Virus record (IMG/VR): IMGVR_UViG_3300025679_000006
DNA length: 64,000 nt
Strand: one strand, 5' to 3'
Source of the DNA: an uncultured virus (IMG/VR IMGVR_UViG_3300025679_000006)
Lineage: Duplodnaviria > Heunggongvirae > Uroviricota > Caudoviricetes
The translations under genes were made by a program, and so were the position numbers. Under the pieces are notes generated by a model, which searched no databases, was not told the DNA's origin, and saw nothing but the letters and a program-made list of their open reading frames with translations. Positions within the stretch are counted from its first letter, which is position 1; every line of letters begins with the position of its first letter. Shown piece by piece: positions 1-64,000 of this stretch.

Positions 1-64
1 AGAGTACGTCTCCAACCGTCCCAATAACATTAACATTAAGAGGCTGGACTTGTTGTTCCAGCAT
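1..64 (-). CDS. N-terminus of a gene running off the left edge, by position probably terminase large subunit
   Basis: ATG at 64 with GAGG upstream, open frame MLEQQVQPLNVNVIGTVGDVL to the edge, overlapping the end of the terS-like gene; identity from synteny only. Confidence 0.35.
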   Translation of the reverse strand, partial: MLEQQVQPLNVNVIGTVGDVL

Positions 65-440
65 CTTTCGCTACCTCATGCTTGATAATGTTTATTACTG
101 GAGGTACAGGCAACGGCCCTCCACCGACAGAACCAACTTCCTGAACGGAAGGAACTGGCCCAATGATGCGGGTCAACACACGTTCAGCGTACGACATATT
201 TTTTTCTTTAACATCGCGCAACAAAGTCTGGGCAATGATGACGCGCAATGCGCCGGTCTTTGGGTCTTCAACAATTAACTGGAGTTCATCAGTGGAGTAG
301 TTCATTAAGTCCGTGTACATTTCTGCAACGGTCTTGGTTGTGTATTCTTTGAAGGCTTTAAGAAGTGGGAGTGACGCACCCCGGCCTTTGGGGTTGGTGA
401 CTACGCCTTTCTTGAATGGTCGTCCTTTACTACGTGGCAT
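36..440 (-). CDS. Terminase small subunit-like protein
   Basis: N-terminal GRPFKKGVVTNPKGR motif typical of DUF5681/terS-like proteins; C-terminal GGPLPVPPVINII tail; likely start ATG at 440. Confidence 0.6.
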   Translation of the reverse strand: MPRSKGRPFKKGVVTNPKGRGASLPLLKAFKEYTTKTVAEMYTDLMNYSTDELQLIVEDPKTGALRVIIAQTLLRDVKEKNMSYAERVLTRIIGPVPSVQEVGSVGGGPLPVPPVINIIKHEVAKDAGTTSPAS

Positions 441-452
441 GTTACATATCAC

Positions 453-1283
453 CCTCGGCTATTGTTCGCTATTTGTTTCACGTTTACATACTCATTATGC
501 TCCATATCTGGCCCTAAAACCTCATATTTCATACATTCACCCCCAAAATAAGCATCAATTAAAAATTTGTACTAAAAAAAACAAGCTTTTTTCATCAACA
601 CCGTCGGAAAAACGCTGGGTCAAGGACAGTTCGCGGGGGGTGCGTAGTGCCCCCGGCTGACCCTTGTTGTCATATTGTTGTTAATTAAAAAAAAATTGGG
701 TTACGTTTAAGGTAGCACGAAATGAACCAAAAATTTCACCTTTTTAACCCCCAACCCATGTGGGACCCCCGCGATTCCACCTTGATCAACCTCATTCCTC
801 GTCGCTAAACGACCATCCTGGTTGATATTTGATGTACTGCGAAGGCTAATAGTGAACCAATTGATCAAGTACAAAAGAATGATTTGTCAATTCTAAATTC
901 AATTGTCCTTGAAGCCTATACAACTTAGAACAAATTTGTACTAGAAATCACCCCAAAATCGCTCTCCCAAATTATTTTAGTCAGCGTCGATAAATCGATT
1001 TCTTTAGTACGACCCAAAACGATTATTGAACTGCATCCGATTGGAGCGATAGAAGATGGACGTTTTGTACTGATATATGGAAGTTACGTATCATATTTGC
1101 CCGCATATCGCCGTAAAATGATGAGCGACGCGGGGTTATAGTCTCCGACGCTGTTTAGGTCCTCGTCGCTGTTTTTCGTCATTTTAAGACCACCATTCTG
1201 TGGGGTCAAATTGTGTTTTTGGGATTAATTGCAAAATATATTTTCAATACTCGACGCTAAAATAAATTACCTATTTCCAAACA
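453..1283. promoter_or_regulatory. AT-rich divergent intergenic region between late (-) and early (+) transcription
   Basis: No credible ORF, genes diverge on both sides, A/T runs, six copies of CGWCGCT. Confidence 0.5.
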
Positions 1284-1346
1284 ATGAGTCATAATAGTGT
1301 TAGTTCGAAAGCGACCAGATCAAGAACACCAACATGGGAGGACAGA

Positions 1347-1502
1347 ATGAAACAAACCAAAGTAGAAAGAATCCAACTCAACCTTGCCCGGCAAATCGCA
1401 GTAGCACTCCGCGAGATGAACATCCAGGATGACGAACAAGCAATCGGTAATTTTATGCAAGAGGTCAACATCGAAGTCTCAACCATATTGGGGCTATCAT
1501 GA
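1347..1502 (+). CDS. Hypothetical protein
   Basis: GGAGGA RBS before ATG 1347; first gene of the + arm. Confidence 0.55.
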   Translation: MKQTKVERIQLNLARQIAVALREMNIQDDEQAIGNFMQEVNIEVSTILGLS

Positions 1503-1681
1503 GTGCCAAGTTCCCATACCAACTGTCAGAGAACGATTGCTTTGAAGTAGCCGGGGAAGGATACCAACACGTTAAGGGCGTGCGTTGGAGCCACAAGGAT
1601 AGGCAGTATGAGATCACAACAACAACCGGCAAGAAGGTTCTTTGCCCCATCATCAGGACACTGGAAGTAACTAACCGTTAA
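1499..1681 (+). CDS. Hypothetical protein
   Basis: ATGA overlap with previous gene. Confidence 0.5.
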   Translation: MSAKFPYQLSENDCFEVAGEGYQHVKGVRWSHKDRQYEITTTTGKKVLCPIIRTLEVTNR

Positions 1682-1839
1682 AAAGGGGAGGCCTTCGGGC
1701 CCTTGATCCAATGAAAAATGAGCGACCAATTAAAATATCAAATGGAACTGCAGGGCTCCTCCCTAACACGGTGGGTCTGGTCGCTAGCTTGCGCAAGCAA
1801 GTTGAGCTCTGCGGTTCCTCTTTATTTTTGGAGAAGCAT

Positions 1840-2346
1840 ATGATAGGACGCAGCCAATTAAGAAAGCTTTTAACCTATAACCCCCAAACCGGGGAGTTCT
1901 TCTGGATAAGACGTTCGGGTCAAAAGGCCGGGCATATCAAACCTCACTTTAACCCCGCCAAAGGTCCACGCCATATGATTAAGATTAAGGGGCGCAACTT
2001 TGAAGCACACCGCTTGGCCTTCCTTTATATGCTTGACTACATGCCATATCAGGTTGACCACAAAGATCGCGATAGCTTGAACAACTGCTGGTCAAACCTG
2101 CGAGTATGCAACCAAGCGCAGAACAATATGAATCGCGCCCCGCGCAAGACCAACAAATATGGGTGTAGTGGGATATTTTTTGACAGCTCCAGAAATCAAT
2201 GGAGGGCTGGAATTGGATTCAACAAAGAGCACATCCGTCTTGGTTCATTTGATTCCCTTGACGAAGCAATAGTTGCAAGAAAAGAAGCTGAAGAAAAGTT
2301 TTACGGAGAGTTTGCATTCAACCCACTAAAAGGAGAGCGACCATGA
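1840..2346 (+). CDS. HNH homing endonuclease with AP2 domain
   Basis: AHRLAF...VDHKDRDSLNNCWSNLR HNH_3 motif followed by AP2-like QWRAGI...LGSFDSLDEAIVARKEAE; GGAG RBS before ATG 1840. Confidence 0.9.
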   Translation: MIGRSQLRKLLTYNPQTGEFFWIRRSGQKAGHIKPHFNPAKGPRHMIKIKGRNFEAHRLAFLYMLDYMPYQVDHKDRDSLNNCWSNLRVCNQAQNNMNRAPRKTNKYGCSGIFFDSSRNQWRAGIGFNKEHIRLGSFDSLDEAIVARKEAEEKFYGEFAFNPLKGERP

Positions 2347-2984
2347 AAACAACCACACACCAATTCTACCTCAACATCGGCAGCACAGACGAAGAAGGCA
2401 ACTTCAACGGCAACCTGAACGAAGTCAACGGGCTTACGTTCGCCACCATATCGGACGCGCACCACGTGGCAATGATGTGCCTAGAGTCCTACTACCAAAT
2501 CAAGCAGTTGACCGGCAATTGTTTTTCCTATGATAACAAGGTTGTGTTTGAATCCCCAGAAATTGGGGAGCACGCCCAACGCCAACAACAGAAGCAGAAG
2601 TTGTTCGTGGCCAAGCGCGTCTCTCAAACCAACAAGGTCAACGAGCTCCCAATGCGCCACAGGTTGGGCGTAGTAGCCGACATCGAAGTATATCTCACCC
2701 GTTCTAAGGCCGAGTTCCGCGAATCTTATTCCAGCTCCATCCAAGGCGGGCGTTGGCAATTAGCATGGACACTCCCCAAGAACGTAAAGAATTATGACGT
2801 CTCCATTGGGGCCTTTGTCAACCAAGACGGCGCGCTTCAACGCAAGGAACTACTGCGTAAAATCAACTGGGCAATCAAAGAACCTTTAATCCCCAGCCAA
2901 GAAACGGCCCTCATCGCTCTTATTAAGGAAGCACAAAAGATCCTGAAGGAAAAGAACGAGGCGATCTATGAGATGGTGCGATAA
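2343..2984 (+). CDS. Hypothetical protein
   Basis: AGGAG RBS, 213-aa ORF coupled to neighbours. Confidence 0.7.
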   Translation: MKTTTHQFYLNIGSTDEEGNFNGNLNEVNGLTFATISDAHHVAMMCLESYYQIKQLTGNCFSYDNKVVFESPEIGEHAQRQQQKQKLFVAKRVSQTNKVNELPMRHRLGVVADIEVYLTRSKAEFRESYSSSIQGGRWQLAWTLPKNVKNYDVSIGAFVNQDGALQRKELLRKINWAIKEPLIPSQETALIALIKEAQKILKEKNEAIYEMVR

Positions 2985-3697
2985 TGAAACAATTCAAGAA
3001 CGAACAAGAGCGCGACAAGATAATCGAACGCATCCGGAAAATACTAGCGCTTGCCAAGGGTACGACGTTCGAGGGCGAGGCCTCAACAGCGATGGCCATG
3101 GCCCAGAGCTACATGAAACAATACGGCCTATCCTTAAGCGAAGTGGAGCTGAAAGAAGAACTCGAAGAGCCTATCCACAAAGACCCCATCAATCGTGAAG
3201 TGGGGAACCAAGAGAAGTGGGAGCTCGACATGTGTAAGGGCCTTGCCGTCTTGTTCGATTGCAAAATGATTCTCGTCCCAACCAAGCACGACCGGGGTTG
3301 GCAGGCAGCGTTCATTGGATTTGAGAAAGACACGCAGATGTGCAAGCTTGTCTTCCAAGTCCTTCTCGTCGGGGCTAAGAGTGCTGCGGGTAAACTCTAC
3401 CCCGGCGATATGAACGGCATTCGTTCCTTCCTTGCTGGACTTGGTCGGGGTATCCTTAACCGATGCTGGGAAGAGAAAGAGCAAGCTCGCACCGACGCCG
3501 GGGGAGTTGCTAACCGCTACGCCCTCGTTGTCCAGTCGAAGACGGACAAGGTGAAAACCTGGATCTCTACCAACCTTGAGCTGAAGACCGCGAAGTCAAG
3601 ATCCGGCGGGGCCAACATCAACCCGGTAGCGTACGCGTTGGGAGCACACCACGCCAAGAAGATGGACCTTTTAAACAAATCGAAACTAACAAACTAG
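2984..3697 (+). CDS. DUF2786-domain protein
   Basis: KIIERIRKILALA...EASTAMAMAQSYMKQYGL N-terminus. Confidence 0.8.
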   Translation: MKQFKNEQERDKIIERIRKILALAKGTTFEGEASTAMAMAQSYMKQYGLSLSEVELKEELEEPIHKDPINREVGNQEKWELDMCKGLAVLFDCKMILVPTKHDRGWQAAFIGFEKDTQMCKLVFQVLLVGAKSAAGKLYPGDMNGIRSFLAGLGRGILNRCWEEKEQARTDAGGVANRYALVVQSKTDKVKTWISTNLELKTAKSRSGGANINPVAYALGAHHAKKMDLLNKSKLTN

Positions 3698-3708
3698 GAG
3701 CGTGCACA

Positions 3709-3984
3709 ATGAAGGAATCAAAAGTAGAAGTTAAAGAAAGCGACAACGACAAGACAATCGAAGTAACAGTACGGTTCTGGGTGAACACCGTCGAAGTCCA
3801 CGAAGACTCAAGCAAGATTAACAAGCAGGCCTGTTGGGACTCCGGCGTTGTCTACATGAAAGTCAACCCGGACTTGGGCGTCAAGCACCACAGTAAGATG
3901 TTTGAAGGAATCAACAACATTCTCCCGGCAATCCAGCACTGTATCAAGGCGAACAAGCTCTTGATGGTCTCGAGGTCAGCATGA
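3709..3984 (+). CDS. Hypothetical protein
   Basis: GGAGCGTGC RBS motif at 3697. Confidence 0.7.
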   Translation: MKESKVEVKESDNDKTIEVTVRFWVNTVEVHEDSSKINKQACWDSGVVYMKVNPDLGVKHHSKMFEGINNILPAIQHCIKANKLLMVSRSA

Positions 3985-4226
3985 GTAAGTCCAAGCTTAT
4001 CCCCCACATAGTGAACATTAAGGTGCTGGTTTACCACACCCCGAGCGACCCGCACTCGGTCTTCTATTCAGTATGTGTGGGTAAGCTTAAACCAGCCGGG
4101 TTCTTTGCTAACCGGCTGTTCAAAAAGAACGTGATAGGCAAGACACACTGCACCTCTTTGATCTTCGCCCTCACACAAGACGCTGTGCTGGAAGCAATCT
4201 CTCCAGTGAAAGGAGTAATACGATGA
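3981..4226 (+). CDS. Hypothetical protein
   Basis: ATGA overlaps on both sides. Confidence 0.55.
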   Translation: MSKSKLIPHIVNIKVLVYHTPSDPHSVFYSVCVGKLKPAGFFANRLFKKNVIGKTHCTSLIFALTQDAVLEAISPVKGVIR

Positions 4227-4414
4227 GTCTCATATTGATTTCCATTTTGATTATCAGTTATTTTCTACCAACGATTGTGGCCCGGTGGCGCTACCACCAA
4301 AACACCCTCTCAATCACAGTCTTGAACGTCTTCTTGGGCTGGACGGTATTGGGGTGGATTGTCGCACTCGTGTGGGCCTGTACCGCGCAGAGGGGAATAT
4401 CAACATGCAAATGA
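4223..4414 (+). CDS. Superinfection immunity protein (T4 Imm-like)
   Basis: YFLPTIVA...NVFLGWTVLGWIVALVWA family signature. Confidence 0.9.
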   Translation: MSLILISILIISYFLPTIVARWRYHQNTLSITVLNVFLGWTVLGWIVALVWACTAQRGISTCK

Positions 4415-4683
4415 ATTTCACCTACACCGACCTAAGCTTCATCCGAGAGGTCGTCACAGCACACCGGACGCGCGAGGTTCAAGAGTTCGCCTATTTGATC
4501 CGCCATGCTGAACCCTTCGAAGCTGTTCAGGCAGAGGTCAAGGCCTACGAAGAAGAGACAAATCCGTTCTGCCCGGTTGGGATGTGTAACAATATCCTCC
4601 GCAAGATCCAAGTGGTCGAGGACGAAATCAAGCAAGCAATGGAAAACTCTGGGGTACCGTATGAAGTCCCATCCACTCGTTGA
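4405..4683 (+). CDS. Hypothetical protein
   Basis: GAGGGG RBS before ATG 4405. Confidence 0.55.
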   Translation: MQMNFTYTDLSFIREVVTAHRTREVQEFAYLIRHAEPFEAVQAEVKAYEEETNPFCPVGMCNNILRKIQVVEDEIKQAMENSGVPYEVPSTR

Positions 4684-4806
4684 GAAGCTCCGCCGAGAGA
4701 AACGTCAAAGATTTCTCAAGGCGTGCAAAGAATCGTTACCCGGTTGGGTAACAAAGAACCGTCCCCATCGTGGTGGGCGGAAGAAAGAAAACAAGGAGCG
4801 TGCGAA

Positions 4807-5433
4807 ATGAAGATTTTAATTTTAGCAGGACTAGTTCTAATGGCAATACCGATTCAAGCGAGGGCGCAAACAACGGAGTTCGACTATACCGGGGCAAAGG
4901 CAGGTTATGTTTCCGACGGCGGGTCAAGCCCAATATACAATTGGGGCGTAATGCCTTTTGGCAGGGAGACGCTCGTCACAGACTGGCAAGACGACTTCAC
5001 CGGGGAGGCAGCTCAGTTCACAATTACCGCCCCCACAGACATCGCGACTCTGGAGGCCAGCCTCAACTATGGGGCCCGAACGGAAGCTGGTGGGACGGGC
5101 ACTATAGACTACATGCTGTTCTCGGGTACGACCAATCCTTACAACTTCGACGGGACAGTAGGCCCCGGAATTATCCCACTCCAAAGTTCTCTTATCGAAC
5201 GGTCGGCTTCCATAACCCTTCCGGGCAACGGACAAACGAACGTAAGCGTACCCTTCGACGCGACCTTGCAGCCGGGCGATTACTGGGTAGCGATGGAAGG
5301 CCGGGGCGATAGTGCTTCTTCAACACAGGAGTTCACAACCGCAGCAGTGCCGGAACCGCCAACATGGATGTTGATGGCTTTTTCAATAGTGTTGTTGCTC
5401 GCGTTCAACTACAAAAAGCTGAGGCTTGCGTGA
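4807..5433 (+). CDS. Secreted protein with PEP-CTERM sorting signal
   Basis: Signal peptide MKILILAGLVLMAIPIQARA; C-terminal VPEPPTW, hydrophobic helix and basic tail KKLR; GGAG RBS at 4795. Confidence 0.85.
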   Translation: MKILILAGLVLMAIPIQARAQTTEFDYTGAKAGYVSDGGSSPIYNWGVMPFGRETLVTDWQDDFTGEAAQFTITAPTDIATLEASLNYGARTEAGGTGTIDYMLFSGTTNPYNFDGTVGPGIIPLQSSLIERSASITLPGNGQTNVSVPFDATLQPGDYWVAMEGRGDSASSTQEFTTAAVPEPPTWMLMAFSIVLLLAFNYKKLRLA

Positions 5434-5642
5434 AGAACCTTTTTAAAATTACCGCAAAAGATATTGAGATGATGGACAAGGTGGAGTTCTCAAAGTATGT
5501 CCACGATCTTGTCTGCTCATATCAACTCAACTCAACAAACCCCACACCCCCGGAAGCGTTCTACTACGAGGGTGTGCGGTTCGACAAAGATACACCCGAC
5601 CACTTATGGGAGTGGTTGGACAACCAATGGAGCAAGCAATGA
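5430..5642 (+). CDS. Hypothetical protein
   Basis: GTGA overlap with previous stop. Confidence 0.45.
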   Translation: MKNLFKITAKDIEMMDKVEFSKYVHDLVCSYQLNSTNPTPPEAFYYEGVRFDKDTPDHLWEWLDNQWSKQ

Positions 5643-5884
5643 AAATCAAAGATACAATATGGTTCAGCACAGGCCGGGGCGAATCAATCGGGATTGTGCT
5701 GGGGTACGAAGACCCCACCGGCAAGCCGAAGGCGTACATCGGGCTAGGGGACGGTAAAGACGCAGACCTCGACACCAAAATAATCTCGGAGTGGGGCGCA
5801 AGACTAGACCTTGAATTTATTATACCAATGTTAATTGACCATCTGGCTAAACCATATGACAACCGTCGAGAAGATAAAGTTTAA
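5639..5884 (+). CDS. Hypothetical phage protein
   Basis: GGAG RBS, ATGA overlap. Confidence 0.6.
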   Translation: MKIKDTIWFSTGRGESIGIVLGYEDPTGKPKAYIGLGDGKDADLDTKIISEWGARLDLEFIIPMLIDHLAKPYDNRREDKV

Positions 5885-5958
5885 GTTCTACTACCACGCG
5901 TACCGTTTCTTTAACGACGTCGCCAAGCATTGCTATGACAAGTATTGGGAGATATTAG

Positions 5959-7008
5959 ATGGGAGTTGAATACATTAAAGCGTTCCTGAACAAGCAAGGG
6001 CCTAACCGCTTCTCCCACGAGGAGACTTGCGCTTTAATAACCAAGGCGCAAGCCGGGGACATCAAAGCCCGCAACCTGCTCATTGAGTTCAACCTCAAGA
6101 TGGCGTTCCAAGTCTGCTTTAGGTACCAGTCCACGACGGGATTCTACCCCAGAATTGAGATGGAGGACTTAGTCCAGGAGTCCACCTTTGGGATGATCCG
6201 CGCAATTGAGCTCTTCGACATTTCGAAGGGCCACCAGTTTTCTACCTATGCGTATTTCTGGATACACCAAAGTCTCCGACGCTATATAGACAACACCAAG
6301 TATATGGTTCGCGTCCCGATCTTTGCAATCGCAATCCAAAAACAATATAAGAAGCTAACAATGGATATCGCCGGGAAAGACGAGGACTTCTACATTCGCT
6401 TGCTTGCCTTCGAGAACGACGTCAGCGTCTTGAGTATCACCAACTCCCTGCGCTTTCGCGGGGAAGTAACGTCCGTTGACCAAACCGTCAACGAAGACGG
6501 CGACCCTACAATTCAACTCGAGACGTTAACGTGGGAGCCCAACACAACCGACATCGACGCCTTTACGATCAAGAAGATGGCCCAGTTCTTGGGAGAACGC
6601 GACTTGAAAATTCTCACGCTCCGAATGGAGAACTACAGTCTCATGGCAATTGCCGAGATGTTGAAGATCTCCCGTGAGCGTGTGCGTCAAATAGAAGAGA
6701 GTTCAATCATCAAACTAAGAGCAATGGTTAACAAATCAACCAAGGAGGTATCAAATGGAGGGATCACAATTGATGGCGGTAAGGAAGTTCATAAAGAACA
6801 CTTTAAATCTGACGGAGGGAACGCAGGTAAGCGATTTTTCTCTCCGAATGGACTCGGGCAAGCTGATGGTGGAAGCCCGGATAACGTTGGAGGTAAACTA
6901 CGAGGAGCTGACAAGCCTCGCCAACGTCAAGGGCAACGGCAAAATAAAAGAGTCACCAACGCCAAAATTCAAAAACCGCGTCTCCGCAAGCCGGATGCCG
7001 AAAGCTGA
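5959..7008 (+). CDS. Sigma-70 family RNA polymerase sigma factor
   Basis: AQAGDIKARNLLIEFNL, EDLVQE...GMIRAIELFD...FSTYAYFWIHQ (region 2), SLMAIAEMLKISRERVRQIE (region 4). Confidence 0.9.
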   Translation: MGVEYIKAFLNKQGPNRFSHEETCALITKAQAGDIKARNLLIEFNLKMAFQVCFRYQSTTGFYPRIEMEDLVQESTFGMIRAIELFDISKGHQFSTYAYFWIHQSLRRYIDNTKYMVRVPIFAIAIQKQYKKLTMDIAGKDEDFYIRLLAFENDVSVLSITNSLRFRGEVTSVDQTVNEDGDPTIQLETLTWEPNTTDIDAFTIKKMAQFLGERDLKILTLRMENYSLMAIAEMLKISRERVRQIEESSIIKLRAMVNKSTKEVSNGGITIDGGKEVHKEHFKSDGGNAGKRFFSPNGLGQADGGSPDNVGGKLRGADKPRQRQGQRQNKRVTNAKIQKPRLRKPDAES

Positions 7009-7252
7009 GGGCTCCTTCAAGGCGAGCAGGAAGTTTGAGCAGACTGCCTCAGATTTCCATTGTATCCGCGTCATCTTGCGGGGCTGGAGAAAGTCAAACC
7101 GGCTAAACGAAAACGAAATAGAAGTCATGACTGGGTATGCGGGGAAGTTTTTCAACACAATGACCCCGGAAGAAAAAGCTGACTTCATGAATTTCTTTTT
7201 TGCAGTTCGCCAGCGCTTGGATGATACTCGCGCTTTATCAAAGAAACATTAA
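6755..7252 (+). CDS. Hypothetical protein overlapping the sigma 3' end
   Basis: AAGGAGG RBS directly upstream of ATG 6755. Confidence 0.65.
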   Translation: MEGSQLMAVRKFIKNTLNLTEGTQVSDFSLRMDSGKLMVEARITLEVNYEELTSLANVKGNGKIKESPTPKFKNRVSASRMPKAEGSFKASRKFEQTASDFHCIRVILRGWRKSNRLNENEIEVMTGYAGKFFNTMTPEEKADFMNFFFAVRQRLDDTRALSKKH

Positions 7253-7256
7253 TCCA

Positions 7257-7472
7257 ATGGACAACACAATTCTTGAAACTCGCGGGATGAATAAAACGCT
7301 TCGGTTACGTTTGGCGGGGAACGGTAACTTCGTTGTTGAAGACTGGGATATGCGTGAACAAATCTGGACTCCAGTCTTTGAATGCGAAAACTTTGAAGAG
7401 GCACTTCACGTGTACATCGACGAGGTTTGTGCGAGGGCCAACTTGCAATGGGGCCTCATGAAAAATAAATGA
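7257..7472 (+). CDS. Hypothetical protein
   Basis: ORF in operon order. Confidence 0.5.
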   Translation: MDNTILETRGMNKTLRLRLAGNGNFVVEDWDMREQIWTPVFECENFEEALHVYIDEVCARANLQWGLMKNK

Positions 7473-7490
7473 GATTTCTTTTGCAATTCG

Positions 7491-7520
7491 TTTATAAATC
7501 GGTTAGAATAGTGTACAATC
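7491..7520 (+). promoter_or_regulatory. Candidate sigma-70-like promoter
   Basis: TTTATA-17 nt-TACAAT in intergenic DNA; GTGTACAATC recurs at 15731-15740 in another intergenic gap. Confidence 0.4.
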
Positions 7521-7596
7521 AAAGGTGGAGCAAACGCGATGAAGCCTAACAAGAACCAAAGAGCGTGCAATAGTGAAATCAATTCCAAAAAATTAA

Positions 7597-7690
7597 GAGC
7601 AGGTGGGTCGCCCGTCACACGGCGGTGCCCGCACGCTCCATTTCACGTCTCTTTGAGGACGCTGGAATGCCCACCTGCTCGTTTTAATTT
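7597..7690 (+). ncRNA. Structured intergenic RNA candidate (three-way junction)
   Basis: Perfect 11-bp closing stem 7597-7607/7670-7680, two inner hairpins, T-rich tail; contains GCACGCTCC at 7631-7639. Confidence 0.5.
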
Positions 7691-7702
7691 AGAGGAGGCC
7701 AC

Positions 7703-7942
7703 ATGTTTAGCTTAAGTCAAAAACAAAAGTTAGCCGAGGGAGTTGAGAAGCTCCTTCTCGACATCGGACATCCAGAAATGCCAACCGCCCGGCCCCAGTT
7801 CACGCTCAACGTTGTGGGCAAGGAGCCTTGGTCTTGGGCAGAGATTCACCCCAACTGGACGTTCGACGAAACAAACACGCCCAATATAAATCCCCACAAC
7901 GAAGAACAAGAAAGACACAGCAGGAGCAACGATGGAACCTGA
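7703..7942 (+). CDS. Hypothetical phage protein
   Basis: GGAGG RBS. Confidence 0.7.
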   Translation: MFSLSQKQKLAEGVEKLLLDIGHPEMPTARPQFTLNVVGKEPWSWAEIHPNWTFDETNTPNINPHNEEQERHSRSNDGT

Positions 7943-8966
7943 TCTTCTTCAACGGCCCGACATGATGTTCTACGCGAAGTTGGCGCAACGCAAGGTGGGG
8001 TACGTTGCCGGTCAAATGGAATTGACCTCAACCTGTGGGCAGAAGTGTGCTGCTTGTGATAGTTGGCGCGCACACAAGAAGGGCGAAATTACCGGGACGT
8101 TCTCCTACGAAAAAATTAACGACATCTTCCAGCAGCTCAATAAGATCCCAACGTTCGAGCACTTGTCAATGACCGGCGGAGACCCGCAGCACTGGGAAGA
8201 CCCAACCTGCAACGCCAACCTCGACACAATCTTGACGTGGCTGGCCCCAACAGCGAAGTTTTCCCTGCAGGTCAACACCGCATTAATCGTAGAACCGAAC
8301 ATTCCCCTCTGGCAAAAATCTCTCTCTAGGATACGAGTCTCTCTTGACGGCGTAAACCAGGCCACATACCGCATCATGCGGGGCGATGACCGCGACCCTA
8401 GGGAAATCCTCGACCGGATGGACAGACTCGCCCATCCCGGTCTTGCAACCAACACGTGCGTAACCGACTACAACATTGACGAGGTACCCCAGATCATCGA
8501 GGCTCTCAACAAGTTGAAGAACCCCCCGCGTAAAGCGATGTTCTTGGCGGTTATGGACTTTAAAATAGGCGACAAGTTCTGGGAGAAGTACGCCCGCTTG
8601 AAAGATATCCCTTCCCACCACGTTGAGACTTCCTTTCAAGAAGACGTCCAGGGCGTTCGAGAGTTCGTTGTCTCCCCGGAGGCAGCAGATATCCCTTGCT
8701 ACGTCGGCGGGATAACGTTCCACTTAAAGTGCAACGGCGACATGTACCCTTGCTGTTTAGTGGGCGGGGAAGCAATCAAGACCCGCGAAGAAATGAAAAT
8801 AGGGAGTGTGCATGAAAACACCATCGAGCAAATTCAACGCTCTTACCGGCTTTTCCCGCATTATAAAAGCTGTAATAGCCCGTGTCAAAAGGTCTGTCAG
8901 TGGAAGCAACTCCAAATCAACCGGCTGGCCCACGCAGCTAGCAAAGTAAAGTTGACGATGCCATGA
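7932..8966 (+). CDS. Radical SAM protein with SPASM/twitch-like C-terminus
   Basis: CGQKCAAC (CxxxCxxC), TGGDP, RVSLDG, C-terminal GDMYPCC and further cysteines. Confidence 0.9.
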   Translation: MEPDLLQRPDMMFYAKLAQRKVGYVAGQMELTSTCGQKCAACDSWRAHKKGEITGTFSYEKINDIFQQLNKIPTFEHLSMTGGDPQHWEDPTCNANLDTILTWLAPTAKFSLQVNTALIVEPNIPLWQKSLSRIRVSLDGVNQATYRIMRGDDRDPREILDRMDRLAHPGLATNTCVTDYNIDEVPQIIEALNKLKNPPRKAMFLAVMDFKIGDKFWEKYARLKDIPSHHVETSFQEDVQGVREFVVSPEAADIPCYVGGITFHLKCNGDMYPCCLVGGEAIKTREEMKIGSVHENTIEQIQRSYRLFPHYKSCNSPCQKVCQWKQLQINRLAHAASKVKLTMP

Positions 8967-9082
8967 GCGATTACTATCAATTCTGTGGGTATTGCGATAT
9001 GTTTACCGACCACACGGCCCTTGACGAAACAATAAAAAAGTGCCAGTGCGACAGGTGCGGAACGACCCACGATGTCGCTTAA
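8963..9082 (+). CDS. 39-aa Cys-rich (zinc-ribbon-like) peptide not in the ORF track
   Basis: MSDYYQFCGYCDMFTDHTALDETIKKCQCDRCGTTHDVA; ATGA overlap with radical SAM stop. Confidence 0.55.
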   Translation: MSDYYQFCGYCDMFTDHTALDETIKKCQCDRCGTTHDVA

Positions 9083-9320
9083 GTGGTGCATGACATGTAA
9101 AGAGGACTCGATTGCAACGAAGGTTCGAGTTCGAAAAAGGGACGGAGTAAAGACCGTCTTTGAATATTGCATCAACAAGAATCCGTCCTGCAGATATAAA
9201 GAACAATGGGAGGTAGTCTCAAGTGGCAAAAATAGTATTGAAAAGAAAAGCAGTACCGCCCCCGAGCAGCTCTACTTTGAATTCTGCCGGGCCCGTTGCG
9301 TTCCAGCTTACGGGGTTTAA
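9072..9320 (+). CDS. Small Cys-containing hypothetical protein
   Basis: CMTC...CINKNPSC; overlaps neighbours. Confidence 0.45.
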   Translation: MSLKWCMTCKEDSIATKVRVRKRDGVKTVFEYCINKNPSCRYKEQWEVVSSGKNSIEKKSSTAPEQLYFEFCRARCVPAYGV

Positions 9321-10035
9321 GGAGTTCGAAGACGCGGTACGAATCAATTCTGATAGAAACTTTATGGGTATTCTCCGCGACTTTTACGAGAAGACCTTTG
9401 GAGTTTTCCCGCCATGGACAGAGCACCCAGTAGAACTGGTGCGCACAAAGTTAACCTACGAACTTTTGAAGCGCGACTATGAGAAGGCCGGTGTCCCTAT
9501 GCCAGCGAACGTTAAGCAAAACTGGGAGGCCTCAAGGGATTTTAATATATCAAAAATGACAACGGGAATGAAGGGTCTTGTCGAAGCAAATATTTCTGCA
9601 GAAGAGAAAACAAATGCTCGCAAGTCCCAGAGATCTCAAAACGAAAAGGAGCCCGTAATGGCAACCAAATCCAAAGCAGCAGAATCTAAGAAGGAACGTA
9701 TCTGCGATACGTTTATCCGTTTGTACCGTGAAAATTCCAAAGAGAAAAGAACCGACGACCAACTCGCGAAGGAAATGCAAAAGTGCCACCCCGACAGTAT
9801 TAAGAAGTATGACGGGGCATATATGAACCAAGTCCGTGGGCATTACAATCGCGGAGTTGGGCCCTTCGCCAAGGCAAAGCCCGGTACCCCGGCAGTCGGC
9901 TACGACGCCAAGGGCGTTGTCTTGAACGGCCACGGCACCAACGGCAAGATGAAAAAAGCTCCAGTCCTCGCCAAGAAAGTTGTAGCGATGGCGAAGAAAA
10001 AAATTATACTGAAAAAAGTTCCAGTAGCAGCTTAA
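9223..10035 (+). CDS. Basic Lys/Ala-rich hypothetical protein (possible DNA binding)
   Basis: GGAGG RBS before GTG; histone-like C-terminal tail. Confidence 0.65.
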   Translation: MAKIVLKRKAVPPPSSSTLNSAGPVAFQLTGFKEFEDAVRINSDRNFMGILRDFYEKTFGVFPPWTEHPVELVRTKLTYELLKRDYEKAGVPMPANVKQNWEASRDFNISKMTTGMKGLVEANISAEEKTNARKSQRSQNEKEPVMATKSKAAESKKERICDTFIRLYRENSKEKRTDDQLAKEMQKCHPDSIKKYDGAYMNQVRGHYNRGVGPFAKAKPGTPAVGYDAKGVVLNGHGTNGKMKKAPVLAKKVVAMAKKKIILKKVPVAA

Positions 10036-10042
10036 GACTGTT

Positions 10043-10116
10043 CGCGGGGTAGTTTAACAGGATAAAATCGGTCTCGCTTGAGGCCGGGATTGGGGGTTCG
10101 AGTCCCTCCCCCGCAA
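10043..10116 (+). tRNA. tRNA-like element with initiator-type acceptor stem and non-canonical anticodon loop
   Basis: CGCGGGG/CCCCGCA-A acceptor (C1:A72), TAG...GG D arm, GGGGG-TTCGAGT-CCCTC T arm; CGGTC/GGCCG stem encloses 8 nt (TCGCTTGA); no encoded CCA. Confidence 0.65.
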
Positions 10117-10149
10117 TTTTGAGCGCCAACGGAAGGCCGATGGTAGGGA

Positions 10150-10335
10150 TAGGGAAGGAACCCCGATTAGACGGGCTTCACGAATCTTGCTGAATCTAAT
10201 TAATGTGCAAGCTAGTACCTTTCCTGAGTCCAGTTCGGTGGTCCTTGGGGCAGGGGATGTCCGGGGCATAGATCTACCGGATTCGGTGAATCCGCCGAAG
10301 GGCGATCAAGGATAAAGACCGCCCCTTCCCCAAAT
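10150..10335 (+). ncRNA. Structured intergenic RNA candidate(s)
   Basis: Stems 10151-10158/10218-10225 and 10245-10256/10322-10333 (11 of 12 pairs) with inner hairpins. Confidence 0.35.
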
Positions 10336-10348
10336 ATTTAGGGGTTGA

Positions 10349-11680
10349 ATGAGAACGTTAATGCCACACCAAGTTAAGGCCCTTGAGTATACCAAAAATC
10401 GCAACCGCATAGCTCTGTTTATGGAGATGCGTCTTGGTAAAACTATGGTTGCTATTCGCTGGGACGAGATGAACCGTTCCAAGCGTACGCTTGTCGTGGC
10501 CCCGCTCACCGTCCTCCGAGTCTGGGAAGAAGAACTGCTCAAAGAAGAATGGGCCGAAGAGGACATCGTGACCATCCGAGGGTCTTTGAAAAAGCGTGTT
10601 GAGCTGGCCCACAAAGAGGCCCGTTGGTACCTTGTCAACTATGAAGCTCTACTGGTTACCCCGGAACTTATCTGCGAAGAATATGAATTTGATTGCATTA
10701 TTCTTGACGAGTCCACAAAGATTCGAAGTCCCCAAGCAAGAATTACAAAGCTCCTGAACCAGCCGAGTAACCACCCCCGCAAGGCAATCTTGTCCGGCTG
10801 TCCGGCCCCGGAAAGCGTACTCGACTACTTCGAACAGATGCGGTTCCTTTTCGGGCGGTTCCTTAATTGCAACAACTACTGGCAGTTCCGGGCGCGGAAC
10901 TTCCGACAGGTCGGATACGAGTGGGTACCGTTCAAGACCACCCGGCTAAACCTCCACTACGCGCTGGACAAAGAAGTGTTCTTTATGTCCAGAAAACAAG
11001 CGGGCATTGACACCAAAAAGATATTTGAAAAACGTTTTGTCCCAATGAACGCTGAGCAACTCAAGTTGACTAAACAGATTAAAGCTGGTTTTGCTTTTGA
11101 GACTCCAGCGGGAGACAGAGTCGAAACAAAGTGGGTACCTGTCCAGTATATCTGGTGGGCCCGAATTGCCGGAGGATTCTCCCCGGACGGCAGGCAAATT
11201 TCTGACGCTAAATGTGCCGAGGTTCGGCAGATAATAGAACAACTACCCGAGGGCGAGCCGGTTGTGGTTTGGTTCCGCTTCGAGGAGGAGCTTCAAGCAA
11301 CTGTTAAATTTCTTAGAAGAAACAAATATGACGTGGGGGTGCACAATGGAGAAAATCAAAAAGACGCCAAGCGCTTTGAAGATGGAGAGCTGCGAATCAT
11401 CTGCGCTCAAGCACGTTGTGGACAATACGCGCTCAATTGGAGTAGATCCTCGACGGCCATTTACTATTCGAATTGGTACGATGGCGAAGTTAGGATACAG
11501 TCGGAGGACCGTATTATTCACCCAAAAAAGAGGGATCCACTCCTATATATTGATCTGGTCGCGGAAGGTTCCATTGACGAAGAAGTTGTCTCTATGTTGA
11601 AGATGAAAAAATTTAACTCGAAGGAGTTCGCGTCTGAATTGAAGAAAAGATGGGAGTTAAGGAATGTCAAAACAACTTAA
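10349..11680 (+). CDS. SNF2-family (SF2) helicase
   Basis: LMPHQ, MEMRLGKT, ILDES, LSGCP, QSEDRI motifs. Confidence 0.88.
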   Translation: MRTLMPHQVKALEYTKNRNRIALFMEMRLGKTMVAIRWDEMNRSKRTLVVAPLTVLRVWEEELLKEEWAEEDIVTIRGSLKKRVELAHKEARWYLVNYEALLVTPELICEEYEFDCIILDESTKIRSPQARITKLLNQPSNHPRKAILSGCPAPESVLDYFEQMRFLFGRFLNCNNYWQFRARNFRQVGYEWVPFKTTRLNLHYALDKEVFFMSRKQAGIDTKKIFEKRFVPMNAEQLKLTKQIKAGFAFETPAGDRVETKWVPVQYIWWARIAGGFSPDGRQISDAKCAEVRQIIEQLPEGEPVVVWFRFEEELQATVKFLRRNKYDVGVHNGENQKDAKRFEDGELRIICAQARCGQYALNWSRSSTAIYYSNWYDGEVRIQSEDRIIHPKKRDPLLYIDLVAEGSIDEEVVSMLKMKKFNSKEFASELKKRWELRNVKTT

Positions 11681-11811
11681 AGAAATCCCACTCAGCAACG
11701 TTCACTATGCTTCAAGAACCTGCGGGTGGAAAAACAAAAAGAAATACGGCAAGATAGTCGCAAAGGCTCTCGCTTCCGGGAGTCTCGGACAATATACTGG
11801 AGTAGGAATTT

Positions 11812-12261
11812 ATGAAAAGAATGACGATAGATCCGGGGGCCAACTCTTCGGGGTGGGCGATCTGGGACAAGAAGTGGACTCTGATTGACAACGGCATTTG
11901 TACCCCAGACCCGAAAGACGAATGGGAGCTTCGCGCACTTGCCAACGCTCAGAACCTTCTTGAGATTGCGGAGCACCATGAAGTTGACGAAGGCTATATT
12001 GAGTACCCGGCTTTCTTCCAGACGCATGGGGCCGGTGTAGCAACCTCTGGAGCTCTGGTCAAGCTGGCCTACTACGTGGGCCTTGTGTGCGGGACAATGC
12101 CGTTCCCGGTAAAGATTGTAACGGTGGGGGAGTGGAAAGGTCAGCTGCCGAAGAAGGTTGTTATTGAGCGTATCAAGAGAATTTTACCCGGCGTTGAGGC
12201 GACCAAGGACGACTGGGATGCTATTGGTATTGGACTTTTTCTTTCTGGGAAAATGATGTGA
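11812..12261 (+). CDS. RuvC-like Holliday junction resolvase
   Basis: TIDPG, YIEYP, WK, DDWDAIGIG motifs. Confidence 0.75.
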   Translation: MKRMTIDPGANSSGWAIWDKKWTLIDNGICTPDPKDEWELRALANAQNLLEIAEHHEVDEGYIEYPAFFQTHGAGVATSGALVKLAYYVGLVCGTMPFPVKIVTVGEWKGQLPKKVVIERIKRILPGVEATKDDWDAIGIGLFLSGKMM

Positions 12262-12397
12262 GCACTTGGATCCTTAAAGTTTTTATAGTAGAGTTCTGGG
12301 CTGGTATGTTATTCTGTTGGTTCAAGAAGGACTGGCCGATGTTTATCTATTACCTCGGCGGGTGCCTAATTAACATTGGTGTCTTGATGGGGGTGAA

Positions 12398-12940
12398 ATG
12401 AACATTGGGAACCGGGTTAAGGTTTTGATGGAATGCGATGGGAAGAAGTCGATCAAGTTTGAACGAGGCCGGATTATCTACATGGGTCGCCGGGCGTTGG
12501 TGGAGTTTGACCGGCACGTGTGTGGGCACGATGGGAACGGCCTCGGGGTTAATAGAAAGTGTTGGATGGTGGACCTGAATAAAATAAAAGTAATATCAAC
12601 CGCAGTTCAAATCGGAGGTACAAGAATGAGCAGAGAAATAATTGATTGCAAAAATGAAGCTAAAGAAGTTCAGAGGGGTCTGTTTGAGATCTTTGCAATC
12701 CAGCTTTCAACCGACAAGATTGTCTTCGAACAGAAGGTAGTCGCGGACGGGGAGAACGAAGCTCTTTACGAGTCCGACTTAAAGGACAAACTCAAAGAAC
12801 TTAAAATTAAAAGGGACGAGGTTTGTCTTATCGTCCGCGAGATCGGGCCCGTTGCGCCGAAATCGAAACCGCACATGGTTCGCTTGTTAGATAAGGTTTG
12901 CGACTTTGTGGGTGGAAAGGATAGCCATGAACGCCGTTGA
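12398..12940 (+). CDS. Hypothetical protein
   Basis: 180-aa ORF in operon order. Confidence 0.55.
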   Translation: MNIGNRVKVLMECDGKKSIKFERGRIIYMGRRALVEFDRHVCGHDGNGLGVNRKCWMVDLNKIKVISTAVQIGGTRMSREIIDCKNEAKEVQRGLFEIFAIQLSTDKIVFEQKVVADGENEALYESDLKDKLKELKIKRDEVCLIVREIGPVAPKSKPHMVRLLDKVCDFVGGKDSHERR

Positions 12941-13229
12941 AAAACAAAACTCAATGCGTCTGCTCTTGAGCGTCAAAGAACTGGCGTGGTTTAAGGAAAA
13001 ATACCCGGAGATCAAGTGGACAGCCGGGGATACCAACATTCGCTGGAACGCCAACGATCCGGACGAAGTCGCGCTGGCCCGTAAAGCGTTCCAAGCCTAT
13101 CGGGAGAAGCACCCGAAGGCGATGGCTTTCCGCGTGAACCCGGAAAACAAGAAGGACGCGAAGTCTATCGACCACTTCGACCCGAACGCCGAGCAAATTA
13201 TAATGCAGGACTTTCTGCACAAAGGCTAA
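12927..13229 (+). CDS. Hypothetical protein
   Basis: AAGGA RBS before ATG 12927. Confidence 0.6.
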   Translation: MNAVEKQNSMRLLLSVKELAWFKEKYPEIKWTAGDTNIRWNANDPDEVALARKAFQAYREKHPKAMAFRVNPENKKDAKSIDHFDPNAEQIIMQDFLHKG

Positions 13230-13230
13230 A

Positions 13231-14193
13231 ATGGAATTCATGGTTGAACATAGCTCTCCGAGCAACCCTTTTCACGGACAAATCTCTTGTCGCTACATGG
13301 ACTTGATTACTGGGGAAACGAAAATAAGAACTCAAGCTTTCCTGCACGACCGGGAAGATCGAGCGGAGTGGTATGTTGACCGCGTTAAAGAGCAGATGAA
13401 AAGAGAGATTACCCAAGAGCTCGGGCAACAAGCAGTTGAGATACAGGAGCACCGACAAATGGCGACACTCAATAACCACACGCACACCATGGTAACATAC
13501 GCGACACCAGAACAACACTGGCAGGATGCGGTTCAATATCAACGAATGTATCAACACGGCGTGTTCGGGACGGCGTTGTCGGACACAACCGCTCAGATGT
13601 ACACGCAAGTCCAGATGTCTACCGCACTACCGATTCATTTTATGGGTATAGATCCTTGTGGGCCCGTCGAAAGTGAAATTGAAATTGAATTCCCCCTCGG
13701 CAAGCGCATGTTGACAATGCGCAAGAAGGCGGAGAACGGCAAGGTTGTTGTTACGATGGAAGACATTGGCAAAGCCATTACCGACGGGAAAGAACAGTTC
13801 ATGTTTTCTATCCACGCCAAGAAAGCCGAAAACCGGGCGGAGAATCTACTCCAGACAATGATCTCCGAGATCGACTTCAGGAACTACAAGGAGAAAGGGT
13901 ACTTCACCTGCCAAGAAAACGGCAAGCTGTACCGCATCTACAAAGACAAGAGCAAGTGGGTGGACTTGTGGGAGGCCAAAGAAGTAAAGGCCGAGTTAAT
14001 CTGGCAGCCGAAGAACCGGCTCTGTACCCACACCGAGAGTCGCGACTTGCCGGACGCGGACGAAGCGTTGTCAAAGTTGATGTTGATTCGTTCGGGCCGG
14101 ATAATCGAACACGCGAATCTGCATCCGGTGAAAGGAACGCGGGGTCTGGAAATGAAACAGCTTAAACACGAGAACGAATTAATTTTAATCTAA
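13231..14193 (+). CDS. Hypothetical protein
   Basis: 320-aa ORF abutting neighbours. Confidence 0.7.
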   Translation: MEFMVEHSSPSNPFHGQISCRYMDLITGETKIRTQAFLHDREDRAEWYVDRVKEQMKREITQELGQQAVEIQEHRQMATLNNHTHTMVTYATPEQHWQDAVQYQRMYQHGVFGTALSDTTAQMYTQVQMSTALPIHFMGIDPCGPVESEIEIEFPLGKRMLTMRKKAENGKVVVTMEDIGKAITDGKEQFMFSIHAKKAENRAENLLQTMISEIDFRNYKEKGYFTCQENGKLYRIYKDKSKWVDLWEAKEVKAELIWQPKNRLCTHTESRDLPDADEALSKLMLIRSGRIIEHANLHPVKGTRGLEMKQLKHENELILI

Positions 14194-14203
14194 GGAGCGT
14201 GCG

Positions 14204-15193
14204 ATGGTTGATTTTAAGAAGATGTTGGCGGACAAAAAATTCTACTCCTACGAGCGGGACGGAATTACCCAAGGCTTAATCGGGATGTGGTTGGAGTGCC
14301 GGCAGAAGGCTAAGTATTTTATTCAAGGCTACTCCGGCAAGGGTTCGTCTTTCGCTCTCACCAACGGTACAATAGGCCACGGAGTTCTTCAATATGTCTA
14401 CGACGGCTACCGGACGGGGAAGATTAAAACAATCCCCACTCGTCTGGAAGTCAAGAAATACACAGCGGTGGTGGAGAAGATCTTTATGAAGGAGAATCCG
14501 AGGGCAAGCAAGAGAACGCTTGAAGATCTTGACCTTGCGTTGATGTATGCCGAAGCGTTGATGCCTCTTTACTTTCAACGCTGGAAGGACGACTTCAAGA
14601 AGTACCAGTGGCTAAAGGTGGAGTCCGCCTTCAAGCTTCCCTTCACTACTTCGGACGGCAGGAAAACTTTTATCCGGGGCAAGATGGACGGGGCCTTTAA
14701 GAGCAACGGGAACTGGCTTTTTGAAAGCAAGTTCAAAAGTATAATTAACGACAACGACTTGGTGGACACGCTTGGGTTCGATACGCAGTGCATGGTTTAC
14801 CTTTGGGCCCTGATGACCGGCTACAAACTTAACCCGCAAGGCGTCTTGTACAACGTAGTACGCAGGCCCGGCCTTAAGATTAAAAAAGGCGAGGCCCTTG
14901 TTCAGTTTTCAAAGCGCGTCCAGGAGGATATCGAAGCCCGGCCCGAGTGGTATTTCTATCGCTACGAGATCTTCATCGACAAGGACGATATCAAGAAGTG
15001 GACAACAACTCTTGACGCTATGGTCATGGAGTTCATGGACTGGTGCGACGGTACCGCAGCCACCTATCGTAATACCGGAGCGTGCGTAACGAAGTATGGC
15101 AGGTGTTGGGGCCTGACCACATGCGCGGACGGCAACTTTCACACAATGGAAAAACGCCCTACCGTTTTCCGAGAACTAGCGGAGGATCTATGA
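14204..15193 (+). CDS. PD-(D/E)XK nuclease (RecB/Cas4-like phage exonuclease)
   Basis: C...GTIGH, GKMDG, FESK, QCMVY, C-terminal C..C..C cluster. Confidence 0.85.
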   Translation: MVDFKKMLADKKFYSYERDGITQGLIGMWLECRQKAKYFIQGYSGKGSSFALTNGTIGHGVLQYVYDGYRTGKIKTIPTRLEVKKYTAVVEKIFMKENPRASKRTLEDLDLALMYAEALMPLYFQRWKDDFKKYQWLKVESAFKLPFTTSDGRKTFIRGKMDGAFKSNGNWLFESKFKSIINDNDLVDTLGFDTQCMVYLWALMTGYKLNPQGVLYNVVRRPGLKIKKGEALVQFSKRVQEDIEARPEWYFYRYEIFIDKDDIKKWTTTLDAMVMEFMDWCDGTAATYRNTGACVTKYGRCWGLTTCADGNFHTMEKRPTVFRELAEDL

Positions 15194-15684
15194 AGCCTGT
15201 AATATATCTTGCAAGTGGGTGGTTTAACCCGGCCCAAAAGAAACAAATGGAAGAGATCTACCGAGTCCTTTTGGAGCTTCGTCTCCAAGGAACTATAGAA
15301 TTCTTCTCGCCCTTCTACGACGGCATTGTCCTCAAAGGCAAGGAAGACCCGGAGTGGAGAAAGAAAATGAAAGAGGTCTGGGAACTGGACATCCAGAAAG
15401 TACGGGAGTCGAACTTGATTGTGGCCTCTACCCAAGACCACGATGTCGGTACCATCTTCGAATGTGGGTATGCGTCTTGTTGTAAAATCCCTATTCTCTG
15501 TTACAACTCCAACCCGGAGTTGGGCCTCAACGTTATGCTGGCACAGGAAGCGCGAGGTTTTATTAAGCACCCGGCTCAACTTCTCGAGGCGATTCAAAGC
15601 TACATCGACTACCTCGAGAGCGCACACGTGCACCAGAACGACGACCCATGGACGTTTAATCTTTGGCAAGGCGAACCTGTATGA
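15190..15684 (+). CDS. Nucleoside 2-deoxyribosyltransferase / nucleotide N-glycosidase family protein
   Basis: IYLASGWF, FSP, WELDI, DVGTIFECGYA motifs; GGAGG RBS. Confidence 0.85.
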   Translation: MKPVIYLASGWFNPAQKKQMEEIYRVLLELRLQGTIEFFSPFYDGIVLKGKEDPEWRKKMKEVWELDIQKVRESNLIVASTQDHDVGTIFECGYASCCKIPILCYNSNPELGLNVMLAQEARGFIKHPAQLLEAIQSYIDYLESAHVHQNDDPWTFNLWQGEPV

Positions 15685-15844
15685 TTGCGATTTTTTTAGC
15701 CCATCCTTGGCTTTCCACATTTTTAATCTGGTGTACAATCTCTGCGCTCGAGAATATGGTAATGTGGATTTGCAAGGGCGAGAATATCTGGAGAAACAAG
15801 AAGTTAGATAATAAACCGAAGCAATAAAAAAGGGAGCGTGCACA

Positions 15845-16171
15845 ATGATTGAGAAAGAAAAAGGAATTAAAATAAGGAAGCCTCAGATAAGTAAAGAGAA
15901 CATAGACGCCCACAAAGGGGAATTGTTTGTTTTTGAAACAATATTAAAAAATCCTATATTCGTAAGAACGGAGAATATCCAGGCGGGGTGGCATATGTGG
16001 CCCATGGTGAAGAATGGTCTTTTTAGTATAAGTTTTAAGACCGTAGATATGGCAAGCCCCGAAGTGGTAAACGTTAAGGACTTAATTAAGTTTTTTAGCA
16101 CACTCGTTAAAGACTCTCTTGAGTGTAGGAAATATCTTAACATACCAAAGAAGAAGGAGGCCCTTAAATGA
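15845..16171 (+). CDS. Hypothetical protein
   Basis: GGAGCGTGC RBS motif at 15833. Confidence 0.6.
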   Translation: MIEKEKGIKIRKPQISKENIDAHKGELFVFETILKNPIFVRTENIQAGWHMWPMVKNGLFSISFKTVDMASPEVVNVKDLIKFFSTLVKDSLECRKYLNIPKKKEALK

Positions 16172-16785
16172 AGAACACCGTAATAGTTGACATTGACGGA
16201 GTCCTTGCCAACTACCGGCTTGGGCTTCTCTACTGGTTCCGGCAGTCTTTCCCGCGCTTCGCGCAGAAAGCAAACGATCATCTCCAGCGGGAGGATACGT
16301 GGATTAACGCGGAGTCAATGGGCGTCTCCTACCGGGAGTATCTTGAAGCGATCGAGATGTTCCGCATGTCGGGCGGGAAGCGAGCAATCCCTTTGTTCGA
16401 CGGGGCTAGAGATCTCCTTACTTGGTGCAAGTATAAGAACTACGAGATCGTTCTCTTAACCTCTCGACCAATTGATCTTTGTTCGAACATCTATCCGGAT
16501 ACAGTTGATTGGCTGCGCAATAACGAACTGCCCTACGACCTGCTTCTTTGGTCGAAAAACAAATCCGAGATGGTCTTTCGGATGCGTTTGATGGACAAGA
16601 TTGTTTTCGCAATCGACGACGAGTATGGGCACATTCTAGATTACCACAAGCTCGGTATCCCGTCTTGTTGGATTGACCTTTACAAAAAGAGCATGGAGCA
16701 TAGCCTGTCCACTTCAAAAATGGAAGACGTTAAAGTCTACCCCAGCATGCGCGCTCTTGTGAATAGTCTGAAGGAGGAAGCATGA
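16168..16785 (+). CDS. HAD-superfamily phosphatase (5'-nucleotidase-like)
   Basis: VDIDGVL, LTSR, K, IDD motifs. Confidence 0.85.
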   Translation: MKNTVIVDIDGVLANYRLGLLYWFRQSFPRFAQKANDHLQREDTWINAESMGVSYREYLEAIEMFRMSGGKRAIPLFDGARDLLTWCKYKNYEIVLLTSRPIDLCSNIYPDTVDWLRNNELPYDLLLWSKNKSEMVFRMRLMDKIVFAIDDEYGHILDYHKLGIPSCWIDLYKKSMEHSLSTSKMEDVKVYPSMRALVNSLKEEA

Positions 16786-17618
16786 GTATCTTAAACACAC
16801 CCTCGATTAAGCTTCTCGACATTAACAAGGATGTCCACGACGTGTTCTCCAAAGTCTGGCTCCTCGCCAAGGATAATACACCCCTCGACGAAATTAAGCT
16901 TCTTGGGCCAAGCGACTTTGACAACTTCCTTGCCACCGACATCCCAACGCAAGAATATATCTTCATGGTCTGGGCCATCGAGGGTATGCCTCGCGCCTTC
17001 TGGGATCAGTTAGACCGCTGTCGGCTGGCTTCTTTTTGGGAACAATCCGCCCGCGTTATTGACCTCTCCCACTTCGCGCAACAAGGCCACTATTGGTACC
17101 CGGACTCTTGTTCCAACGGAGACAACAAGCAAAGGGTATACGAGACGGCAATGCACGCAGCCGAAACGCACTACGCCCAGCTTGTAGACATGGGCGTCCC
17201 GGTGGAAGACGCACGAGGGGTAATACCGATGCACGTCTTGACGCGGGGAACGATGGCCATAAACCTGCGCGCATTGAAAGGGCTCATCAAGAACCGCGTC
17301 TGTTTCATTATGCAAGGTGGGTATTGGTTCCCAATTGTGGACGGTATGATTCGTGAACTCAAGTCTCACCTTCCGGCGAAGACTCTCAAGTCTTTGGTCA
17401 ATCTCCCTTGCTACAAGAAAGACCACTGCCCAGTGGAAGGCAACGTTATGCACCGTATCACCGGGGACGACCCCAATCCGGTCTGTCCAATTTACATTAA
17501 ACGCTTTGCCAAGGACAAGGAGGCCCTCGATGCTCGGGAACATCAAAGGCATCCGGATTACGATCTTCGCAAAGAAAATTATTTCAGTCTCCTCCGCAAC
17601 TTGGGGATTGACGATTAA
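16782..17618 (+). CDS. Divergent ThyX (flavin-dependent thymidylate synthase)-like protein
   Basis: QLDRCRLASFWEQSAR resembles RHRx7SxR; EDARGVIP; INLRAL. Confidence 0.7.
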   Translation: MSILNTPSIKLLDINKDVHDVFSKVWLLAKDNTPLDEIKLLGPSDFDNFLATDIPTQEYIFMVWAIEGMPRAFWDQLDRCRLASFWEQSARVIDLSHFAQQGHYWYPDSCSNGDNKQRVYETAMHAAETHYAQLVDMGVPVEDARGVIPMHVLTRGTMAINLRALKGLIKNRVCFIMQGGYWFPIVDGMIRELKSHLPAKTLKSLVNLPCYKKDHCPVEGNVMHRITGDDPNPVCPIYIKRFAKDKEALDAREHQRHPDYDLRKENYFSLLRNLGIDD

Positions 17619-17632
17619 GAAAGGAGGTAAAT

Positions 17633-18451
17633 ATGGTTAAACTTAAAAGGAAAAGCTCAGTGCCGGACGAGGGGGAAGGGTTAACTCTCCCGACGGAAAA
17701 GACAAAGCCTTGCGACGAATTGCAGGACTACTCAATCTTGCTTTACGGCGCAAAGAAAATAGGGAAGACGTCCCTCGGGTCAATGTTCCCGGACGCCTTC
17801 TTTATGTTCTGCGAGCCGGGCGGGAAAGCTCTCTCAACTTTCGCCCGTCCAGTTAAGAACTGGGTCGAGTTCAAAACGTACGTCCGATTAATCTGCAAGG
17901 ACAAGAAGTTCAAGAACGTTATAATCGACACCGCCGACTATGCGTACGAGTATTGTGTGCGTTTCGTTTGTGCGAGAATGGCAATTGACCACCCCAGCGA
18001 CTTGGAGTGGGGCAAGGGATGGAAGGCTGTAGCATTGGAGCTCAACACAGAGATTACAAAGTTGATGCACTCCGGCAAAGGCGTTATCTTCGTCTCCCAC
18101 TCTCGCGACCTGAACATCAAGAAGCGCGACGGTACCGCGTTCGACAAGACTTCCAGTTCCTTGGCGGGTCAAGCTAAAGAAGCGCTTGAAGGAATAGTGG
18201 ACATCTGGGCGTACTACCACTACGACGGCAACAAGCGCGTGTTGGTGATTCAAGGAGACGACTACATCGACGCGGGCCACCGCGTTGAGGGTCGCTTCCG
18301 TTATTCGGACGGGACTTCCGTTAGGGCAATCCCAATGGGAGCGAACAAAGAAGAGGCGTACAAGAACTTCATGGACGCTTTTGAAAACAAACTGGAGAAA
18401 GGCGTAGTAACGGCGGTCAAACCTAAAATCAAACTCAAACTCAGGAGGTAA
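17633..18451 (+). CDS. Sak4-like AAA ATPase (ssDNA annealing protein)
   Basis: LYGAKKIGKT, IIDT, FVSH motifs; next to SSB-like gene. Confidence 0.8.
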   Translation: MVKLKRKSSVPDEGEGLTLPTEKTKPCDELQDYSILLYGAKKIGKTSLGSMFPDAFFMFCEPGGKALSTFARPVKNWVEFKTYVRLICKDKKFKNVIIDTADYAYEYCVRFVCARMAIDHPSDLEWGKGWKAVALELNTEITKLMHSGKGVIFVSHSRDLNIKKRDGTAFDKTSSSLAGQAKEALEGIVDIWAYYHYDGNKRVLVIQGDDYIDAGHRVEGRFRYSDGTSVRAIPMGANKEEAYKNFMDAFENKLEKGVVTAVKPKIKLKLRR

Positions 18452-18457
18452 CACAAG

Positions 18458-19378
18458 ATGGCTACACCAGCGATGAAAGCAAAACTCGAAAAAGCAAAGA
18501 AGTTGTTTAAGGCAGCAAAGGAAGTTTCAACTTCCTCAGGCGGTGGAGATTTGCCGGATGCAGCGTACAAGTCGAAGGTAATTGACGCGAAGGGGCCAAT
18601 GGAATCCAAGAACAAAGGGACTCTCCAGGCTATAATTCAGTTCGAGATTACAGCCGGGGAATACAAGGGCGAGAAGGTTATGCAATTCTCCAACCTTGAA
18701 AACGAAATCGGAATGGGGATCTTAATCCGTACCTTGAATCTTTGCGGGTACGACGTTGAGGACTTCGACGGTATCGAGTCTGCCCTTCTTGAGATGAAAA
18801 AGGACAAGCCTCAACTGCGAATTGTTCTGAAGACCAAAGGCGAGTACCAGAACATCAACGTTAACAAAGTCTTAACCGGCGACGAAGGCGAAGATGGAGA
18901 CGACGGGGATGCAACTCCCGAAGACGCCTCTGCCGAGCCCACCATTGAAGAAGGTTCGAAAGTTACCTTCAAGAATAAAGGCGAGGACATGCTAGGCGAG
19001 GTCGTCGAGATCGTTGACGAGAACACAGTCCGCGTCAAAGCCGAAGACGGCAAGACATACAAACTCGCAGCCGACAAAATCGAGCTGGCCGAGGATGCAG
19101 CTCCAGAAGACGTTACGCCGGAAGACGCTACCCCGGAAGATGACGTTGTCCCCGAGGAACCGGCAGCAGACGACGATGCGGTTACTCTGGAAGAAGGATC
19201 TGCCGTTACGTTCAAGGTCAAAGGCGCAGAAATGAACGGAGAGATCGTTGAGATTGTTGACGACGAGACTGTTCGCGTTAAGGCTGAAGACGGCAAGACT
19301 TACAAGCTTGGCACCGATAAGATCGAAGCAGCCAAGAAGGTCGAGAAGAAGAAGGTCAAGAAGGTTATCAAAAAATAA
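18458..19378 (+). CDS. SSB-like (DUF669-like) protein with acidic linkers and a duplicated C-terminal domain
   Basis: LPDAAY...FEITAGEYKGEK N-domain; two 48-aa repeats. Confidence 0.6.
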   Translation: MATPAMKAKLEKAKKLFKAAKEVSTSSGGGDLPDAAYKSKVIDAKGPMESKNKGTLQAIIQFEITAGEYKGEKVMQFSNLENEIGMGILIRTLNLCGYDVEDFDGIESALLEMKKDKPQLRIVLKTKGEYQNINVNKVLTGDEGEDGDDGDATPEDASAEPTIEEGSKVTFKNKGEDMLGEVVEIVDENTVRVKAEDGKTYKLAADKIELAEDAAPEDVTPEDATPEDDVVPEEPAADDDAVTLEEGSAVTFKVKGAEMNGEIVEIVDDETVRVKAEDGKTYKLGTDKIEAAKKVEKKKVKKVIKK

Positions 19379-19437
19379 ACGACCGCCAAGTCGATAAAAT
19401 ACCGGGGACGTTGTTGAGTCCCCGGCGGAAGGATAGA

Positions 19438-19752
19438 ATGACTCTAGACGAAAGACAACAGGCAACAAACGAATTCTTCGAAGGCTGTAAGAACATTATG
19501 GCCCAGAAGGGTAAGGACTACAACCCGGACGGCACGGCCTTCGCCGAGACCGAAGCGGAAGCAAAAGAGATCGGGGTTACCCCGCTGAAGGTTCTGTGGA
19601 TTCTTATGCGTAAACACTTAAGCGCAATTATCGCCTACGTTCAGAAAGAAGGTTTAGTCTCCGAGCCGATAGAGTCTCGGCTTATGGACGTGGCAAACTA
19701 CATGGCTTTAATGTACGCTTGGATTCAAGCTAACAAAAAGAAAGGCCCTTGA
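19438..19752 (+). CDS. Nucleotide-modification-associated helical domain (Nmad1/DUF1599-like, MazG-like)
   Basis: KGKDY...ESRLMDVANY pattern. Confidence 0.55.
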   Translation: MTLDERQQATNEFFEGCKNIMAQKGKDYNPDGTAFAETEAEAKEIGVTPLKVLWILMRKHLSAIIAYVQKEGLVSEPIESRLMDVANYMALMYAWIQANKKKGP

Positions 19753-19934
19753 TGAAAACAATGGACGTATATATCGTTGACAAACGTTCTTCTGGTGGAA
19801 CAGTATTAAGCAGAAAGATTGTCCAAGCAAAAATTATCGAAGAAAGAAAATATACGGTGCTTGTTGAACTCCCGGACGGAAGGCAAATTATTAGGAAAAG
19901 AAAAAGAGACATACCCAATGCACAACAATCTTAA
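19749..19934 (+). CDS. Small basic protein, paralogue of 62087-62263
   Basis: VQAKIIEER..TVLVELPDG...RKRKRDIP aligns with the late-region copy. Confidence 0.7.
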   Translation: MMKTMDVYIVDKRSSGGTVLSRKIVQAKIIEERKYTVLVELPDGRQIIRKRKRDIPNAQQS

Positions 19935-21819
19935 GATCAAAGACAACGTCGTTGGGTACGACACGGAAACAACTGGCCTTTGCCCATATGGGGAATTGAA
20001 GCGTTGGGGATTCGAGCCGGCTCGCCCCTTTGCTTTCTCCTTCTTTGACACAGACGGCAACTCAGCTTACTTCCGGCTGGAGGTAGACCCCTTCACACGC
20101 CGGGTAATCCCGAACGTCGCCGTTCTTAAAGAGGTCCAGTCAATCTTGGTTAACCACAAAATCCGAAAGGTCGGGCACAACCTCGGCTTTGATATTCGGA
20201 TGTCGCACTTTTCAAAGCTCCTCGTTAACGGCCCGGTCGAGGACACACTCAACCTCGCCCACGTTATTACTGGAGGAGACGAGCTTTCCTATGCTCTTAA
20301 GTCTCTCGGGGTGAAGTACCTTGACTTCTCGGACGACGACGAATCGGAGCTGGGCGTTGCAACCCTCAAGGCCCGGAACAAAGGCAAGAAGCTTGGGTGG
20401 TGCTTGGCTACAGACGACTCCGGAGTGTTCGGAAGCAAGCCTTGGAAGTCGGATATGTGGATGGCTCCCCCAGAGCTTTTGGAGAAGTACGCAGTAGGCG
20501 ACGCGGAGAGAACAATCCTCTTCTACCTCCTTTGGCGCGAGGACGTTCGGAAGGACAAGAACCTTGAACGTGTTTATCAAAGAGAGATGAAGATCTTCCA
20601 CATTATCCGAGAGATGGAAGAACGCGGGGTGCGGGTCTTCCCCGACCACCTTAAGGTTCTGCGCAAGGACTACGAGCTGTACCAAAAGAAGTGGTGGAAA
20701 ACTGTGGTAGCAAACGGCGGAAAAGATTTGAACTTCCGTTCTCCGCCACAGATGGTTAACGAATTCATTGTCAAAAGAAAATACAGACCTCTCAAAGATA
20801 CCGCTGGCGGAAAACCAAAGGTAGACGGAGAGTTCCTTAAATATATAGCGGACAAAGGGGACAAGCTCGCCAAAGCAATCCTTGAATACAATGGCGCAGC
20901 CCACATGATTGACTCTTTCATTGACCCCTACGAAACGTTCCAAGTCCAAGAGTCGCCGGGGGTGTGGGTTCTCCACACCAACTACCGACAGTGCGGGCCG
21001 GTTACCGGGCGTTTCTCCGCGAGCGACCCCAACTTAATGCAGGTGGCTGCTCCAGACGGCGGGAAGAAGCGTACAGAAGTTAATCTCCGCCCAAGAGAAG
21101 CCTTCGGCCCTCGGCCCGGCCACTATTGGTACATGCCGGATTACTCCCAGATTGAAGTCTGGTTGTTCGCCTACGCTTCTGGGGAAGAAGCGATGTGCAG
21201 AGAGTTGATGTCGGGCCGGGACTTCCACGGCTCAATTGCTAAACAGGTCTGGGGAGAAAAACCGGACTATGTTGAGCACGCTTCCCACTACCGCAAGAAG
21301 GGGAAGCTTATTATGTTCTGTAAAGTTTACGGGGGTGGGGCGCAAGCTGTCGCCAACTTGCTCGGCTGTACAAAGGAAGAGGCAGCAGAGTTCATCGAAG
21401 AGTACGACAGCAAGCTTCCGGGGATTAAAATATTCATGAAGCGCATGGTCAACAAGGTAGAGCGCGAAGGAAAGTTTTACCATCCTCTTGGTCGGCAGTT
21501 TTTCTTCGAGCCCAAGTGGTCTTACAAGTCTGTCAACTATTTGATTCAAGGGTTGGCAGCAGACATTATGAAAGAAGCAATGATAGCGGTGGACGCCGTC
21601 CTTAAAGAGAAGTGGCCCGGCGCACACCTGCTTCTAACTCTTCACGACGAACTGGCCATTGAAGTTCCAGAACGTTTACATTCTAAAAGATTAATGCGAG
21701 ACTTGGTAACGGCAATGCAAGGAGAGTTTCACAAGTTGGTGAACTGCCCGGTGAAGCTACCAGTCTCAATGAAGTATACAAAATCTAACTGGAGTAAGTT
21801 AACAGAGATTAAGCTCTAG
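19918..21819 (+). CDS. Family A DNA polymerase with 3'-5' exonuclease
   Basis: YDTETTG, HNLGFD, TGRFSASDPNLMQ, DYSQIE, NYLIQG.AAD, LHDE. Confidence 0.95.
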   Translation: MHNNLKIKDNVVGYDTETTGLCPYGELKRWGFEPARPFAFSFFDTDGNSAYFRLEVDPFTRRVIPNVAVLKEVQSILVNHKIRKVGHNLGFDIRMSHFSKLLVNGPVEDTLNLAHVITGGDELSYALKSLGVKYLDFSDDDESELGVATLKARNKGKKLGWCLATDDSGVFGSKPWKSDMWMAPPELLEKYAVGDAERTILFYLLWREDVRKDKNLERVYQREMKIFHIIREMEERGVRVFPDHLKVLRKDYELYQKKWWKTVVANGGKDLNFRSPPQMVNEFIVKRKYRPLKDTAGGKPKVDGEFLKYIADKGDKLAKAILEYNGAAHMIDSFIDPYETFQVQESPGVWVLHTNYRQCGPVTGRFSASDPNLMQVAAPDGGKKRTEVNLRPREAFGPRPGHYWYMPDYSQIEVWLFAYASGEEAMCRELMSGRDFHGSIAKQVWGEKPDYVEHASHYRKKGKLIMFCKVYGGGAQAVANLLGCTKEEAAEFIEEYDSKLPGIKIFMKRMVNKVEREGKFYHPLGRQFFFEPKWSYKSVNYLIQGLAADIMKEAMIAVDAVLKEKWPGAHLLLTLHDELAIEVPERLHSKRLMRDLVTAMQGEFHKLVNCPVKLPVSMKYTKSNWSKLTEIKL

Positions 21820-21829
21820 AAGAAGGTGT

Positions 21830-23998
21830 ATGGACTCAGCAAAAGAACGCGTAGATAGAATTCTTAAACCGTTTAAGCAGCACGGAGTTATATTCAATCA
21901 TACGAACAACACCCAAGCTTATGGGGATTGCCCCTTTACCGGGGCGAAGGATAAATTCTACGTCAACCAGAAGACTGGTCTTTGGGATTCGAAGACCGCA
22001 GGTCTGTCCGGGGGGTTAACAAAGTTCCTCGAGGAGATTAACAAGCAGAACAAGAAGGACATGGATCCAAAGATGTTGAGCAAGCTGGCGATTAATCGCG
22101 GGCTCCCTCTTTCAGCCTTTGAAGACTTTGAGTTCGGAAATTCTGGAGAAGGATACACGCTTGCAATTCGGAACGAAAAAGGAGACTTGGCGGATCTTAA
22201 AAGTTATCGACTTGGTGGGGTGCTGTTTGGAACAGCAAACCGCAGCACTTATCTTTTCAACTCTTCGCTTCTTGTTACGTCCCCCACCGTCCACCCTGTC
22301 TATCTTTGCGAAGGGGAGTGGGATACTATCGCAATGAACTGGTTGCTCAGAAAGCTTAACGTGAAAGCCGTCGCAGTTGGAGTCCCCGGCGCGAACACGT
22401 TCAAGCACGAGTGGGCCCCGCTATTCAAAGGACGCGACGTTATAATTTGCTACGACAACGACGAAGCCGGAGAACAGGGAGAAGTTCTGGTCAAGGACAA
22501 ACTCCACGGTATTGCGAACTCGGTGTCTTATCTACACTGGCCTTTGAAGCTTCCCTCGGGATACGACCTAAGGGACTTCATAATAAAGTTTGCCATTAAA
22601 GAGAAAAAACCAAACGGGGCATATACCGTAATCAAAGATATGCTCCGGGCTATCCCCCGCAAAGAAGCAAACGCAGGAGGATCCGTTGCAGACAAGGTTG
22701 ATATAAAGAAAAGGGTGAACCAGTTTGAAGGCAAGATTGTAACTTTCGAAACGGTCGAAAGGACATTTAGAAAGTGGTTAAAGCTGGAGGACGTTGACGC
22801 AGTTCGGGCTTGCTTCGCTACTATCCTTTCCACCCAGATGATGGGCGACCCGGTCTGGATGTTCCTAGTCGCTGCGCCGGGCGGTTGTAAGACGGAAATT
22901 ATAAACTCGTTTAACAAATGCTCGAACGTCTATCTTACCTCCAGTTTAACGCCCCACTCTTTGGTCTCGGGGTCGAACATGGGCGGGGGAGATCCTTCGA
23001 TGCTCCCCAAGCTCCATATGAAATGTCTTTGTATTAAGGACTTCACCGTTATCTTCAATAAGAAAGACAACGAGAGAGACGAGATCTTCTCAATCTTCCG
23101 GGACGCCTACGACGGCAACACGTCAAAGGATTTTGGGAACGGCATCAAGAGAGAATACCATGTCCACTTCTCGATGTTGTGCGGGATGACGCCGGTAATC
23201 TATGGGATGGCCAGTCAAGCCGGGCTGGGAGAAAGATTCGTTAAGTTTTATATGGGCGGGTCTATCGACCACCCCATGGAGTTTGACATTATTGAGAAGG
23301 CAATCGGGAATGTTTCTCAAGAGTTCGAAATGCGAGAAGAACTTGCAGACGTTGTAGAAGCTTACATGAAGGTTCTAATGGCAAGAATAACCAAGCCCGG
23401 ATTCAAACATCCAACGATCCCCCAAGAGATCAAACACAAATTAATAAACGCCGTTCAATATGCCTCCAACATGCGCGGGACTGTAATGCGCGACAATCGA
23501 AACAACGATATTGTTACGGGTCGCCCTTTCCGCGAGGTCGGTACCCGCTTCGGAAAAACGTTGGCGAAGTGGATGATTAACTTGGCGACAACGGCATTTA
23601 GGGATGTGGTAAACGAAGACGACTTTCGGATGGCGAAGAAAATGATTCTGGACACCATAGACCAAAGGACTGAAGAGGTCGTCCGTAAGATATACGCCGT
23701 TACACCGCACGTTGACGATTCAATTTCCAGCAAGGAGATTGCGACCAAGACTCTTTACAACTCAACAACAATCCTCCGCATTCTGAACGATATGAATATG
23801 CTGAAGATCCTTAGGCGCGTAGGGACGGCACAAAAATGGGAGTGGCAGGTTGCACCGGGGATTCGTAAGCTGCTCGAAGGTTCAGGCATCTACACGTTGA
23901 AGTCCGAAGTTGAAAGGGTGCGCCTTGATTATGAATCTTTTGAAACGCGTTCGAACGCCCGGAAGAAAAAGGTTATCTTAAAGAGGAAAGCAAAATGA
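21830..23998 (+). CDS. Primase (TOPRIM)-helicase fusion
   Basis: CPF zinc-finger remnant, CEGEWD, YDND.AG, DLRD; C-terminal P-loop AAPGGCKT of AAA+/MCM-like type. Confidence 0.85.
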   Translation: MDSAKERVDRILKPFKQHGVIFNHTNNTQAYGDCPFTGAKDKFYVNQKTGLWDSKTAGLSGGLTKFLEEINKQNKKDMDPKMLSKLAINRGLPLSAFEDFEFGNSGEGYTLAIRNEKGDLADLKSYRLGGVLFGTANRSTYLFNSSLLVTSPTVHPVYLCEGEWDTIAMNWLLRKLNVKAVAVGVPGANTFKHEWAPLFKGRDVIICYDNDEAGEQGEVLVKDKLHGIANSVSYLHWPLKLPSGYDLRDFIIKFAIKEKKPNGAYTVIKDMLRAIPRKEANAGGSVADKVDIKKRVNQFEGKIVTFETVERTFRKWLKLEDVDAVRACFATILSTQMMGDPVWMFLVAAPGGCKTEIINSFNKCSNVYLTSSLTPHSLVSGSNMGGGDPSMLPKLHMKCLCIKDFTVIFNKKDNERDEIFSIFRDAYDGNTSKDFGNGIKREYHVHFSMLCGMTPVIYGMASQAGLGERFVKFYMGGSIDHPMEFDIIEKAIGNVSQEFEMREELADVVEAYMKVLMARITKPGFKHPTIPQEIKHKLINAVQYASNMRGTVMRDNRNNDIVTGRPFREVGTRFGKTLAKWMINLATTAFRDVVNEDDFRMAKKMILDTIDQRTEEVVRKIYAVTPHVDDSISSKEIATKTLYNSTTILRILNDMNMLKILRRVGTAQKWEWQVAPGIRKLLEGSGIYTLKSEVERVRLDYESFETRSNARKKKVILKRKAK

Positions 23999-24222
23999 AG
24001 AAAATAAAACTACAGTTCAAAGTATGTCCAGAATTCTTGGAGAAGAAGACGTGGGTGCCGGACGCGGTGCTGGTGGTGATTGTAGACCCGGAAGCCATCT
24101 TCTTGACGGGCCTGTTGGGTGAGTCGGGGCGCAAGATGGTGTTGGCCGGTGCGCCTTTCTATTTCACACGCCGGTTGGCAAAGAAGCTAATCGACAAGGG
24201 GATAGCGAAGGAGGTCGAATGA
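23995..24222 (+). CDS. Hypothetical protein
   Basis: GAGG RBS, ATGA overlaps. Confidence 0.55.
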   Translation: MKKIKLQFKVCPEFLEKKTWVPDAVLVVIVDPEAIFLTGLLGESGRKMVLAGAPFYFTRRLAKKLIDKGIAKEVE

Positions 24223-24545
24223 TTACTTGGATAACAGGTAACCGAGGCGCGGGGAAGAGCTTCTTAACACAAAAGTTACGCAGGCAGGGGGACGTTGTTC
24301 TCGATGGCCACAACATGAGGTTGATATGGCCGGGGTTGGGGTTCTCTAAAGAAGACCGCTGGGAGCAGAACTTGCGCATAGCTCGGCTGGCAAAGCTCAT
24401 GTCCGATCAAGGGCACAATGTCTTAGTGGCAACGGTATGCCCTTATAAAAACCTTAGAGACGAAGTCAATGCTATTACGGACTGCAGGTTTATATACTTG
24501 TCCGGTGGAAGTGGGGAGGATTGTCCTTATGAATACGAGATCTAG
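24219..24545 (+). CDS. cysC: Adenylylsulfate (APS) kinase-like protein, short
   Basis: WITGNRGAGKS, LDGHNMR, LGFSKEDRWEQNLRI, CPY, PYE motifs. Confidence 0.8.
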   Translation: MITWITGNRGAGKSFLTQKLRRQGDVVLDGHNMRLIWPGLGFSKEDRWEQNLRIARLAKLMSDQGHNVLVATVCPYKNLRDEVNAITDCRFIYLSGGSGEDCPYEYEI

Positions 24546-25323
24546 TTTACACTTTATATCGGGGTTGCCCCGCTCAGGTTCAACGTTGTTGGCTGCGATT
24601 TTAAAACAGAACCCGCGCTTTATGGCGGGCATGACCAGCCCGGTGTCGGGATTGTTTAGGGCCATTGAGGACGCTACCAGTGTGCGACAGGAGACATCGG
24701 TGTTCCTGTCCGACGACCAGCGTTCAGATATTCTTAAAGGTCTCTTTAACGCATACTATAAAAAGGTCAGCGCATATACTGGAGTTGTATTCGATACCTC
24801 ACGATTGTGGTGCGCCCGAACTTCTGCGTTAAACAAGTTGTTTCCAGACGCTAAGATGATCTGTTGTGTACGTGAGCTGGGGTGGATCGTGGACAACTTC
24901 GAAAGGCTTTACCGGCGGAACGGACAGAAGCCCTCCGCCATTTACAACTTCGACACCGGCGGAACGGTCTACTCCCGTTCAGAGGGGATTGCTTCCGGTG
25001 GTGGGGTTGTTGGGTTCGCATTCAATGCATTTAAAGAAGCATACTATTCTGAATTCTCGAAGAACCTCATGATCGTGGACTATGAGAACCTGTGTAAGAG
25101 CCCGGATAAAGTCATTGCCGGGGTTTATGATTTTATAGGGGAGGACAAATTCTCCCACGACTTTAATAACGTCGAATATAGCGCCGGGGAATTCGACAGA
25201 CTGTTGGGTGCGGAAGGTCTTCACGACGTTAAAGGCAAGGTCGAATGGAGACCTCGCAAAAGCATCCTTCCGCCGGATCTGTTTGAGCGTTATAGGAATG
25301 ATAATTTCTGGAGGTTAAAATGA
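24529..25323 (+). CDS. Sulfotransferase family protein
   Basis: SGLPRSGSTLL PAPS-binding loop; YENLCKSP; GGAGG RBS. Confidence 0.9.
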   Translation: MNTRSSLHFISGLPRSGSTLLAAILKQNPRFMAGMTSPVSGLFRAIEDATSVRQETSVFLSDDQRSDILKGLFNAYYKKVSAYTGVVFDTSRLWCARTSALNKLFPDAKMICCVRELGWIVDNFERLYRRNGQKPSAIYNFDTGGTVYSRSEGIASGGGVVGFAFNAFKEAYYSEFSKNLMIVDYENLCKSPDKVIAGVYDFIGEDKFSHDFNNVEYSAGEFDRLLGAEGLHDVKGKVEWRPRKSILPPDLFERYRNDNFWRLK

Positions 25324-26396
25324 GCAACGATACAATCAAGTGCCCGAAGTGTGAAACGGTTATAGACCTCACCGAGATTTTAAAGAAGAAGGTAGCGAAG
25401 GAAGTCGAGCAGGAGTTTGAGAAGAGACTTGACTCTGAAAAGAAAAGGATCAAGGAAGAAGCTCAAGAAGACGTTCGCAACCTCTCAGCCAGACTTCAAC
25501 TGTCAGAGAAGAATGAGCTCGAGCTGCGCAAGCAAAAAACCGACCTTGACGCTCGCGCCAAAAGCATGGATCTTGAGGTGCAAAGAAAGATTGACTCCGA
25601 GCGCAGTAAGATAGCCGAGTCGATAGCTAAGGATGCGGAAGAGCTACACCGGGCCAAGGACGCGGAGAAGGACAAGAAGATTGCGGACGCTCTGGCCCAA
25701 GTTGAAGAGATCAAAAGGAAGATGGAGCAGGGGAGTCAACAGACGCAAGGGGAGATTTTGGAACTCCAGATCGAGGACATCATACGCGCAGAGTTCCCCT
25801 TTGACATGATTGAGCCGGTTGCAAAGGGCGTGAAAGGTGGGGATATTCTCCAGACTGTTCGGGGCCGGGACGGGGAAGAAGCCGGGAAGATTCTCTGGGA
25901 ATTAAAGAGAACAAAAGGCTTCTCCGAAGGCTGGCTAGCCAAGATGAAGAACGACGCGAGGACTTGCAAGGCTTCAATCTGTATCCTCGCAACGGAGACT
26001 ATGCCAACGGGCGTACAACAATTCGCAATGATCGACGGAGTCTGGGTTACCACAATCCCCGCGTGTGTTCCGCTCTCCAGGGCCCTGAGGTTCGGGTTAA
26101 CACAGGTAGCAAGGGAGAGGGTAATGCAGTCCGGAAGGAAAGAGAAAGCCGAGATTATGTACGACTATCTAATCGGTCAAGAGTTCAAAGGAAGGGTCGA
26201 GGCGATAATCGACGGGTATCAAAGGATGAAGGGAGATCTTGAATCTGAAAGAGTCGTAATGGAAAAGATATGGGCCAAGCGCGAGAAGCAAATCAACTTG
26301 ATAACTTTTAACCTTGCCGGGATGCATGGGGAAATGGAAGCATTGGCCGGGGACGCTATCCCGAGCGTTAAGCTTCTGGAACTGGAGGCAAAATGA
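25320..26396 (+). CDS. DUF2130 family protein
   Basis: IKCPKC, coiled coil, SQQTQGE..E, KG.KGGD, ELKRTK, WAKREKQI. Confidence 0.85.
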   Translation: MSNDTIKCPKCETVIDLTEILKKKVAKEVEQEFEKRLDSEKKRIKEEAQEDVRNLSARLQLSEKNELELRKQKTDLDARAKSMDLEVQRKIDSERSKIAESIAKDAEELHRAKDAEKDKKIADALAQVEEIKRKMEQGSQQTQGEILELQIEDIIRAEFPFDMIEPVAKGVKGGDILQTVRGRDGEEAGKILWELKRTKGFSEGWLAKMKNDARTCKASICILATETMPTGVQQFAMIDGVWVTTIPACVPLSRALRFGLTQVARERVMQSGRKEKAEIMYDYLIGQEFKGRVEAIIDGYQRMKGDLESERVVMEKIWAKREKQINLITFNLAGMHGEMEALAGDAIPSVKLLELEAK

Positions 26397-27450
26397 TTGA
26401 GTCTGAAGGATTAGCAGAACCGATACCAGTGGCCGAGCCTCCTCCGGTTAGGATTAAAAGGAAGTATAAGAAAAGGAATGAAGTAAAACCAGAGGACGAA
26501 CCAAGCCATCTTGCGGTGTTCTTGGATACCGAATATGGAGAACAGGGGTGGGTACTATGAAAGCAATGACGGTGCAAGATTTAATAGCGAGGCTTCTGGA
26601 GTTCGACAGGCAGGACGAAGTGTTTATTGCAATACGTCATCCCAGAGAAGATAAACACTTCTATAAAGCTACAGCAGTAAGGATAGGGCTGGACGCGGGT
26701 AAACACATGGCGGAAATAATCGTACAATAGGAGGAGAAATGGAAGACCAAGATTACAAAGCGGGTAAAGAATTTTTCAACGACTTTATCGAGACTATTAA
26801 TCGTCTGGACACGAGCAGTCCTCCGATTAAGATCGACGAGATGAAGAAGGATGAGTTGGAACGGGGTGTTTTAATATTCAAAGAGATGATGGACAAAGGG
26901 TACTGGCGCGATCCAAGCCGGGATAAAAGCGAGAAGAAATAATGGTTTGTATTATTCACGATTGCCATTGTTTAACTTGCCCCGGCAGCACGAAGTTCCC
27001 CAACGACGGGGTGATGCGGTTCGGCGGGAGTCTTTGCAACTGCCCATGTCACGAGCTCAAAGGGTCGGAACGCGACGAGTTCATAAAAAGAAAGGAGGCA
27101 TTAAATGGATCCAGAGTTGAGAAGCGCGTTCTTGGCGTTGACGAAGTTGTTGGTTGAAAAGAAATCTATCAGCGAAGAAGAGAGTCGGTCTATCGAGGAC
27201 TATCTGTACCCACAGGATTAGGAGAAATATGAACTGGAAATTTTGGGAACCAAAAGAAAACATGGTTTTAAAGAATAAGCAAACGGCCAAGATGGAGGAC
27301 TTAACATATACCCGGAACCTTCAAGAGAAGCTTGCTTCCCTCGAGGTCGGGCAATGTTTCGCGTTGGCTTCGCGCCAAGGCCTTCACATTTTCAAATTGA
27401 TGCGTATTCAAGCGCATCCAGAACAGGAAGGAGACAAAAGTGGGCACTGA
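26393..27450 (+). other. Run of short hypothetical ORFs (incl. 26548-26730, 26739-26942, 26942-27157, 27154-27450)
   Basis: Tightly packed ORFs with RBS-like sequences, no recognisable motifs. Confidence 0.5.
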
Positions 27451-28168
27451 ACTCATGGACTCAAAGAATAAAAGAACAGCAGTGACCATCGCCAAAGTAG
27501 CCGGGGTTGGTGTAGTTGGATTTATTGTAGCACCGATGGTGTTTGTAGCTATTCAAGGAGTGGTAGGGATGCTGGTTGTTGGAGCCATCCTCCTCGTATC
27601 TTTCATGTGGATCCCCGTTGCAGTAGACTGGGCAGCAAACATGAAGCTTCAAGGGATTAAGTTCGTGGCTGGAAGGAATCCAGTTGAGACCTTGCAGAAC
27701 GACTACCAAAAGAAACAAGAAGCTCTTCAGACTTTCCGCCAGAAGATCGTGGACTTCGACTCTGCGATATCCATCTATCGGGATAAGGTGGAAGAGTTTA
27801 AAACCCGGTGGCCAGCGGACGCGCCGAAGTATGCTGCACAGTTGAAGACCATGTGCGACTTGCTTTCCTTACGCCAAAAGAAATACAAGGAAGCGGTTAA
27901 GACCTTGGACAACTACCAAGCTGAAATTGAAAAGGCCAGCGACATGTGGGATATGAGTGTTGCTGCTGCCAAGATGAACAAAGCCTCCGGGATGAACTCG
28001 GACGACTTCATGACAAAAATAAGGGTTGACACGTCCTACGACGCCATCCAAAAGAATATGGCCTCAGCCTTTGCCGAACTCGACACGTCTTTGATGGAGT
28101 CCGAAGACGAGAAGAACATGGGCAAGGTCATAGACGTAGACGCGGTCAAAGTAAGGAGCGACAATTGA
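27440..28168 (+). CDS. Membrane protein with two N-terminal TM helices and a long coiled coil
   Basis: Hydrophobic stretch at aa ~15-62 followed by a helical charged region. Confidence 0.75.
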   Translation: MGTELMDSKNKRTAVTIAKVAGVGVVGFIVAPMVFVAIQGVVGMLVVGAILLVSFMWIPVAVDWAANMKLQGIKFVAGRNPVETLQNDYQKKQEALQTFRQKIVDFDSAISIYRDKVEEFKTRWPADAPKYAAQLKTMCDLLSLRQKKYKEAVKTLDNYQAEIEKASDMWDMSVAAAKMNKASGMNSDDFMTKIRVDTSYDAIQKNMASAFAELDTSLMESEDEKNMGKVIDVDAVKVRSDN

Positions 28169-28328
28169 TAGTCAAGATCATAGCGACCGTAGTAGTTCTA
28201 ATGATGATTGGCGGGGCTATTTTGTTTTTCGCTGCTGGTCAAGGATCTTCTAATCGGCATGCGCCGGATAGAAGCGAAGACGCTTTTAAAACAATAAAGA
28301 TGTAACCATTTTTGGAGAGGACAACTCG

Positions 28329-29282
28329 ATGAATAAAATGTTAACGATGGTTCTAGTAACGATGTTTGTACCCATTGCGGTTTGGGCCCAGGACGCGCCA
28401 GCCCCGGCGAACCCCACAGCGGTGGAGTTGAAAATTGCAGCCGGCAGTTCGAGCGGAACGTACGAAGAGTTAACCAAAGAGATCCAACAGCTAGTTGGGG
28501 ACACCGTAACGTTGACTGTTGTACCCTCGAAGAATGCGCCGGACAACCTCGACCATCTTGTCGGGAACCAAGCAAACATTGCCATGTTAACCCAAGACGT
28601 TATCTTTTATCGTTCCCAGATAGACGACTTGACCCACTTGAAAACATTGGTAGCGCTCTTTCCCGAAGACGTCAACATTATTGCCAAGGCGGATCCCTTT
28701 GTTATATCGAACGGGGCCTTTGGACTCGGGAAGAAAACCGCCACAATTGACAGCGTGGCTGATATGGCCAGACTGCCAGTTGGATGCGCGGGTGGTGGGT
28801 TCATTACCGCTAACGTTATGAAGGCTCAAGGCGGAGTTGATTGGGATATTGTGCGTTTTGATTCTGGAACCCAAGTTCTTTCCGCGTTGCGCGACGGTAC
28901 AATTGCTGCTGCCTTGTTTGTTGGAGCTGCGCCTTTGCCTAACATCGCTGGATTGAATGGGGATTACAAGCTTATCGCCATTAACGACAGCGTGGCTGAA
29001 CGCTTGAAGGCTTCCGGCTACAAGAAGAGCTCAATCACATATACCAACATTAGCCCAACGCCGGTGGATACTATTTCCGCCGACTGTTTAATTGTAACCA
29101 GAAATTACAAGAGTCCGCGTATCATAGCTGCTCTGTTAAAGTTACGTCAGGCAATTTACGACCACTTGACGGACATGCAAGAACAGGTGGGCTTTCACAA
29201 GGCTTGGCAGAAAGTAGACCCGGCCAACAAGGGCAAGTGGCCTTGGTTTACTGGAACACAGGACGTGCCAACAGATCAATGA
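28329..29282 (+). CDS. TAXI-family TRAP solute-binding-like protein
   Basis: Signal peptide; IAAGSSSGTY, N...L, TQD, ALFPEDVNII motifs. Confidence 0.75.
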   Translation: MNKMLTMVLVTMFVPIAVWAQDAPAPANPTAVELKIAAGSSSGTYEELTKEIQQLVGDTVTLTVVPSKNAPDNLDHLVGNQANIAMLTQDVIFYRSQIDDLTHLKTLVALFPEDVNIIAKADPFVISNGAFGLGKKTATIDSVADMARLPVGCAGGGFITANVMKAQGGVDWDIVRFDSGTQVLSALRDGTIAAALFVGAAPLPNIAGLNGDYKLIAINDSVAERLKASGYKKSSITYTNISPTPVDTISADCLIVTRNYKSPRIIAALLKLRQAIYDHLTDMQEQVGFHKAWQKVDPANKGKWPWFTGTQDVPTDQ

Positions 29283-29981
29283 AAGCGAAAGAACTTATAA
29301 AGCTGTTGCAGGATATGGACGGAGGTAGGGATCTGCCGGTATTCTTCTGCCAAGGCAGCATCTACAACGAGGGCCTCACGAACATCGGGGACGTTGTTAT
29401 CGCAGATCCCTACTTCATCGTCATTAAAAAAGTGGGGAAGTACGGGACGAATTAATGTATAGAATATATCACTTTATAAAGGATTGCGTTATGGTCAAAG
29501 AATACGAAGTTAAAGTAATCCCGTTCATTCACCACCCCGAGATAACGCTGGAAGAAGCCTACGACGAGTATAAAATAATTCAAGACAGAAGGTTCACCTA
29601 CTGGACGTTTGGTTCTTATGTGGATCGTCTGAGAGGGAAAGGATGGATAGTAACATGAGCGACGAAAAGAAAGAAGAGATCAGCGTCCCCAAGCACGCCT
29701 CTCAAATCAAGGTGCTCTTCGACAAGTTGACCGAGATGATACTGGCGTCCGTCATAACCAAAGCCGACGGCATCAATCTATTGGTCATGGTATTGCAATG
29801 GGCTGCCTTGATAATTGCTTCCATCTTGGTTATGTTGGAGAGCGACCCGCGCAAAATCCAAATAGTTTTTGAAAGGTTCATGGATACCTTCGCTAAAGAC
29901 GTTGGTCAAAACGTAAAGATGATACAGACTCTTCAGAGAAACGCCAAAGGTGAAGAAGAAAAGAGGATAATCGTACCATGA
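29279..29981 (+). other. Short hypothetical ORFs (incl. 29455-29658, 29643-29981)
   Basis: Packed ORFs, no motifs. Confidence 0.45.
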
Positions 29982-30490
29982 AAATCTACGTAATATCCGA
30001 TACACATTTCGGCCACGAAAAGATCAAAGGATATTGTCAGCGCCCGGACGACCATGAAGAACGGTTAATGGCATCCATGAAAGTGGCAAGTCGAAACGAT
30101 TGTCTAATCCACTTGGGAGACGTTTGCATTGACTCGGGCAAAGAAGATATCTGGAACGAAGGATTCATAGGTTCATTGGCGTGTCGTAAGATTCTTGTTC
30201 TTGGCAACCACGACAACAAGTCTTGGAGTTGGTATATGGAGCATGGTTGGGACTTTGTGTGCGACTCTTTTAAGCTTCAATACGCGGGATTTAATATCTG
30301 CTTCTCACACAAACCCCAGCCTTGGGACGGAGACTGGGAGATTAACGTTCACGGCCACCTGCACAACCTGGGCCACCGGGACAAAGAGTTCAAAGAGTTA
30401 AAAAGGTGGCATCGGCTTTACGCGCCTGAGCTCCAGAATTATCAGTTGGTTGAGCTCAGTAAATTCGTGCAAACAGGGACAAAGGAATGA
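29978..30490 (+). CDS. Calcineurin-like metallophosphoesterase
   Basis: SDTHFGH, HLGD, GNHD, SH.P, HGHLH motifs. Confidence 0.9.
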   Translation: MKIYVISDTHFGHEKIKGYCQRPDDHEERLMASMKVASRNDCLIHLGDVCIDSGKEDIWNEGFIGSLACRKILVLGNHDNKSWSWYMEHGWDFVCDSFKLQYAGFNICFSHKPQPWDGDWEINVHGHLHNLGHRDKEFKELKRWHRLYAPELQNYQLVELSKFVQTGTKE

Positions 30491-30491
30491 T

Positions 30492-31738
30492 ATGAAATCA
30501 ATTGCAGCATTAGCAGGGGTATTGATAGCGAGCATCTGGTGGATGTATGTAAGCAGGAAAATTGATAAACAAATCAAGGAAGAAGAAGAAAGGGAGAAGA
30601 GATATGAAGCCGACGTCAATTGAGCTTTGGAAAGGCCGTCAAAAGAAATCAATAAAGCGCAGAAGCGCAGTCAAGAAATACAGCAGGTGGTACAAACGCA
30701 CTCATCCTAAAACTCGTTTCAAACGTAGTTCAGTAGACGAAAAAGCCTCGAGAGAGTATATGCCTTTAAGCTTGGAGCAGGGGATTCTTTCCCAGATTTT
30801 CGGGATGATGATAGAAGAGAAGGTGCGCAAGTCTCAAGGGCGAAGGGGGAGCTGATGTTAAAATACGTATTAGCTTTAGTTGTAATCGGGATGACAATCC
30901 TAATTCTCACCAATCAATCCTATATAAAAGGAGTATCCGACGGAGTTCAATCTCGGATCGATTATGAACACGGCCACTAAAGGAGTAGACCATGCCCTAT
31001 GTCTGTACCACATGCGGGAAAATCCACGAGACCGGCGTGCTTTGTACAAGCCCTTTACCACTTTCGCCAAAGGAAGTAAGCTACCAATTGGCCCGGTGCA
31101 AAGTGGCCCTGTGGAAAATAGCCGTAGACTACCACGAAGACAACCCCGCAAGACACCTTAATCCCGTCGCAGCTTGGGAAGTTGCGGACAAGGCCCTTAA
31201 AGAGATAGGAGCAATACCAGATGGACACGAATAGAAGAATTTTAAAAAAGGGTACCAAGTTCATTATTCTCGGGAAAACGGAGAACAAAAAAGAAGAGGC
31301 TCTCAAGGACGTCAACGTAACAATCCACTGCCGAAACATGGGAAAGGTTTACTTTGTCCTCGGCAAGATGATGTGCAAAACTGATAACAATCTTTTACCA
31401 TAACCAACAACGAAAGGAATCCAATGGAAACACCACCAAAGCCGATTACAGTAATGGGTATTGTTGAAGAGTTAAAGAAGTCCTCGGGGTTTGTGCTGTT
31501 CGTATCTTACGCTGTAAGACAAGAGAACGGGGACGTTATACTGGAGAACCGTTATATGCGCCAGCAATTTGTTCCAGAAGATTTGCAAAAGATGTTTGAG
31601 AATTTTAACGGACTGGTTGTTGGCGATCTTAAAAACGCTGCGGTAGAATTAGTTAAAGCTGCCGAAGCGATAGCCAACATGAAAAAGCCAACGGAATCCA
31701 CACAAGAGCACGAGGGCGCGAAAGATTCAGACGCATAA
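30492..31738 (+). other. Short hypothetical ORFs ending with 31424-31738
   Basis: Packed ORFs up to the terminator. Confidence 0.45.
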
Positions 31739-31779
31739 AAATAGGCTTTGCCAAGTCGTCACCCGGCAAAGCCTATTTT
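31738..31779. terminator. Bidirectional intrinsic terminator
   Basis: 15-bp inverted repeat AAAATAGGCTTTGCC/GGCAAAGCCTATTTT with a 12-nt loop, exactly between convergent arms. Confidence 0.85.
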
Positions 31780-31780
31780 A

Positions 31781-31966
31781 TTATCCTTTCTTAATGCTAG
31801 GATACTTTGTTTGGTGAATCCCCACCACACCCAAGATCATTAACACGACCAATGTTATCGGATTGGTCAAGAGGTGTGTGTGATAGACGTTGTCAGCGGT
31901 TCCCAACCCCGCCAACGCGATGGTCAAAACGTCTGACCCTATCACTACCCAACTTGATGGCAACAT
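31781..31966 (-). CDS. Small two-TM protein, possible holin
   Basis: GGAGGA RBS, 61 aa, two hydrophobic segments, basic C-terminus, last late gene. Confidence 0.5.
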   Translation of the reverse strand: MLPSSWVVIGSDVLTIALAGLGTADNVYHTHLLTNPITLVVLMILGVVGIHQTKYPSIKKG

Positions 31967-31992
31967 ACTCGTCCTCCTTTGTTTGCTGGTTA

Positions 31993-32463
31993 TTACGTTG
32001 CTGACGAACTGGAACTGCTCGAGCTTGATCGACTGCTGCTCGATGAACTGGAGCAAGACGAGCTTGATAGACTCGAAGAGCTCGAAGAACTGCTCGATGA
32101 CCGGCTCGAAGAACTGCTCGACACCGAAGAGCTGGAGCTGGAAGAAGAGCTAATTGGGTTGTCAACTTTAATGTGGAATCTTTCTCCCCATCCAGACCAC
32201 GCGCCTATAACGACAAACGCCTGAGCGGAGTACTTCCCGCATTGGTTAAAGTCGCCGTCCTGAATTCTAAAGAGAATCCAATCGGTACTACCGTTGTAAT
32301 TCGTGGGAGTGGCTACCCGTTGTATCTTTGTTCCGTCCGGGCGTTGTATAAATACCTCCGCCGAAGAAGCCTGACTAACGTCGATCCCGCAGTCCACATA
32401 AAATATCGTGTTCTCCTCACCGACATAATGAGGTTCATCACATTGTCTGAAATCGTCGTCCAT
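31993..32463 (-). CDS. BppU-N-like small structural protein with poly-Ser C-terminal tag
   Basis: RPDGT...GDFNQCGKY..Q..V Ig-like pattern; ends RSSSSSSSSSAT. Confidence 0.6.
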   Translation of the reverse strand: MDDDFRQCDEPHYVGEENTIFYVDCGIDVSQASSAEVFIQRPDGTKIQRVATPTNYNGSTDWILFRIQDGDFNQCGKYSAQAFVVIGAWSGWGERFHIKVDNPISSSSSSSSSVSSSSSSRSSSSSSSSSSLSSSSCSSSSSSSRSSSSSSSSSAT

Positions 32464-32464
32464 A

Positions 32465-34225
32465 TCAATTCCTTTCTATTAAACCAATCGGTAAATAAGA
32501 CTTCTTGAAATCTGTACCCAGCACCCTGCGGGGCGGGGACTCAACATTAGCGGGCCTGTCCACGGCTACTGGAAGAGGAGAACGCCGGGCGTCAATCCTC
32601 GTGACAAATCTAAACGACGACGAACTACTTGACAAAGACGACGAGCTGCTCGACTGAGAAGAGCTGCTACTAGATCTTGAAGAGCTACTGCTCGGCAAAG
32701 AGCTACTGCTAGAGCTCGAAGAAGAACTTTGACTAGAGCTACTCGAGCTAGAAGACAAAGATGAACTTGATGATGAACTGCTTGATGATCTAGAGCTCGA
32801 CGAGCTGCTTGACGATCGACTAGACGATGAGCTGCTCGATGATCGACTAGACGATGAGCTGCTCGATGATTTAGAACTTGAAGAACTGCTCGACGACTTA
32901 GAGCTCGATGAACTGCTAGAAGATCGGCTAGACGAAGAACTGCTTGACGATCGACTAGACGATGAGCTGCTCGATGATCTGGAGCTCGAACTACAGGAGC
33001 TCGACGAGCTTTTGGAACTTGACGAGCAAGAAGAACTTGAACTTTTGGATGAACAAGAACTCGATGATGACGAACTTCTGGACGAACAAGAAGAACAGGA
33101 TGAGCTCGAACTCCTAGAAGAGCAGCTGGACGATGAGCTTCGACAGCTTGAACTGGAGCTAGACGACTTCGATGAACAGCTCGAACTAGAAGACCGACAA
33201 CTCGAGGATGAGCAGCTTGAACTTGACGATCGGCAACTCGAACTCGATGATCGACAACTACAAGACGAACTGCTGGATGATCGGCAGCTGGATGATGAAC
33301 TACTCGAAGATCGACAACTCGACGAAGAACAGCATGAACTCGATGAGCTACTCGACCGGCTCGAAGAACATGAAGAACTGCTAGACCGGCTCGAGGAGCA
33401 TGAAGAAGAACTTCCCCCTGTGAACGTCAGAACAATAAGTCCTTGACCACCTGATCGGGCCCCACCACTTCTGAACCCTCCGCATCCGCCTCCATATTTA
33501 GCACCATTTCCACCAAGAACAGCTCCCTTACCACCACCGCCACCACCGCCACCAGTACCGTGTGAAGCATCAAATTCTGTACCAGTGCTTCCATCCGAAC
33601 CAGTAGTCTGACCTGTAAAATTACCACCGTTTCCGCCCGCGCCACCGCCATTTGTGGATGTTCCAGCTACACCGCCAGTTCCCTGAGATGCTGGTTTTCC
33701 ACCGTGAGCACCATTACCAGCTCCACCACCACCGCCACCATATGCCACACCCCCGGCCATATATCCATTACCACCATATCCACCTGCTTGTTGAGGACCG
33801 CCAGCACCGCCACCACCCGCTTGACAATATCCTTGTCTACTATTACCAGCTCCTCCACTAAATTTTGTTGTTCCAACTCCGACATAACTACCTTCCGTAC
33901 CGCCACCATAATATCCTCCATGGCCATTACCTTGATTCCCTCCTCCAATCGCTAGGATAGTCGAGGTGTTTTTGAAATAGGTATTACCGCCGGCTTGACC
34001 GGCATAAGTTGCACTAGATCCGCCGATACCAACAGCATAAGAATAGCCTGCCCCAGCGGTAACTGTCAAATTTACAATACCGCAATACTGACCACCACCT
34101 CCACTAGTTCCTGTACCAATAGCAGAACTGCCTCCACCGATACACTGGACCTTGGTCAGAAGCGTAACCCCCACTGGGATTGTGTAACTATGGGTTCCTG
34201 TCGTATGTAAAAATACTTGACTCAT
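32465..34225 (-). CDS. Glycine-rich-domain tail protein with ~270-aa Ser/Cys/Arg tract
   Basis: YTIPVGVT...IGGG and GGQGLIVL boundaries of a phage Gly-rich domain, then poly-Ser. Confidence 0.8.
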   Translation of the reverse strand: MSQVFLHTTGTHSYTIPVGVTLLTKVQCIGGGSSAIGTGTSGGGGQYCGIVNLTVTAGAGYSYAVGIGGSSATYAGQAGGNTYFKNTSTILAIGGGNQGNGHGGYYGGGTEGSYVGVGTTKFSGGAGNSRQGYCQAGGGGAGGPQQAGGYGGNGYMAGGVAYGGGGGGAGNGAHGGKPASQGTGGVAGTSTNGGGAGGNGGNFTGQTTGSDGSTGTEFDASHGTGGGGGGGGKGAVLGGNGAKYGGGCGGFRSGGARSGGQGLIVLTFTGGSSSSCSSSRSSSSSCSSSRSSSSSSSCCSSSSCRSSSSSSSSCRSSSSSSCSCRSSSSSCRSSSSSCSSSSCRSSSSSCSSKSSSSSSSCRSSSSSCSSRSSSSSCSSCSSRSSSSSSSCSSKSSSSSCSSSSKSSSSSCSSSSRSSSSSSSSRSSSSSSSSRSSSSSSSSKSSSSSSSSKSSSSSSSSRSSSSSSSSRSSSSSSSSRSSSSSSSSSSLSSSSSSSSQSSSSSSSSSSLPSSSSSRSSSSSSQSSSSSSLSSSSSSFRFVTRIDARRSPLPVAVDRPANVESPPRRVLGTDFKKSYLPIGLIERN

Positions 34226-34683
34226 TTAGGTATGTGCTCCCCTGTAGCTAAATTATATGTATCCCCTCTATTTATGAGAGGATGGTAAATACACTTATGG
34301 GCAACAGTATCTGGAAGACTCGGATGTTTAATGTTCTTGTTGAAGTGCTCGGCGTCTTTGTCAAGCTTCTTCTGGTAGAGAACCGGGCAAGCTAAGACCA
34401 TCTCTATGACTTCGTTGTTCGGGTTAACCACACCGCAATTTTTCCCGAAACCTAACTCAACGTTGTGGTTTTCTTTGATGTAGGGGATTAGAAAGTCTAG
34501 GTTGGGAATGTTCGCGTGATCCGCCCCCACTTTGGATTTCTCGATACAAAGCAATGTTGTCCCCTCGGGTCTATTTGCCTCGAGCCATGTTAAGTGCTCA
34601 TCAAACTCCGGATCCGGGTTAATCGTTCTAAGAACGATACCCGTTGCTGTGCTGTATAATATTCCCATGTAGTCAGAGTTCAT
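34222..34683 (-). CDS. Hypothetical protein
   Basis: ATGA overlaps on both sides. Confidence 0.6.
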   Translation of the reverse strand: MNSDYMGILYSTATGIVLRTINPDPEFDEHLTWLEANRPEGTTLLCIEKSKVGADHANIPNLDFLIPYIKENHNVELGFGKNCGVVNPNNEVIEMVLACPVLYQKKLDKDAEHFNKNIKHPSLPDTVAHKCIYHPLINRGDTYNLATGEHIPK

Positions 34684-35312
34684 TTTATAATCTCCCCGTC
34701 CAATATGGCAATTAAGTTTTTGTTCTCCAAAATTTGACGTTTGATTTCTTCCGTCAAATTGTGGCATGTTCCGAAAATAATAGTCTTCTCGTTGATACTC
34801 CCAAAATTGTAAAGGAACGTGCTAATCTGCAATCCCTTAAACGGTAGACCAAGATCCCCGGCAAAATACCTTTTCATCTCAACCAGCACTGACTTGTCCA
34901 GATCGTAGGCCTCGATACTCTGCCACTTCTTAACCATAGACGCCAACAGGACATCTATCCCGCGCCCAGCTTCCACTACCAGAATCCTATCCGCAAAGTG
35001 GCATACCGTCTTAAGCTTCTGGAAGGACGGCACTTTGTAGTCGTGGACTAGCTTAAAGAACAAAGGAAGATTGCTACACATCGTGCTGTCGTCGTGCCTC
35101 TTGGATTGATAATAATTCAAGAAGTCGTCATGGTCCATTGTGAGGCACTTGCACACCCCGTGCGTGTACGTATCGATGTCCCACATCCTCCCGCTGTTCG
35201 TCATATAGTGGTCTTTGAGATCGAGCGGAATCATGCTATTGTTAATCGAAATTCCGAAAAGCTGAATCTGCCTAATCTCCTGTTCAGTAAAGACGTGCTT
35301 TGGATTAAACAT
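34680..35312 (-). CDS. Class I SAM methyltransferase-like protein
   Basis: ILVVEAGRG ... IEAYDLD resemble motifs I and II. Confidence 0.45.
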   Translation of the reverse strand: MFNPKHVFTEQEIRQIQLFGISINNSMIPLDLKDHYMTNSGRMWDIDTYTHGVCKCLTMDHDDFLNYYQSKRHDDSTMCSNLPLFFKLVHDYKVPSFQKLKTVCHFADRILVVEAGRGIDVLLASMVKKWQSIEAYDLDKSVLVEMKRYFAGDLGLPFKGLQISTFLYNFGSINEKTIIFGTCHNLTEEIKRQILENKNLIAILDGEIIK

Positions 35313-35318
35313 ATTCTC

Positions 35319-36413
35319 CTATGGCTGATAGATGCTTTGAACCGGGTTCTGATAATTAGACCAGCCTATCTCACTATTCCTAAAAGACTTTAAGTCAAAC
35401 GACGCGCTGCTCGAAGAGCTGGAAGAGCTGCTTCGGGAAGAGCTTGAAGAACTGCAAGAGCTTGACGACCTCGAGCTGGACGAGCTTGACCGACTCGAAC
35501 AACTGGAGCTACTCGACCTGCAAGACGAGCTCGAGCTGGAACTCCGACAAGAGGACGAACTGCTCGAAGAGCTTGACCGACTCGAAGAAGAACTGATACT
35601 TCTTGAGGAGCTGGATGAACAAGAGCTCGACTTAGAACTACTGCTGCTCGAAGACCGGCAGGAAGAAGAACTGCTGGACGAGCTACGCGAGCTAGAGCTT
35701 GACGAAACGCTACTGCTTGAAGAGCTCGACGCAAAATTGTGTGAACTCGAAGAGCTGCTATTGCTGGATGAACTAGAACTTCTCGACGAAGAACTGCGCG
35801 AACAAGAAGAGCTCGATCGACAAGAACTCGAAGAACTAAGAGAGCTTGACTTGGAGCTGGAAGAGCTTGAACAGCTGGAAGACTTAGAAGAAGAGCTCGA
35901 ACAGCTGGAAGAAGAAGACGCTGAAGCGAACACGACGCTCCATAAGTCCGACTTAAGGGTAACGGGGTTGGGGTTAATTGAGAAAGAAGACGAAGAGCTT
36001 CTTGAGCTGGAAGAGCTGCTCCGACAAGAAGAGCTGGAAGAGCTACTGCTCTTTGAAGAAGAACTGGACGACACTGACTGAAAGCTAACCGCCCACAAGT
36101 CCGTCTCTAACATTGTTACCCTAGCCCATCCTATCGAACTGTTACCGACAACGATCTGCCAGTCCCACGCCGTGACGGTGTCAATTAATATGACTTGGTC
36201 GTCTTGTACCGTTCCAGTTGACTCGACTCCTAATGCCCCGCCAGTGATGAACATCCTCCAATAATTACCAGGATTAAGTATGTCCTGAAAGATGGGCTCT
36301 GCCTGTGCGGCCGAAGCGGTGATCGCATAACTCAACGAACCATTGACCATTTTCACGGCATACTTATTTCCCGGCACCGATCTGTCTTGGAGAACGTATT
36401 GATTGTAGATCAT
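35319..36413 (-). CDS. Ser-rich structural protein
   Basis: ~110-aa N-domain, repeated DLW.V.F.S motif, long Ser/Cys/Arg tracts. Confidence 0.75.
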   Translation of the reverse strand: MIYNQYVLQDRSVPGNKYAVKMVNGSLSYAITASAAQAEPIFQDILNPGNYWRMFITGGALGVESTGTVQDDQVILIDTVTAWDWQIVVGNSSIGWARVTMLETDLWAVSFQSVSSSSSSKSSSSSSSSCRSSSSSSRSSSSSFSINPNPVTLKSDLWSVVFASASSSSSCSSSSSKSSSCSSSSSSKSSSLSSSSSCRSSSSCSRSSSSRSSSSSSNSSSSSSHNFASSSSSSSVSSSSSSRSSSSSSSSCRSSSSSSSKSSSCSSSSSRSISSSSSRSSSSSSSSSCRSSSSSSSCRSSSSSCSSRSSSSSSRSSSSCSSSSSSRSSSSSSSSSASFDLKSFRNSEIGWSNYQNPVQSIYQP

Positions 36414-36415
36414 GG

Positions 36416-38578
36416 CTATCTCCCTAAAGACCCGCTGAGGGTCATATTGTCAAAGCTAGACACCGGGTTCGACTGACAAGTGGACGACCCGCAAACTCCC
36501 GCACAACAGAAGCTATTGCAACACTGTCCGCCAGAGGAACACGTACCGCCGTCGGCACTGCAGAACAGAACCCGTGAACCAATCTGTAATGCTCCGTCGT
36601 CTATCGGGCTGTTCTGCGGATAATTATTAAAGTCATTTGGACCATATTGATAAGTTATCCCTCCGACTCCTTTGCCACCAGCAAAGGCTCCGGGTGCGAG
36701 TGTTTCAAGGCTCATCATATTAGTGCTCTGGTAAAATGAACTAGCCGGTCCACCGAGCGTCCCCATAGGAATAATACCTGTATAACCCGGTGGTGTTCCG
36801 CAATGGTCATGAGCGCCATTGCATCCGGCATTATTATTATTCATGCCGTTGACCACATTATAGTCCTCGTCGTATAAGACTACCCCGCCGTTTGCCACTG
36901 GCGAACAAGGCGCCCCAGTTCCAAAATATACATAGGCAGTATAGTTGTCATTGTCTTGTTTAAAGCTAATAGCGCTGTCGTTGATCGCATACACTCCGCC
37001 ATTAGCAATATTATTCCTGACATGCACTTCTGTCGTAGCGTCACAAACCCCAGTAAATGAGATAGGAGTAATTGCTATCCCGTTGGTGTTAATGGTGTTG
37101 TTATATATGTAGGTTTTAGAACCAGATGCGATGATCATAACTAGAGCGTCGCCATTAGCACGACAAACTGATTCTCCTCCTCCTCCGCCAAAGCAAACGC
37201 TACTTAGGTAATATCCGACAGCTCCATTACAATTTGTAACGCCGGGAGAATCACAACAACCGTTTAACCTATTGATATTGTTATCCGTAAGTGTCCCCAA
37301 TGTGGTAGAAGCTACTGACTGATTAAGCCACCACGCACAGTCGGCATTGATTAAACTGTTTTCAACGATCTCAATCTTACCGTTGAGCTTGACCTGATTG
37401 CCACCATTCCCCTCGGCCCTGGACCTCTCAAAGATGATCGTTCCGTTACCGTTACCGTGCAGAGTATCAAGACCCTCTTGAGTGTTGAAACTTAATGAAG
37501 ATCCGTAGACCGTCCAATTTCCTGCGTTCGCACTTCCTTGAGGTCCAAAAGCAACTCCATCCCCGTAACCGCCATTCCCCTGCCCATAGCAGTTAAAATA
37601 ATTTGCGATGTTATCAACGGACTTGCTATACCCTGCCGTCGCAATATTATTGTAAATGTCCGCCGTGTCTTTTGCTGGATAGTATTCACCACAGCCCGTA
37701 AAGTCCACTTGGCTATTGATGATAGAGATCGTCCCGGTCATGACATTGTCCCCGTTCTGACTCTGCCCGATGTTAATACCACCAGAGCTATTACCGTATA
37801 TCTTGCAATTCGTAAAAGTAACATTCCCAACAGGACCATTGGGCACGGCGTTAAATACTCCCACATACATCCGATGCACGTTGACATTAGTTAAGGTCTC
37901 GCCCGTCCCGCCGACCTGAATCCCAACCCTTCCGTAAGGCCCATAAGGTGGCGTCCCCGGAGTAGGTATTGTGTGCGGATCAACGCAGACCCAAGGGAAC
38001 CCGTCTGGGTTAAGAGCAGGCCCGCCCGGAGGTGCTTGAGGCCCTTCATATAAACAACTCGAATGACTTGTGATCTCGAGATTCTGTAAATCAATAAATC
38101 CGAATTGAGCGTCGAGGACTATACTTATTCTTCCTGTACCCCAGAGCTGGGCGTAATGTGTACCCGTTCCGATAATATGTGTTTGCGCGACCTGACTAGC
38201 CCCTGCAGGAAGTGTTGTTAAACCACAAGAATCAGTGTTACCAGCATTGCACCCCGGAGCATTTGGCATTCCAAATCCAATCACATACTGAGCCTGTGCG
38301 CCCGGCGTTATATCGCTGTCCCCGTTAATAAAAATAGTGTCCCCACCGGCCCATCGAACCGTCCCGCCATTACCGGCAATGATCTGTGACGGATGATTGA
38401 CAGCGCAATTAGGTCCATTAGCACCCGTAAAAAGTGTAGGCAAACTTCCATTGCACGTTGTCGCCGTTGTCCCATACGTCGCCCCGCCATCCCTGACGTA
38501 CCAATTAGCCGCATGAGCAATCGACATGTTAAATAAACATGTCGATAAAAGAGCAATTAATAAGTATATTTTTTTCAT
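36416..38578 (-). CDS. Parallel beta-helix (pectin-lyase-like) protein with signal peptide and Cys-rich C-terminus
   Basis: MKKIYLLIALLS...AHA/ANWYVR..G, GGDTIFI, Asn/Gly-rich repeats, DDGALQ, CC-rich tail. Confidence 0.7.
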   Translation of the reverse strand: MKKIYLLIALLSTCLFNMSIAHAANWYVRDGGATYGTTATTCNGSLPTLFTGANGPNCAVNHPSQIIAGNGGTVRWAGGDTIFINGDSDITPGAQAQYVIGFGMPNAPGCNAGNTDSCGLTTLPAGASQVAQTHIIGTGTHYAQLWGTGRISIVLDAQFGFIDLQNLEITSHSSCLYEGPQAPPGGPALNPDGFPWVCVDPHTIPTPGTPPYGPYGRVGIQVGGTGETLTNVNVHRMYVGVFNAVPNGPVGNVTFTNCKIYGNSSGGINIGQSQNGDNVMTGTISIINSQVDFTGCGEYYPAKDTADIYNNIATAGYSKSVDNIANYFNCYGQGNGGYGDGVAFGPQGSANAGNWTVYGSSLSFNTQEGLDTLHGNGNGTIIFERSRAEGNGGNQVKLNGKIEIVENSLINADCAWWLNQSVASTTLGTLTDNNINRLNGCCDSPGVTNCNGAVGYYLSSVCFGGGGGESVCRANGDALVMIIASGSKTYIYNNTINTNGIAITPISFTGVCDATTEVHVRNNIANGGVYAINDSAISFKQDNDNYTAYVYFGTGAPCSPVANGGVVLYDEDYNVVNGMNNNNAGCNGAHDHCGTPPGYTGIIPMGTLGGPASSFYQSTNMMSLETLAPGAFAGGKGVGGITYQYGPNDFNNYPQNSPIDDGALQIGSRVLFCSADGGTCSSGGQCCNSFCCAGVCGSSTCQSNPVSSFDNMTLSGSLGR

Positions 38579-38586
38579 ATAACCTC

Positions 38587-39540
38587 TTACGGTTGTTGGC
38601 TGTACTTTACTGTCACGGTCAACTTGGCCGGAGAACCAGTTACAGCGCCTTCGTTTAAGTTAACCCAGTTTCCTGCCGCAATGGTTGGACTGGTAAGACT
38701 TCCATCATCAGAAGAATTTACGTTGGTGCAAGTGATAGACGTCGTGTCAACGCTGACACAGCTCGAACCATTTGAGTTACAGTTTTGAATATTAATGACC
38801 GCACTGCTGGATCCACCGGGATCCACGATACAGTTGATCGTTTCAATCCGGCTGTTATAAGGCGCTTTCCATAACAACGTATTTGTAGATCCTGCTGGCG
38901 TCACGGTCGTTGAGAAGATCGGCTCTGTGGGGATCCGCTTTAAGATCGCACCGTTGTAATAGACGAATGCCGGATAGGTCGAGTTGTACCACATATCTCC
39001 GGTCGCAGGTGAAACCTTATCTGTCGTCCTCGTTAAATTAAGGAAGAGGTTGGCGCCCGTGTAGTTATACCCACCCGGCGTTGAAAACAAGCCGGTCGGT
39101 GAAATCGTGACGTTGGTGGCGCCACTGTTGCTCGAATCGATCCTGCAGCCGTTGGCCGCATCGCACTGAAAGAGATTAGCGCCAAGATGAAAATTCCCTC
39201 CCACTATATCAAGCCTCGCACCAGACTGCGGTGTGCTCGTTCCAATGCCCACGTTCTGCGTCAGGACAAGCGGGTACAAGTTACCGCCAGAAACTACCCA
39301 TCCACCCCCACCAGCCTTCCAATCGGCCGGGGCGTTGCAAACTTGACCCACACCGGGGTCGCACGTGAACATGACCTTCAACGCTGTGTCCCAGCAAAGA
39401 GCTTGCTGGTTTGCGCCTGTTACCGCCTGACAAGAAGCCGAGCGGTATTGAATCCATGCAAAAAATGTTTGAGCCGGAGCCTTCTGGACTCCACCCAAAA
39501 TCATGAACGCGGTTAATAAAGCTAAGATTTTCTTTTTCAT
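38587..39540 (-). CDS. Fibre-like protein with signal peptide
   Basis: MKKKILALLTAF...APA/Q; NVGIGTSTP...LDIVGG repeat motif. Confidence 0.6.
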   Translation of the reverse strand: MKKKILALLTAFMILGGVQKAPAQTFFAWIQYRSASCQAVTGANQQALCWDTALKVMFTCDPGVGQVCNAPADWKAGGGGWVVSGGNLYPLVLTQNVGIGTSTPQSGARLDIVGGNFHLGANLFQCDAANGCRIDSSNSGATNVTISPTGLFSTPGGYNYTGANLFLNLTRTTDKVSPATGDMWYNSTYPAFVYYNGAILKRIPTEPIFSTTVTPAGSTNTLLWKAPYNSRIETINCIVDPGGSSSAVINIQNCNSNGSSCVSVDTTSITCTNVNSSDDGSLTSPTIAAGNWVNLNEGAVTGSPAKLTVTVKYSQQP

Positions 39541-39549
39541 TGCCCCCTC

Positions 39550-41454
39550 CTAGATATTCGGTTGATACACTCGACAAGATATCGTATGTGATCCGTCAAA
39601 ATAATTAGCAATCTGAGACAACTTGGAGCCGGTCAAAGTAACATTCGTATTGGCCGGGGTGGTAGTATCGCTTTGAAGCGTCTCCCAAGTGGTTGTTATC
39701 CTGTTGTATATCTGCAAAAAGATCGGGGCCTCGGTCGTGGCCTTGTTGCTTTGCCCGATCCAGGTTACAGTGAACGGTATGTTCATTGTATACTGATCTT
39801 TGAATTCGAATACCGCGTGGGTGTTAATCGATGTCAAATTAACTCTGACCCCGTCTAGAAACAAGACCGCAGTGTAGTCGGGCGGAGAAAACGCCGTTGT
39901 CAAATCCGCATCATTCGCGGGCAGTCCATTCACGTCTTGTCTTGTATAATTCCTAGTCGTTCCAAACTGGGCAGAAGAACTGCTCGAGCATGACGAGGAG
40001 CTTCGGCAAGAGCTGGAAGAGCTCGACCGAGAACTGCTCGATGAACTTCGAGAACTGCATGACGAGCTGGACGAACTTCTAGAACTGGACGAGCTGCAAG
40101 AGCTCGAAGAGCAAGAGCTTGAGCTACTCGACCGACAGCTTGAAGAACTGCTCGAACTTTTGGAACTACTTGAGCTCGAAGATCTAGAAGAACAGCTTGA
40201 GCTGCTCGACCGACAGCTCGAAGAACTGCTCGAAGACGACCGGCTGGAAGAGCTCGAACTTACAGACGAGCTGGACGACGACCGGCTACTTGAACAGCTG
40301 GAACTGCTTGAGCATGAAGAACTTGATCGGCTGCTCGAGCACGAACTGGAACTGAATGAGCTGGAGCTAGACGAACAGCTTGAGCTGCTCGACCGACAAG
40401 AGCTAGAAGAACTAGAACTCTTACTCGATGAAGAAGAGCTGCGACAGCTTGAGCTGGAAGAAGAACTCCGGCAAGAAGAGGATGAGCTCGAGAAGGCTTC
40501 ATAGAATACGCCAACAGTCCAAGGATCTGCATATGCGACTTGAACGATGTCGGTAGTAATAGTCCCCGACATGTCCGTGCCCGCACCGCGTAAAGGCGAC
40601 CCCGCGCCGGGTGTGAAGTTCTCGGCCCCCAGAGTTAACCCCGTAAACTTAGCACCACTCGACGTTGAATACGCCATAGACGTAAGCCCGGCTGAACCAG
40701 TGCCGTCGAAAGAAGCGCACGTCACCAGCGTCAAGTTCGTGGTGTCGTATGCAACTCCCGACCCTGCGTTATATGCGTAGCAATTTGTTAGCGCCCCAAC
40801 GTGGTTATTACCGCTAACGACAGCTGCTGTTAAAGCTGCATTTGAATTTATCAAAATACAGTTGACCATTGTCCATGCAGCTGCCAATGAGAATACGGCC
40901 TGACCCCCATTGAAACTCGTTGAGCCTATACAAACGACAATTGAATTTGTCGTAAGCGTATGGGTGGCCGTCGGGATAGCTATCCCAAACTGGGGAGCAT
41001 AGATAATGCACGAATCTATCCGCACGTCGGATGTAGCACTATCAAAGTGCACCTGTATCCCGTGTGCCTCCTCGACGTTATTCGCGGAATATGTATTTAT
41101 AATTTGCAGACCAGTGATCCGCACAAATCCCGTAAGACTACTCCCATCTAATCTTATCGCGCCTCCCGAGGAGTTTGACGCCTCCAGTCGGTAGGCTGCT
41201 GCCTTGTTGCCATAGATACCATTATGCCGGGCCTGAGAAGTCGTATATATTTCTATATAGTGAGTGGCATCTGTTGTATACCCGATAATGTTAGCAAAAG
41301 ATGTGTCCGGCCCACCAGACCAATCTCCGTCAATCTGTATTGACAGATACTTGTCGTTTGTCACCAGGTTCTGTTCATTAGCGGTTAAGGCAGCTGCAAG
41401 GGATGTATAGTCTCCGCCGGATGGTTTTACGGTTTTCAATATTTGTGTCGGCAT
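39550..41454 (-). CDS. Beta-helix-like tail protein with internal ~170-aa poly-Ser linker
   Basis: VKPSGGDYTSLAAA N-terminus, Ser tract, separate C-terminal domain. Confidence 0.75.
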   Translation of the reverse strand: MPTQILKTVKPSGGDYTSLAAALTANEQNLVTNDKYLSIQIDGDWSGGPDTSFANIIGYTTDATHYIEIYTTSQARHNGIYGNKAAAYRLEASNSSGGAIRLDGSSLTGFVRITGLQIINTYSANNVEEAHGIQVHFDSATSDVRIDSCIIYAPQFGIAIPTATHTLTTNSIVVCIGSTSFNGGQAVFSLAAAWTMVNCILINSNAALTAAVVSGNNHVGALTNCYAYNAGSGVAYDTTNLTLVTCASFDGTGSAGLTSMAYSTSSGAKFTGLTLGAENFTPGAGSPLRGAGTDMSGTITTDIVQVAYADPWTVGVFYEAFSSSSSSCRSSSSSSSCRSSSSSSKSSSSSSSCRSSSSSCSSSSSSFSSSSCSSSRSSSSCSSSSSCSSSRSSSSSSVSSSSSSRSSSSSSSSCRSSSSSCSSRSSSSSSSKSSSSSSSCRSSSSSSCSSSSCSSSSSRSSSSSSCSSRSSSSSSRSSSSSSCRSSSSCSSSSSAQFGTTRNYTRQDVNGLPANDADLTTAFSPPDYTAVLFLDGVRVNLTSINTHAVFEFKDQYTMNIPFTVTWIGQSNKATTEAPIFLQIYNRITTTWETLQSDTTTPANTNVTLTGSKLSQIANYFDGSHTISCRVYQPNI

Positions 41455-41463
41455 TTTCTGCTC

Positions 41464-42456
41464 CTAGTCTTTTGCCCACCACTGAGCTAGAATATCATTG
41501 GCCTGATTCATGTCGCCTTTGGCCTCCACAATTTCCCAGTAAGCTTTGATCTGATTATATTCGTCTCCCATGAATCTTTGATCTAAATACTTGTAGTGTG
41601 GCGGAACACCTTTATAACGATACGCCCAGTTATGCTCCCCGTGGATGTGCCGAAACCCTATCGCGTCATACCAGAATCCTTTACCCGGCTGGTGGAACTG
41701 TTCGCACTCCGGATGGTTTGGACACGCCCCCGGCTCCACTATAACAGACTTAAGGCCAAGCTCACGCACAGCCACAGCCAGACGCCCTTCCGTATTTCCA
41801 AACTCCTGGGTCGACTTTTCATACTCGGAAAACGGAACCATGTGGTTGTTCATGTGTTGAGCAATGGCCGGAAAAACTTTACCCTTGACTAAGAACGAAG
41901 CAGTCCCCATCTCGCGCGGGAGCGTAGGCCCGGCGCTCATAATGTCGGCGTCGCCCATTCTATCAATAAGCTTCTGGAACCCCTCCGGCTTCTCGATAAT
42001 ACAGTCCCCGTTGTTACAAAAGACATACTCGAACTGAGACATCAAGCTCGACGCTAACCTCAACTGCCAGATATAAGGATACGACACTCCGCCCCAAGCC
42101 TGATGATGCGGGATAAGAACTGTGTCCATCAGGTCCATGCAATCTTTGGGTGGCATCCAGTAATTCCAATCAATCGGCCCGGCCAACTTGGGGTCGATAA
42201 AATTATCGTAGGCGACGGCTACCCAATAGCCGAGTTGTTGATGTGTCTCCAAAGACCCCTTAAGATACGCCCGGCCATAACTGGACGACGTTAAAAGAAT
42301 CCCCACGTTCTTCTTGATCTTGACTCCCCAAGAATCATTCGACATATAGCAATCAATTACATATTGACGAGTGGCCAATTCAGCCTTCCAGTCTTCGTCC
42401 GACATCTGCAGGTAGCGTCCGCTCCTGATTAAATCTTCACGGGTGACACCCATCAT
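41464..42456 (-). CDS. Putative glycosyltransferase (GT-A-like), paralogue of the next gene
   Basis: ILLTS...YDN...YVFCNNGDCIIEKPEG; GGAGG RBS; inside sugar cassette. Confidence 0.5.
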   Translation of the reverse strand: MMGVTREDLIRSGRYLQMSDEDWKAELATRQYVIDCYMSNDSWGVKIKKNVGILLTSSSYGRAYLKGSLETHQQLGYWVAVAYDNFIDPKLAGPIDWNYWMPPKDCMDLMDTVLIPHHQAWGGVSYPYIWQLRLASSLMSQFEYVFCNNGDCIIEKPEGFQKLIDRMGDADIMSAGPTLPREMGTASFLVKGKVFPAIAQHMNNHMVPFSEYEKSTQEFGNTEGRLAVAVRELGLKSVIVEPGACPNHPECEQFHQPGKGFWYDAIGFRHIHGEHNWAYRYKGVPPHYKYLDQRFMGDEYNQIKAYWEIVEAKGDMNQANDILAQWWAKD

Positions 42457-42469
42457 CCACCTCCGATTG

Positions 42470-43546
42470 TTAAGCCCAAGTTGATCCATCATCTTTAATT
42501 GGTTCAGCACCATAATACTCTAACTCATGGTACACCCGATCTTCACAGCTGTTGCAATTCCTGTCCCACCACATATAAAGCCACCGACGGTCCATCGTGT
42601 CGTAATATTTACACATCATGGAACGCTCGGCGGGATTAAAATAAATCCAGTCGTTAAAATTATCCATGTACTTCGGGTTGAGTAACTCAAGCCGGTTGTT
42701 CGTCCTGTCCTCTTGTTCGGCGTAGAGGTTCCTGAACCCCAGCATAGTCTTCCAAGTTGACGGCGAATGCTTGGTACAATACCAATCAATATCGCCGTTC
42801 TCGAGCCTCGGTTGTTCTGGTGCGAATAATTCCTTGAGTTGCATGGTGTTAACCACGTCCCGAAGCATGCCTTCCGGACTCTGCCCACCGATAACCATCG
42901 GGCTAATTCTGGTAGTCATGTAGTCAATGATCTTATTTAAGACCTCGACTTTGTAAAGAACGCAAGCTGTGTGGATTGTTCCGCCCGGCTGTGACTGGCC
43001 CGAAATGAAATCGCACCCAGACTCCCACAGCATGTCTCGAACTTCTTCCAGTCCTTCTGGGCGTTCGAAGATACAGTCCGCGTTTGTGCAGTAGACATAT
43101 TTGATATTCGGGAAAGCGTTAATAATGGCTAACGCATATTTCACGTTCCAGAACCAACCAATCCTCTTGTCGGCGTCGTACGTCTTGTGCTTCATAACGA
43201 AGCTGTGCGCCAAGAGCGTATGAATTGGCCGGGGCAACTTCGCACAGATAACTTCCCATGCGTCGAGGTTCTCCCAAACATAACTGTAGTTATCATAGGA
43301 CAGAACAACGTATGCTCCAGTATTGCGGTACGATGTAAGCGTAGCCTTCATCCACCCCAAGTGGCCAGCCCAACCCGTGACAATTACCGCCATGTCTTTG
43401 TTGAACGGAGCATCGTTCTGGTTCATAAAGGCGTCTCCCCAAGAATATGGAGAATGGCGCCTGTCGTCTGAGCCTGTGCCGAAGTGGGCAAAATTAAACT
43501 TCTTTTGCCCCGTTAATATTTGATCCAACTCTTTAATTTCATCCAT
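42470..43546 (-). CDS. Putative glycosyltransferase (GT-A-like)
   Basis: VIVTG...YDN...YVYCTNADCIFERPEG; GGAG RBS. Confidence 0.5.
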   Translation of the reverse strand: MDEIKELDQILTGQKKFNFAHFGTGSDDRRHSPYSWGDAFMNQNDAPFNKDMAVIVTGWAGHLGWMKATLTSYRNTGAYVVLSYDNYSYVWENLDAWEVICAKLPRPIHTLLAHSFVMKHKTYDADKRIGWFWNVKYALAIINAFPNIKYVYCTNADCIFERPEGLEEVRDMLWESGCDFISGQSQPGGTIHTACVLYKVEVLNKIIDYMTTRISPMVIGGQSPEGMLRDVVNTMQLKELFAPEQPRLENGDIDWYCTKHSPSTWKTMLGFRNLYAEQEDRTNNRLELLNPKYMDNFNDWIYFNPAERSMMCKYYDTMDRRWLYMWWDRNCNSCEDRVYHELEYYGAEPIKDDGSTWA

Positions 43547-43551
43547 GATTT

Positions 43552-44238
43552 CTACTCCTGAAAGTATGGCCGATGTTTCGGTTTTACTCGGCAAATCGTT
43601 AACCCGACGTCCATGGCTACACCATACGTCAAAGTTAGAGTATCAAACCTAGCATCGGCTTCAAGTTCTTGACGAAGTTTATACACATCCCCGCACGCGT
43701 TATCCGGAGAAAGATACTTCTCACTTGGCGGATATGTGTCGTGGAGAAGGATGTACCCATTATCTATGGTCACGTCCACAGCATTGAAGAAGTCCTTCCT
43801 AGCCTGCTCATAGGTGTGGTCTCCGTCTATGAATGTGAGGGCTAAGAAATCCTGGCCGATATGCTTTTTAAAGAGATCGTCAGAAGGCCCCATAAAAAAA
43901 TAAGACTTGTTGTATTTATGGAGCACATTGCGTTCCTTAAAGTCCAATGCCGATGGATACATATAGCCGGGGATGGACGTTGGATTGATAATCTTATCAT
44001 GGGCGATGTCACAATGATAGATCCGCCGGTCATATTTGCGAGCGACGTGCGAGAGGTAGATCGAACTCTCTCCACATCCGACCTCAGCAATACTCCCTGC
44101 TGGAAGGCAAGACAATACCATGTCCGCCCATATCCCAACTATGCCCATCCTGTGCCACTTGTCTTTTTTGGAATGGAACAAATCAGGGCTTACCCAATCC
44201 GCGATGAAGTCGAACGTATCTTGAGATCCTTTGTGCAT
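43552..44238 (-). CDS. Class I SAM methyltransferase (Methyltransf_24-like)
   Basis: AEVGCGES, FIDGDHTYE, GYILLHD. Confidence 0.85.
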   Translation of the reverse strand: MHKGSQDTFDFIADWVSPDLFHSKKDKWHRMGIVGIWADMVLSCLPAGSIAEVGCGESSIYLSHVARKYDRRIYHCDIAHDKIINPTSIPGYMYPSALDFKERNVLHKYNKSYFFMGPSDDLFKKHIGQDFLALTFIDGDHTYEQARKDFFNAVDVTIDNGYILLHDTYPPSEKYLSPDNACGDVYKLRQELEADARFDTLTLTYGVAMDVGLTICRVKPKHRPYFQE

Positions 44239-44239
44239 A

Positions 44240-45226
44240 TTACCACTCCAACCATTTAGGATTGTTAACGTACCAATCGATTGTTTTCTCCAAACTTGTC
44301 TCAAACGTCTTTGGCGGTTCCCAACCGATAGACTTCATTAACCCGCCGTCAAGGGCATATCGAAGATCGTGTCCGGGCCGAGAAGAGTGGAAGTCCACCA
44401 TCTCGAATTTAAGAACCCTGCCAAGAACTTTGGCGATGAACTGGGCCATCTGAAGATTGTCAACTTCCTTCTCCCCGACAATATGAAAGACTTTCAAAGG
44501 TACGTGCTCTTTCTCCATCAAGAAAGTCAAGGCTGAAGCTACATTCCTGCAGTGGATGTAGAACCTTGAACCGGCCTTTGTCTTTTCCGCATTGCTGTGG
44601 ATTGTGACCCTCTCGCCCTTAAGCACCTTCTTAATAATCATAGGAATGAACTTCTCCGGGTGTTGCCTTTCCCCAAAGCAATTCATCGTCCTTGTAATGA
44701 CGATAGGAAGCTTGTAGGTGTTAGCATACGCAAGAGCTAACTGCTCGCCCCCCGCTTTCGTCGCAGAGTAGGGGTTCGTTGCGTTGTACCTATCCCACTC
44801 TTTGTAAGCTACCCCTTCAGGGGCCGGGCCGAAGACTTCATCCGTTGAGAAGTAAAAGATTTCTTTTACGTTCTTCAGCGTCCTACAGAATTCCAACAGG
44901 TGGAACGTCCCAACCACGTTAGCCATAACGAAGGCTTCCGGGTTTGAGATCGAGTTGTCCACGTGCGTCTCCGCGCCCAAGTGGAGAACGTAATCAACCT
45001 CTCCAAGCTCTTGTGCCACTCCGGGGGATATAGGTCTAGAGAAATCTGCTGCGAAGGTCGTTAACCTTCCGCTCTGGAGGTACCCAAGATCTCTCAAACG
45101 ATTGTACCCGTTCGAGGCGTAGGTTAACTTATCCATGCAGATAATATCCCACTTTGTGGTCTTAAAAATGTGCTCAACGACGTGGTGTCCGATGAACCCA
45201 CATGCTCCGGTAATTAATACTTTCAT
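44240..45226 (-). CDS. rfbB: dTDP-glucose 4,6-dehydratase
   Basis: ITGACGFIG, DKLTYA, HLGAETHVDNSI, STDEVFG, YSATK, RPGHDLRYA. Confidence 0.92.
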   Translation of the reverse strand: MKVLITGACGFIGHHVVEHIFKTTKWDIICMDKLTYASNGYNRLRDLGYLQSGRLTTFAADFSRPISPGVAQELGEVDYVLHLGAETHVDNSISNPEAFVMANVVGTFHLLEFCRTLKNVKEIFYFSTDEVFGPAPEGVAYKEWDRYNATNPYSATKAGGEQLALAYANTYKLPIVITRTMNCFGERQHPEKFIPMIIKKVLKGERVTIHSNAEKTKAGSRFYIHCRNVASALTFLMEKEHVPLKVFHIVGEKEVDNLQMAQFIAKVLGRVLKFEMVDFHSSRPGHDLRYALDGGLMKSIGWEPPKTFETSLEKTIDWYVNNPKWLEW

Positions 45227-45242
45227 AGCACTCCTTTCGTTT

Positions 45243-45848
45243 TTAACCTTCTTTGTCCACGTCCCACCACTTCTTCATACCGACAGTCATGGATGGAAAT
45301 TTAAAATACGTTCCGTACATATACCACTTGTTCAGAATCGGGTTGGTAGATATCTCTTCTTTAATTGAAGGGTGGTTACCCTTGACCATCCAATCAACCT
45401 GGTCTCTGGCGTAAGACCCGCCCTCGATGCAGAGAATAGCGCGGTCAGCGAGCTTAGGATTCCAGAGCTCTAAGATATCGTGAACGACCTTGCCGGTGTT
45501 ACTGATATCGACATGAAGAAACTCAAGCGACTTGTCAGCGTAATTTTCATGGACTTTATAGGCATCGCCCTTCCTAATCTCGACGAACGAGTCAACCTCA
45601 TTATCCTTCATTAATTTTTGAACATCTTCCTGTGACCCATGCTTATAAGGGTAATCCTCGAACAGATCGTAAGCGTGGAAGAAGCTTCTAACGCCATAGA
45701 TTAACGACTCGTCCCTAACGCCCTGCGCAATGTGCAGGGTGCTATATCCGTCCAGCACACCAAGCTCAACGCAATTTACCGGCCTCAAGTTGACCATGTA
45801 ATTGCGAAGCAGCTGTCCAAAACCATTTTCTATATAACTGGATCTCAT
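45243..45848 (-). CDS. Class I SAM methyltransferase
   Basis: VELGVLDGYST, YDLF, FLHVDI. Confidence 0.8.
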   Translation of the reverse strand: MRSSYIENGFGQLLRNYMVNLRPVNCVELGVLDGYSTLHIAQGVRDESLIYGVRSFFHAYDLFEDYPYKHGSQEDVQKLMKDNEVDSFVEIRKGDAYKVHENYADKSLEFLHVDISNTGKVVHDILELWNPKLADRAILCIEGGSYARDQVDWMVKGNHPSIKEEISTNPILNKWYMYGTYFKFPSMTVGMKKWWDVDKEG

Positions 45849-48721
45849 TTTAAAATTACCTCCATCCATTTTTCTGGTCTGAATTCGTTATAAGCGCGGG
45901 CCTTCGCCAAACTACCCATGCGCTGGAGATCAGTAGAAGTCAATCCTTTAACGAATCCCGTCCACTGTTTGTCTGGAGTTAAGAACCCACAACCTTCTTC
46001 TGTCATAGGTTCTAGTTGCATTATTCTATCTTTCGCTCCTCCACTCCACAAGTCGGCCATACAAGGAAGACCAGTAGCCATTGCCTCAAGAATAACCCTC
46101 GGGCCCATGTCTGTGTATCCATATGGAAGTGAATACCAGTACAGGTTCCCAGTTGCTAAGAATTGCGCGATTACTTTAGGGTCTGCTGTTCTTGATGCTT
46201 TCCCGAACCTTGGGACGACGTCCATGAAAGACGGCCCCGGAAGCATGAAGATCGACAGGTCTGAACGGCAATCCAACATCCCTTGAATCTCAGCCTTGCA
46301 ATCGTCAATGGAGAAACGGTCATTAATAAACTTGGTGTCTCCTTGCGAGTTGTGCCGAACAATTCTAACGCCATTGCCATAATCCGGCACAACGGCGAGG
46401 AAGGGCTCGAGAATTGTGCAAGGTGGGAGAACCTTGGTTTTTCCTTGAGCTGCCGGATAGACCTTTAAAAGTTCCTGCTCCTGCATTGAGCACAAGAAAA
46501 GATATTGATCCCAGCCTTGAGTCCAAGGCAATTTACCGACCTCGCCCCGGCGGTAGTTGAGCATCATAATTTTCTTCTCAGCGTTAACCTCGGAGAAGAT
46601 TTCGGCAACAGCGTCGGTCTTGAACTCCCAGACAAAGTCGTCCGCATAGACAAGCATAACGTCGCAGGCTTCTTTAATAGCGCCATACCCTAGGGCCACG
46701 TCAACACCCTTGAGCTCGCCTGCAAGTGCTGCCTTAAACTCTGTTGAACCCACCGCATTTCTAAACGGAATAAACTGGACACGATGCCCGGCGTCCAAAA
46801 GGAACTTCATGATTGTGGTAACTGAACGAGCGCAACCGCCCCACCCTTTCGCAGTGGAGACGATCTTAATGAACTTGACCCCTCTTGGAGTTTCAGTCAT
46901 ATACCCTGACGTTAAAATTGGGGCCTTAGTCTCGTTCAATACAGCCACTTGCTCTCCCTGATTCTCAGGAATGTGCACCATCTCTTTTCCCTTCTTCTCA
47001 TCCTTAGCTTCAATACCTTTACGGATCCAAAGATGACAACGATGTCCACCTCTGAAGGGCCCTTCAAAGTCTGGCACAAGAAACTGAGCCTGATACTTCC
47101 TTGCCCATTCCCGACCAGCGTCATGGACGATAACGAAGTTGGCAAACATAGAGGCCACCTCGGTGGAGACGTCCCTTGCTAAGTCTCCCGCCGGGCCGTC
47201 TACGAAAGCTAGACCGTATATTACCCTTTGCTTCTTGGTGTCCTCCATTACAAACTTTCTACCGTCCCAAAGCTGAATATCACACTTGGGCATAATCTCT
47301 TTAATTTTATTAATCCACCCGTCTTTAGTTTCAAAGGTGGTGGTTTTCACGCCTAGATCGTTAAAAAGCAACGTAGACAATCCGGCCCCGAACTCTAAGA
47401 CGCTCTTGATTTTATATTTCAAAATTGTCCCGGAGATAAAAGCCCAGTCGCGATCGGTAAGAGATCCTCCACCGAACGCGAGTCCGTGAGTGTTGACCGG
47501 CGAGATTTCTGGAATCAAAGCTGGTTCTGTGCTCACGACCGGCTTAGGAGGAGTCGGCACGATATTCTTGAAACGTTTAGGCTTGGCGGAAAAAACTCCG
47601 CGAGTTAACCGGCCACCTTTATAATAACCTTTAATAGCGCGAGTAATGTCCTCGGACTCAATAATATCGGCACACTTGGGAATCTTCTTCTCCGCTGTAT
47701 CTTCGCGGATAACCAAGTTGGTGCAAGCGTCAATAGAACAGTGCCAGCAGGCCGTAACCGCGCAAGGCAACATACCGTCGTTGCTCAGGTAGGCGTGTCC
47801 CGCATAACGTGTAAAGCTGACTGGTTCTCTGGCCCCTGCAATAACAACACACGGCTTGTTAAGGCCACCCATAAGGTGCATATGGAAACTGACCAATCCG
47901 ATCGAACCTTCGGAATTAAGGAAGAGTTTGAAGAGGTCTCGAATGCCATTATCTCTACTTTGGGTTTTGCCGACGTAGTCGATAACATGTGGTCCTTTCA
48001 GGCGCGGGGCGTTGTCTTCGGCCGTACCAATCTGGACAAACGTGATATCCGGATTCTGGTCAACAACCTCTTGCCACTTATTGTGTGGGTACATTTTACA
48101 ACCCCATCCCTTTTCGCCGGTGGTGGAAATAATCCAATAAGGTCTGTCAATAACTGGAGGAGCATCCCACTCTTCTTGAGTGAAATAGACATCCGGACGT
48201 GAATCGCCTTGAGGGATTGTAACGCCCAGCTTCTCTTCCATCGACATGCGAAAAGCATTAGTCATATGCCAGTCAAGACTGTTGCTCTTGTTGGTTAATT
48301 TGCTGGGCCCAATCTCGACTGTATTCTCTGGAGTAGCTAGAAGAGTCCTGTCGAGGTTCGGATTGTGGTCGAAAATGTGCATGGCCGTTGCCACCACATT
48401 AACCCGAACGTCCGGGAACGCCTTTTTGAAATCTCGCACACCGCAAGTGAAAGTAAGCATATCCCCAATTCTTTGACGATTCTTAAACACCACCTCTTTG
48501 GGCAAGACGTGGACTTTTCCGTTCCCTCCGGAGATTCCAAGTTCTGTCTGTGCGACGTGTAAAAGCTCCCGCATCTCCTCCTTGTTTTCAGTCTCCCCAT
48601 GCACGTGCGTAGTCCCGTCCATGATCGACCTAGTTACTAACAAATGCGTATGGTGCGCCATGTTCTTGTCGCCCCACTCCTTCATTTCTCTTTTGCAGAT
48701 TGGACAGTTATCGTAACTCAT
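45845..48721 (-). CDS. Multidomain glycosyltransferase: GT9-like + methyltransferase + GT4-like
   Basis: RIGDML, KMYP..KWQ, SFHMHL...KP; LEFGAGLST, FVDGP, VHD; GGCARS, GPRVILEAMATGLP. Confidence 0.8.
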   Translation of the reverse strand: MSYDNCPICKREMKEWGDKNMAHHTHLLVTRSIMDGTTHVHGETENKEEMRELLHVAQTELGISGGNGKVHVLPKEVVFKNRQRIGDMLTFTCGVRDFKKAFPDVRVNVVATAMHIFDHNPNLDRTLLATPENTVEIGPSKLTNKSNSLDWHMTNAFRMSMEEKLGVTIPQGDSRPDVYFTQEEWDAPPVIDRPYWIISTTGEKGWGCKMYPHNKWQEVVDQNPDITFVQIGTAEDNAPRLKGPHVIDYVGKTQSRDNGIRDLFKLFLNSEGSIGLVSFHMHLMGGLNKPCVVIAGAREPVSFTRYAGHAYLSNDGMLPCAVTACWHCSIDACTNLVIREDTAEKKIPKCADIIESEDITRAIKGYYKGGRLTRGVFSAKPKRFKNIVPTPPKPVVSTEPALIPEISPVNTHGLAFGGGSLTDRDWAFISGTILKYKIKSVLEFGAGLSTLLFNDLGVKTTTFETKDGWINKIKEIMPKCDIQLWDGRKFVMEDTKKQRVIYGLAFVDGPAGDLARDVSTEVASMFANFVIVHDAGREWARKYQAQFLVPDFEGPFRGGHRCHLWIRKGIEAKDEKKGKEMVHIPENQGEQVAVLNETKAPILTSGYMTETPRGVKFIKIVSTAKGWGGCARSVTTIMKFLLDAGHRVQFIPFRNAVGSTEFKAALAGELKGVDVALGYGAIKEACDVMLVYADDFVWEFKTDAVAEIFSEVNAEKKIMMLNYRRGEVGKLPWTQGWDQYLFLCSMQEQELLKVYPAAQGKTKVLPPCTILEPFLAVVPDYGNGVRIVRHNSQGDTKFINDRFSIDDCKAEIQGMLDCRSDLSIFMLPGPSFMDVVPRFGKASRTADPKVIAQFLATGNLYWYSLPYGYTDMGPRVILEAMATGLPCMADLWSGGAKDRIMQLEPMTEEGCGFLTPDKQWTGFVKGLTSTDLQRMGSLAKARAYNEFRPEKWMEVILK

Positions 48722-49815
48722 TACCACCCCCCTTTTATTGTGTCGCAGATGTAGTGAACGTCTTCTTCGCTCACGTGCATCCCGATGGGAATGGACAGGT
48801 AACTGTTCTCTATCTCATTCATCACCGGCAAATCAGCACGCTTGCCTCCGAATATTTTGTACAGATCGTTTCTTGCTTGGACAATGTGGCAATCAATGTC
48901 CGCCTCAAAAAGCATCTTGGCGAAGTCGTCGCGTTTCTCAACTAAAACTGTTGCGAGCCACATAACATTACCTTGACCTTCTCTTGCGATTAATCTAATC
49001 CCACCGACGTTGTGTAGCAGTCTACGGTAAAGATTAAACAACTTGTACCGATGATCCATGGCCACGTCATAGTGATCAAGCCCAACAAGACCCATAACGG
49101 CATTGACATCGTTCATATGTTTCTTAGACCCTAGAATCTCAATGTCGTATGTCATCTTTCGCTCTTTATAGTTCATGGGATTGTTCGGCATTTTCTTGTT
49201 GCGATCGATCCCGAACCATCGGAGCAATTTTGCTTTATGGGCATCCTCTTCACTTCCACACACCAGCATCCCGCCGTCAACTGTGGTTAAATGCTTGATT
49301 GCCTGGAAAGAACAGCATGTGAAGTCACCGTTGAAGATCCCTAGTGCTTGCGCTGCGTCCGAGATGACCGGAACAGGAACCGGCACGTCGCCATCTGACG
49401 TGTGAATCATCCCCACATCGGCCTTGACGCCCCCGAGGTGCACCTGCACCACAGCCCGTGTCCTCTCAGTGATTTTTGCTCGAACATCGATAGGGTCAAT
49501 ACAGAGGGTATTCCTGAGAACATCCGCCCAGACAATCTTGACTCCCAGCTTTAATAACGGCAAGTTAGTGGCCGTGCACGTGAGCGGGGTGGTGATCACC
49601 TCATCACCCGGCTTTAAACCCGCGAGCTCATACGCAAGCTCAAGTGCGGCCGTGCCGGAATTGACGCTAGTAGCGTTTGTCAACCCGAACCCTTTGGCAA
49701 ACTTCCTCTCGAACTCATCGACCTTAGGACCTTGTGTGATATTCTTTTCACCCAGAATATCGTACACGGCTTCACGGACGTCTTTTGGTACATACGGACT
49801 AAATAAATTAATCAC
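48721..49815 (-). CDS. DegT/DnrJ/EryC1/StrS PLP-dependent sugar aminotransferase
   Basis: NSGTAAL, PGDEVI, DAAQALG, SFQAIKHLTTVDGG. Confidence 0.93.
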   Translation of the reverse strand: MINLFSPYVPKDVREAVYDILGEKNITQGPKVDEFERKFAKGFGLTNATSVNSGTAALELAYELAGLKPGDEVITTPLTCTATNLPLLKLGVKIVWADVLRNTLCIDPIDVRAKITERTRAVVQVHLGGVKADVGMIHTSDGDVPVPVPVISDAAQALGIFNGDFTCCSFQAIKHLTTVDGGMLVCGSEEDAHKAKLLRWFGIDRNKKMPNNPMNYKERKMTYDIEILGSKKHMNDVNAVMGLVGLDHYDVAMDHRYKLFNLYRRLLHNVGGIRLIAREGQGNVMWLATVLVEKRDDFAKMLFEADIDCHIVQARNDLYKIFGGKRADLPVMNEIENSYLSIPIGMHVSEEDVHYICDTIKGGW

Positions 49816-49840
49816 GTCTCTGCCTCCATTTTGATGCTGG

Positions 49841-50704
49841 TTATGTTTTAACTATCACGCCACCGATGACTTGATAGGGTTGCAAATTATTATGTGGCTG
49901 TCCACCGCCGGTACCGCCATCAGTGGTACCCGTGTTAGGACCATCCCTTGGGGCAGAAGTACCTTCCCCAGAGAACCCGTTGACGAAGTTAATGGCCGCC
50001 GTGAAATTATGGGTATGTTGAGGCAACTCGCCGACCGTCAAGGTATGATACTTCTCACCGCCGAACTGACCGGGCGCCAAGAACTCTGTAGTACCATCCG
50101 CACCGATCAACACCTTGCCCTTGCCATTAGGAAGATTAAAGGTCGTTGTTCCATCCCCTGGACCATACGAAGTTCCAATGACGCCGAACAGAGCTGAATA
50201 AGTAGTCCTGCTAACAGCCGATCCATCACCAAGAATATATCCGGTCGGAACGTTACTTGACAGACCGCCCCACGGAAGTATTGCACCCGTCGGCACACCA
50301 CCGGCCTGACCACCAATACCGACTGCCCAACTTGTAGGCGAAGTAGTTGGATTGTTCCCTGCGTTATTATCGACCAAAGAATTATAAACAATCCCACTGA
50401 CCTTTGCGATACCGCCCACAAAGTAAGTCGTACTGGGATCCCACTCGCATATACCTTCCTGAAAGATATACGCCAACTGACGGAAAGCCAAAAGGAACAA
50501 GCTGTTCATGTCCTCAAGCGGTGGGTCATAATTACCGATGATCGAAGCTCCCCATCCGTTTAAAAAAGCTGCGAGGGATTGTATCGCCACCGGATCCTGA
50601 GAGAATGTTTGGGGCGGGTTAGCCTTTGATCCGAAGATCCCAAAATCCCCTGACGGACCAGCTGACCCGAATTGCTTTTGAAATACCCTGACTATTTTTG
50701 CCAT
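49841..50704 (-). CDS. Tail fibre protein with collar domain
   Basis: PTGAIL...GYILGDGSAVSRTTYSALF...GDGTTTFNLP; HNNLQPY. Confidence 0.88.
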   Translation of the reverse strand: MAKIVRVFQKQFGSAGPSGDFGIFGSKANPPQTFSQDPVAIQSLAAFLNGWGASIIGNYDPPLEDMNSLFLLAFRQLAYIFQEGICEWDPSTTYFVGGIAKVSGIVYNSLVDNNAGNNPTTSPTSWAVGIGGQAGGVPTGAILPWGGLSSNVPTGYILGDGSAVSRTTYSALFGVIGTSYGPGDGTTTFNLPNGKGKVLIGADGTTEFLAPGQFGGEKYHTLTVGELPQHTHNFTAAINFVNGFSGEGTSAPRDGPNTGTTDGGTGGGQPHNNLQPYQVIGGVIVKT

Positions 50705-50716
50705 AAAATCTCCTTA

Positions 50717-51460
50717 TTAAGTGGCGCTACTGCTTGAGCTAGAGCTAGAGCTTCTACAAGAACTGCTACTGCAACTGCTCGAAGAAGACCTAGATGAGCA
50801 TGAGCTCGAACTGCTCGACCGGCAACTCGAACTGGATGAACAGCTGGACGAAGAAAGTGAATCAACAGTTATGCTAAGACCAACACCCATCGGCTTTGGC
50901 AGGATCCCGAGAAACTCAGCGATCTCCAATATCCGACGATACGCATTGTCAGCGTGGTATACGACGGTCATGTTCTTATTATCGAGAATCGTAATGTTAG
51001 TCCCGAACGCCGCAAAGAAAGCATTAGCCAGATCAGCTAAACTCGTAAAGGTGTTGTTTTGGATTATCTTGATTTGGATGCACGCATTCATCTCGAAGTC
51101 TGTCATCCGCAATGTCGAATTAGAAAGGTACCTAAGCCACACGCTCTGCGGATAAATGGTACTGAGATATCGCCCGAACCCCGGCCTTGGTGCAGGGTCG
51201 TTGTATCGAACAAAAGAAAAGAAGGTGTGCTGTAAGTCAAGACCATACACTAATCGGTTCACTCCAACTATCCGCCCGAGGATATCCAACTGTGGCCCAA
51301 TAGCCACATCGAGATCAAAGCACCGCGCCAACTCAACTGGAAGCCCATCACACAAAGCCTGATTTGCCATGAGCCCAATCGTCTGCTGTGCCTTAGGTTT
51401 TATCCTATACTGGATGATCAGCAGTTTTTGGTAGTAAGATAGAATCGACGTTATATCCAT
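50717..51460 (-). CDS. Baseplate protein (DUF2612-like) with poly-Ser C-terminal tag
   Basis: LIIQY...FDLD.A.G.QLDILGRIVGV.R, LPKPMGV; ends CRSSSSSSSSSAT. Confidence 0.85.
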   Translation of the reverse strand: MDITSILSYYQKLLIIQYRIKPKAQQTIGLMANQALCDGLPVELARCFDLDVAIGPQLDILGRIVGVNRLVYGLDLQHTFFSFVRYNDPAPRPGFGRYLSTIYPQSVWLRYLSNSTLRMTDFEMNACIQIKIIQNNTFTSLADLANAFFAAFGTNITILDNKNMTVVYHADNAYRRILEIAEFLGILPKPMGVGLSITVDSLSSSSCSSSSSCRSSSSSSCSSRSSSSSCSSSSCRSSSSSSSSSAT

Positions 51461-51469
51461 ATTCCCTCT

Positions 51470-52648
51470 TTAGAAAATAGTTATGTTACCGGGCGCTAAA
51501 AGGAACTTGTTCGTCTTAACCGTCGGCGTCACAGAATCGAACCATGTAAAGTTATCCGTCGACACCTGACATGCCGAAACGAGCAAGGTCGGGTCGATGG
51601 TGTGTATCAATGATATGACCGTCGTGGTATCTGCTGTCTCAAAAATTGAAAATATGTAATCAGATACAAGACTGTTGATGATTAAATTGTTGTCTATCGT
51701 TCCGCCAATAAGCGAAGTCAAATGAAACTTGATGTAGAGATTTTGTAAAACGACACGATCAAAAGCAACCGTGAACGTGGATCCATCCGGAAGGGTGATC
51801 GGGCTAGTCGTCGCCCCAAACATGCCACAACCCATACTGCGGTAATTATAAATCATTCGAGCCACATCGACCGTACCACCGCCATCAACGATGACCCAGA
51901 TCGAATGGCCGGGCACGCCATCGCCATTGACACTACCCGATATGTTCTCATAGACCACAGCCTGATTCATCCCCGTGACAGTGAGCAATCCACCGATCAG
52001 CCCATTTAATTCACCCTGAGCCGGTAACCCGACAGAACTCTGTCTGCGTTGACGAAACTGTGCGTCCGTCTCCTGATCAACGCCCGTCTGATAAGCTGCC
52101 AAAGGATTGTTGACGCTGTTGACACCCAGGAAAACTGTCACCGGAATATTTAATGTATTGGCAAGGCACTGAACAGCGCCGATATTAACTGACTGAAAAT
52201 TTAAGGTATTGTTTCCCTTTATCAAAGAAGCGCTCACGATTAACTGATACTGGTTACCCGTAGCGTCCTGTATGGTGTACGGCGATGACGTATCCTGACC
52301 GGGCAAATTAATCGCCTGATTAGTGTTGATCAACACAGCAACCTGTGTATAAGTACCGCCCTGCCGTGTGATCCCGCAAAGCTGACTGACCGCATCGAGA
52401 TCGATCCCCACAGCCTGATCAGGATCCTTGGAGTTATAAATCTGAACAAGCAACTCCAAAACATTCTGTTTGGCTAACGCAAAAATATTAATCCACTGGC
52501 CATCCGGACTGTTTTGATTGACGTTAACATCAGCTCCGTAGATCTGCAGAAGCCCCGGAACAGTCGGCGTCCCATTGACCAAGTCATTCCAGATATCCGA
52601 AAAGCTCTGTATCTGGATTCCATTTCCATCTATCTGATTGACAGCCAT
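51470..52648 (-). CDS. Baseplate J-like protein
   Basis: SPDGQ, A.G..LD, G.D.ETDAQFR.R, YEN, PGHSIW.IV.GG. Confidence 0.9.
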   Translation of the reverse strand: MAVNQIDGNGIQIQSFSDIWNDLVNGTPTVPGLLQIYGADVNVNQNSPDGQWINIFALAKQNVLELLVQIYNSKDPDQAVGIDLDAVSQLCGITRQGGTYTQVAVLINTNQAINLPGQDTSSPYTIQDATGNQYQLIVSASLIKGNNTLNFQSVNIGAVQCLANTLNIPVTVFLGVNSVNNPLAAYQTGVDQETDAQFRQRRQSSVGLPAQGELNGLIGGLLTVTGMNQAVVYENISGSVNGDGVPGHSIWVIVDGGGTVDVARMIYNYRSMGCGMFGATTSPITLPDGSTFTVAFDRVVLQNLYIKFHLTSLIGGTIDNNLIINSLVSDYIFSIFETADTTTVISLIHTIDPTLLVSACQVSTDNFTWFDSVTPTVKTNKFLLAPGNITIF

Positions 52649-52998
52649 TAAATCACCTCCACGATCTGCGTTTGATTTTTTGAGAAAATCGTATTGATAT
52701 CATACGTTATCGTTAAATGCCGATTGATGACATTCGCATTTATTGAATTAACTTTGGTAACCCCATAGGACTGAAGAATAGTCCCACGCACGGTAAGTTG
52801 AATTTGTTGCTGTGTCGACTTAGTGCCAAGAATCGTCAACCAGTCAATACCAGCGCTCGGCGCGAACCAGCAATCCTTTAAAAATGAAAGGATACGAGTC
52901 TTAACGTCGAGAGCGATAGCATTGTCCTGTATCGCATAAGACTGTTTTCCAAAACCAAAATTCCAATCGCCTATACCGTCGAGTGATCTGAATATCAT
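52648..52998 (-). CDS. Baseplate wedge subunit
   Basis: R.LD..GDW.FG, WF...GIDW pattern; position. Confidence 0.75.
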   Translation of the reverse strand: MIFRSLDGIGDWNFGFGKQSYAIQDNAIALDVKTRILSFLKDCWFAPSAGIDWLTILGTKSTQQQIQLTVRGTILQSYGVTKVNSINANVINRHLTITYDINTIFSKNQTQIVEVI

Positions 52999-54017
52999 AT
53001 TTTTATTATCCAGTTAACCATTAATCCCGGTTGTACGTTGTTATGAGGAACATCGCCACCCGCAGGATATGTCGTCCCTGTCTGTGGATCCCTTGGTGAA
53101 GTCGTGCTGTTACCACTGAACCCCTTGACATAATCCCAGCTCGGGAAAGGGTGCGTGTGACTTGGCATTTCCAGTATGCTTAACTGATGCGCCTCTTCGC
53201 CGACCTTCCCACCAAGCACATCACGAAGAGGTGTATAAACCGGCGTGAGAGGACCACCGTCCACACCGCCGATATTATTCAATCCAACTGGTACCCGACC
53301 GCGCATGTCCGGCAAATTAAAAAATAAACCGGATCCGCCATAAACATATCCAATGGCCGCAAAGAGTGCGGGGTACGATGTTATAAGAACAGACTGACCA
53401 TAACACCAAAGCCAACCTGATGGAAGAGTAATACCAAAATAAGGTTGACCGAACCCAGACTGAGGAAGCCTCTGCCCGGTGGAATCGATGATCGAAGCAA
53501 ACAAGCTAGTGAACTTGGCAATCGTTTGTCCAATAGCGGTCACGATGCCATCAATGGCGTAATTCAATATCGGAGTAGCCACAGAGTTCAATCCTACCAA
53601 AGCCACCGCATCACTCAAATCATGCAGCCGTTCAGAATTAGGCGGGCTCGATGTGCTCCCCTGCTCCAACCACAAATCAATATCCCGATCACAGAACATC
53701 AACAAGCATGTGTCACCAGCGAAAATAGGATAAGTGGTGTACCCTCCGCCCCCGCCCAACACGATCACAGGGACCCGGACCAATACCGGATAGTCAATGA
53801 TCACGTCCGTATACGTGTTCTCGCTGGTAGCGTTCCTTTGTTTAAGAGTCTTCTTATAATTAAAAGCCACGGTGCACGTGGCCGTTATTGGGTCGAAAGT
53901 AATGATCGTCCCGATGGCATGGCAATTCAATTCCCGCTTCACTTCGTTCTTAATCATGTTAAGCAGGTATCGAAGATCGCTTTGGTTTAGCTGTAATATA
54001 GAAGGTGTCGTACTCAT
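52995..54017 (-). CDS. Gp138-like baseplate spike N-domain fused to a tail-collar domain
   Basis: VPV...GGG...P...GD.CL..F.DRDID.W, R.HDLSDA; then GWLWCYG...YPALFAAIG...FNLPDMRGR. Confidence 0.85.
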   Translation of the reverse strand: MSTTPSILQLNQSDLRYLLNMIKNEVKRELNCHAIGTIITFDPITATCTVAFNYKKTLKQRNATSENTYTDVIIDYPVLVRVPVIVLGGGGGYTTYPIFAGDTCLLMFCDRDIDLWLEQGSTSSPPNSERLHDLSDAVALVGLNSVATPILNYAIDGIVTAIGQTIAKFTSLFASIIDSTGQRLPQSGFGQPYFGITLPSGWLWCYGQSVLITSYPALFAAIGYVYGGSGLFFNLPDMRGRVPVGLNNIGGVDGGPLTPVYTPLRDVLGGKVGEEAHQLSILEMPSHTHPFPSWDYVKGFSGNSTTSPRDPQTGTTYPAGGDVPHNNVQPGLMVNWIIKI

Positions 54018-55330
54018 GTGGCTGCCGGTAATCCTATCTGTGGTATTAATTGAGCATTTTTCTGAAAGCTAAACAACGACACGTTACTCTGACACTTGCC
54101 ACCAATCGCATCCGAGATCGTTCCAAAATGATTAACCCCAACAATTTTATAAACCCCGTTGTACAAAGTCTCCGTGGCCGTAACAAGACTAATCTGCTGA
54201 CCAACAGCCAAGGTGGGCTCGAACAGCATCTCCACGATGACCCACGTCTGCGACCGCTTGGGTGCGCCCAGCAACCCCGTGTCCGAGTTAATCGTCCCGA
54301 CAGCACCAGTGAACGCATCCTCATCGGACATGATATTGAGAAGACCGTTATCTATAAAACAAGAGCTTTGCGTTTCATCAGTTAATATCGGCCATGAGTA
54401 ATCGTTGATAGAACGATTGTATTGAACCTCGTTGTACTTATGGATATACCCCGGAGTGACCGTCTGACCGGCCGGACAAGAGTTGACAACGTCCTTGACC
54501 AACTGATTAATGACATCCTGTTTATTTACCTGACCATTCCAAGTTTTATTAGTGAACGCATTGACCATCGCAAATCCATAATCAAACGCCTCAATCTCGG
54601 TGATGAAATTGTTCTGACCCTGCATACGGTAAGACGTGCACCACTTAATGTTGCCGTCAAAGATAATAGGTAAAGGATTAGCGTAACCGGCCCTAAGCGT
54701 CACACGCCTCATGGTAAATTTATTTGTCTGATCCTTAAACAGCTGGTTCCGTGTCGTCTCCGCCAAGTTATAAATCTGAAAAGAGCCCGTGTTAGCCGTT
54801 GCCAATGCCGCCCTTTTGATATTGAAAGTCAATGTGAAGGGGTTTTTAATAACAACAGCCTTCGCTGGATCCCCAGTATTAATAAAAGAAGTAAACGACG
54901 TCAACGGTGACGGTATCTGCGGGATATAATTTGTTAAACTATTGATTTGATTGAGGGCATTGTTCTTAAAATTATTTACAAAAGAGATAGGAATTATAGT
55001 CGAACCCTCGATGCTGGTAAGCAATCCCGCGACCTGACCGCTGATCTGGCTCTCTAAATTACTGATCAGTGCGGCCGGGATCCCCAAAGTGCTCTGCAAG
55101 CTCTTAACTAAACTAATGAGCGAAGTCATCTGACTTTGAATGCCGGTGAGGATCCCACTTAATGCGCCAAGGTTTAAACCAGATATGGTCTGTATCTTGT
55201 TAAGCAACGTCGACACCTGTGTCGCCTGTGTCTTGAGTGAATCGACAAAGGTATTACCCGACGAGAAAGTCTGGATATAACTCGCCGGATAAATAGTCAA
55301 CTCATACTGTCGCCCGAACTTAACGGCCAT
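54014..55330 (-). CDS. Baseplate hub protein with N-terminal insertion
   Basis: FGRQYEL, IYNL, L.AGY...IF.G.I, TGLLG.P motifs. Confidence 0.8.
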   Translation of the reverse strand: MAVKFGRQYELTIYPASYIQTFSSGNTFVDSLKTQATQVSTLLNKIQTISGLNLGALSGILTGIQSQMTSLISLVKSLQSTLGIPAALISNLESQISGQVAGLLTSIEGSTIIPISFVNNFKNNALNQINSLTNYIPQIPSPLTSFTSFINTGDPAKAVVIKNPFTLTFNIKRAALATANTGSFQIYNLAETTRNQLFKDQTNKFTMRRVTLRAGYANPLPIIFDGNIKWCTSYRMQGQNNFITEIEAFDYGFAMVNAFTNKTWNGQVNKQDVINQLVKDVVNSCPAGQTVTPGYIHKYNEVQYNRSINDYSWPILTDETQSSCFIDNGLLNIMSDEDAFTGAVGTINSDTGLLGAPKRSQTWVIVEMLFEPTLAVGQQISLVTATETLYNGVYKIVGVNHFGTISDAIGGKCQSNVSLFSFQKNAQLIPQIGLPAAT

Positions 55331-55332
55331 GT

Positions 55333-55668
55333 TTACCCCAAAGTAGTTTCAACCAATGCCACGTCGCTTGGACTCAACGTGTAAAGGGTCGCCCTGCCAT
55401 TTTGAAAATCGTTTATAAACACCGGCTCGTACAGATCCTTCATCAGACATGCCAAGCCAAAAGGAATAAGATTCCTGATCGCCCGTAGCATATTGGTCGA
55501 ATTGACCATGCGTTTATTGTTGACCGAATACGCACCATAGGTAAAGCTGTAAAACCACCCCGACTGATTATACGAATACCGCAAAGAAAGATTAAGGTTC
55601 TGCCCACTCTCCAATTTAAGGATCATCGTCTGCAGAGGACTGTTTGTAATGATATCGACCTGTATCAT
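55333..55668 (-). CDS. Baseplate plug-like protein
   Basis: Size, position and P.Q...L.L.Y...W pattern. Confidence 0.65.
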   Translation of the reverse strand: MIQVDIITNSPLQTMILKLESGQNLNLSLRYSYNQSGWFYSFTYGAYSVNNKRMVNSTNMLRAIRNLIPFGLACLMKDLYEPVFINDFQNGRATLYTLSPSDVALVETTLG

Positions 55669-56504
55669 ATATTTGCTCCATTAAATTGAACGGGTATCAA
55701 AGTAGATGCAGCGCTTACCAATGTTGTAGACGGTACCGCCAGCCCGCTTGTTATCCCACTATTATCCGGCGTTTCTTGAAGCGTTTGTAAAGGCTGTCCC
55801 ACGAGCGTGCTTAAGTCAGCGCCAGTGGACGTGAGCGAAAGGGTGTTGGCGAACCTGATCGCTTTAAAGGTGACGGTGAAATCGCTTATGATCCTTGTTT
55901 GCTCGTCCTGCTTGACCCTAACATTCTCGATGGCCATGTTCTGCAGGATCCCCCAAGGCGTCTCCACTTCGCACAGTTGGCGAGAGAGCCATAGGTTATA
56001 AAAATACTGAAAGGCGTTCTGCTGTTTATTTGCTGTCGTACTCACGCCCGAGAAAAGGCTGTAAATATTTTGAGCCTGATTAACGACCGCCGCAACGCTG
56101 GACGTCACGGCCGCAATGCTGTTATAAACCTGTGTCGCCTGAATCGAAAACTTAGGGGCAAGGCCCAGGACCGTGCCGAAGCTCTGTGCTTCGGTTAAAA
56201 TATTAAGAAAGAAATTGCTAAAATTATTAGACAACTCCCCGACATACCCCGAGAGCATGAACTTCTCCGGTCGCAACGCAATGTGATCCTGAATGGCCGA
56301 ATTGTTCTCCGTGTAGTGATCAGTGATATCAGAATCCAATGAGAACTCTTCTGTCCCAATGAGATCGAATATAAAACCTGATACGCCGATCAAAGAAGGG
56401 TTATCCGTCGGCCTAACTATAAACTGGCTAGTGACATTGCTAACCAATGCCGGTAGTGTACTGACGTTGCTTTGAACATTAGTGCTTATCGGGGAATCAG
56501 CCAT
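55665..56504 (-). CDS. Tail tube initiator / Dit-like baseplate protein
   Basis: ITDHYTE...IQDH...P; V.TPW...NMAI. Confidence 0.75.
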   Translation of the reverse strand: MADSPISTNVQSNVSTLPALVSNVTSQFIVRPTDNPSLIGVSGFIFDLIGTEEFSLDSDITDHYTENNSAIQDHIALRPEKFMLSGYVGELSNNFSNFFLNILTEAQSFGTVLGLAPKFSIQATQVYNSIAAVTSSVAAVVNQAQNIYSLFSGVSTTANKQQNAFQYFYNLWLSRQLCEVETPWGILQNMAIENVRVKQDEQTRIISDFTVTFKAIRFANTLSLTSTGADLSTLVGQPLQTLQETPDNSGITSGLAVPSTTLVSAASTLIPVQFNGANI

Positions 56505-57523
56505 TATACACTTCCTATCGGACTGCTGTTGACCACATCGTTGTAGTCTTTGTCCAGTTGTTCCTTAGTGGTCGTAACCTTCGTATGAGGATCGCTCGTT
56601 TGAATCGTATTTTTAACGCTCACATGAACCTTGGCTGAATTGGGATTAAAATAAGGATCCTGCCCATGCATGCTTTTTTCCGGTAAATATGGGGAAGGTA
56701 AATTAGCGTCAGAGAAAAGTGCTTTAAGGTCTTTCCAATCCTCGGCAAGAAGCTTCCCAGGATGAGCGATCCCATCCATCATGGCCGCAATGAGCCCTAA
56801 CTCCTTCTTGAATAAATCAGACTTTAATAAATTCTGATCTAAACTAATGCCGATCTCCTCGAATCCTTTGAAGACGGGCTCCAATGCCACACCAATCTGC
56901 GCCCACGTCACAGCCAAGTCATGCCCGAGCCGGGCATTGATCGCATGGTACCTAGCCATCTCCGCCAAACTAGCTGCGCTCAAAGCCTCATTGTCTTTCT
57001 CTTTAGCCAACTCCTCATTAGACATCGCCCAGATATTAAGCATCTCGGTACTCATGCCCAACTGCTCCGTGAACCACCGCTGTTGATCAACGCTCATCCC
57101 GTGCAAGCGATCATGGAGCATTTTTAATAAAGCAAACTTATCTGTAACGTGCGTGGGATCCAACCCTAACATCGCCCAAACATTTGAGCCCTCTCCGGTA
57201 AACTTCATCCTAAAGACTTCATCCTGCAACGTACCAATGGATGCCGCTATCGTCCCGGCAGATACACCCGCCTGATCGGCCATAGCGTTCCACTTTTGAA
57301 TCTCCTGCGTTGACTGGCCGGTCTGCAAGCCGAAATTATTGATCCCCAGAGCCATATCATCGGCCAGACCAACAAGCTTCTTGGCGCCCTCGTACACCGC
57401 ACCAAAGCCCGTGGCCGCAATGATGCTCGACATGTTAAGCTCAGTGACAGCCTTGCCGAAGTCCTTGAGCTTCATCGTGTCGGCCTTAAATCCAAGTTCG
57501 AATAACAGTTCGCCTATTTTCAT
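56504..57523 (-). CDS. Tape measure protein (short)
   Basis: IGELLFELGF N-terminus, helical Ala-rich body, follows chaperone. Confidence 0.7.
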   Translation of the reverse strand: MKIGELLFELGFKADTMKLKDFGKAVTELNMSSIIAATGFGAVYEGAKKLVGLADDMALGINNFGLQTGQSTQEIQKWNAMADQAGVSAGTIAASIGTLQDEVFRMKFTGEGSNVWAMLGLDPTHVTDKFALLKMLHDRLHGMSVDQQRWFTEQLGMSTEMLNIWAMSNEELAKEKDNEALSAASLAEMARYHAINARLGHDLAVTWAQIGVALEPVFKGFEEIGISLDQNLLKSDLFKKELGLIAAMMDGIAHPGKLLAEDWKDLKALFSDANLPSPYLPEKSMHGQDPYFNPNSAKVHVSVKNTIQTSDPHTKVTTTKEQLDKDYNDVVNSSPIGSV

Positions 57524-57771
57524 TTGGTTTCCTTGTTCATGAAGAAAAACTCCTCTTCATAGTCTATAAGGAATTTCTCGTACTCTAACATCACGATCAC
57601 ATGCATCGAATCCTGATTTAATATCGACTCCGGTGATCCGTACCCACACTTGCTAAGCTTGGTCGCTATGATCAAAGCCTCGTAATCTTCGTCTACTTGG
57701 ACGTCTGGTCTTCTACTTTTTTTAGTAGGCGAATGTTTGGAAATAGTGATTCGAGGCTTTTGCGAAAAGGG
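57520..57771 (-). CDS. -1 frameshift extension of the tail assembly chaperone
   Basis: -1 frame open from C CCT TTT (57771-57765) to a TGA overlapping the tape-measure ATG. Confidence 0.7.
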   Translation of the reverse strand, partial: PFSQKPRITISKHSPTKKSRRPDVQVDEDYEALIIATKLSKCGYGSPESILNQDSMHVIVMLEYEKFLIDYEEEFFFMNKETK

Positions 57772-58136
57772 GTTAGGTTGTAAACCATCACCTCCTTGAA
57801 GATCTCCAAAAAATCCTCGGCTACTGTTTCGTCATTAAACAAATTAGGCTCAACCTTTTTATTGTTATAAAGCACTCGCCCGCCCATGCACTCCCAGATT
57901 GAATCCTCGATATCCTGTGAAGACATCAAGGTGAGTATCCCGTTCTTAGCCGTGTTAATGGCATCGTCGGTCAGCTCGAGATTAAACACCTCGCCAATCG
58001 AATGGCCTTCTTTAAGGCCAAGCTTCAAATTAACGTCTTTTAATTCTTTGAGAATGGTCTTAAAAAGTTTGTGACCAGTTACGAAAGGCGACCTAGTTAT
58101 ATCGAGGGTCGCACCACTCTTCAGTGTCATTTTCAT
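57693..58136 (-). CDS. Tail assembly chaperone
   Basis: Between tube and tape measure; slippery heptamers near the 3' end. Confidence 0.75.
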   Translation of the reverse strand: MKMTLKSGATLDITRSPFVTGHKLFKTILKELKDVNLKLGLKEGHSIGEVFNLELTDDAINTAKNGILTLMSSQDIEDSIWECMGGRVLYNNKKVEPNLFNDETVAEDFLEIFKEVMVYNLTPFRKSLESLFPNIRLLKKVEDQTSK

Positions 58137-58224
58137 CGTGCCACCCCGATCAAATTGGAAACATCATTGGACTTACTCATTGCGTTGTCCTCCGTTTTTT
58201 TATGCAGTTGTTAAGATTCCCTCC

Positions 58225-58677
58225 CTAGCCGATAGACCTCGGGGCATTGGAGAAGTGTAAATTCCAAATTGCGATTGCCTGTTCCGTATCACCTTCGGTA
58301 TTCTCTTTAGCGTTGATGTTCCTTTTGAAAGCACCGCCAGAGAGAGTGTAGATATCCTGCTTGATCCCACCATTACCATCGCCGATGTTCTTAATGAACT
58401 CGCCGGTTAGCAAAGCAAAGGCCGCAGGGTTTTGCTGGAACAAGGACAGAAGGTTAGTCAAGAACATATCGTCTGCCCCGCCCCTCAATAACCGCAAGGT
58501 AAACGTGCACTGCCGTCCTTGGTTATCGAAACCATAGATCGAATTGCCGTCCTTACCCGTTTTGATCTTGACCAAGTCGTTTGGGAAATCCAACACAGCG
58601 GTATCCCCATCGCCAAAATCGACAAGGGTGCGACCGTTGATCTGTATTGTATCGTCGCCTGTTAAACTGATAATCAT
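58225..58677 (-). CDS. Tail tube protein
   Basis: Follows sheath; G.DG...T.RLL; 150 aa. Confidence 0.75.
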   Translation of the reverse strand: MIISLTGDDTIQINGRTLVDFGDGDTAVLDFPNDLVKIKTGKDGNSIYGFDNQGRQCTFTLRLLRGGADDMFLTNLLSLFQQNPAAFALLTGEFIKNIGDGNGGIKQDIYTLSGGAFKRNINAKENTEGDTEQAIAIWNLHFSNAPRSIG

Positions 58678-58701
58678 GCTATCCTCCTTTTAAAATCCAC
58701 G

Positions 58702-59820
58702 TTACGGATTGATGTTGATGACAATGCTCGAGCTATGTATCGCCCCAGCTTCCTTGATAGCGATCTGAACCAGCGGTGATTTCCTTGCTGTCCTGTTGAC
58801 CGGAAGCTGTTGATTAACCGGAGCACTGTAAATATAATATCCTTTTTGAAGGACGTTATTAATCAAATCCGCTTGAACCCCGAAATACTCCGGAGAATTC
58901 CAAGACCCCGGTGCGATGTACCCGTTGTTAACAGCCTGATCGCACACCTGACGATACACAGACTTGAGGTAGGACATGCCCGGCTCTGTCTGCGGAATCT
59001 TAGTGCCGACCTGCAGTAGAGCGTTAAATCCGTTGACCTTGATCTGGCTGACGAACCAAATGAGATTATAAATCTCATCGAAGAACTTGTTCGCCCCGTT
59101 TGAAACGTAAGCCGAGATCCCCGCGAAGTCGGTATAAAGATCCACGCCCGCTGTCTCGCACTGATTGTAAATGGTCTGAGTGATCCCTTCATCGGGAGTG
59201 ATCCCGATCAACTGTTTCAAGTTCATGGTGATCGCCGTATTGTTCCCCGTGAAATCAACCGACATGCCACGCCCTGCGGCCGCTGCCGCTTGCAAACGAG
59301 CATCCAGAGAAGCCGTACTGCGATAAATACAGCGTGTAGAATTGTCCGTGGCGTTCTTAATATCGGTGAATGGACCGGCGATATCAGAACCTGTTGAAGA
59401 AGGCAAGAAGAGAATCTTGTCTTGGAACCCTGCCACGATGGTCGCCAGAGCAAGCATAAGCCCGGACGTGGGATAACTGTTGCTGATGATCCCACAGAAG
59501 AACACAAGCGGAGCGCAACGTGTAATTGCGTTTGCCAAAGTCTCGGCATTAAGCATAGGGAAGATAATAAGGTTCCCACCCCCGGCCAAAATGTTCGGCT
59601 GTTGACTAAACACAGCGATGGCCTGTAAGTAAGCCTCAGATCCTGATCCCCAATCTTCGGCAACGGCGGCCGGAGAAACGTAAGACTGGAATGCGCCATA
59701 TGCGCCTCCCGCAATAGGAACCTCGGACGTGAACAAAGCCACGTTGTTGATATTATAATTTCCTAACCCCACCGGGGTTTGAATGACTGACACATCAATG
59801 ACATTCACTATATCGAGCAT
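58702..59820 (-). CDS. Tail sheath protein (DUF3383-like)
   Basis: FSQQP, K.L.G, FFDE...W, KIPQT, R.AR..P, AGAIH. Confidence 0.88.
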   Translation of the reverse strand: MLDIVNVIDVSVIQTPVGLGNYNINNVALFTSEVPIAGGAYGAFQSYVSPAAVAEDWGSGSEAYLQAIAVFSQQPNILAGGGNLIIFPMLNAETLANAITRCAPLVFFCGIISNSYPTSGLMLALATIVAGFQDKILFLPSSTGSDIAGPFTDIKNATDNSTRCIYRSTASLDARLQAAAAAGRGMSVDFTGNNTAITMNLKQLIGITPDEGITQTIYNQCETAGVDLYTDFAGISAYVSNGANKFFDEIYNLIWFVSQIKVNGFNALLQVGTKIPQTEPGMSYLKSVYRQVCDQAVNNGYIAPGSWNSPEYFGVQADLINNVLQKGYYIYSAPVNQQLPVNRTARKSPLVQIAIKEAGAIHSSSIVININP

Positions 59821-59831
59821 TTAACTCCTCC

Positions 59832-60434
59832 TTACGTTTGAGGATACACAGTTGGATCCTTACTGGGTATCACGAAGACTACATCTAAATCTGGTTGACC
59901 ATCATTGACCCTTACCTCAACACTATGCGAGTCCAAGAATTGAGCGACCTTAACTTTATTGTACCAGGACATGACCTTGACCTCGAGATCGAACCTGTAC
60001 AAACGAGCAGTCCCTTCTACCTCATTAACAGGGATGATGTTGACGTTCCTAAATATTTTAAAACTGTTTGCTTCCTGTATCTGCTGAGAGTAGATGGAAT
60101 GAAGAGCCATGACCGCTTCCTCTTTCCTCTGCAAAGCATCCAAGTTCCTCGAATAAAGCCCGATGGATATATCCTCGAGCATGTTCGAGTCCTGCTCCTC
60201 ATTAGCACCATCGATGGTGGGTACCATTAAATTTCTGGAAGAGATGACCTTTGGAGATCCTTTGTACTCGATATAAATAAACAGACCGGCCTTAGGCGGG
60301 ATGCGGAATTTCTGATTATAGATGACAACACGATCACTATCGAGTCCAAGCTCTTCAATAAGAATAAGCCGTATCAAATCCAAAGTCAGATACGCCGTGG
60401 TAGAGTTAGGATTCTCTGATGTGTTAAGTCTCAT
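59832..60434 (-). CDS. Neck/tail terminator protein
   Basis: Position upstream of sheath; RFDL motif. Confidence 0.6.
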   Translation of the reverse strand: MRLNTSENPNSTTAYLTLDLIRLILIEELGLDSDRVVIYNQKFRIPPKAGLFIYIEYKGSPKVISSRNLMVPTIDGANEEQDSNMLEDISIGLYSRNLDALQRKEEAVMALHSIYSQQIQEANSFKIFRNVNIIPVNEVEGTARLYRFDLEVKVMSWYNKVKVAQFLDSHSVEVRVNDGQPDLDVVFVIPSKDPTVYPQT

Positions 60435-60810
60435 CTTCGTAGTCCTCTAGCAAGTCGTACTCCCGATAGCCATACTCGCTCTGATGCATCTCGGCCATGA
60501 TCCGGTATTTAACATCCCTGATCAATACGATATCATCGAGATTGAGCCGAGGCTCGGGTAGTACATGGAGCTTACTCCACTTCCAACTGCGCTCGCCCTC
60601 CGGCTTAATAGCCAGCTGACGTTGAGTAAACGCCTGTCGAACACCTTGCGTGAGGATACAGATTTTCTTCTCTTTGAGATACCCTGAGTCATTACGCTTC
60701 TTGACAATCTCTATTTTAATGCTTTGAAAGAACGTCATGACGCCAGACGATAAGTCCGGCAAATCAGTCGTATCATTAACGTTTCTTTTGTTAGCACGAT
60801 CTATCTTCAT
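60424..60810 (-). CDS. Head-closure/adaptor protein
   Basis: L...PEGERSW, D......YR......YGY pattern. Confidence 0.65.
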   Translation of the reverse strand: MKIDRANKRNVNDTTDLPDLSSGVMTFFQSIKIEIVKKRNDSGYLKEKKICILTQGVRQAFTQRQLAIKPEGERSWKWSKLHVLPEPRLNLDDIVLIRDVKYRIMAEMHQSEYGYREYDLLEDYEDET

Positions 60811-61394
60811 CTTGATACCACCCTGCTAGAAATTGACTGTCGTAACTGACCCGTATCTATAAGATGAGAAGGTGCGCCACCCGCCCTGCCGTAGCCACCT
60901 ATCTCCGTGGATCCCTTTTTCAAGGAAGGCCACGTTCCGTATCCTGACGTAGGAAAAGCCTGATGCACTATGCTCTCTCCAATCGCCGCAAGCTTTTCGT
61001 AAGCTATGGTGATATTGGAAGTCTCAAGCCCTTTTAAAATCAACTGTCCGACCCTAGCCATCATCCCCGGCATTTTGGTCGTAAGCGGAACCTCAAGGAA
61101 TGACCGGCGCGGTATCCTCCGCTTCGGACTTCCCTTCTCATGGATAAGACCCAGATCCGCATTAGATAAATCAGAGTCCTTCTGAACCACTGGGACTTTT
61201 TGCTTCCCTGATTTACCGCCGACAGCTTCCTTCTTAATGACTAAACGTCCACCTGACTTGACCCCGAGAATGCCAATCTGAGCAACGAAATTCTTCCCAA
61301 GTTCCTTCTCGATCTCCTCCAACTTGGTAGTGTCGAGCCGGACCATGATCCGGTTCTCTGAACTGTCGCCGATCTTCTTGACCTTAACGCTCAT
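60807..61394 (-). CDS. Neck / virion morphogenesis protein
   Basis: IHE.G....IP.RSFL, LIDTGQLRQSI. Confidence 0.8.
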   Translation of the reverse strand: MSVKVKKIGDSSENRIMVRLDTTKLEEIEKELGKNFVAQIGILGVKSGGRLVIKKEAVGGKSGKQKVPVVQKDSDLSNADLGLIHEKGSPKRRIPRRSFLEVPLTTKMPGMMARVGQLILKGLETSNITIAYEKLAAIGESIVHQAFPTSGYGTWPSLKKGSTEIGGYGRAGGAPSHLIDTGQLRQSISSRVVSR

Positions 61395-61837
61395 TGTCGT
61401 GGGCCTCCAGCTATGACGAAAACATTGCCGTATAGAAACGGTATAGTAAGCTCAAGGAACCTCATCCCATATCCGTTGACCGTCAACGAAGACAAGAATG
61501 GATCCTTGGTATACGCCTCTGGAAGCTGGTAGCTAACAGACACCGATCCCACCGAAGTGGAACTGATCGGAAACTTCGACTGGCTCGACAACCCCTTTGT
61601 AGAAAGCTGGATGTTGCGAACCAAGCAAAAGGCGACGAGATACATGAAAGCGTTCGTCGTCTGTGCGTCCGTTCCATAAAGCCCGGAGTTAAAATTAATC
61701 TGGGCCTCTCCAAGAGCGCGGTTAAAATCCCCGGCTGTAACGTAGTCGAGGTTGTTACCATCCGTCCCTTGGGCGAAGAAGAAATCCCTCGCGAAAAAGC
61801 TCTGGAAATCAGTATATACCGGCGGTGTCCAGGACAT
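61391..61837 (-). CDS. Head-tail connector (DUF4054-like)
   Basis: SSTSVGSVSVSY, YG..F motifs. Confidence 0.8.
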   Translation of the reverse strand: MSWTPPVYTDFQSFFARDFFFAQGTDGNNLDYVTAGDFNRALGEAQINFNSGLYGTDAQTTNAFMYLVAFCLVRNIQLSTKGLSSQSKFPISSTSVGSVSVSYQLPEAYTKDPFLSSLTVNGYGMRFLELTIPFLYGNVFVIAGGPRQ

Positions 61838-61839
61838 AT

Positions 61840-62100
61840 TTACCTTTTCTTGGTCTTAGCCAAAGCCTTCTTGACTGCTGGCCTTTTCTTGGGTTTATCT
61901 TTCGGCTCGTCCATACGTACCAGCATTTGTGGATACATGCCTAACAACTTGGTACCGAGCTCGTCTTTAACGTCCATGCTGGTGCTGGGATCCATATAAA
62001 GACGATCCTTCTTAACGTCGTGCTCGTTCGCACGACCACCACTGATGATGTCTTCTTTGGAAATAATAATTGCTCTTCCGCCTTTATTATACAGCTTCAT
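61840..62100 (-). CDS. Hypothetical protein
   Basis: AAGGAG RBS before ATG 62100. Confidence 0.6.
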   Translation of the reverse strand: MKLYNKGGRAIIISKEDIISGGRANEHDVKKDRLYMDPSTSMDVKDELGTKLLGMYPQMLVRMDEPKDKPKKRPAVKKALAKTKKR

Positions 62101-62263
62101 TAGAGTTCTCCTTTGGTAAGTCACGGGATTTTTTCCGCGTGATCGTGTTGCCATCTGGTAGTTTTACGACAATAGTCGTCGGGCGATTCTCGACTAGTTC
62201 AGCTTGAACCAGTCGCCTACCGCCATTCAATCTATCGTCTAGATAAACCTTCACTTGGCGCAT
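62087..62263 (-). CDS. 58-aa basic protein not in the ORF track, paralogue of 19749-19934
   Basis: MRQVKVYLDDRLNGGRRLVQAELVENRPTTIVVKLPDGNTITRKKSRDLPKENSNEAV; AAGGA RBS. Confidence 0.7.
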   Translation of the reverse strand: MRQVKVYLDDRLNGGRRLVQAELVENRPTTIVVKLPDGNTITRKKSRDLPKENSNEAV

Positions 62264-62281
62264 CTTTATCCTTTCTTAACC

Positions 62282-63337
62282 TCAGAAGTCGAAGTATAAG
62301 ACCTCTAATCCGCGATACACGCCGACCCCTGTTGCTTGGCCGTAACCTGCATCTTGGAACTGGAAGTTGTTAAGAGTATTGGGCTGTGTAACGGTATAAT
62401 CCACGGGAATATCCATGCGGAGAGTCTCGGGATCATAACGATACATGCAATACCTATTCAACCCTGTCCCTGCGTTCACAACGCTACTGTTGTAGGTTGG
62501 CATGCTGTAAATACTGGGAAGGATCTTGATACCGCCGGGAACGATCTCGGCAAAGGCCTTCTTCAAATATTCCAGCTTGCTATTGAACGGGTATGTGGGT
62601 GACACTGGTGTAGCTAACCCTAACCAATCATTCTGAGGAATGATAAAGTGGGTTGGCATTGCAGTGTACGCACAATTGGACTGGTAAGACGCCACAACCA
62701 ATGACACGAAATTCGCGAACTGTGTCGGAGTCATGGAACTGATTGACGCGGTGATAGTGGTCAAGTCTGAGTTGACGTTGCTACCACTCTGGCTCAGGAG
62801 ACCGGGGAAGTTGGTCTGATCGGACAACACGCCCAAAAAGGCCATCTTCTGGATACCTAAGTCCCAGTTTTTCTTACGGCTTCTGTGCTTGGATTCGATG
62901 ATATCCCAGTTGTTCGACTGAAGAGCCTGTTCAATCTCAAACACGGAATACCCTACTGCCTTCGCCCAATTCAACACAGCGACGGTCTTGCTAGCGATCG
63001 CGGAGTCAGCAGACTCTAAGCGGTCGTTACCAGAACCTTGCTGGATGATGCCTGACTCGAAATCACGGGCGGTGGACACCGTTAAGTTGGTCAGGATGTT
63101 TTGGGAAAACGCACCGTCTCCGACGGAAATAGGGATATAATCCGCTGGAGCCACCTCGTAGAACTTTTGCTCGGTGATCTGCTTCTTGATAAACGTGAGT
63201 GTATCAATAGCGATCTGGTACCCGAGGGTTGTCTGGTCAATGTCCCCAGTGGCATTGCGCACTGTAAGACCTGACAATGAACGGGCATTGTGCCGGGCTG
63301 CACTTTGCTTGACAAAATCCTGAACTGATTGTTTCAT
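62282..63337 (-). CDS. Major capsid protein (DUF2184-like, HK97 fold)
   Basis: 351 aa, GYSVFEIEQA, AFLG...GLL, GVGVYR terminus; AAGGAGG RBS. Confidence 0.85.
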   Translation of the reverse strand: MKQSVQDFVKQSAARHNARSLSGLTVRNATGDIDQTTLGYQIAIDTLTFIKKQITEQKFYEVAPADYIPISVGDGAFSQNILTNLTVSTARDFESGIIQQGSGNDRLESADSAIASKTVAVLNWAKAVGYSVFEIEQALQSNNWDIIESKHRSRKKNWDLGIQKMAFLGVLSDQTNFPGLLSQSGSNVNSDLTTITASISSMTPTQFANFVSLVVASYQSNCAYTAMPTHFIIPQNDWLGLATPVSPTYPFNSKLEYLKKAFAEIVPGGIKILPSIYSMPTYNSSVVNAGTGLNRYCMYRYDPETLRMDIPVDYTVTQPNTLNNFQFQDAGYGQATGVGVYRGLEVLYFDF

Positions 63338-63368
63338 TCTGATCCTCCTTCGATGTTTGTTTAAAAAC

Positions 63369-63890
63369 TTATGTAGCTGAACTTGAAGAACTGGAACTAG
63401 AACTACGGCAGCTGGAAGAGCTTGAGCTGCTGGAATACTGTGCCACTGTACGGATCAACACGCGAAGCAACTGAGCGGTCGCGGTAGTGGTGTCAAGAGC
63501 AACGCCCGCAGCAGTATTAACACCCGCCCAAGCAATGACCTTGTCGCCGGTCGCAACAATCTCGACCATCTGTCCACGAGTAATCGCAGCACCAGATTCC
63601 ATCTCCATAACTGATCCGGCCAAAGCAACTTCAACTTTGCCACCGGCAGTATGGGAAGGTTTCTTAGGCGTTAACACAACGAACCCGAAGATCTGGTCAG
63701 TCGCTACTGCCTTCTCGACGAGGATTGTGTTAGCACTGCCTGTGATCAACCGAACAGCTGTACCGGCATAGAAAGTACCGCTGGACGCTGTGGTAATCTG
63801 GCAAGAGATTGTCGAAGGACTAGGGACTGCTGAAAGCCCTCCCTTAATTGGTCCCTGTGTGATCTGGTTTAGATTTTGAAATTCAGCCAT
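63369..63890 (-). CDS. Capsid cement/decoration protein with poly-Ser C-terminal tag
   Basis: Immediately upstream of MCP, small beta-rich Ala/Gly/Thr protein; ends CRSSSSSSSSSAT. Confidence 0.75.
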   Translation of the reverse strand: MAEFQNLNQITQGPIKGGLSAVPSPSTISCQITTASSGTFYAGTAVRLITGSANTILVEKAVATDQIFGFVVLTPKKPSHTAGGKVEVALAGSVMEMESGAAITRGQMVEIVATGDKVIAWAGVNTAAGVALDTTTATAQLLRVLIRTVAQYSSSSSSSSCRSSSSSSSSSAT

Positions 63891-63950
63891 TTGAAGCCTC
63901 CTTGTTTAATGTTGTCGAACTTAACTCCCAAGCCGATGTCGGTCTATCAA

Positions 63951-64000
63951 TTAGATAGCGGATGAACTTGAACTTGAACTCGAACTTCTACAACTACTGC
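63951..64000 (-). CDS. C-terminus of an upstream head-module gene ending in the poly-Ser tag
   Basis: Minus strand reads SSCRSSSSSSSSSAI-stop (TAA at 63953-63951). Confidence 0.75.
   Translation of the reverse strand, partial: SSCRSSSSSSSSSAI

Follow-up and report, generated by a model that had tools for sequence, protein, structure and literature searches.

What occupies the 230-nt gap between a 90-aa gene (ending at 7472) and a 79-aa gene (starting at 7703) in the genome of this uncultivated phage, and why does it carry the exact complement of a sequence that recurs at gene starts elsewhere in the same DNA? To our knowledge few phage-encoded regulatory RNAs are understood. A first-pass annotation, made from the letters of the window (the whole 64,000-nt stretch of DNA analysed here), had proposed that this gap holds a structured RNA exposing the complement of a ribosome-binding-site motif, and we followed up that proposal computationally. 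All window genes from position 1 to about 33 kb lie on the plus strand; besides the sigma factor and radical-SAM/SPASM enzyme listed in Table 1, their products include an HNH endonuclease, an SNF2 helicase, an exonuclease, ThyX and a family A DNA polymerase, and the 79-aa gene overlaps the start of the radical-SAM gene.

Among GenBank phages, blastn found no match to window 6500–9500 and tblastn no match to the radical-SAM protein, while the sigma factor has distant matches only (≤31% identity). Because neither a DNA match nor a radical-SAM tblastn match exists in that set, the window is, as judged from its sequence, a novel phage. Peat and soil metagenome runs contain pieces identical to it; contigs from four DNA runs over 1500–8200 are likewise identical, and therefore provide no population variants. 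The nearest record (G001) is an identical fragment corresponding to the window from 46083 onward, with the element outside it. ARAGORN reports one tRNA in the window, a tRNA-Ser at 10042–10117.

The segment 7597–7690 has a minimum free energy (MFE) of −44.1 kcal/mol, compared with a shuffle mean of −28.1 kcal/mol (s.d. 3.3; z = −4.80), and none of 200 shuffles folds as well, so that the structure proposed at first pass stands up to folding; the reverse strand of the same segment folds less well (z = −3.82). Positions 7597–7680 form a three-way junction made of a closing stem, P1, and two hairpins, P2 and P3. The 11-bp perfect closing stem, the two hairpins and the downstream T-rich run of the first-pass annotation are all there, the last as GTTTTAATTT. 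Since P3 adjoins the 3′ strand of P1, the two can stack into a helix of about 23 bp. The junction between P2 and P3 carries the putative seed, GCACGCTCC, with a mean unpaired probability of 0.76 for the core and 0.51 for the leader as a whole; in the core folds of the three copies of the element described below, the corresponding values are 0.76, 0.62 and 0.71. An accessible and conserved seed was integral to the original proposal, and this one is neither buried (0.76 unpaired in the core) nor lost in a relative, which keeps GCACGCTC. A U-rich tract lies 3′ of P1 in all three copies. A terminator scan with loops of 3–8 nt does not list the element on the plus strand; the ‘loop’ here is a 62-nt branched domain. 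Rfam, to which the first-pass annotation had also pointed, assigned no family: Rfam 15 gave no riboswitch, leader or other RNA family match at the gathering threshold (the whole-window scan returned a tRNA only), and window 7400–7800 had no match at E ≤ 10.

Table 1 Features of the leader element, its second copy and their candidate partners (window coordinates, except where L006 is named)
Feature	Position	Strand	Remarks
Sigma factor gene	5959–7008	+	
Promoter-like TTGCAA-17-TAGAAT	7481–7509	+	−10 (7504–7509) aligns with TATAAT in L006
Upstream ORF, 58 codons	7539–7715	+	SD GGTGGAG at 7524–7530; spans the whole structure
5′ mimic GAGCGTGC	7561–7568	+	near-copy of the gene-start motif, about 30 nt before P1
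P1, 5′ strand	7597–7607	+	pairs with 7670–7680; 11 bp, no mismatch
P2 hairpin	7610–7628	+	from the fold
Junction J2/3	7629–7639	+	single-stranded; 7629–7638 unpaired (10 nt); bears the seed GCACGCTCC
P3 hairpin	7639–7669	+	directly adjoins the P1 3′ strand
P1, 3′ strand	7670–7680	+	from the fold
U-rich tract GTTTTAATTT	7681–7702 (with SD)	+	after P1; then SD GAGGAGG of the 79-aa gene, ATG 7703
Radical-SAM/SPASM enzyme gene	7932–8966	+	
Cis helix, first copy	7561–7568 with 7631–7638		8 bp; 3/5000 shuffled flanks as good
Cis helix, L006	2230–2239 with 2298–2307 (L006)		10 bp, one G-U; 1/5000 shuffled flanks as good
Cis helix, second copy	1721–1728 with 1778–1785		8 bp; 89/5000 shuffled flanks as good
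Second copy of the element	1708–1842	+	found with model R1; upstream of the HNH endonuclease gene, ATG 1840
Second copy, 5′ mimic AGCGACCA	1721–1728	+	
Second copy, P1	1744–1758 with 1804–1818	+	15 bp
Second copy, junction seed TGGTCGCT	1778–1785	+	
Second copy, P3	1786–1803	+	
Second copy, U tract	1819–1829	+	then SD GGAG, ATG 1840
AGCGACCA at a gene start	2336–2343	+	start of gene 2343–2984 (GGAGAGCGACCATG); complements the second-copy seed; weak candidate target
GGAGCGTGC	3697–3705	+	start of gene 3709–3984
GGAGCGTGC	4795–4803	+	start of gene 4807–5433
GGAGCGTGC	14194–14202	+	start of PD-(D/E)XK exonuclease gene 14204–15193
GGAGCGTGC	15833–15841	+	start of gene 15845–16171
GGAGCGTGC, fifth plus-strand copy	15077–15085	+	within the exonuclease gene; no clear gene start

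The seed, at 7631–7639, is the exact reverse complement of GGAGCGTGC and its sole exact minus-strand match in the window. GGAGCGTGC has six exact matches in the window where 0.38 are expected, a count reached by none of 100 shuffles; with one mismatch allowed it is not enriched (13 matches where 10.6 are expected, a number equalled or exceeded in 28 of 100 shuffles). Of the five plus-strand copies, four precede the ATG of an ORF (91, 208, 329 and 108 aa) by 1–3 nt, bearing out the claim that the junction complements a motif lying over four ribosome-binding sites. The start region of the next gene (7691–7705) is complementary to the seed over only about 4 nt, and the 79-aa gene is not a target. 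When 1,473 candidate starts were ranked by duplex energy with this seed, the top ten included 14204 and 4807 and not the other two tagged starts, and also held spurious GC-rich sites. Two further candidates in this part of the analysis were rejected: a third stem at 14083–14182, before the tagged gene at 14204, which has a z of only −0.87 and lies in coding sequence, and a minus-strand ORF (7618–7406) behind the reverse-strand GGAGCGTGC, which has no counterpart in the relative described next.

We searched for relatives through the radical-SAM protein, aligning 78 proteins and fetching 28 metagenome, 15 viral and 8 genome-contig loci. Of the 31 loci checked for the motifs upstream of the radical-SAM gene, only one, the 4482-nt metagenome contig L006, has them; in eight close radical-SAM relatives that we inspected, another gene directly precedes the radical-SAM gene, and the element is absent from the remaining relatives examined. 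L006 encodes a radical-SAM protein 56% identical to that of the window and, alone among these loci, also has a homologue of the 90-aa gene (43% identity across 60 aa); the leader between these two genes aligns with the window leader. Common to both leaders are the start of the upstream ORF, ATGAAGCC, the junction GCACGCTC and the tip of P3; the −10 box reads TATAAT in L006 and TAGAAT in the window, one block reads GGGGCGTGCAA in L006 and AGAGCGTGCAA in the window, and GTTTTAATTTAG, followed by an SD, is identical in the two. The L006 stems differ in sequence with pairing fully kept (P1 has 18 bp), and the fold is again better than that of any of 200 shuffles (z = −6.44). The 79-aa gene is missing from L006, where the leader is followed directly by the radical-SAM gene. 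GGAGCGTGC stands 1 nt before the ATGs at 3416 and 3634 of L006, which begin two small genes after the radical-SAM gene; neither has a homologue in the window, and the tag therefore recurs at unrelated gene starts in two phages. Seed and ribosome-binding-site motif, whose covariation in related phages had been suggested at first pass as a check, are both kept in L006, as the junction GCACGCTC and as GGAGCGTGC at two gene starts.

A covariance model built from the window's first copy alone (R1) matched L006 at 2225–2367 (28.7 bits, E 4e-4) and, within the window itself, a second site at 1708–1842 (20.2 bits; E 0.058 over 307 kb and 0.013 over 68 kb), lying upstream of the HNH endonuclease gene. 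This second copy folds alike (z = −4.44; 0 of 200 shuffles as good), with a weak P2 that has the ACACGG loop motif in common. As the HNH family match begins only at residue 40 of the longer frame 1711–2346, the second copy is an upstream leader and not coding sequence. The complement of its seed recurs at one gene start, 2343, which lies outside the top ten in the second-copy duplex ranking; none of the other four non-leader copies of GAGCGACC is at a gene start. Neither this second copy (1708–1842) nor the parallel with the C4 RNA of phage P1 drawn below was mentioned in the earlier annotation. A 408-aa window product (P0002) considered as a fused leader was rejected, and shows an internal duplication instead.

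Fitting the three copies to the model's structure gave an alignment (A5) in which pairing holds for 96.1% of cells and both partners have changed at 14 of 30 pairs (9 of 11 in P1), a covariation that draws on few events because there are only three copies from two phages. None of 500 shuffles reaches the observed pairing, and slid controls pair at 44–53%. We conclude with high confidence that the element is a real, conserved structured RNA; compensatory changes keep its stems paired both in a distant relative and in a paralogue, which supports the structured RNA proposed at first pass over a protein.

Pairing extends beyond the three-way junction. In each copy the 5′ mimic can form a helix with the junction (Table 1). 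Relative to the first copy, the second has changed U-A to A-U and G-C to C-G at adjacent positions, and L006 has changed A-U to G-U; the spacing between the partners is exactly 62 nt in the first copy as in L006, across diverged intervening sequence, and 50 nt in the second copy. Because the second-copy partners changed together, in two double compensations, the cis pairing appears to be under selection, a conclusion that we regard as highly likely; the suspicion raised at first pass that 7561–7568 could pair with 7631–7638 is thereby backed by covariation. A nested fold cannot hold the cis helix and P1 together. With the cis helix enforced, the energies compare with the MFE as −54.1 to −56.5 kcal/mol in the window copy, −45.5 to −57.5 kcal/mol in L006 and −34.6 to −44.1 kcal/mol in the second copy, and in the enforced window fold the 3′ strand of P1 pairs with the SD region of the upstream ORF. 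As the energy gap is small in the window copy only, a thermodynamic switch is plausible for that copy alone; a pseudoknot, or a kinetic or precursor state, would fit all three in these models. The seed also fits its other partners well: in the window it pairs over 9 nt with the gene-start tags versus 8 with its own mimic, and in L006 it can form 10 Watson–Crick pairs with one gene start versus 9 plus one G-U with the mimic. Since the tags are matched as well as or better than the mimic, displacement of the mimic by a target would be favoured.

Upstream, the promoter-like TTTATA-17-TACAAT named at first pass is present (7491–7519) and overlaps the promoter-like TTGCAA-17-TAGAAT, whose −10 is conserved in L006. 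The 58-codon frame at 7539–7715, flagged as a caveat at first pass, is real. Its SD lies 8 nt 5′ of its ATG, its stop 13 nt beyond the ATG of the 79-aa gene, and its start, ATGAAGCC, is conserved in L006. The peptide is not: tblastn of the 58-aa product against L006 returned nothing at E ≤ 1, and neither Pfam nor PHROG has a family for the product. In each of the three copies an open frame spans the whole element (chance probabilities by mononucleotide shuffle 0.08, 0.04 and 0.086) and stays open despite frame-shifting indels; the conserved GCACGCTC falls in frame 2 of the window's upstream ORF (7631 − 7539 = 92) versus frame 0 in L006 (2300 − 2204 = 96). The window copy and L006 have a usable SD and a conserved start, and the second copy is without a well-placed SD. 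The L006 ORF ends with a stop that overlaps the radical-SAM ATG (as ATGA), and the second-copy frame continues in-frame into the HNH gene. We infer that translation of the leader may matter and that the peptide does not; an ORF crossing the whole structure points towards a cis or translational role.

A second covariance model, R2, was built from all three sequences. In the window, searched with filters off, it found no further copy; it also found nothing in eight whole viral records (the viral twins of L007 and L008 included) and nothing else across 100 loci. Scans of viral sequences gave no match to the P1-stem pattern and no alignment to the upstream 90-aa protein; the pattern of junction plus U tract gave a single match (L048), which lies within a gene and was put down to chance. 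A mimic-N58-62-junction pattern occurred in 86 viral loci, near chance expectation, and on these pattern loci neither R1 (L057–L119) nor R2 (L057–L086 and L120–L142) matched. As a control for the tag, R2 was run on 73 viral loci (39 + 34, about 743 kb) that carry the same gene-start 15-mers, and found no RNA; one of them (L163, GC 65%) has two gene-start-like copies, and a single antisense copy among the 73 lies inside a coding region. The control loci being without the RNA, the combination of tag and antisense junction is lineage-specific among the sequences searched.

How much of this would a leader acting purely in cis explain? The element would then be a pseudoknotted attenuator or riboswitch-like switch serving only the downstream operon (the 79-aa and radical-SAM genes, or the HNH gene for the second copy), in which flank–junction pairing would compete with or lock a terminator made up of P1 and its U tract, translating the upstream ORF would open the structure and couple to the next gene, and the likeness to gene starts would be incidental. 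It is a serious rival because the element sits in an operon 5′ leader and is crossed by a conserved upstream ORF. The direct covariation is in the cis helix, which alone could explain why the junction is conserved; a U-rich tract follows P1 in three of three copies, in the window copy the nested fold that contains the cis helix is almost as stable as the three-way junction (−54.1 versus −56.5 kcal/mol), the start of the upstream ORF is conserved with its frame open despite frame-shifting indels, and in L006 its stop overlaps the radical-SAM ATG (ATGA). Left unexplained, however, are six gene starts in two phages with an exact complement of the junction, and a junction that fits them as well as or better than its cis partner. 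Nor do the other copies share the near-isoenergetic alternative, which is less stable by 12 kcal/mol in L006 and by 9.5 kcal/mol in the second copy, and no Rfam riboswitch or leader family matches. On balance we consider a cis role by itself unlikely.

Simpler readings fare less well. An ordinary intergenic signal without seed function, for intrinsic termination or for RNase III-type processing of the stacked P1 and P3, would account for a long GC-containing stem followed by a U tract in an intergenic position, and P1 and P3 together indeed make 23, 25 and 22 bp in the three copies; but the branched 84-nt interior is unlike a simple terminator, the plus-strand scan (loops of 3–8 nt) has no site there, and the conserved junction, its covarying 5′ partner at a fixed 62 nt and the gene-start motif are unaccounted for, which makes this reading improbable. 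Were the locus instead a gene for a small protein (58 aa, 7539–7715), its RNA structure incidental or tuning translation, a good SD placed 8 nt upstream of the ATG, conservation of the start ATGAAGCC in L006 and the frame open in all three copies would follow naturally; what makes it very improbable is that the peptide is not conserved (no L006 tblastn match at E ≤ 1) and has no Pfam or PHROG family, that the two phages would read the conserved nucleotide blocks in different frames, and that the second-copy frame enters the HNH gene, with homology only from residue 40. We give least credence of all to a DNA-level site, in which GGAGCGTGC would be a non-palindromic binding site for a phage protein, used in either orientation, and the leader an inverted pair of such sites. 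The motif does occur on both strands, with the inverted pair at a fixed 62-bp spacing in two phages. Yet the plus-strand copies stand 1–3 nt before start codons and include the SD, a position that matters at the RNA level, the minus-strand copy is surrounded by stems with compensatory changes, as RNA would be expected to show, and the second-copy partners have changed so as to stay complementary, not identical.

The reading that we favour, by analogy and with confidence and doubt about evenly matched, is that the 5′ leader of a phage operon contains a C4-like antisense RNA. Transcription would start near the promoter-like site at 7481–7509, and the long P1 with its U-rich tract would probably end or pause a part of the transcripts, or P1 would be processed, so that the RNA is freed. 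The 8–10 nt junction between P2 and P3 would serve as the seed. In the precursor, the leader mimic would pair with the seed and mask or stabilise it, as the counterpart of the a1/b1 sequences of phage P1. Once freed, the seed would pair with GGAGCGUGC, covering the SD of the genes at 3709, 4807, 14204 and 15845, and would change the translation of these four genes, most likely by blocking ribosome entry. The second copy (1708–1842), which lies before the HNH endonuclease gene, has a different seed/mimic pair. We infer the release of a discrete RNA, its pairing in trans, repression and termination at P1 from these features, and action in trans on the tagged gene starts strikes us as plausible, if slightly short of an even balance. 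More speculative, and on present evidence unlikely, is that such elements make up an addressing code. Here a leader RNA seed with its cis decoy would be matched by SD-extension tags on chosen genes, the differing seed/decoy pairs of the two copies would define separate translational regulons, and the decoy together with upstream-ORF translation would decide when the seed is released; the system would be a multi-target, programmable relative of the single-target C4, outside Proteobacteria-type phages. Should only the cis pairing prove functional, the element would still be a new pseudoknotted leader motif.

Several known systems share parts of this design. In T4-type phages, hairpins sequester the ribosome-binding sites of free-standing homing endonuclease genes, and the second copy similarly lies directly before an HNH gene, with a U tract that can pair with the HNH SD; unlike those hairpins, the element has a branched junction and a covarying long-range partner, and occurs also before a non-mobile radical-SAM operon. 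Another class comprises regulatory RNAs that are released from 5′ leaders or riboswitches and also act in trans: the terminator-like stem here could likewise yield a short RNA with an exposed seed, although no ligand-binding family matches it.

Among antisense RNAs that are excised from an operon leader and control that same operon, the classic example is the C4 RNA of phages P1 and P7; C4 is known from Proteobacteria and their phages. Hartmann reportedly showed processing of C4 by RNase P in 1995. In the GenBank record of phage P1, the immI operon runs from the P2c4 and P1c4 promoters through a1 (48255–61), b1 (48269–76), the c4 RNA (48343–48419), a2 (48423–29) and b2 (48452–59) to icd (48470). 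In our fold, the 77-nt c4 RNA of phage P1 is a three-way junction closed by a stem of 17 bp; a′ is the 7-nt junction, and b′ lies in the loop of the second hairpin. The c4 and c4-a1b1 motifs are tabulated for Proteobacteria and phages in PMC2864571. Passages in PMC5320573 describe an RNA of three stem-loops that RNase P processes at the 5′ end of the P1 stem and whose loops a′ and b′ bind the target, b′ thereby covering the ribosome-binding site; passages in PMC8198154 assign C4 a role in ant repression.

The element described here has in common with the C4 of phage P1 its place in an operon leader just after the promoter, its three-way junction of 77–84 nt with a long closing stem and two hairpins, the use of a single-stranded junction as putative seed (a′ in the c4 of phage P1), an upstream copy of the target in the leader (a1/b1 there, the 5′ mimic here) and a seed complement that overlaps the SD region of a gene, here of predicted targets. 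It differs in topology, the seed lying between P2 and P3 whereas in C4 it lies between P3 and P1, and in showing, on inspection of the loops by eye, one seed where C4 has two (a′ and b′). A U tract follows P1 in place of the CCA-like end of C4, an upstream ORF crosses the RNA, the candidate targets are dispersed genes instead of the gene directly downstream, and the phage is an uncultivated one from peat and soil metagenomes. The Rfam models RF01695 (C4) and RF03163 (c4-a1b1), of clan CL00128, have no match at E ≤ 10 on the three copies (RF01695 was searched against window 7400–7800, window 1600–1900 and L006), while scoring 68.8 and 51 bits, respectively, on phage P1; R2 in turn does not match the c4 of phage P1. 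Since the Rfam C4 models fail and the topology differs, we file the element as C4-like, outside the family: with no detectable sequence homology, it would work like C4 without being a member of it.

Thus, the element appears to follow the same logic as C4 with an unrelated sequence and a different fold, and to address scattered genes through a 9-nt extension of the SD. If its action in trans is real, tags on ribosome-binding sites allow phages to assemble small translational regulons, a compact and re-targetable RNA scaffold exists, and C4-type control is a recurring design rather than the peculiarity of one family.

The radical-SAM/SPASM enzyme encoded in the window has relatives among the fetched loci L005–L047 and is kept at 32–65% identity in many uncultivated phage contigs of ~48 kb (78 proteins). 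Flanking its gene in the window are a lineage-specific 79-aa gene on the 5′ side and two small Cys-rich ORFs on the 3′ side. One of the collected homologues, P0002 (408 aa), contains an exact internal duplication of ~64 residues, probably reflecting misassembly.

An HNH homing endonuclease gene of the free-standing type (phrog_99, E 3e-54; Pfam HNH_3) directly follows the leader element's second copy, a three-way-junction RNA, and a UUCG hairpin lies just 5′ of both. The phage also encodes a sigma-70 family factor with regions 2 and 4, whose nearest GenBank phage match, from Microcystis phage MaAM05, has only 29% identity, and a tRNA-Ser (anticodon TGA) detected with both ARAGORN and Rfam. Short repeated words (GAAGAACTGCTCGA-like) gather in three clusters, suggesting repeat-rich coding sequence, probably coiled-coil, common to several genes.

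Features located in the window
Feature	Position
UUCG hairpin	1690–1702
HNH homing endonuclease gene	1840–2346
Tagged gene, 208-aa product	4807–5433
Sigma-70 family factor	5959–7008
Radical-SAM/SPASM enzyme	7932–8966
Cys-rich ORFs	8963–9082; 9072–9320
tRNA-Ser	10042–10117
Long-range stem	14083–14182
Repeated-word clusters	~32000–33500; 35000–36500; 40000–41000

Two of the tagged genes, those with the 9-mer complementary to the leader element's junction seed 1–3 nt before the ATG, have further features. At its C terminus the 208-aa protein weakly matches a PEP-CTERM-like sequence (E 6e-4, short of the cut-off), which may hint at a host envelope sorting system. Just 5′ of the tagged gene at 14204, an 11-bp long-range stem terminates in TTTTAATCTAAGGAGCGTGC; it lies where a coding region ends, and its fold is no better than that of shuffled sequences (z −0.87).

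Gene-start words also recur in other phage contigs. In the related contigs L007, L013 and L034, TGAGGTGCT occurs three times within 16 nt 5′ of ORF ATGs and may be another lineage-specific ribosome-binding-site extension. Among viral loci chosen for gene-start 15-mers carrying the 9-mer, a family of small contigs (L147, L148, L150, L152, L157, L159–L161 and L169–L171) has in common one conserved gene start carrying AAGGAGCGTGCGATG; the 9-mer can therefore serve as an ordinary Shine–Dalgarno sequence plus spacer in unrelated phages.
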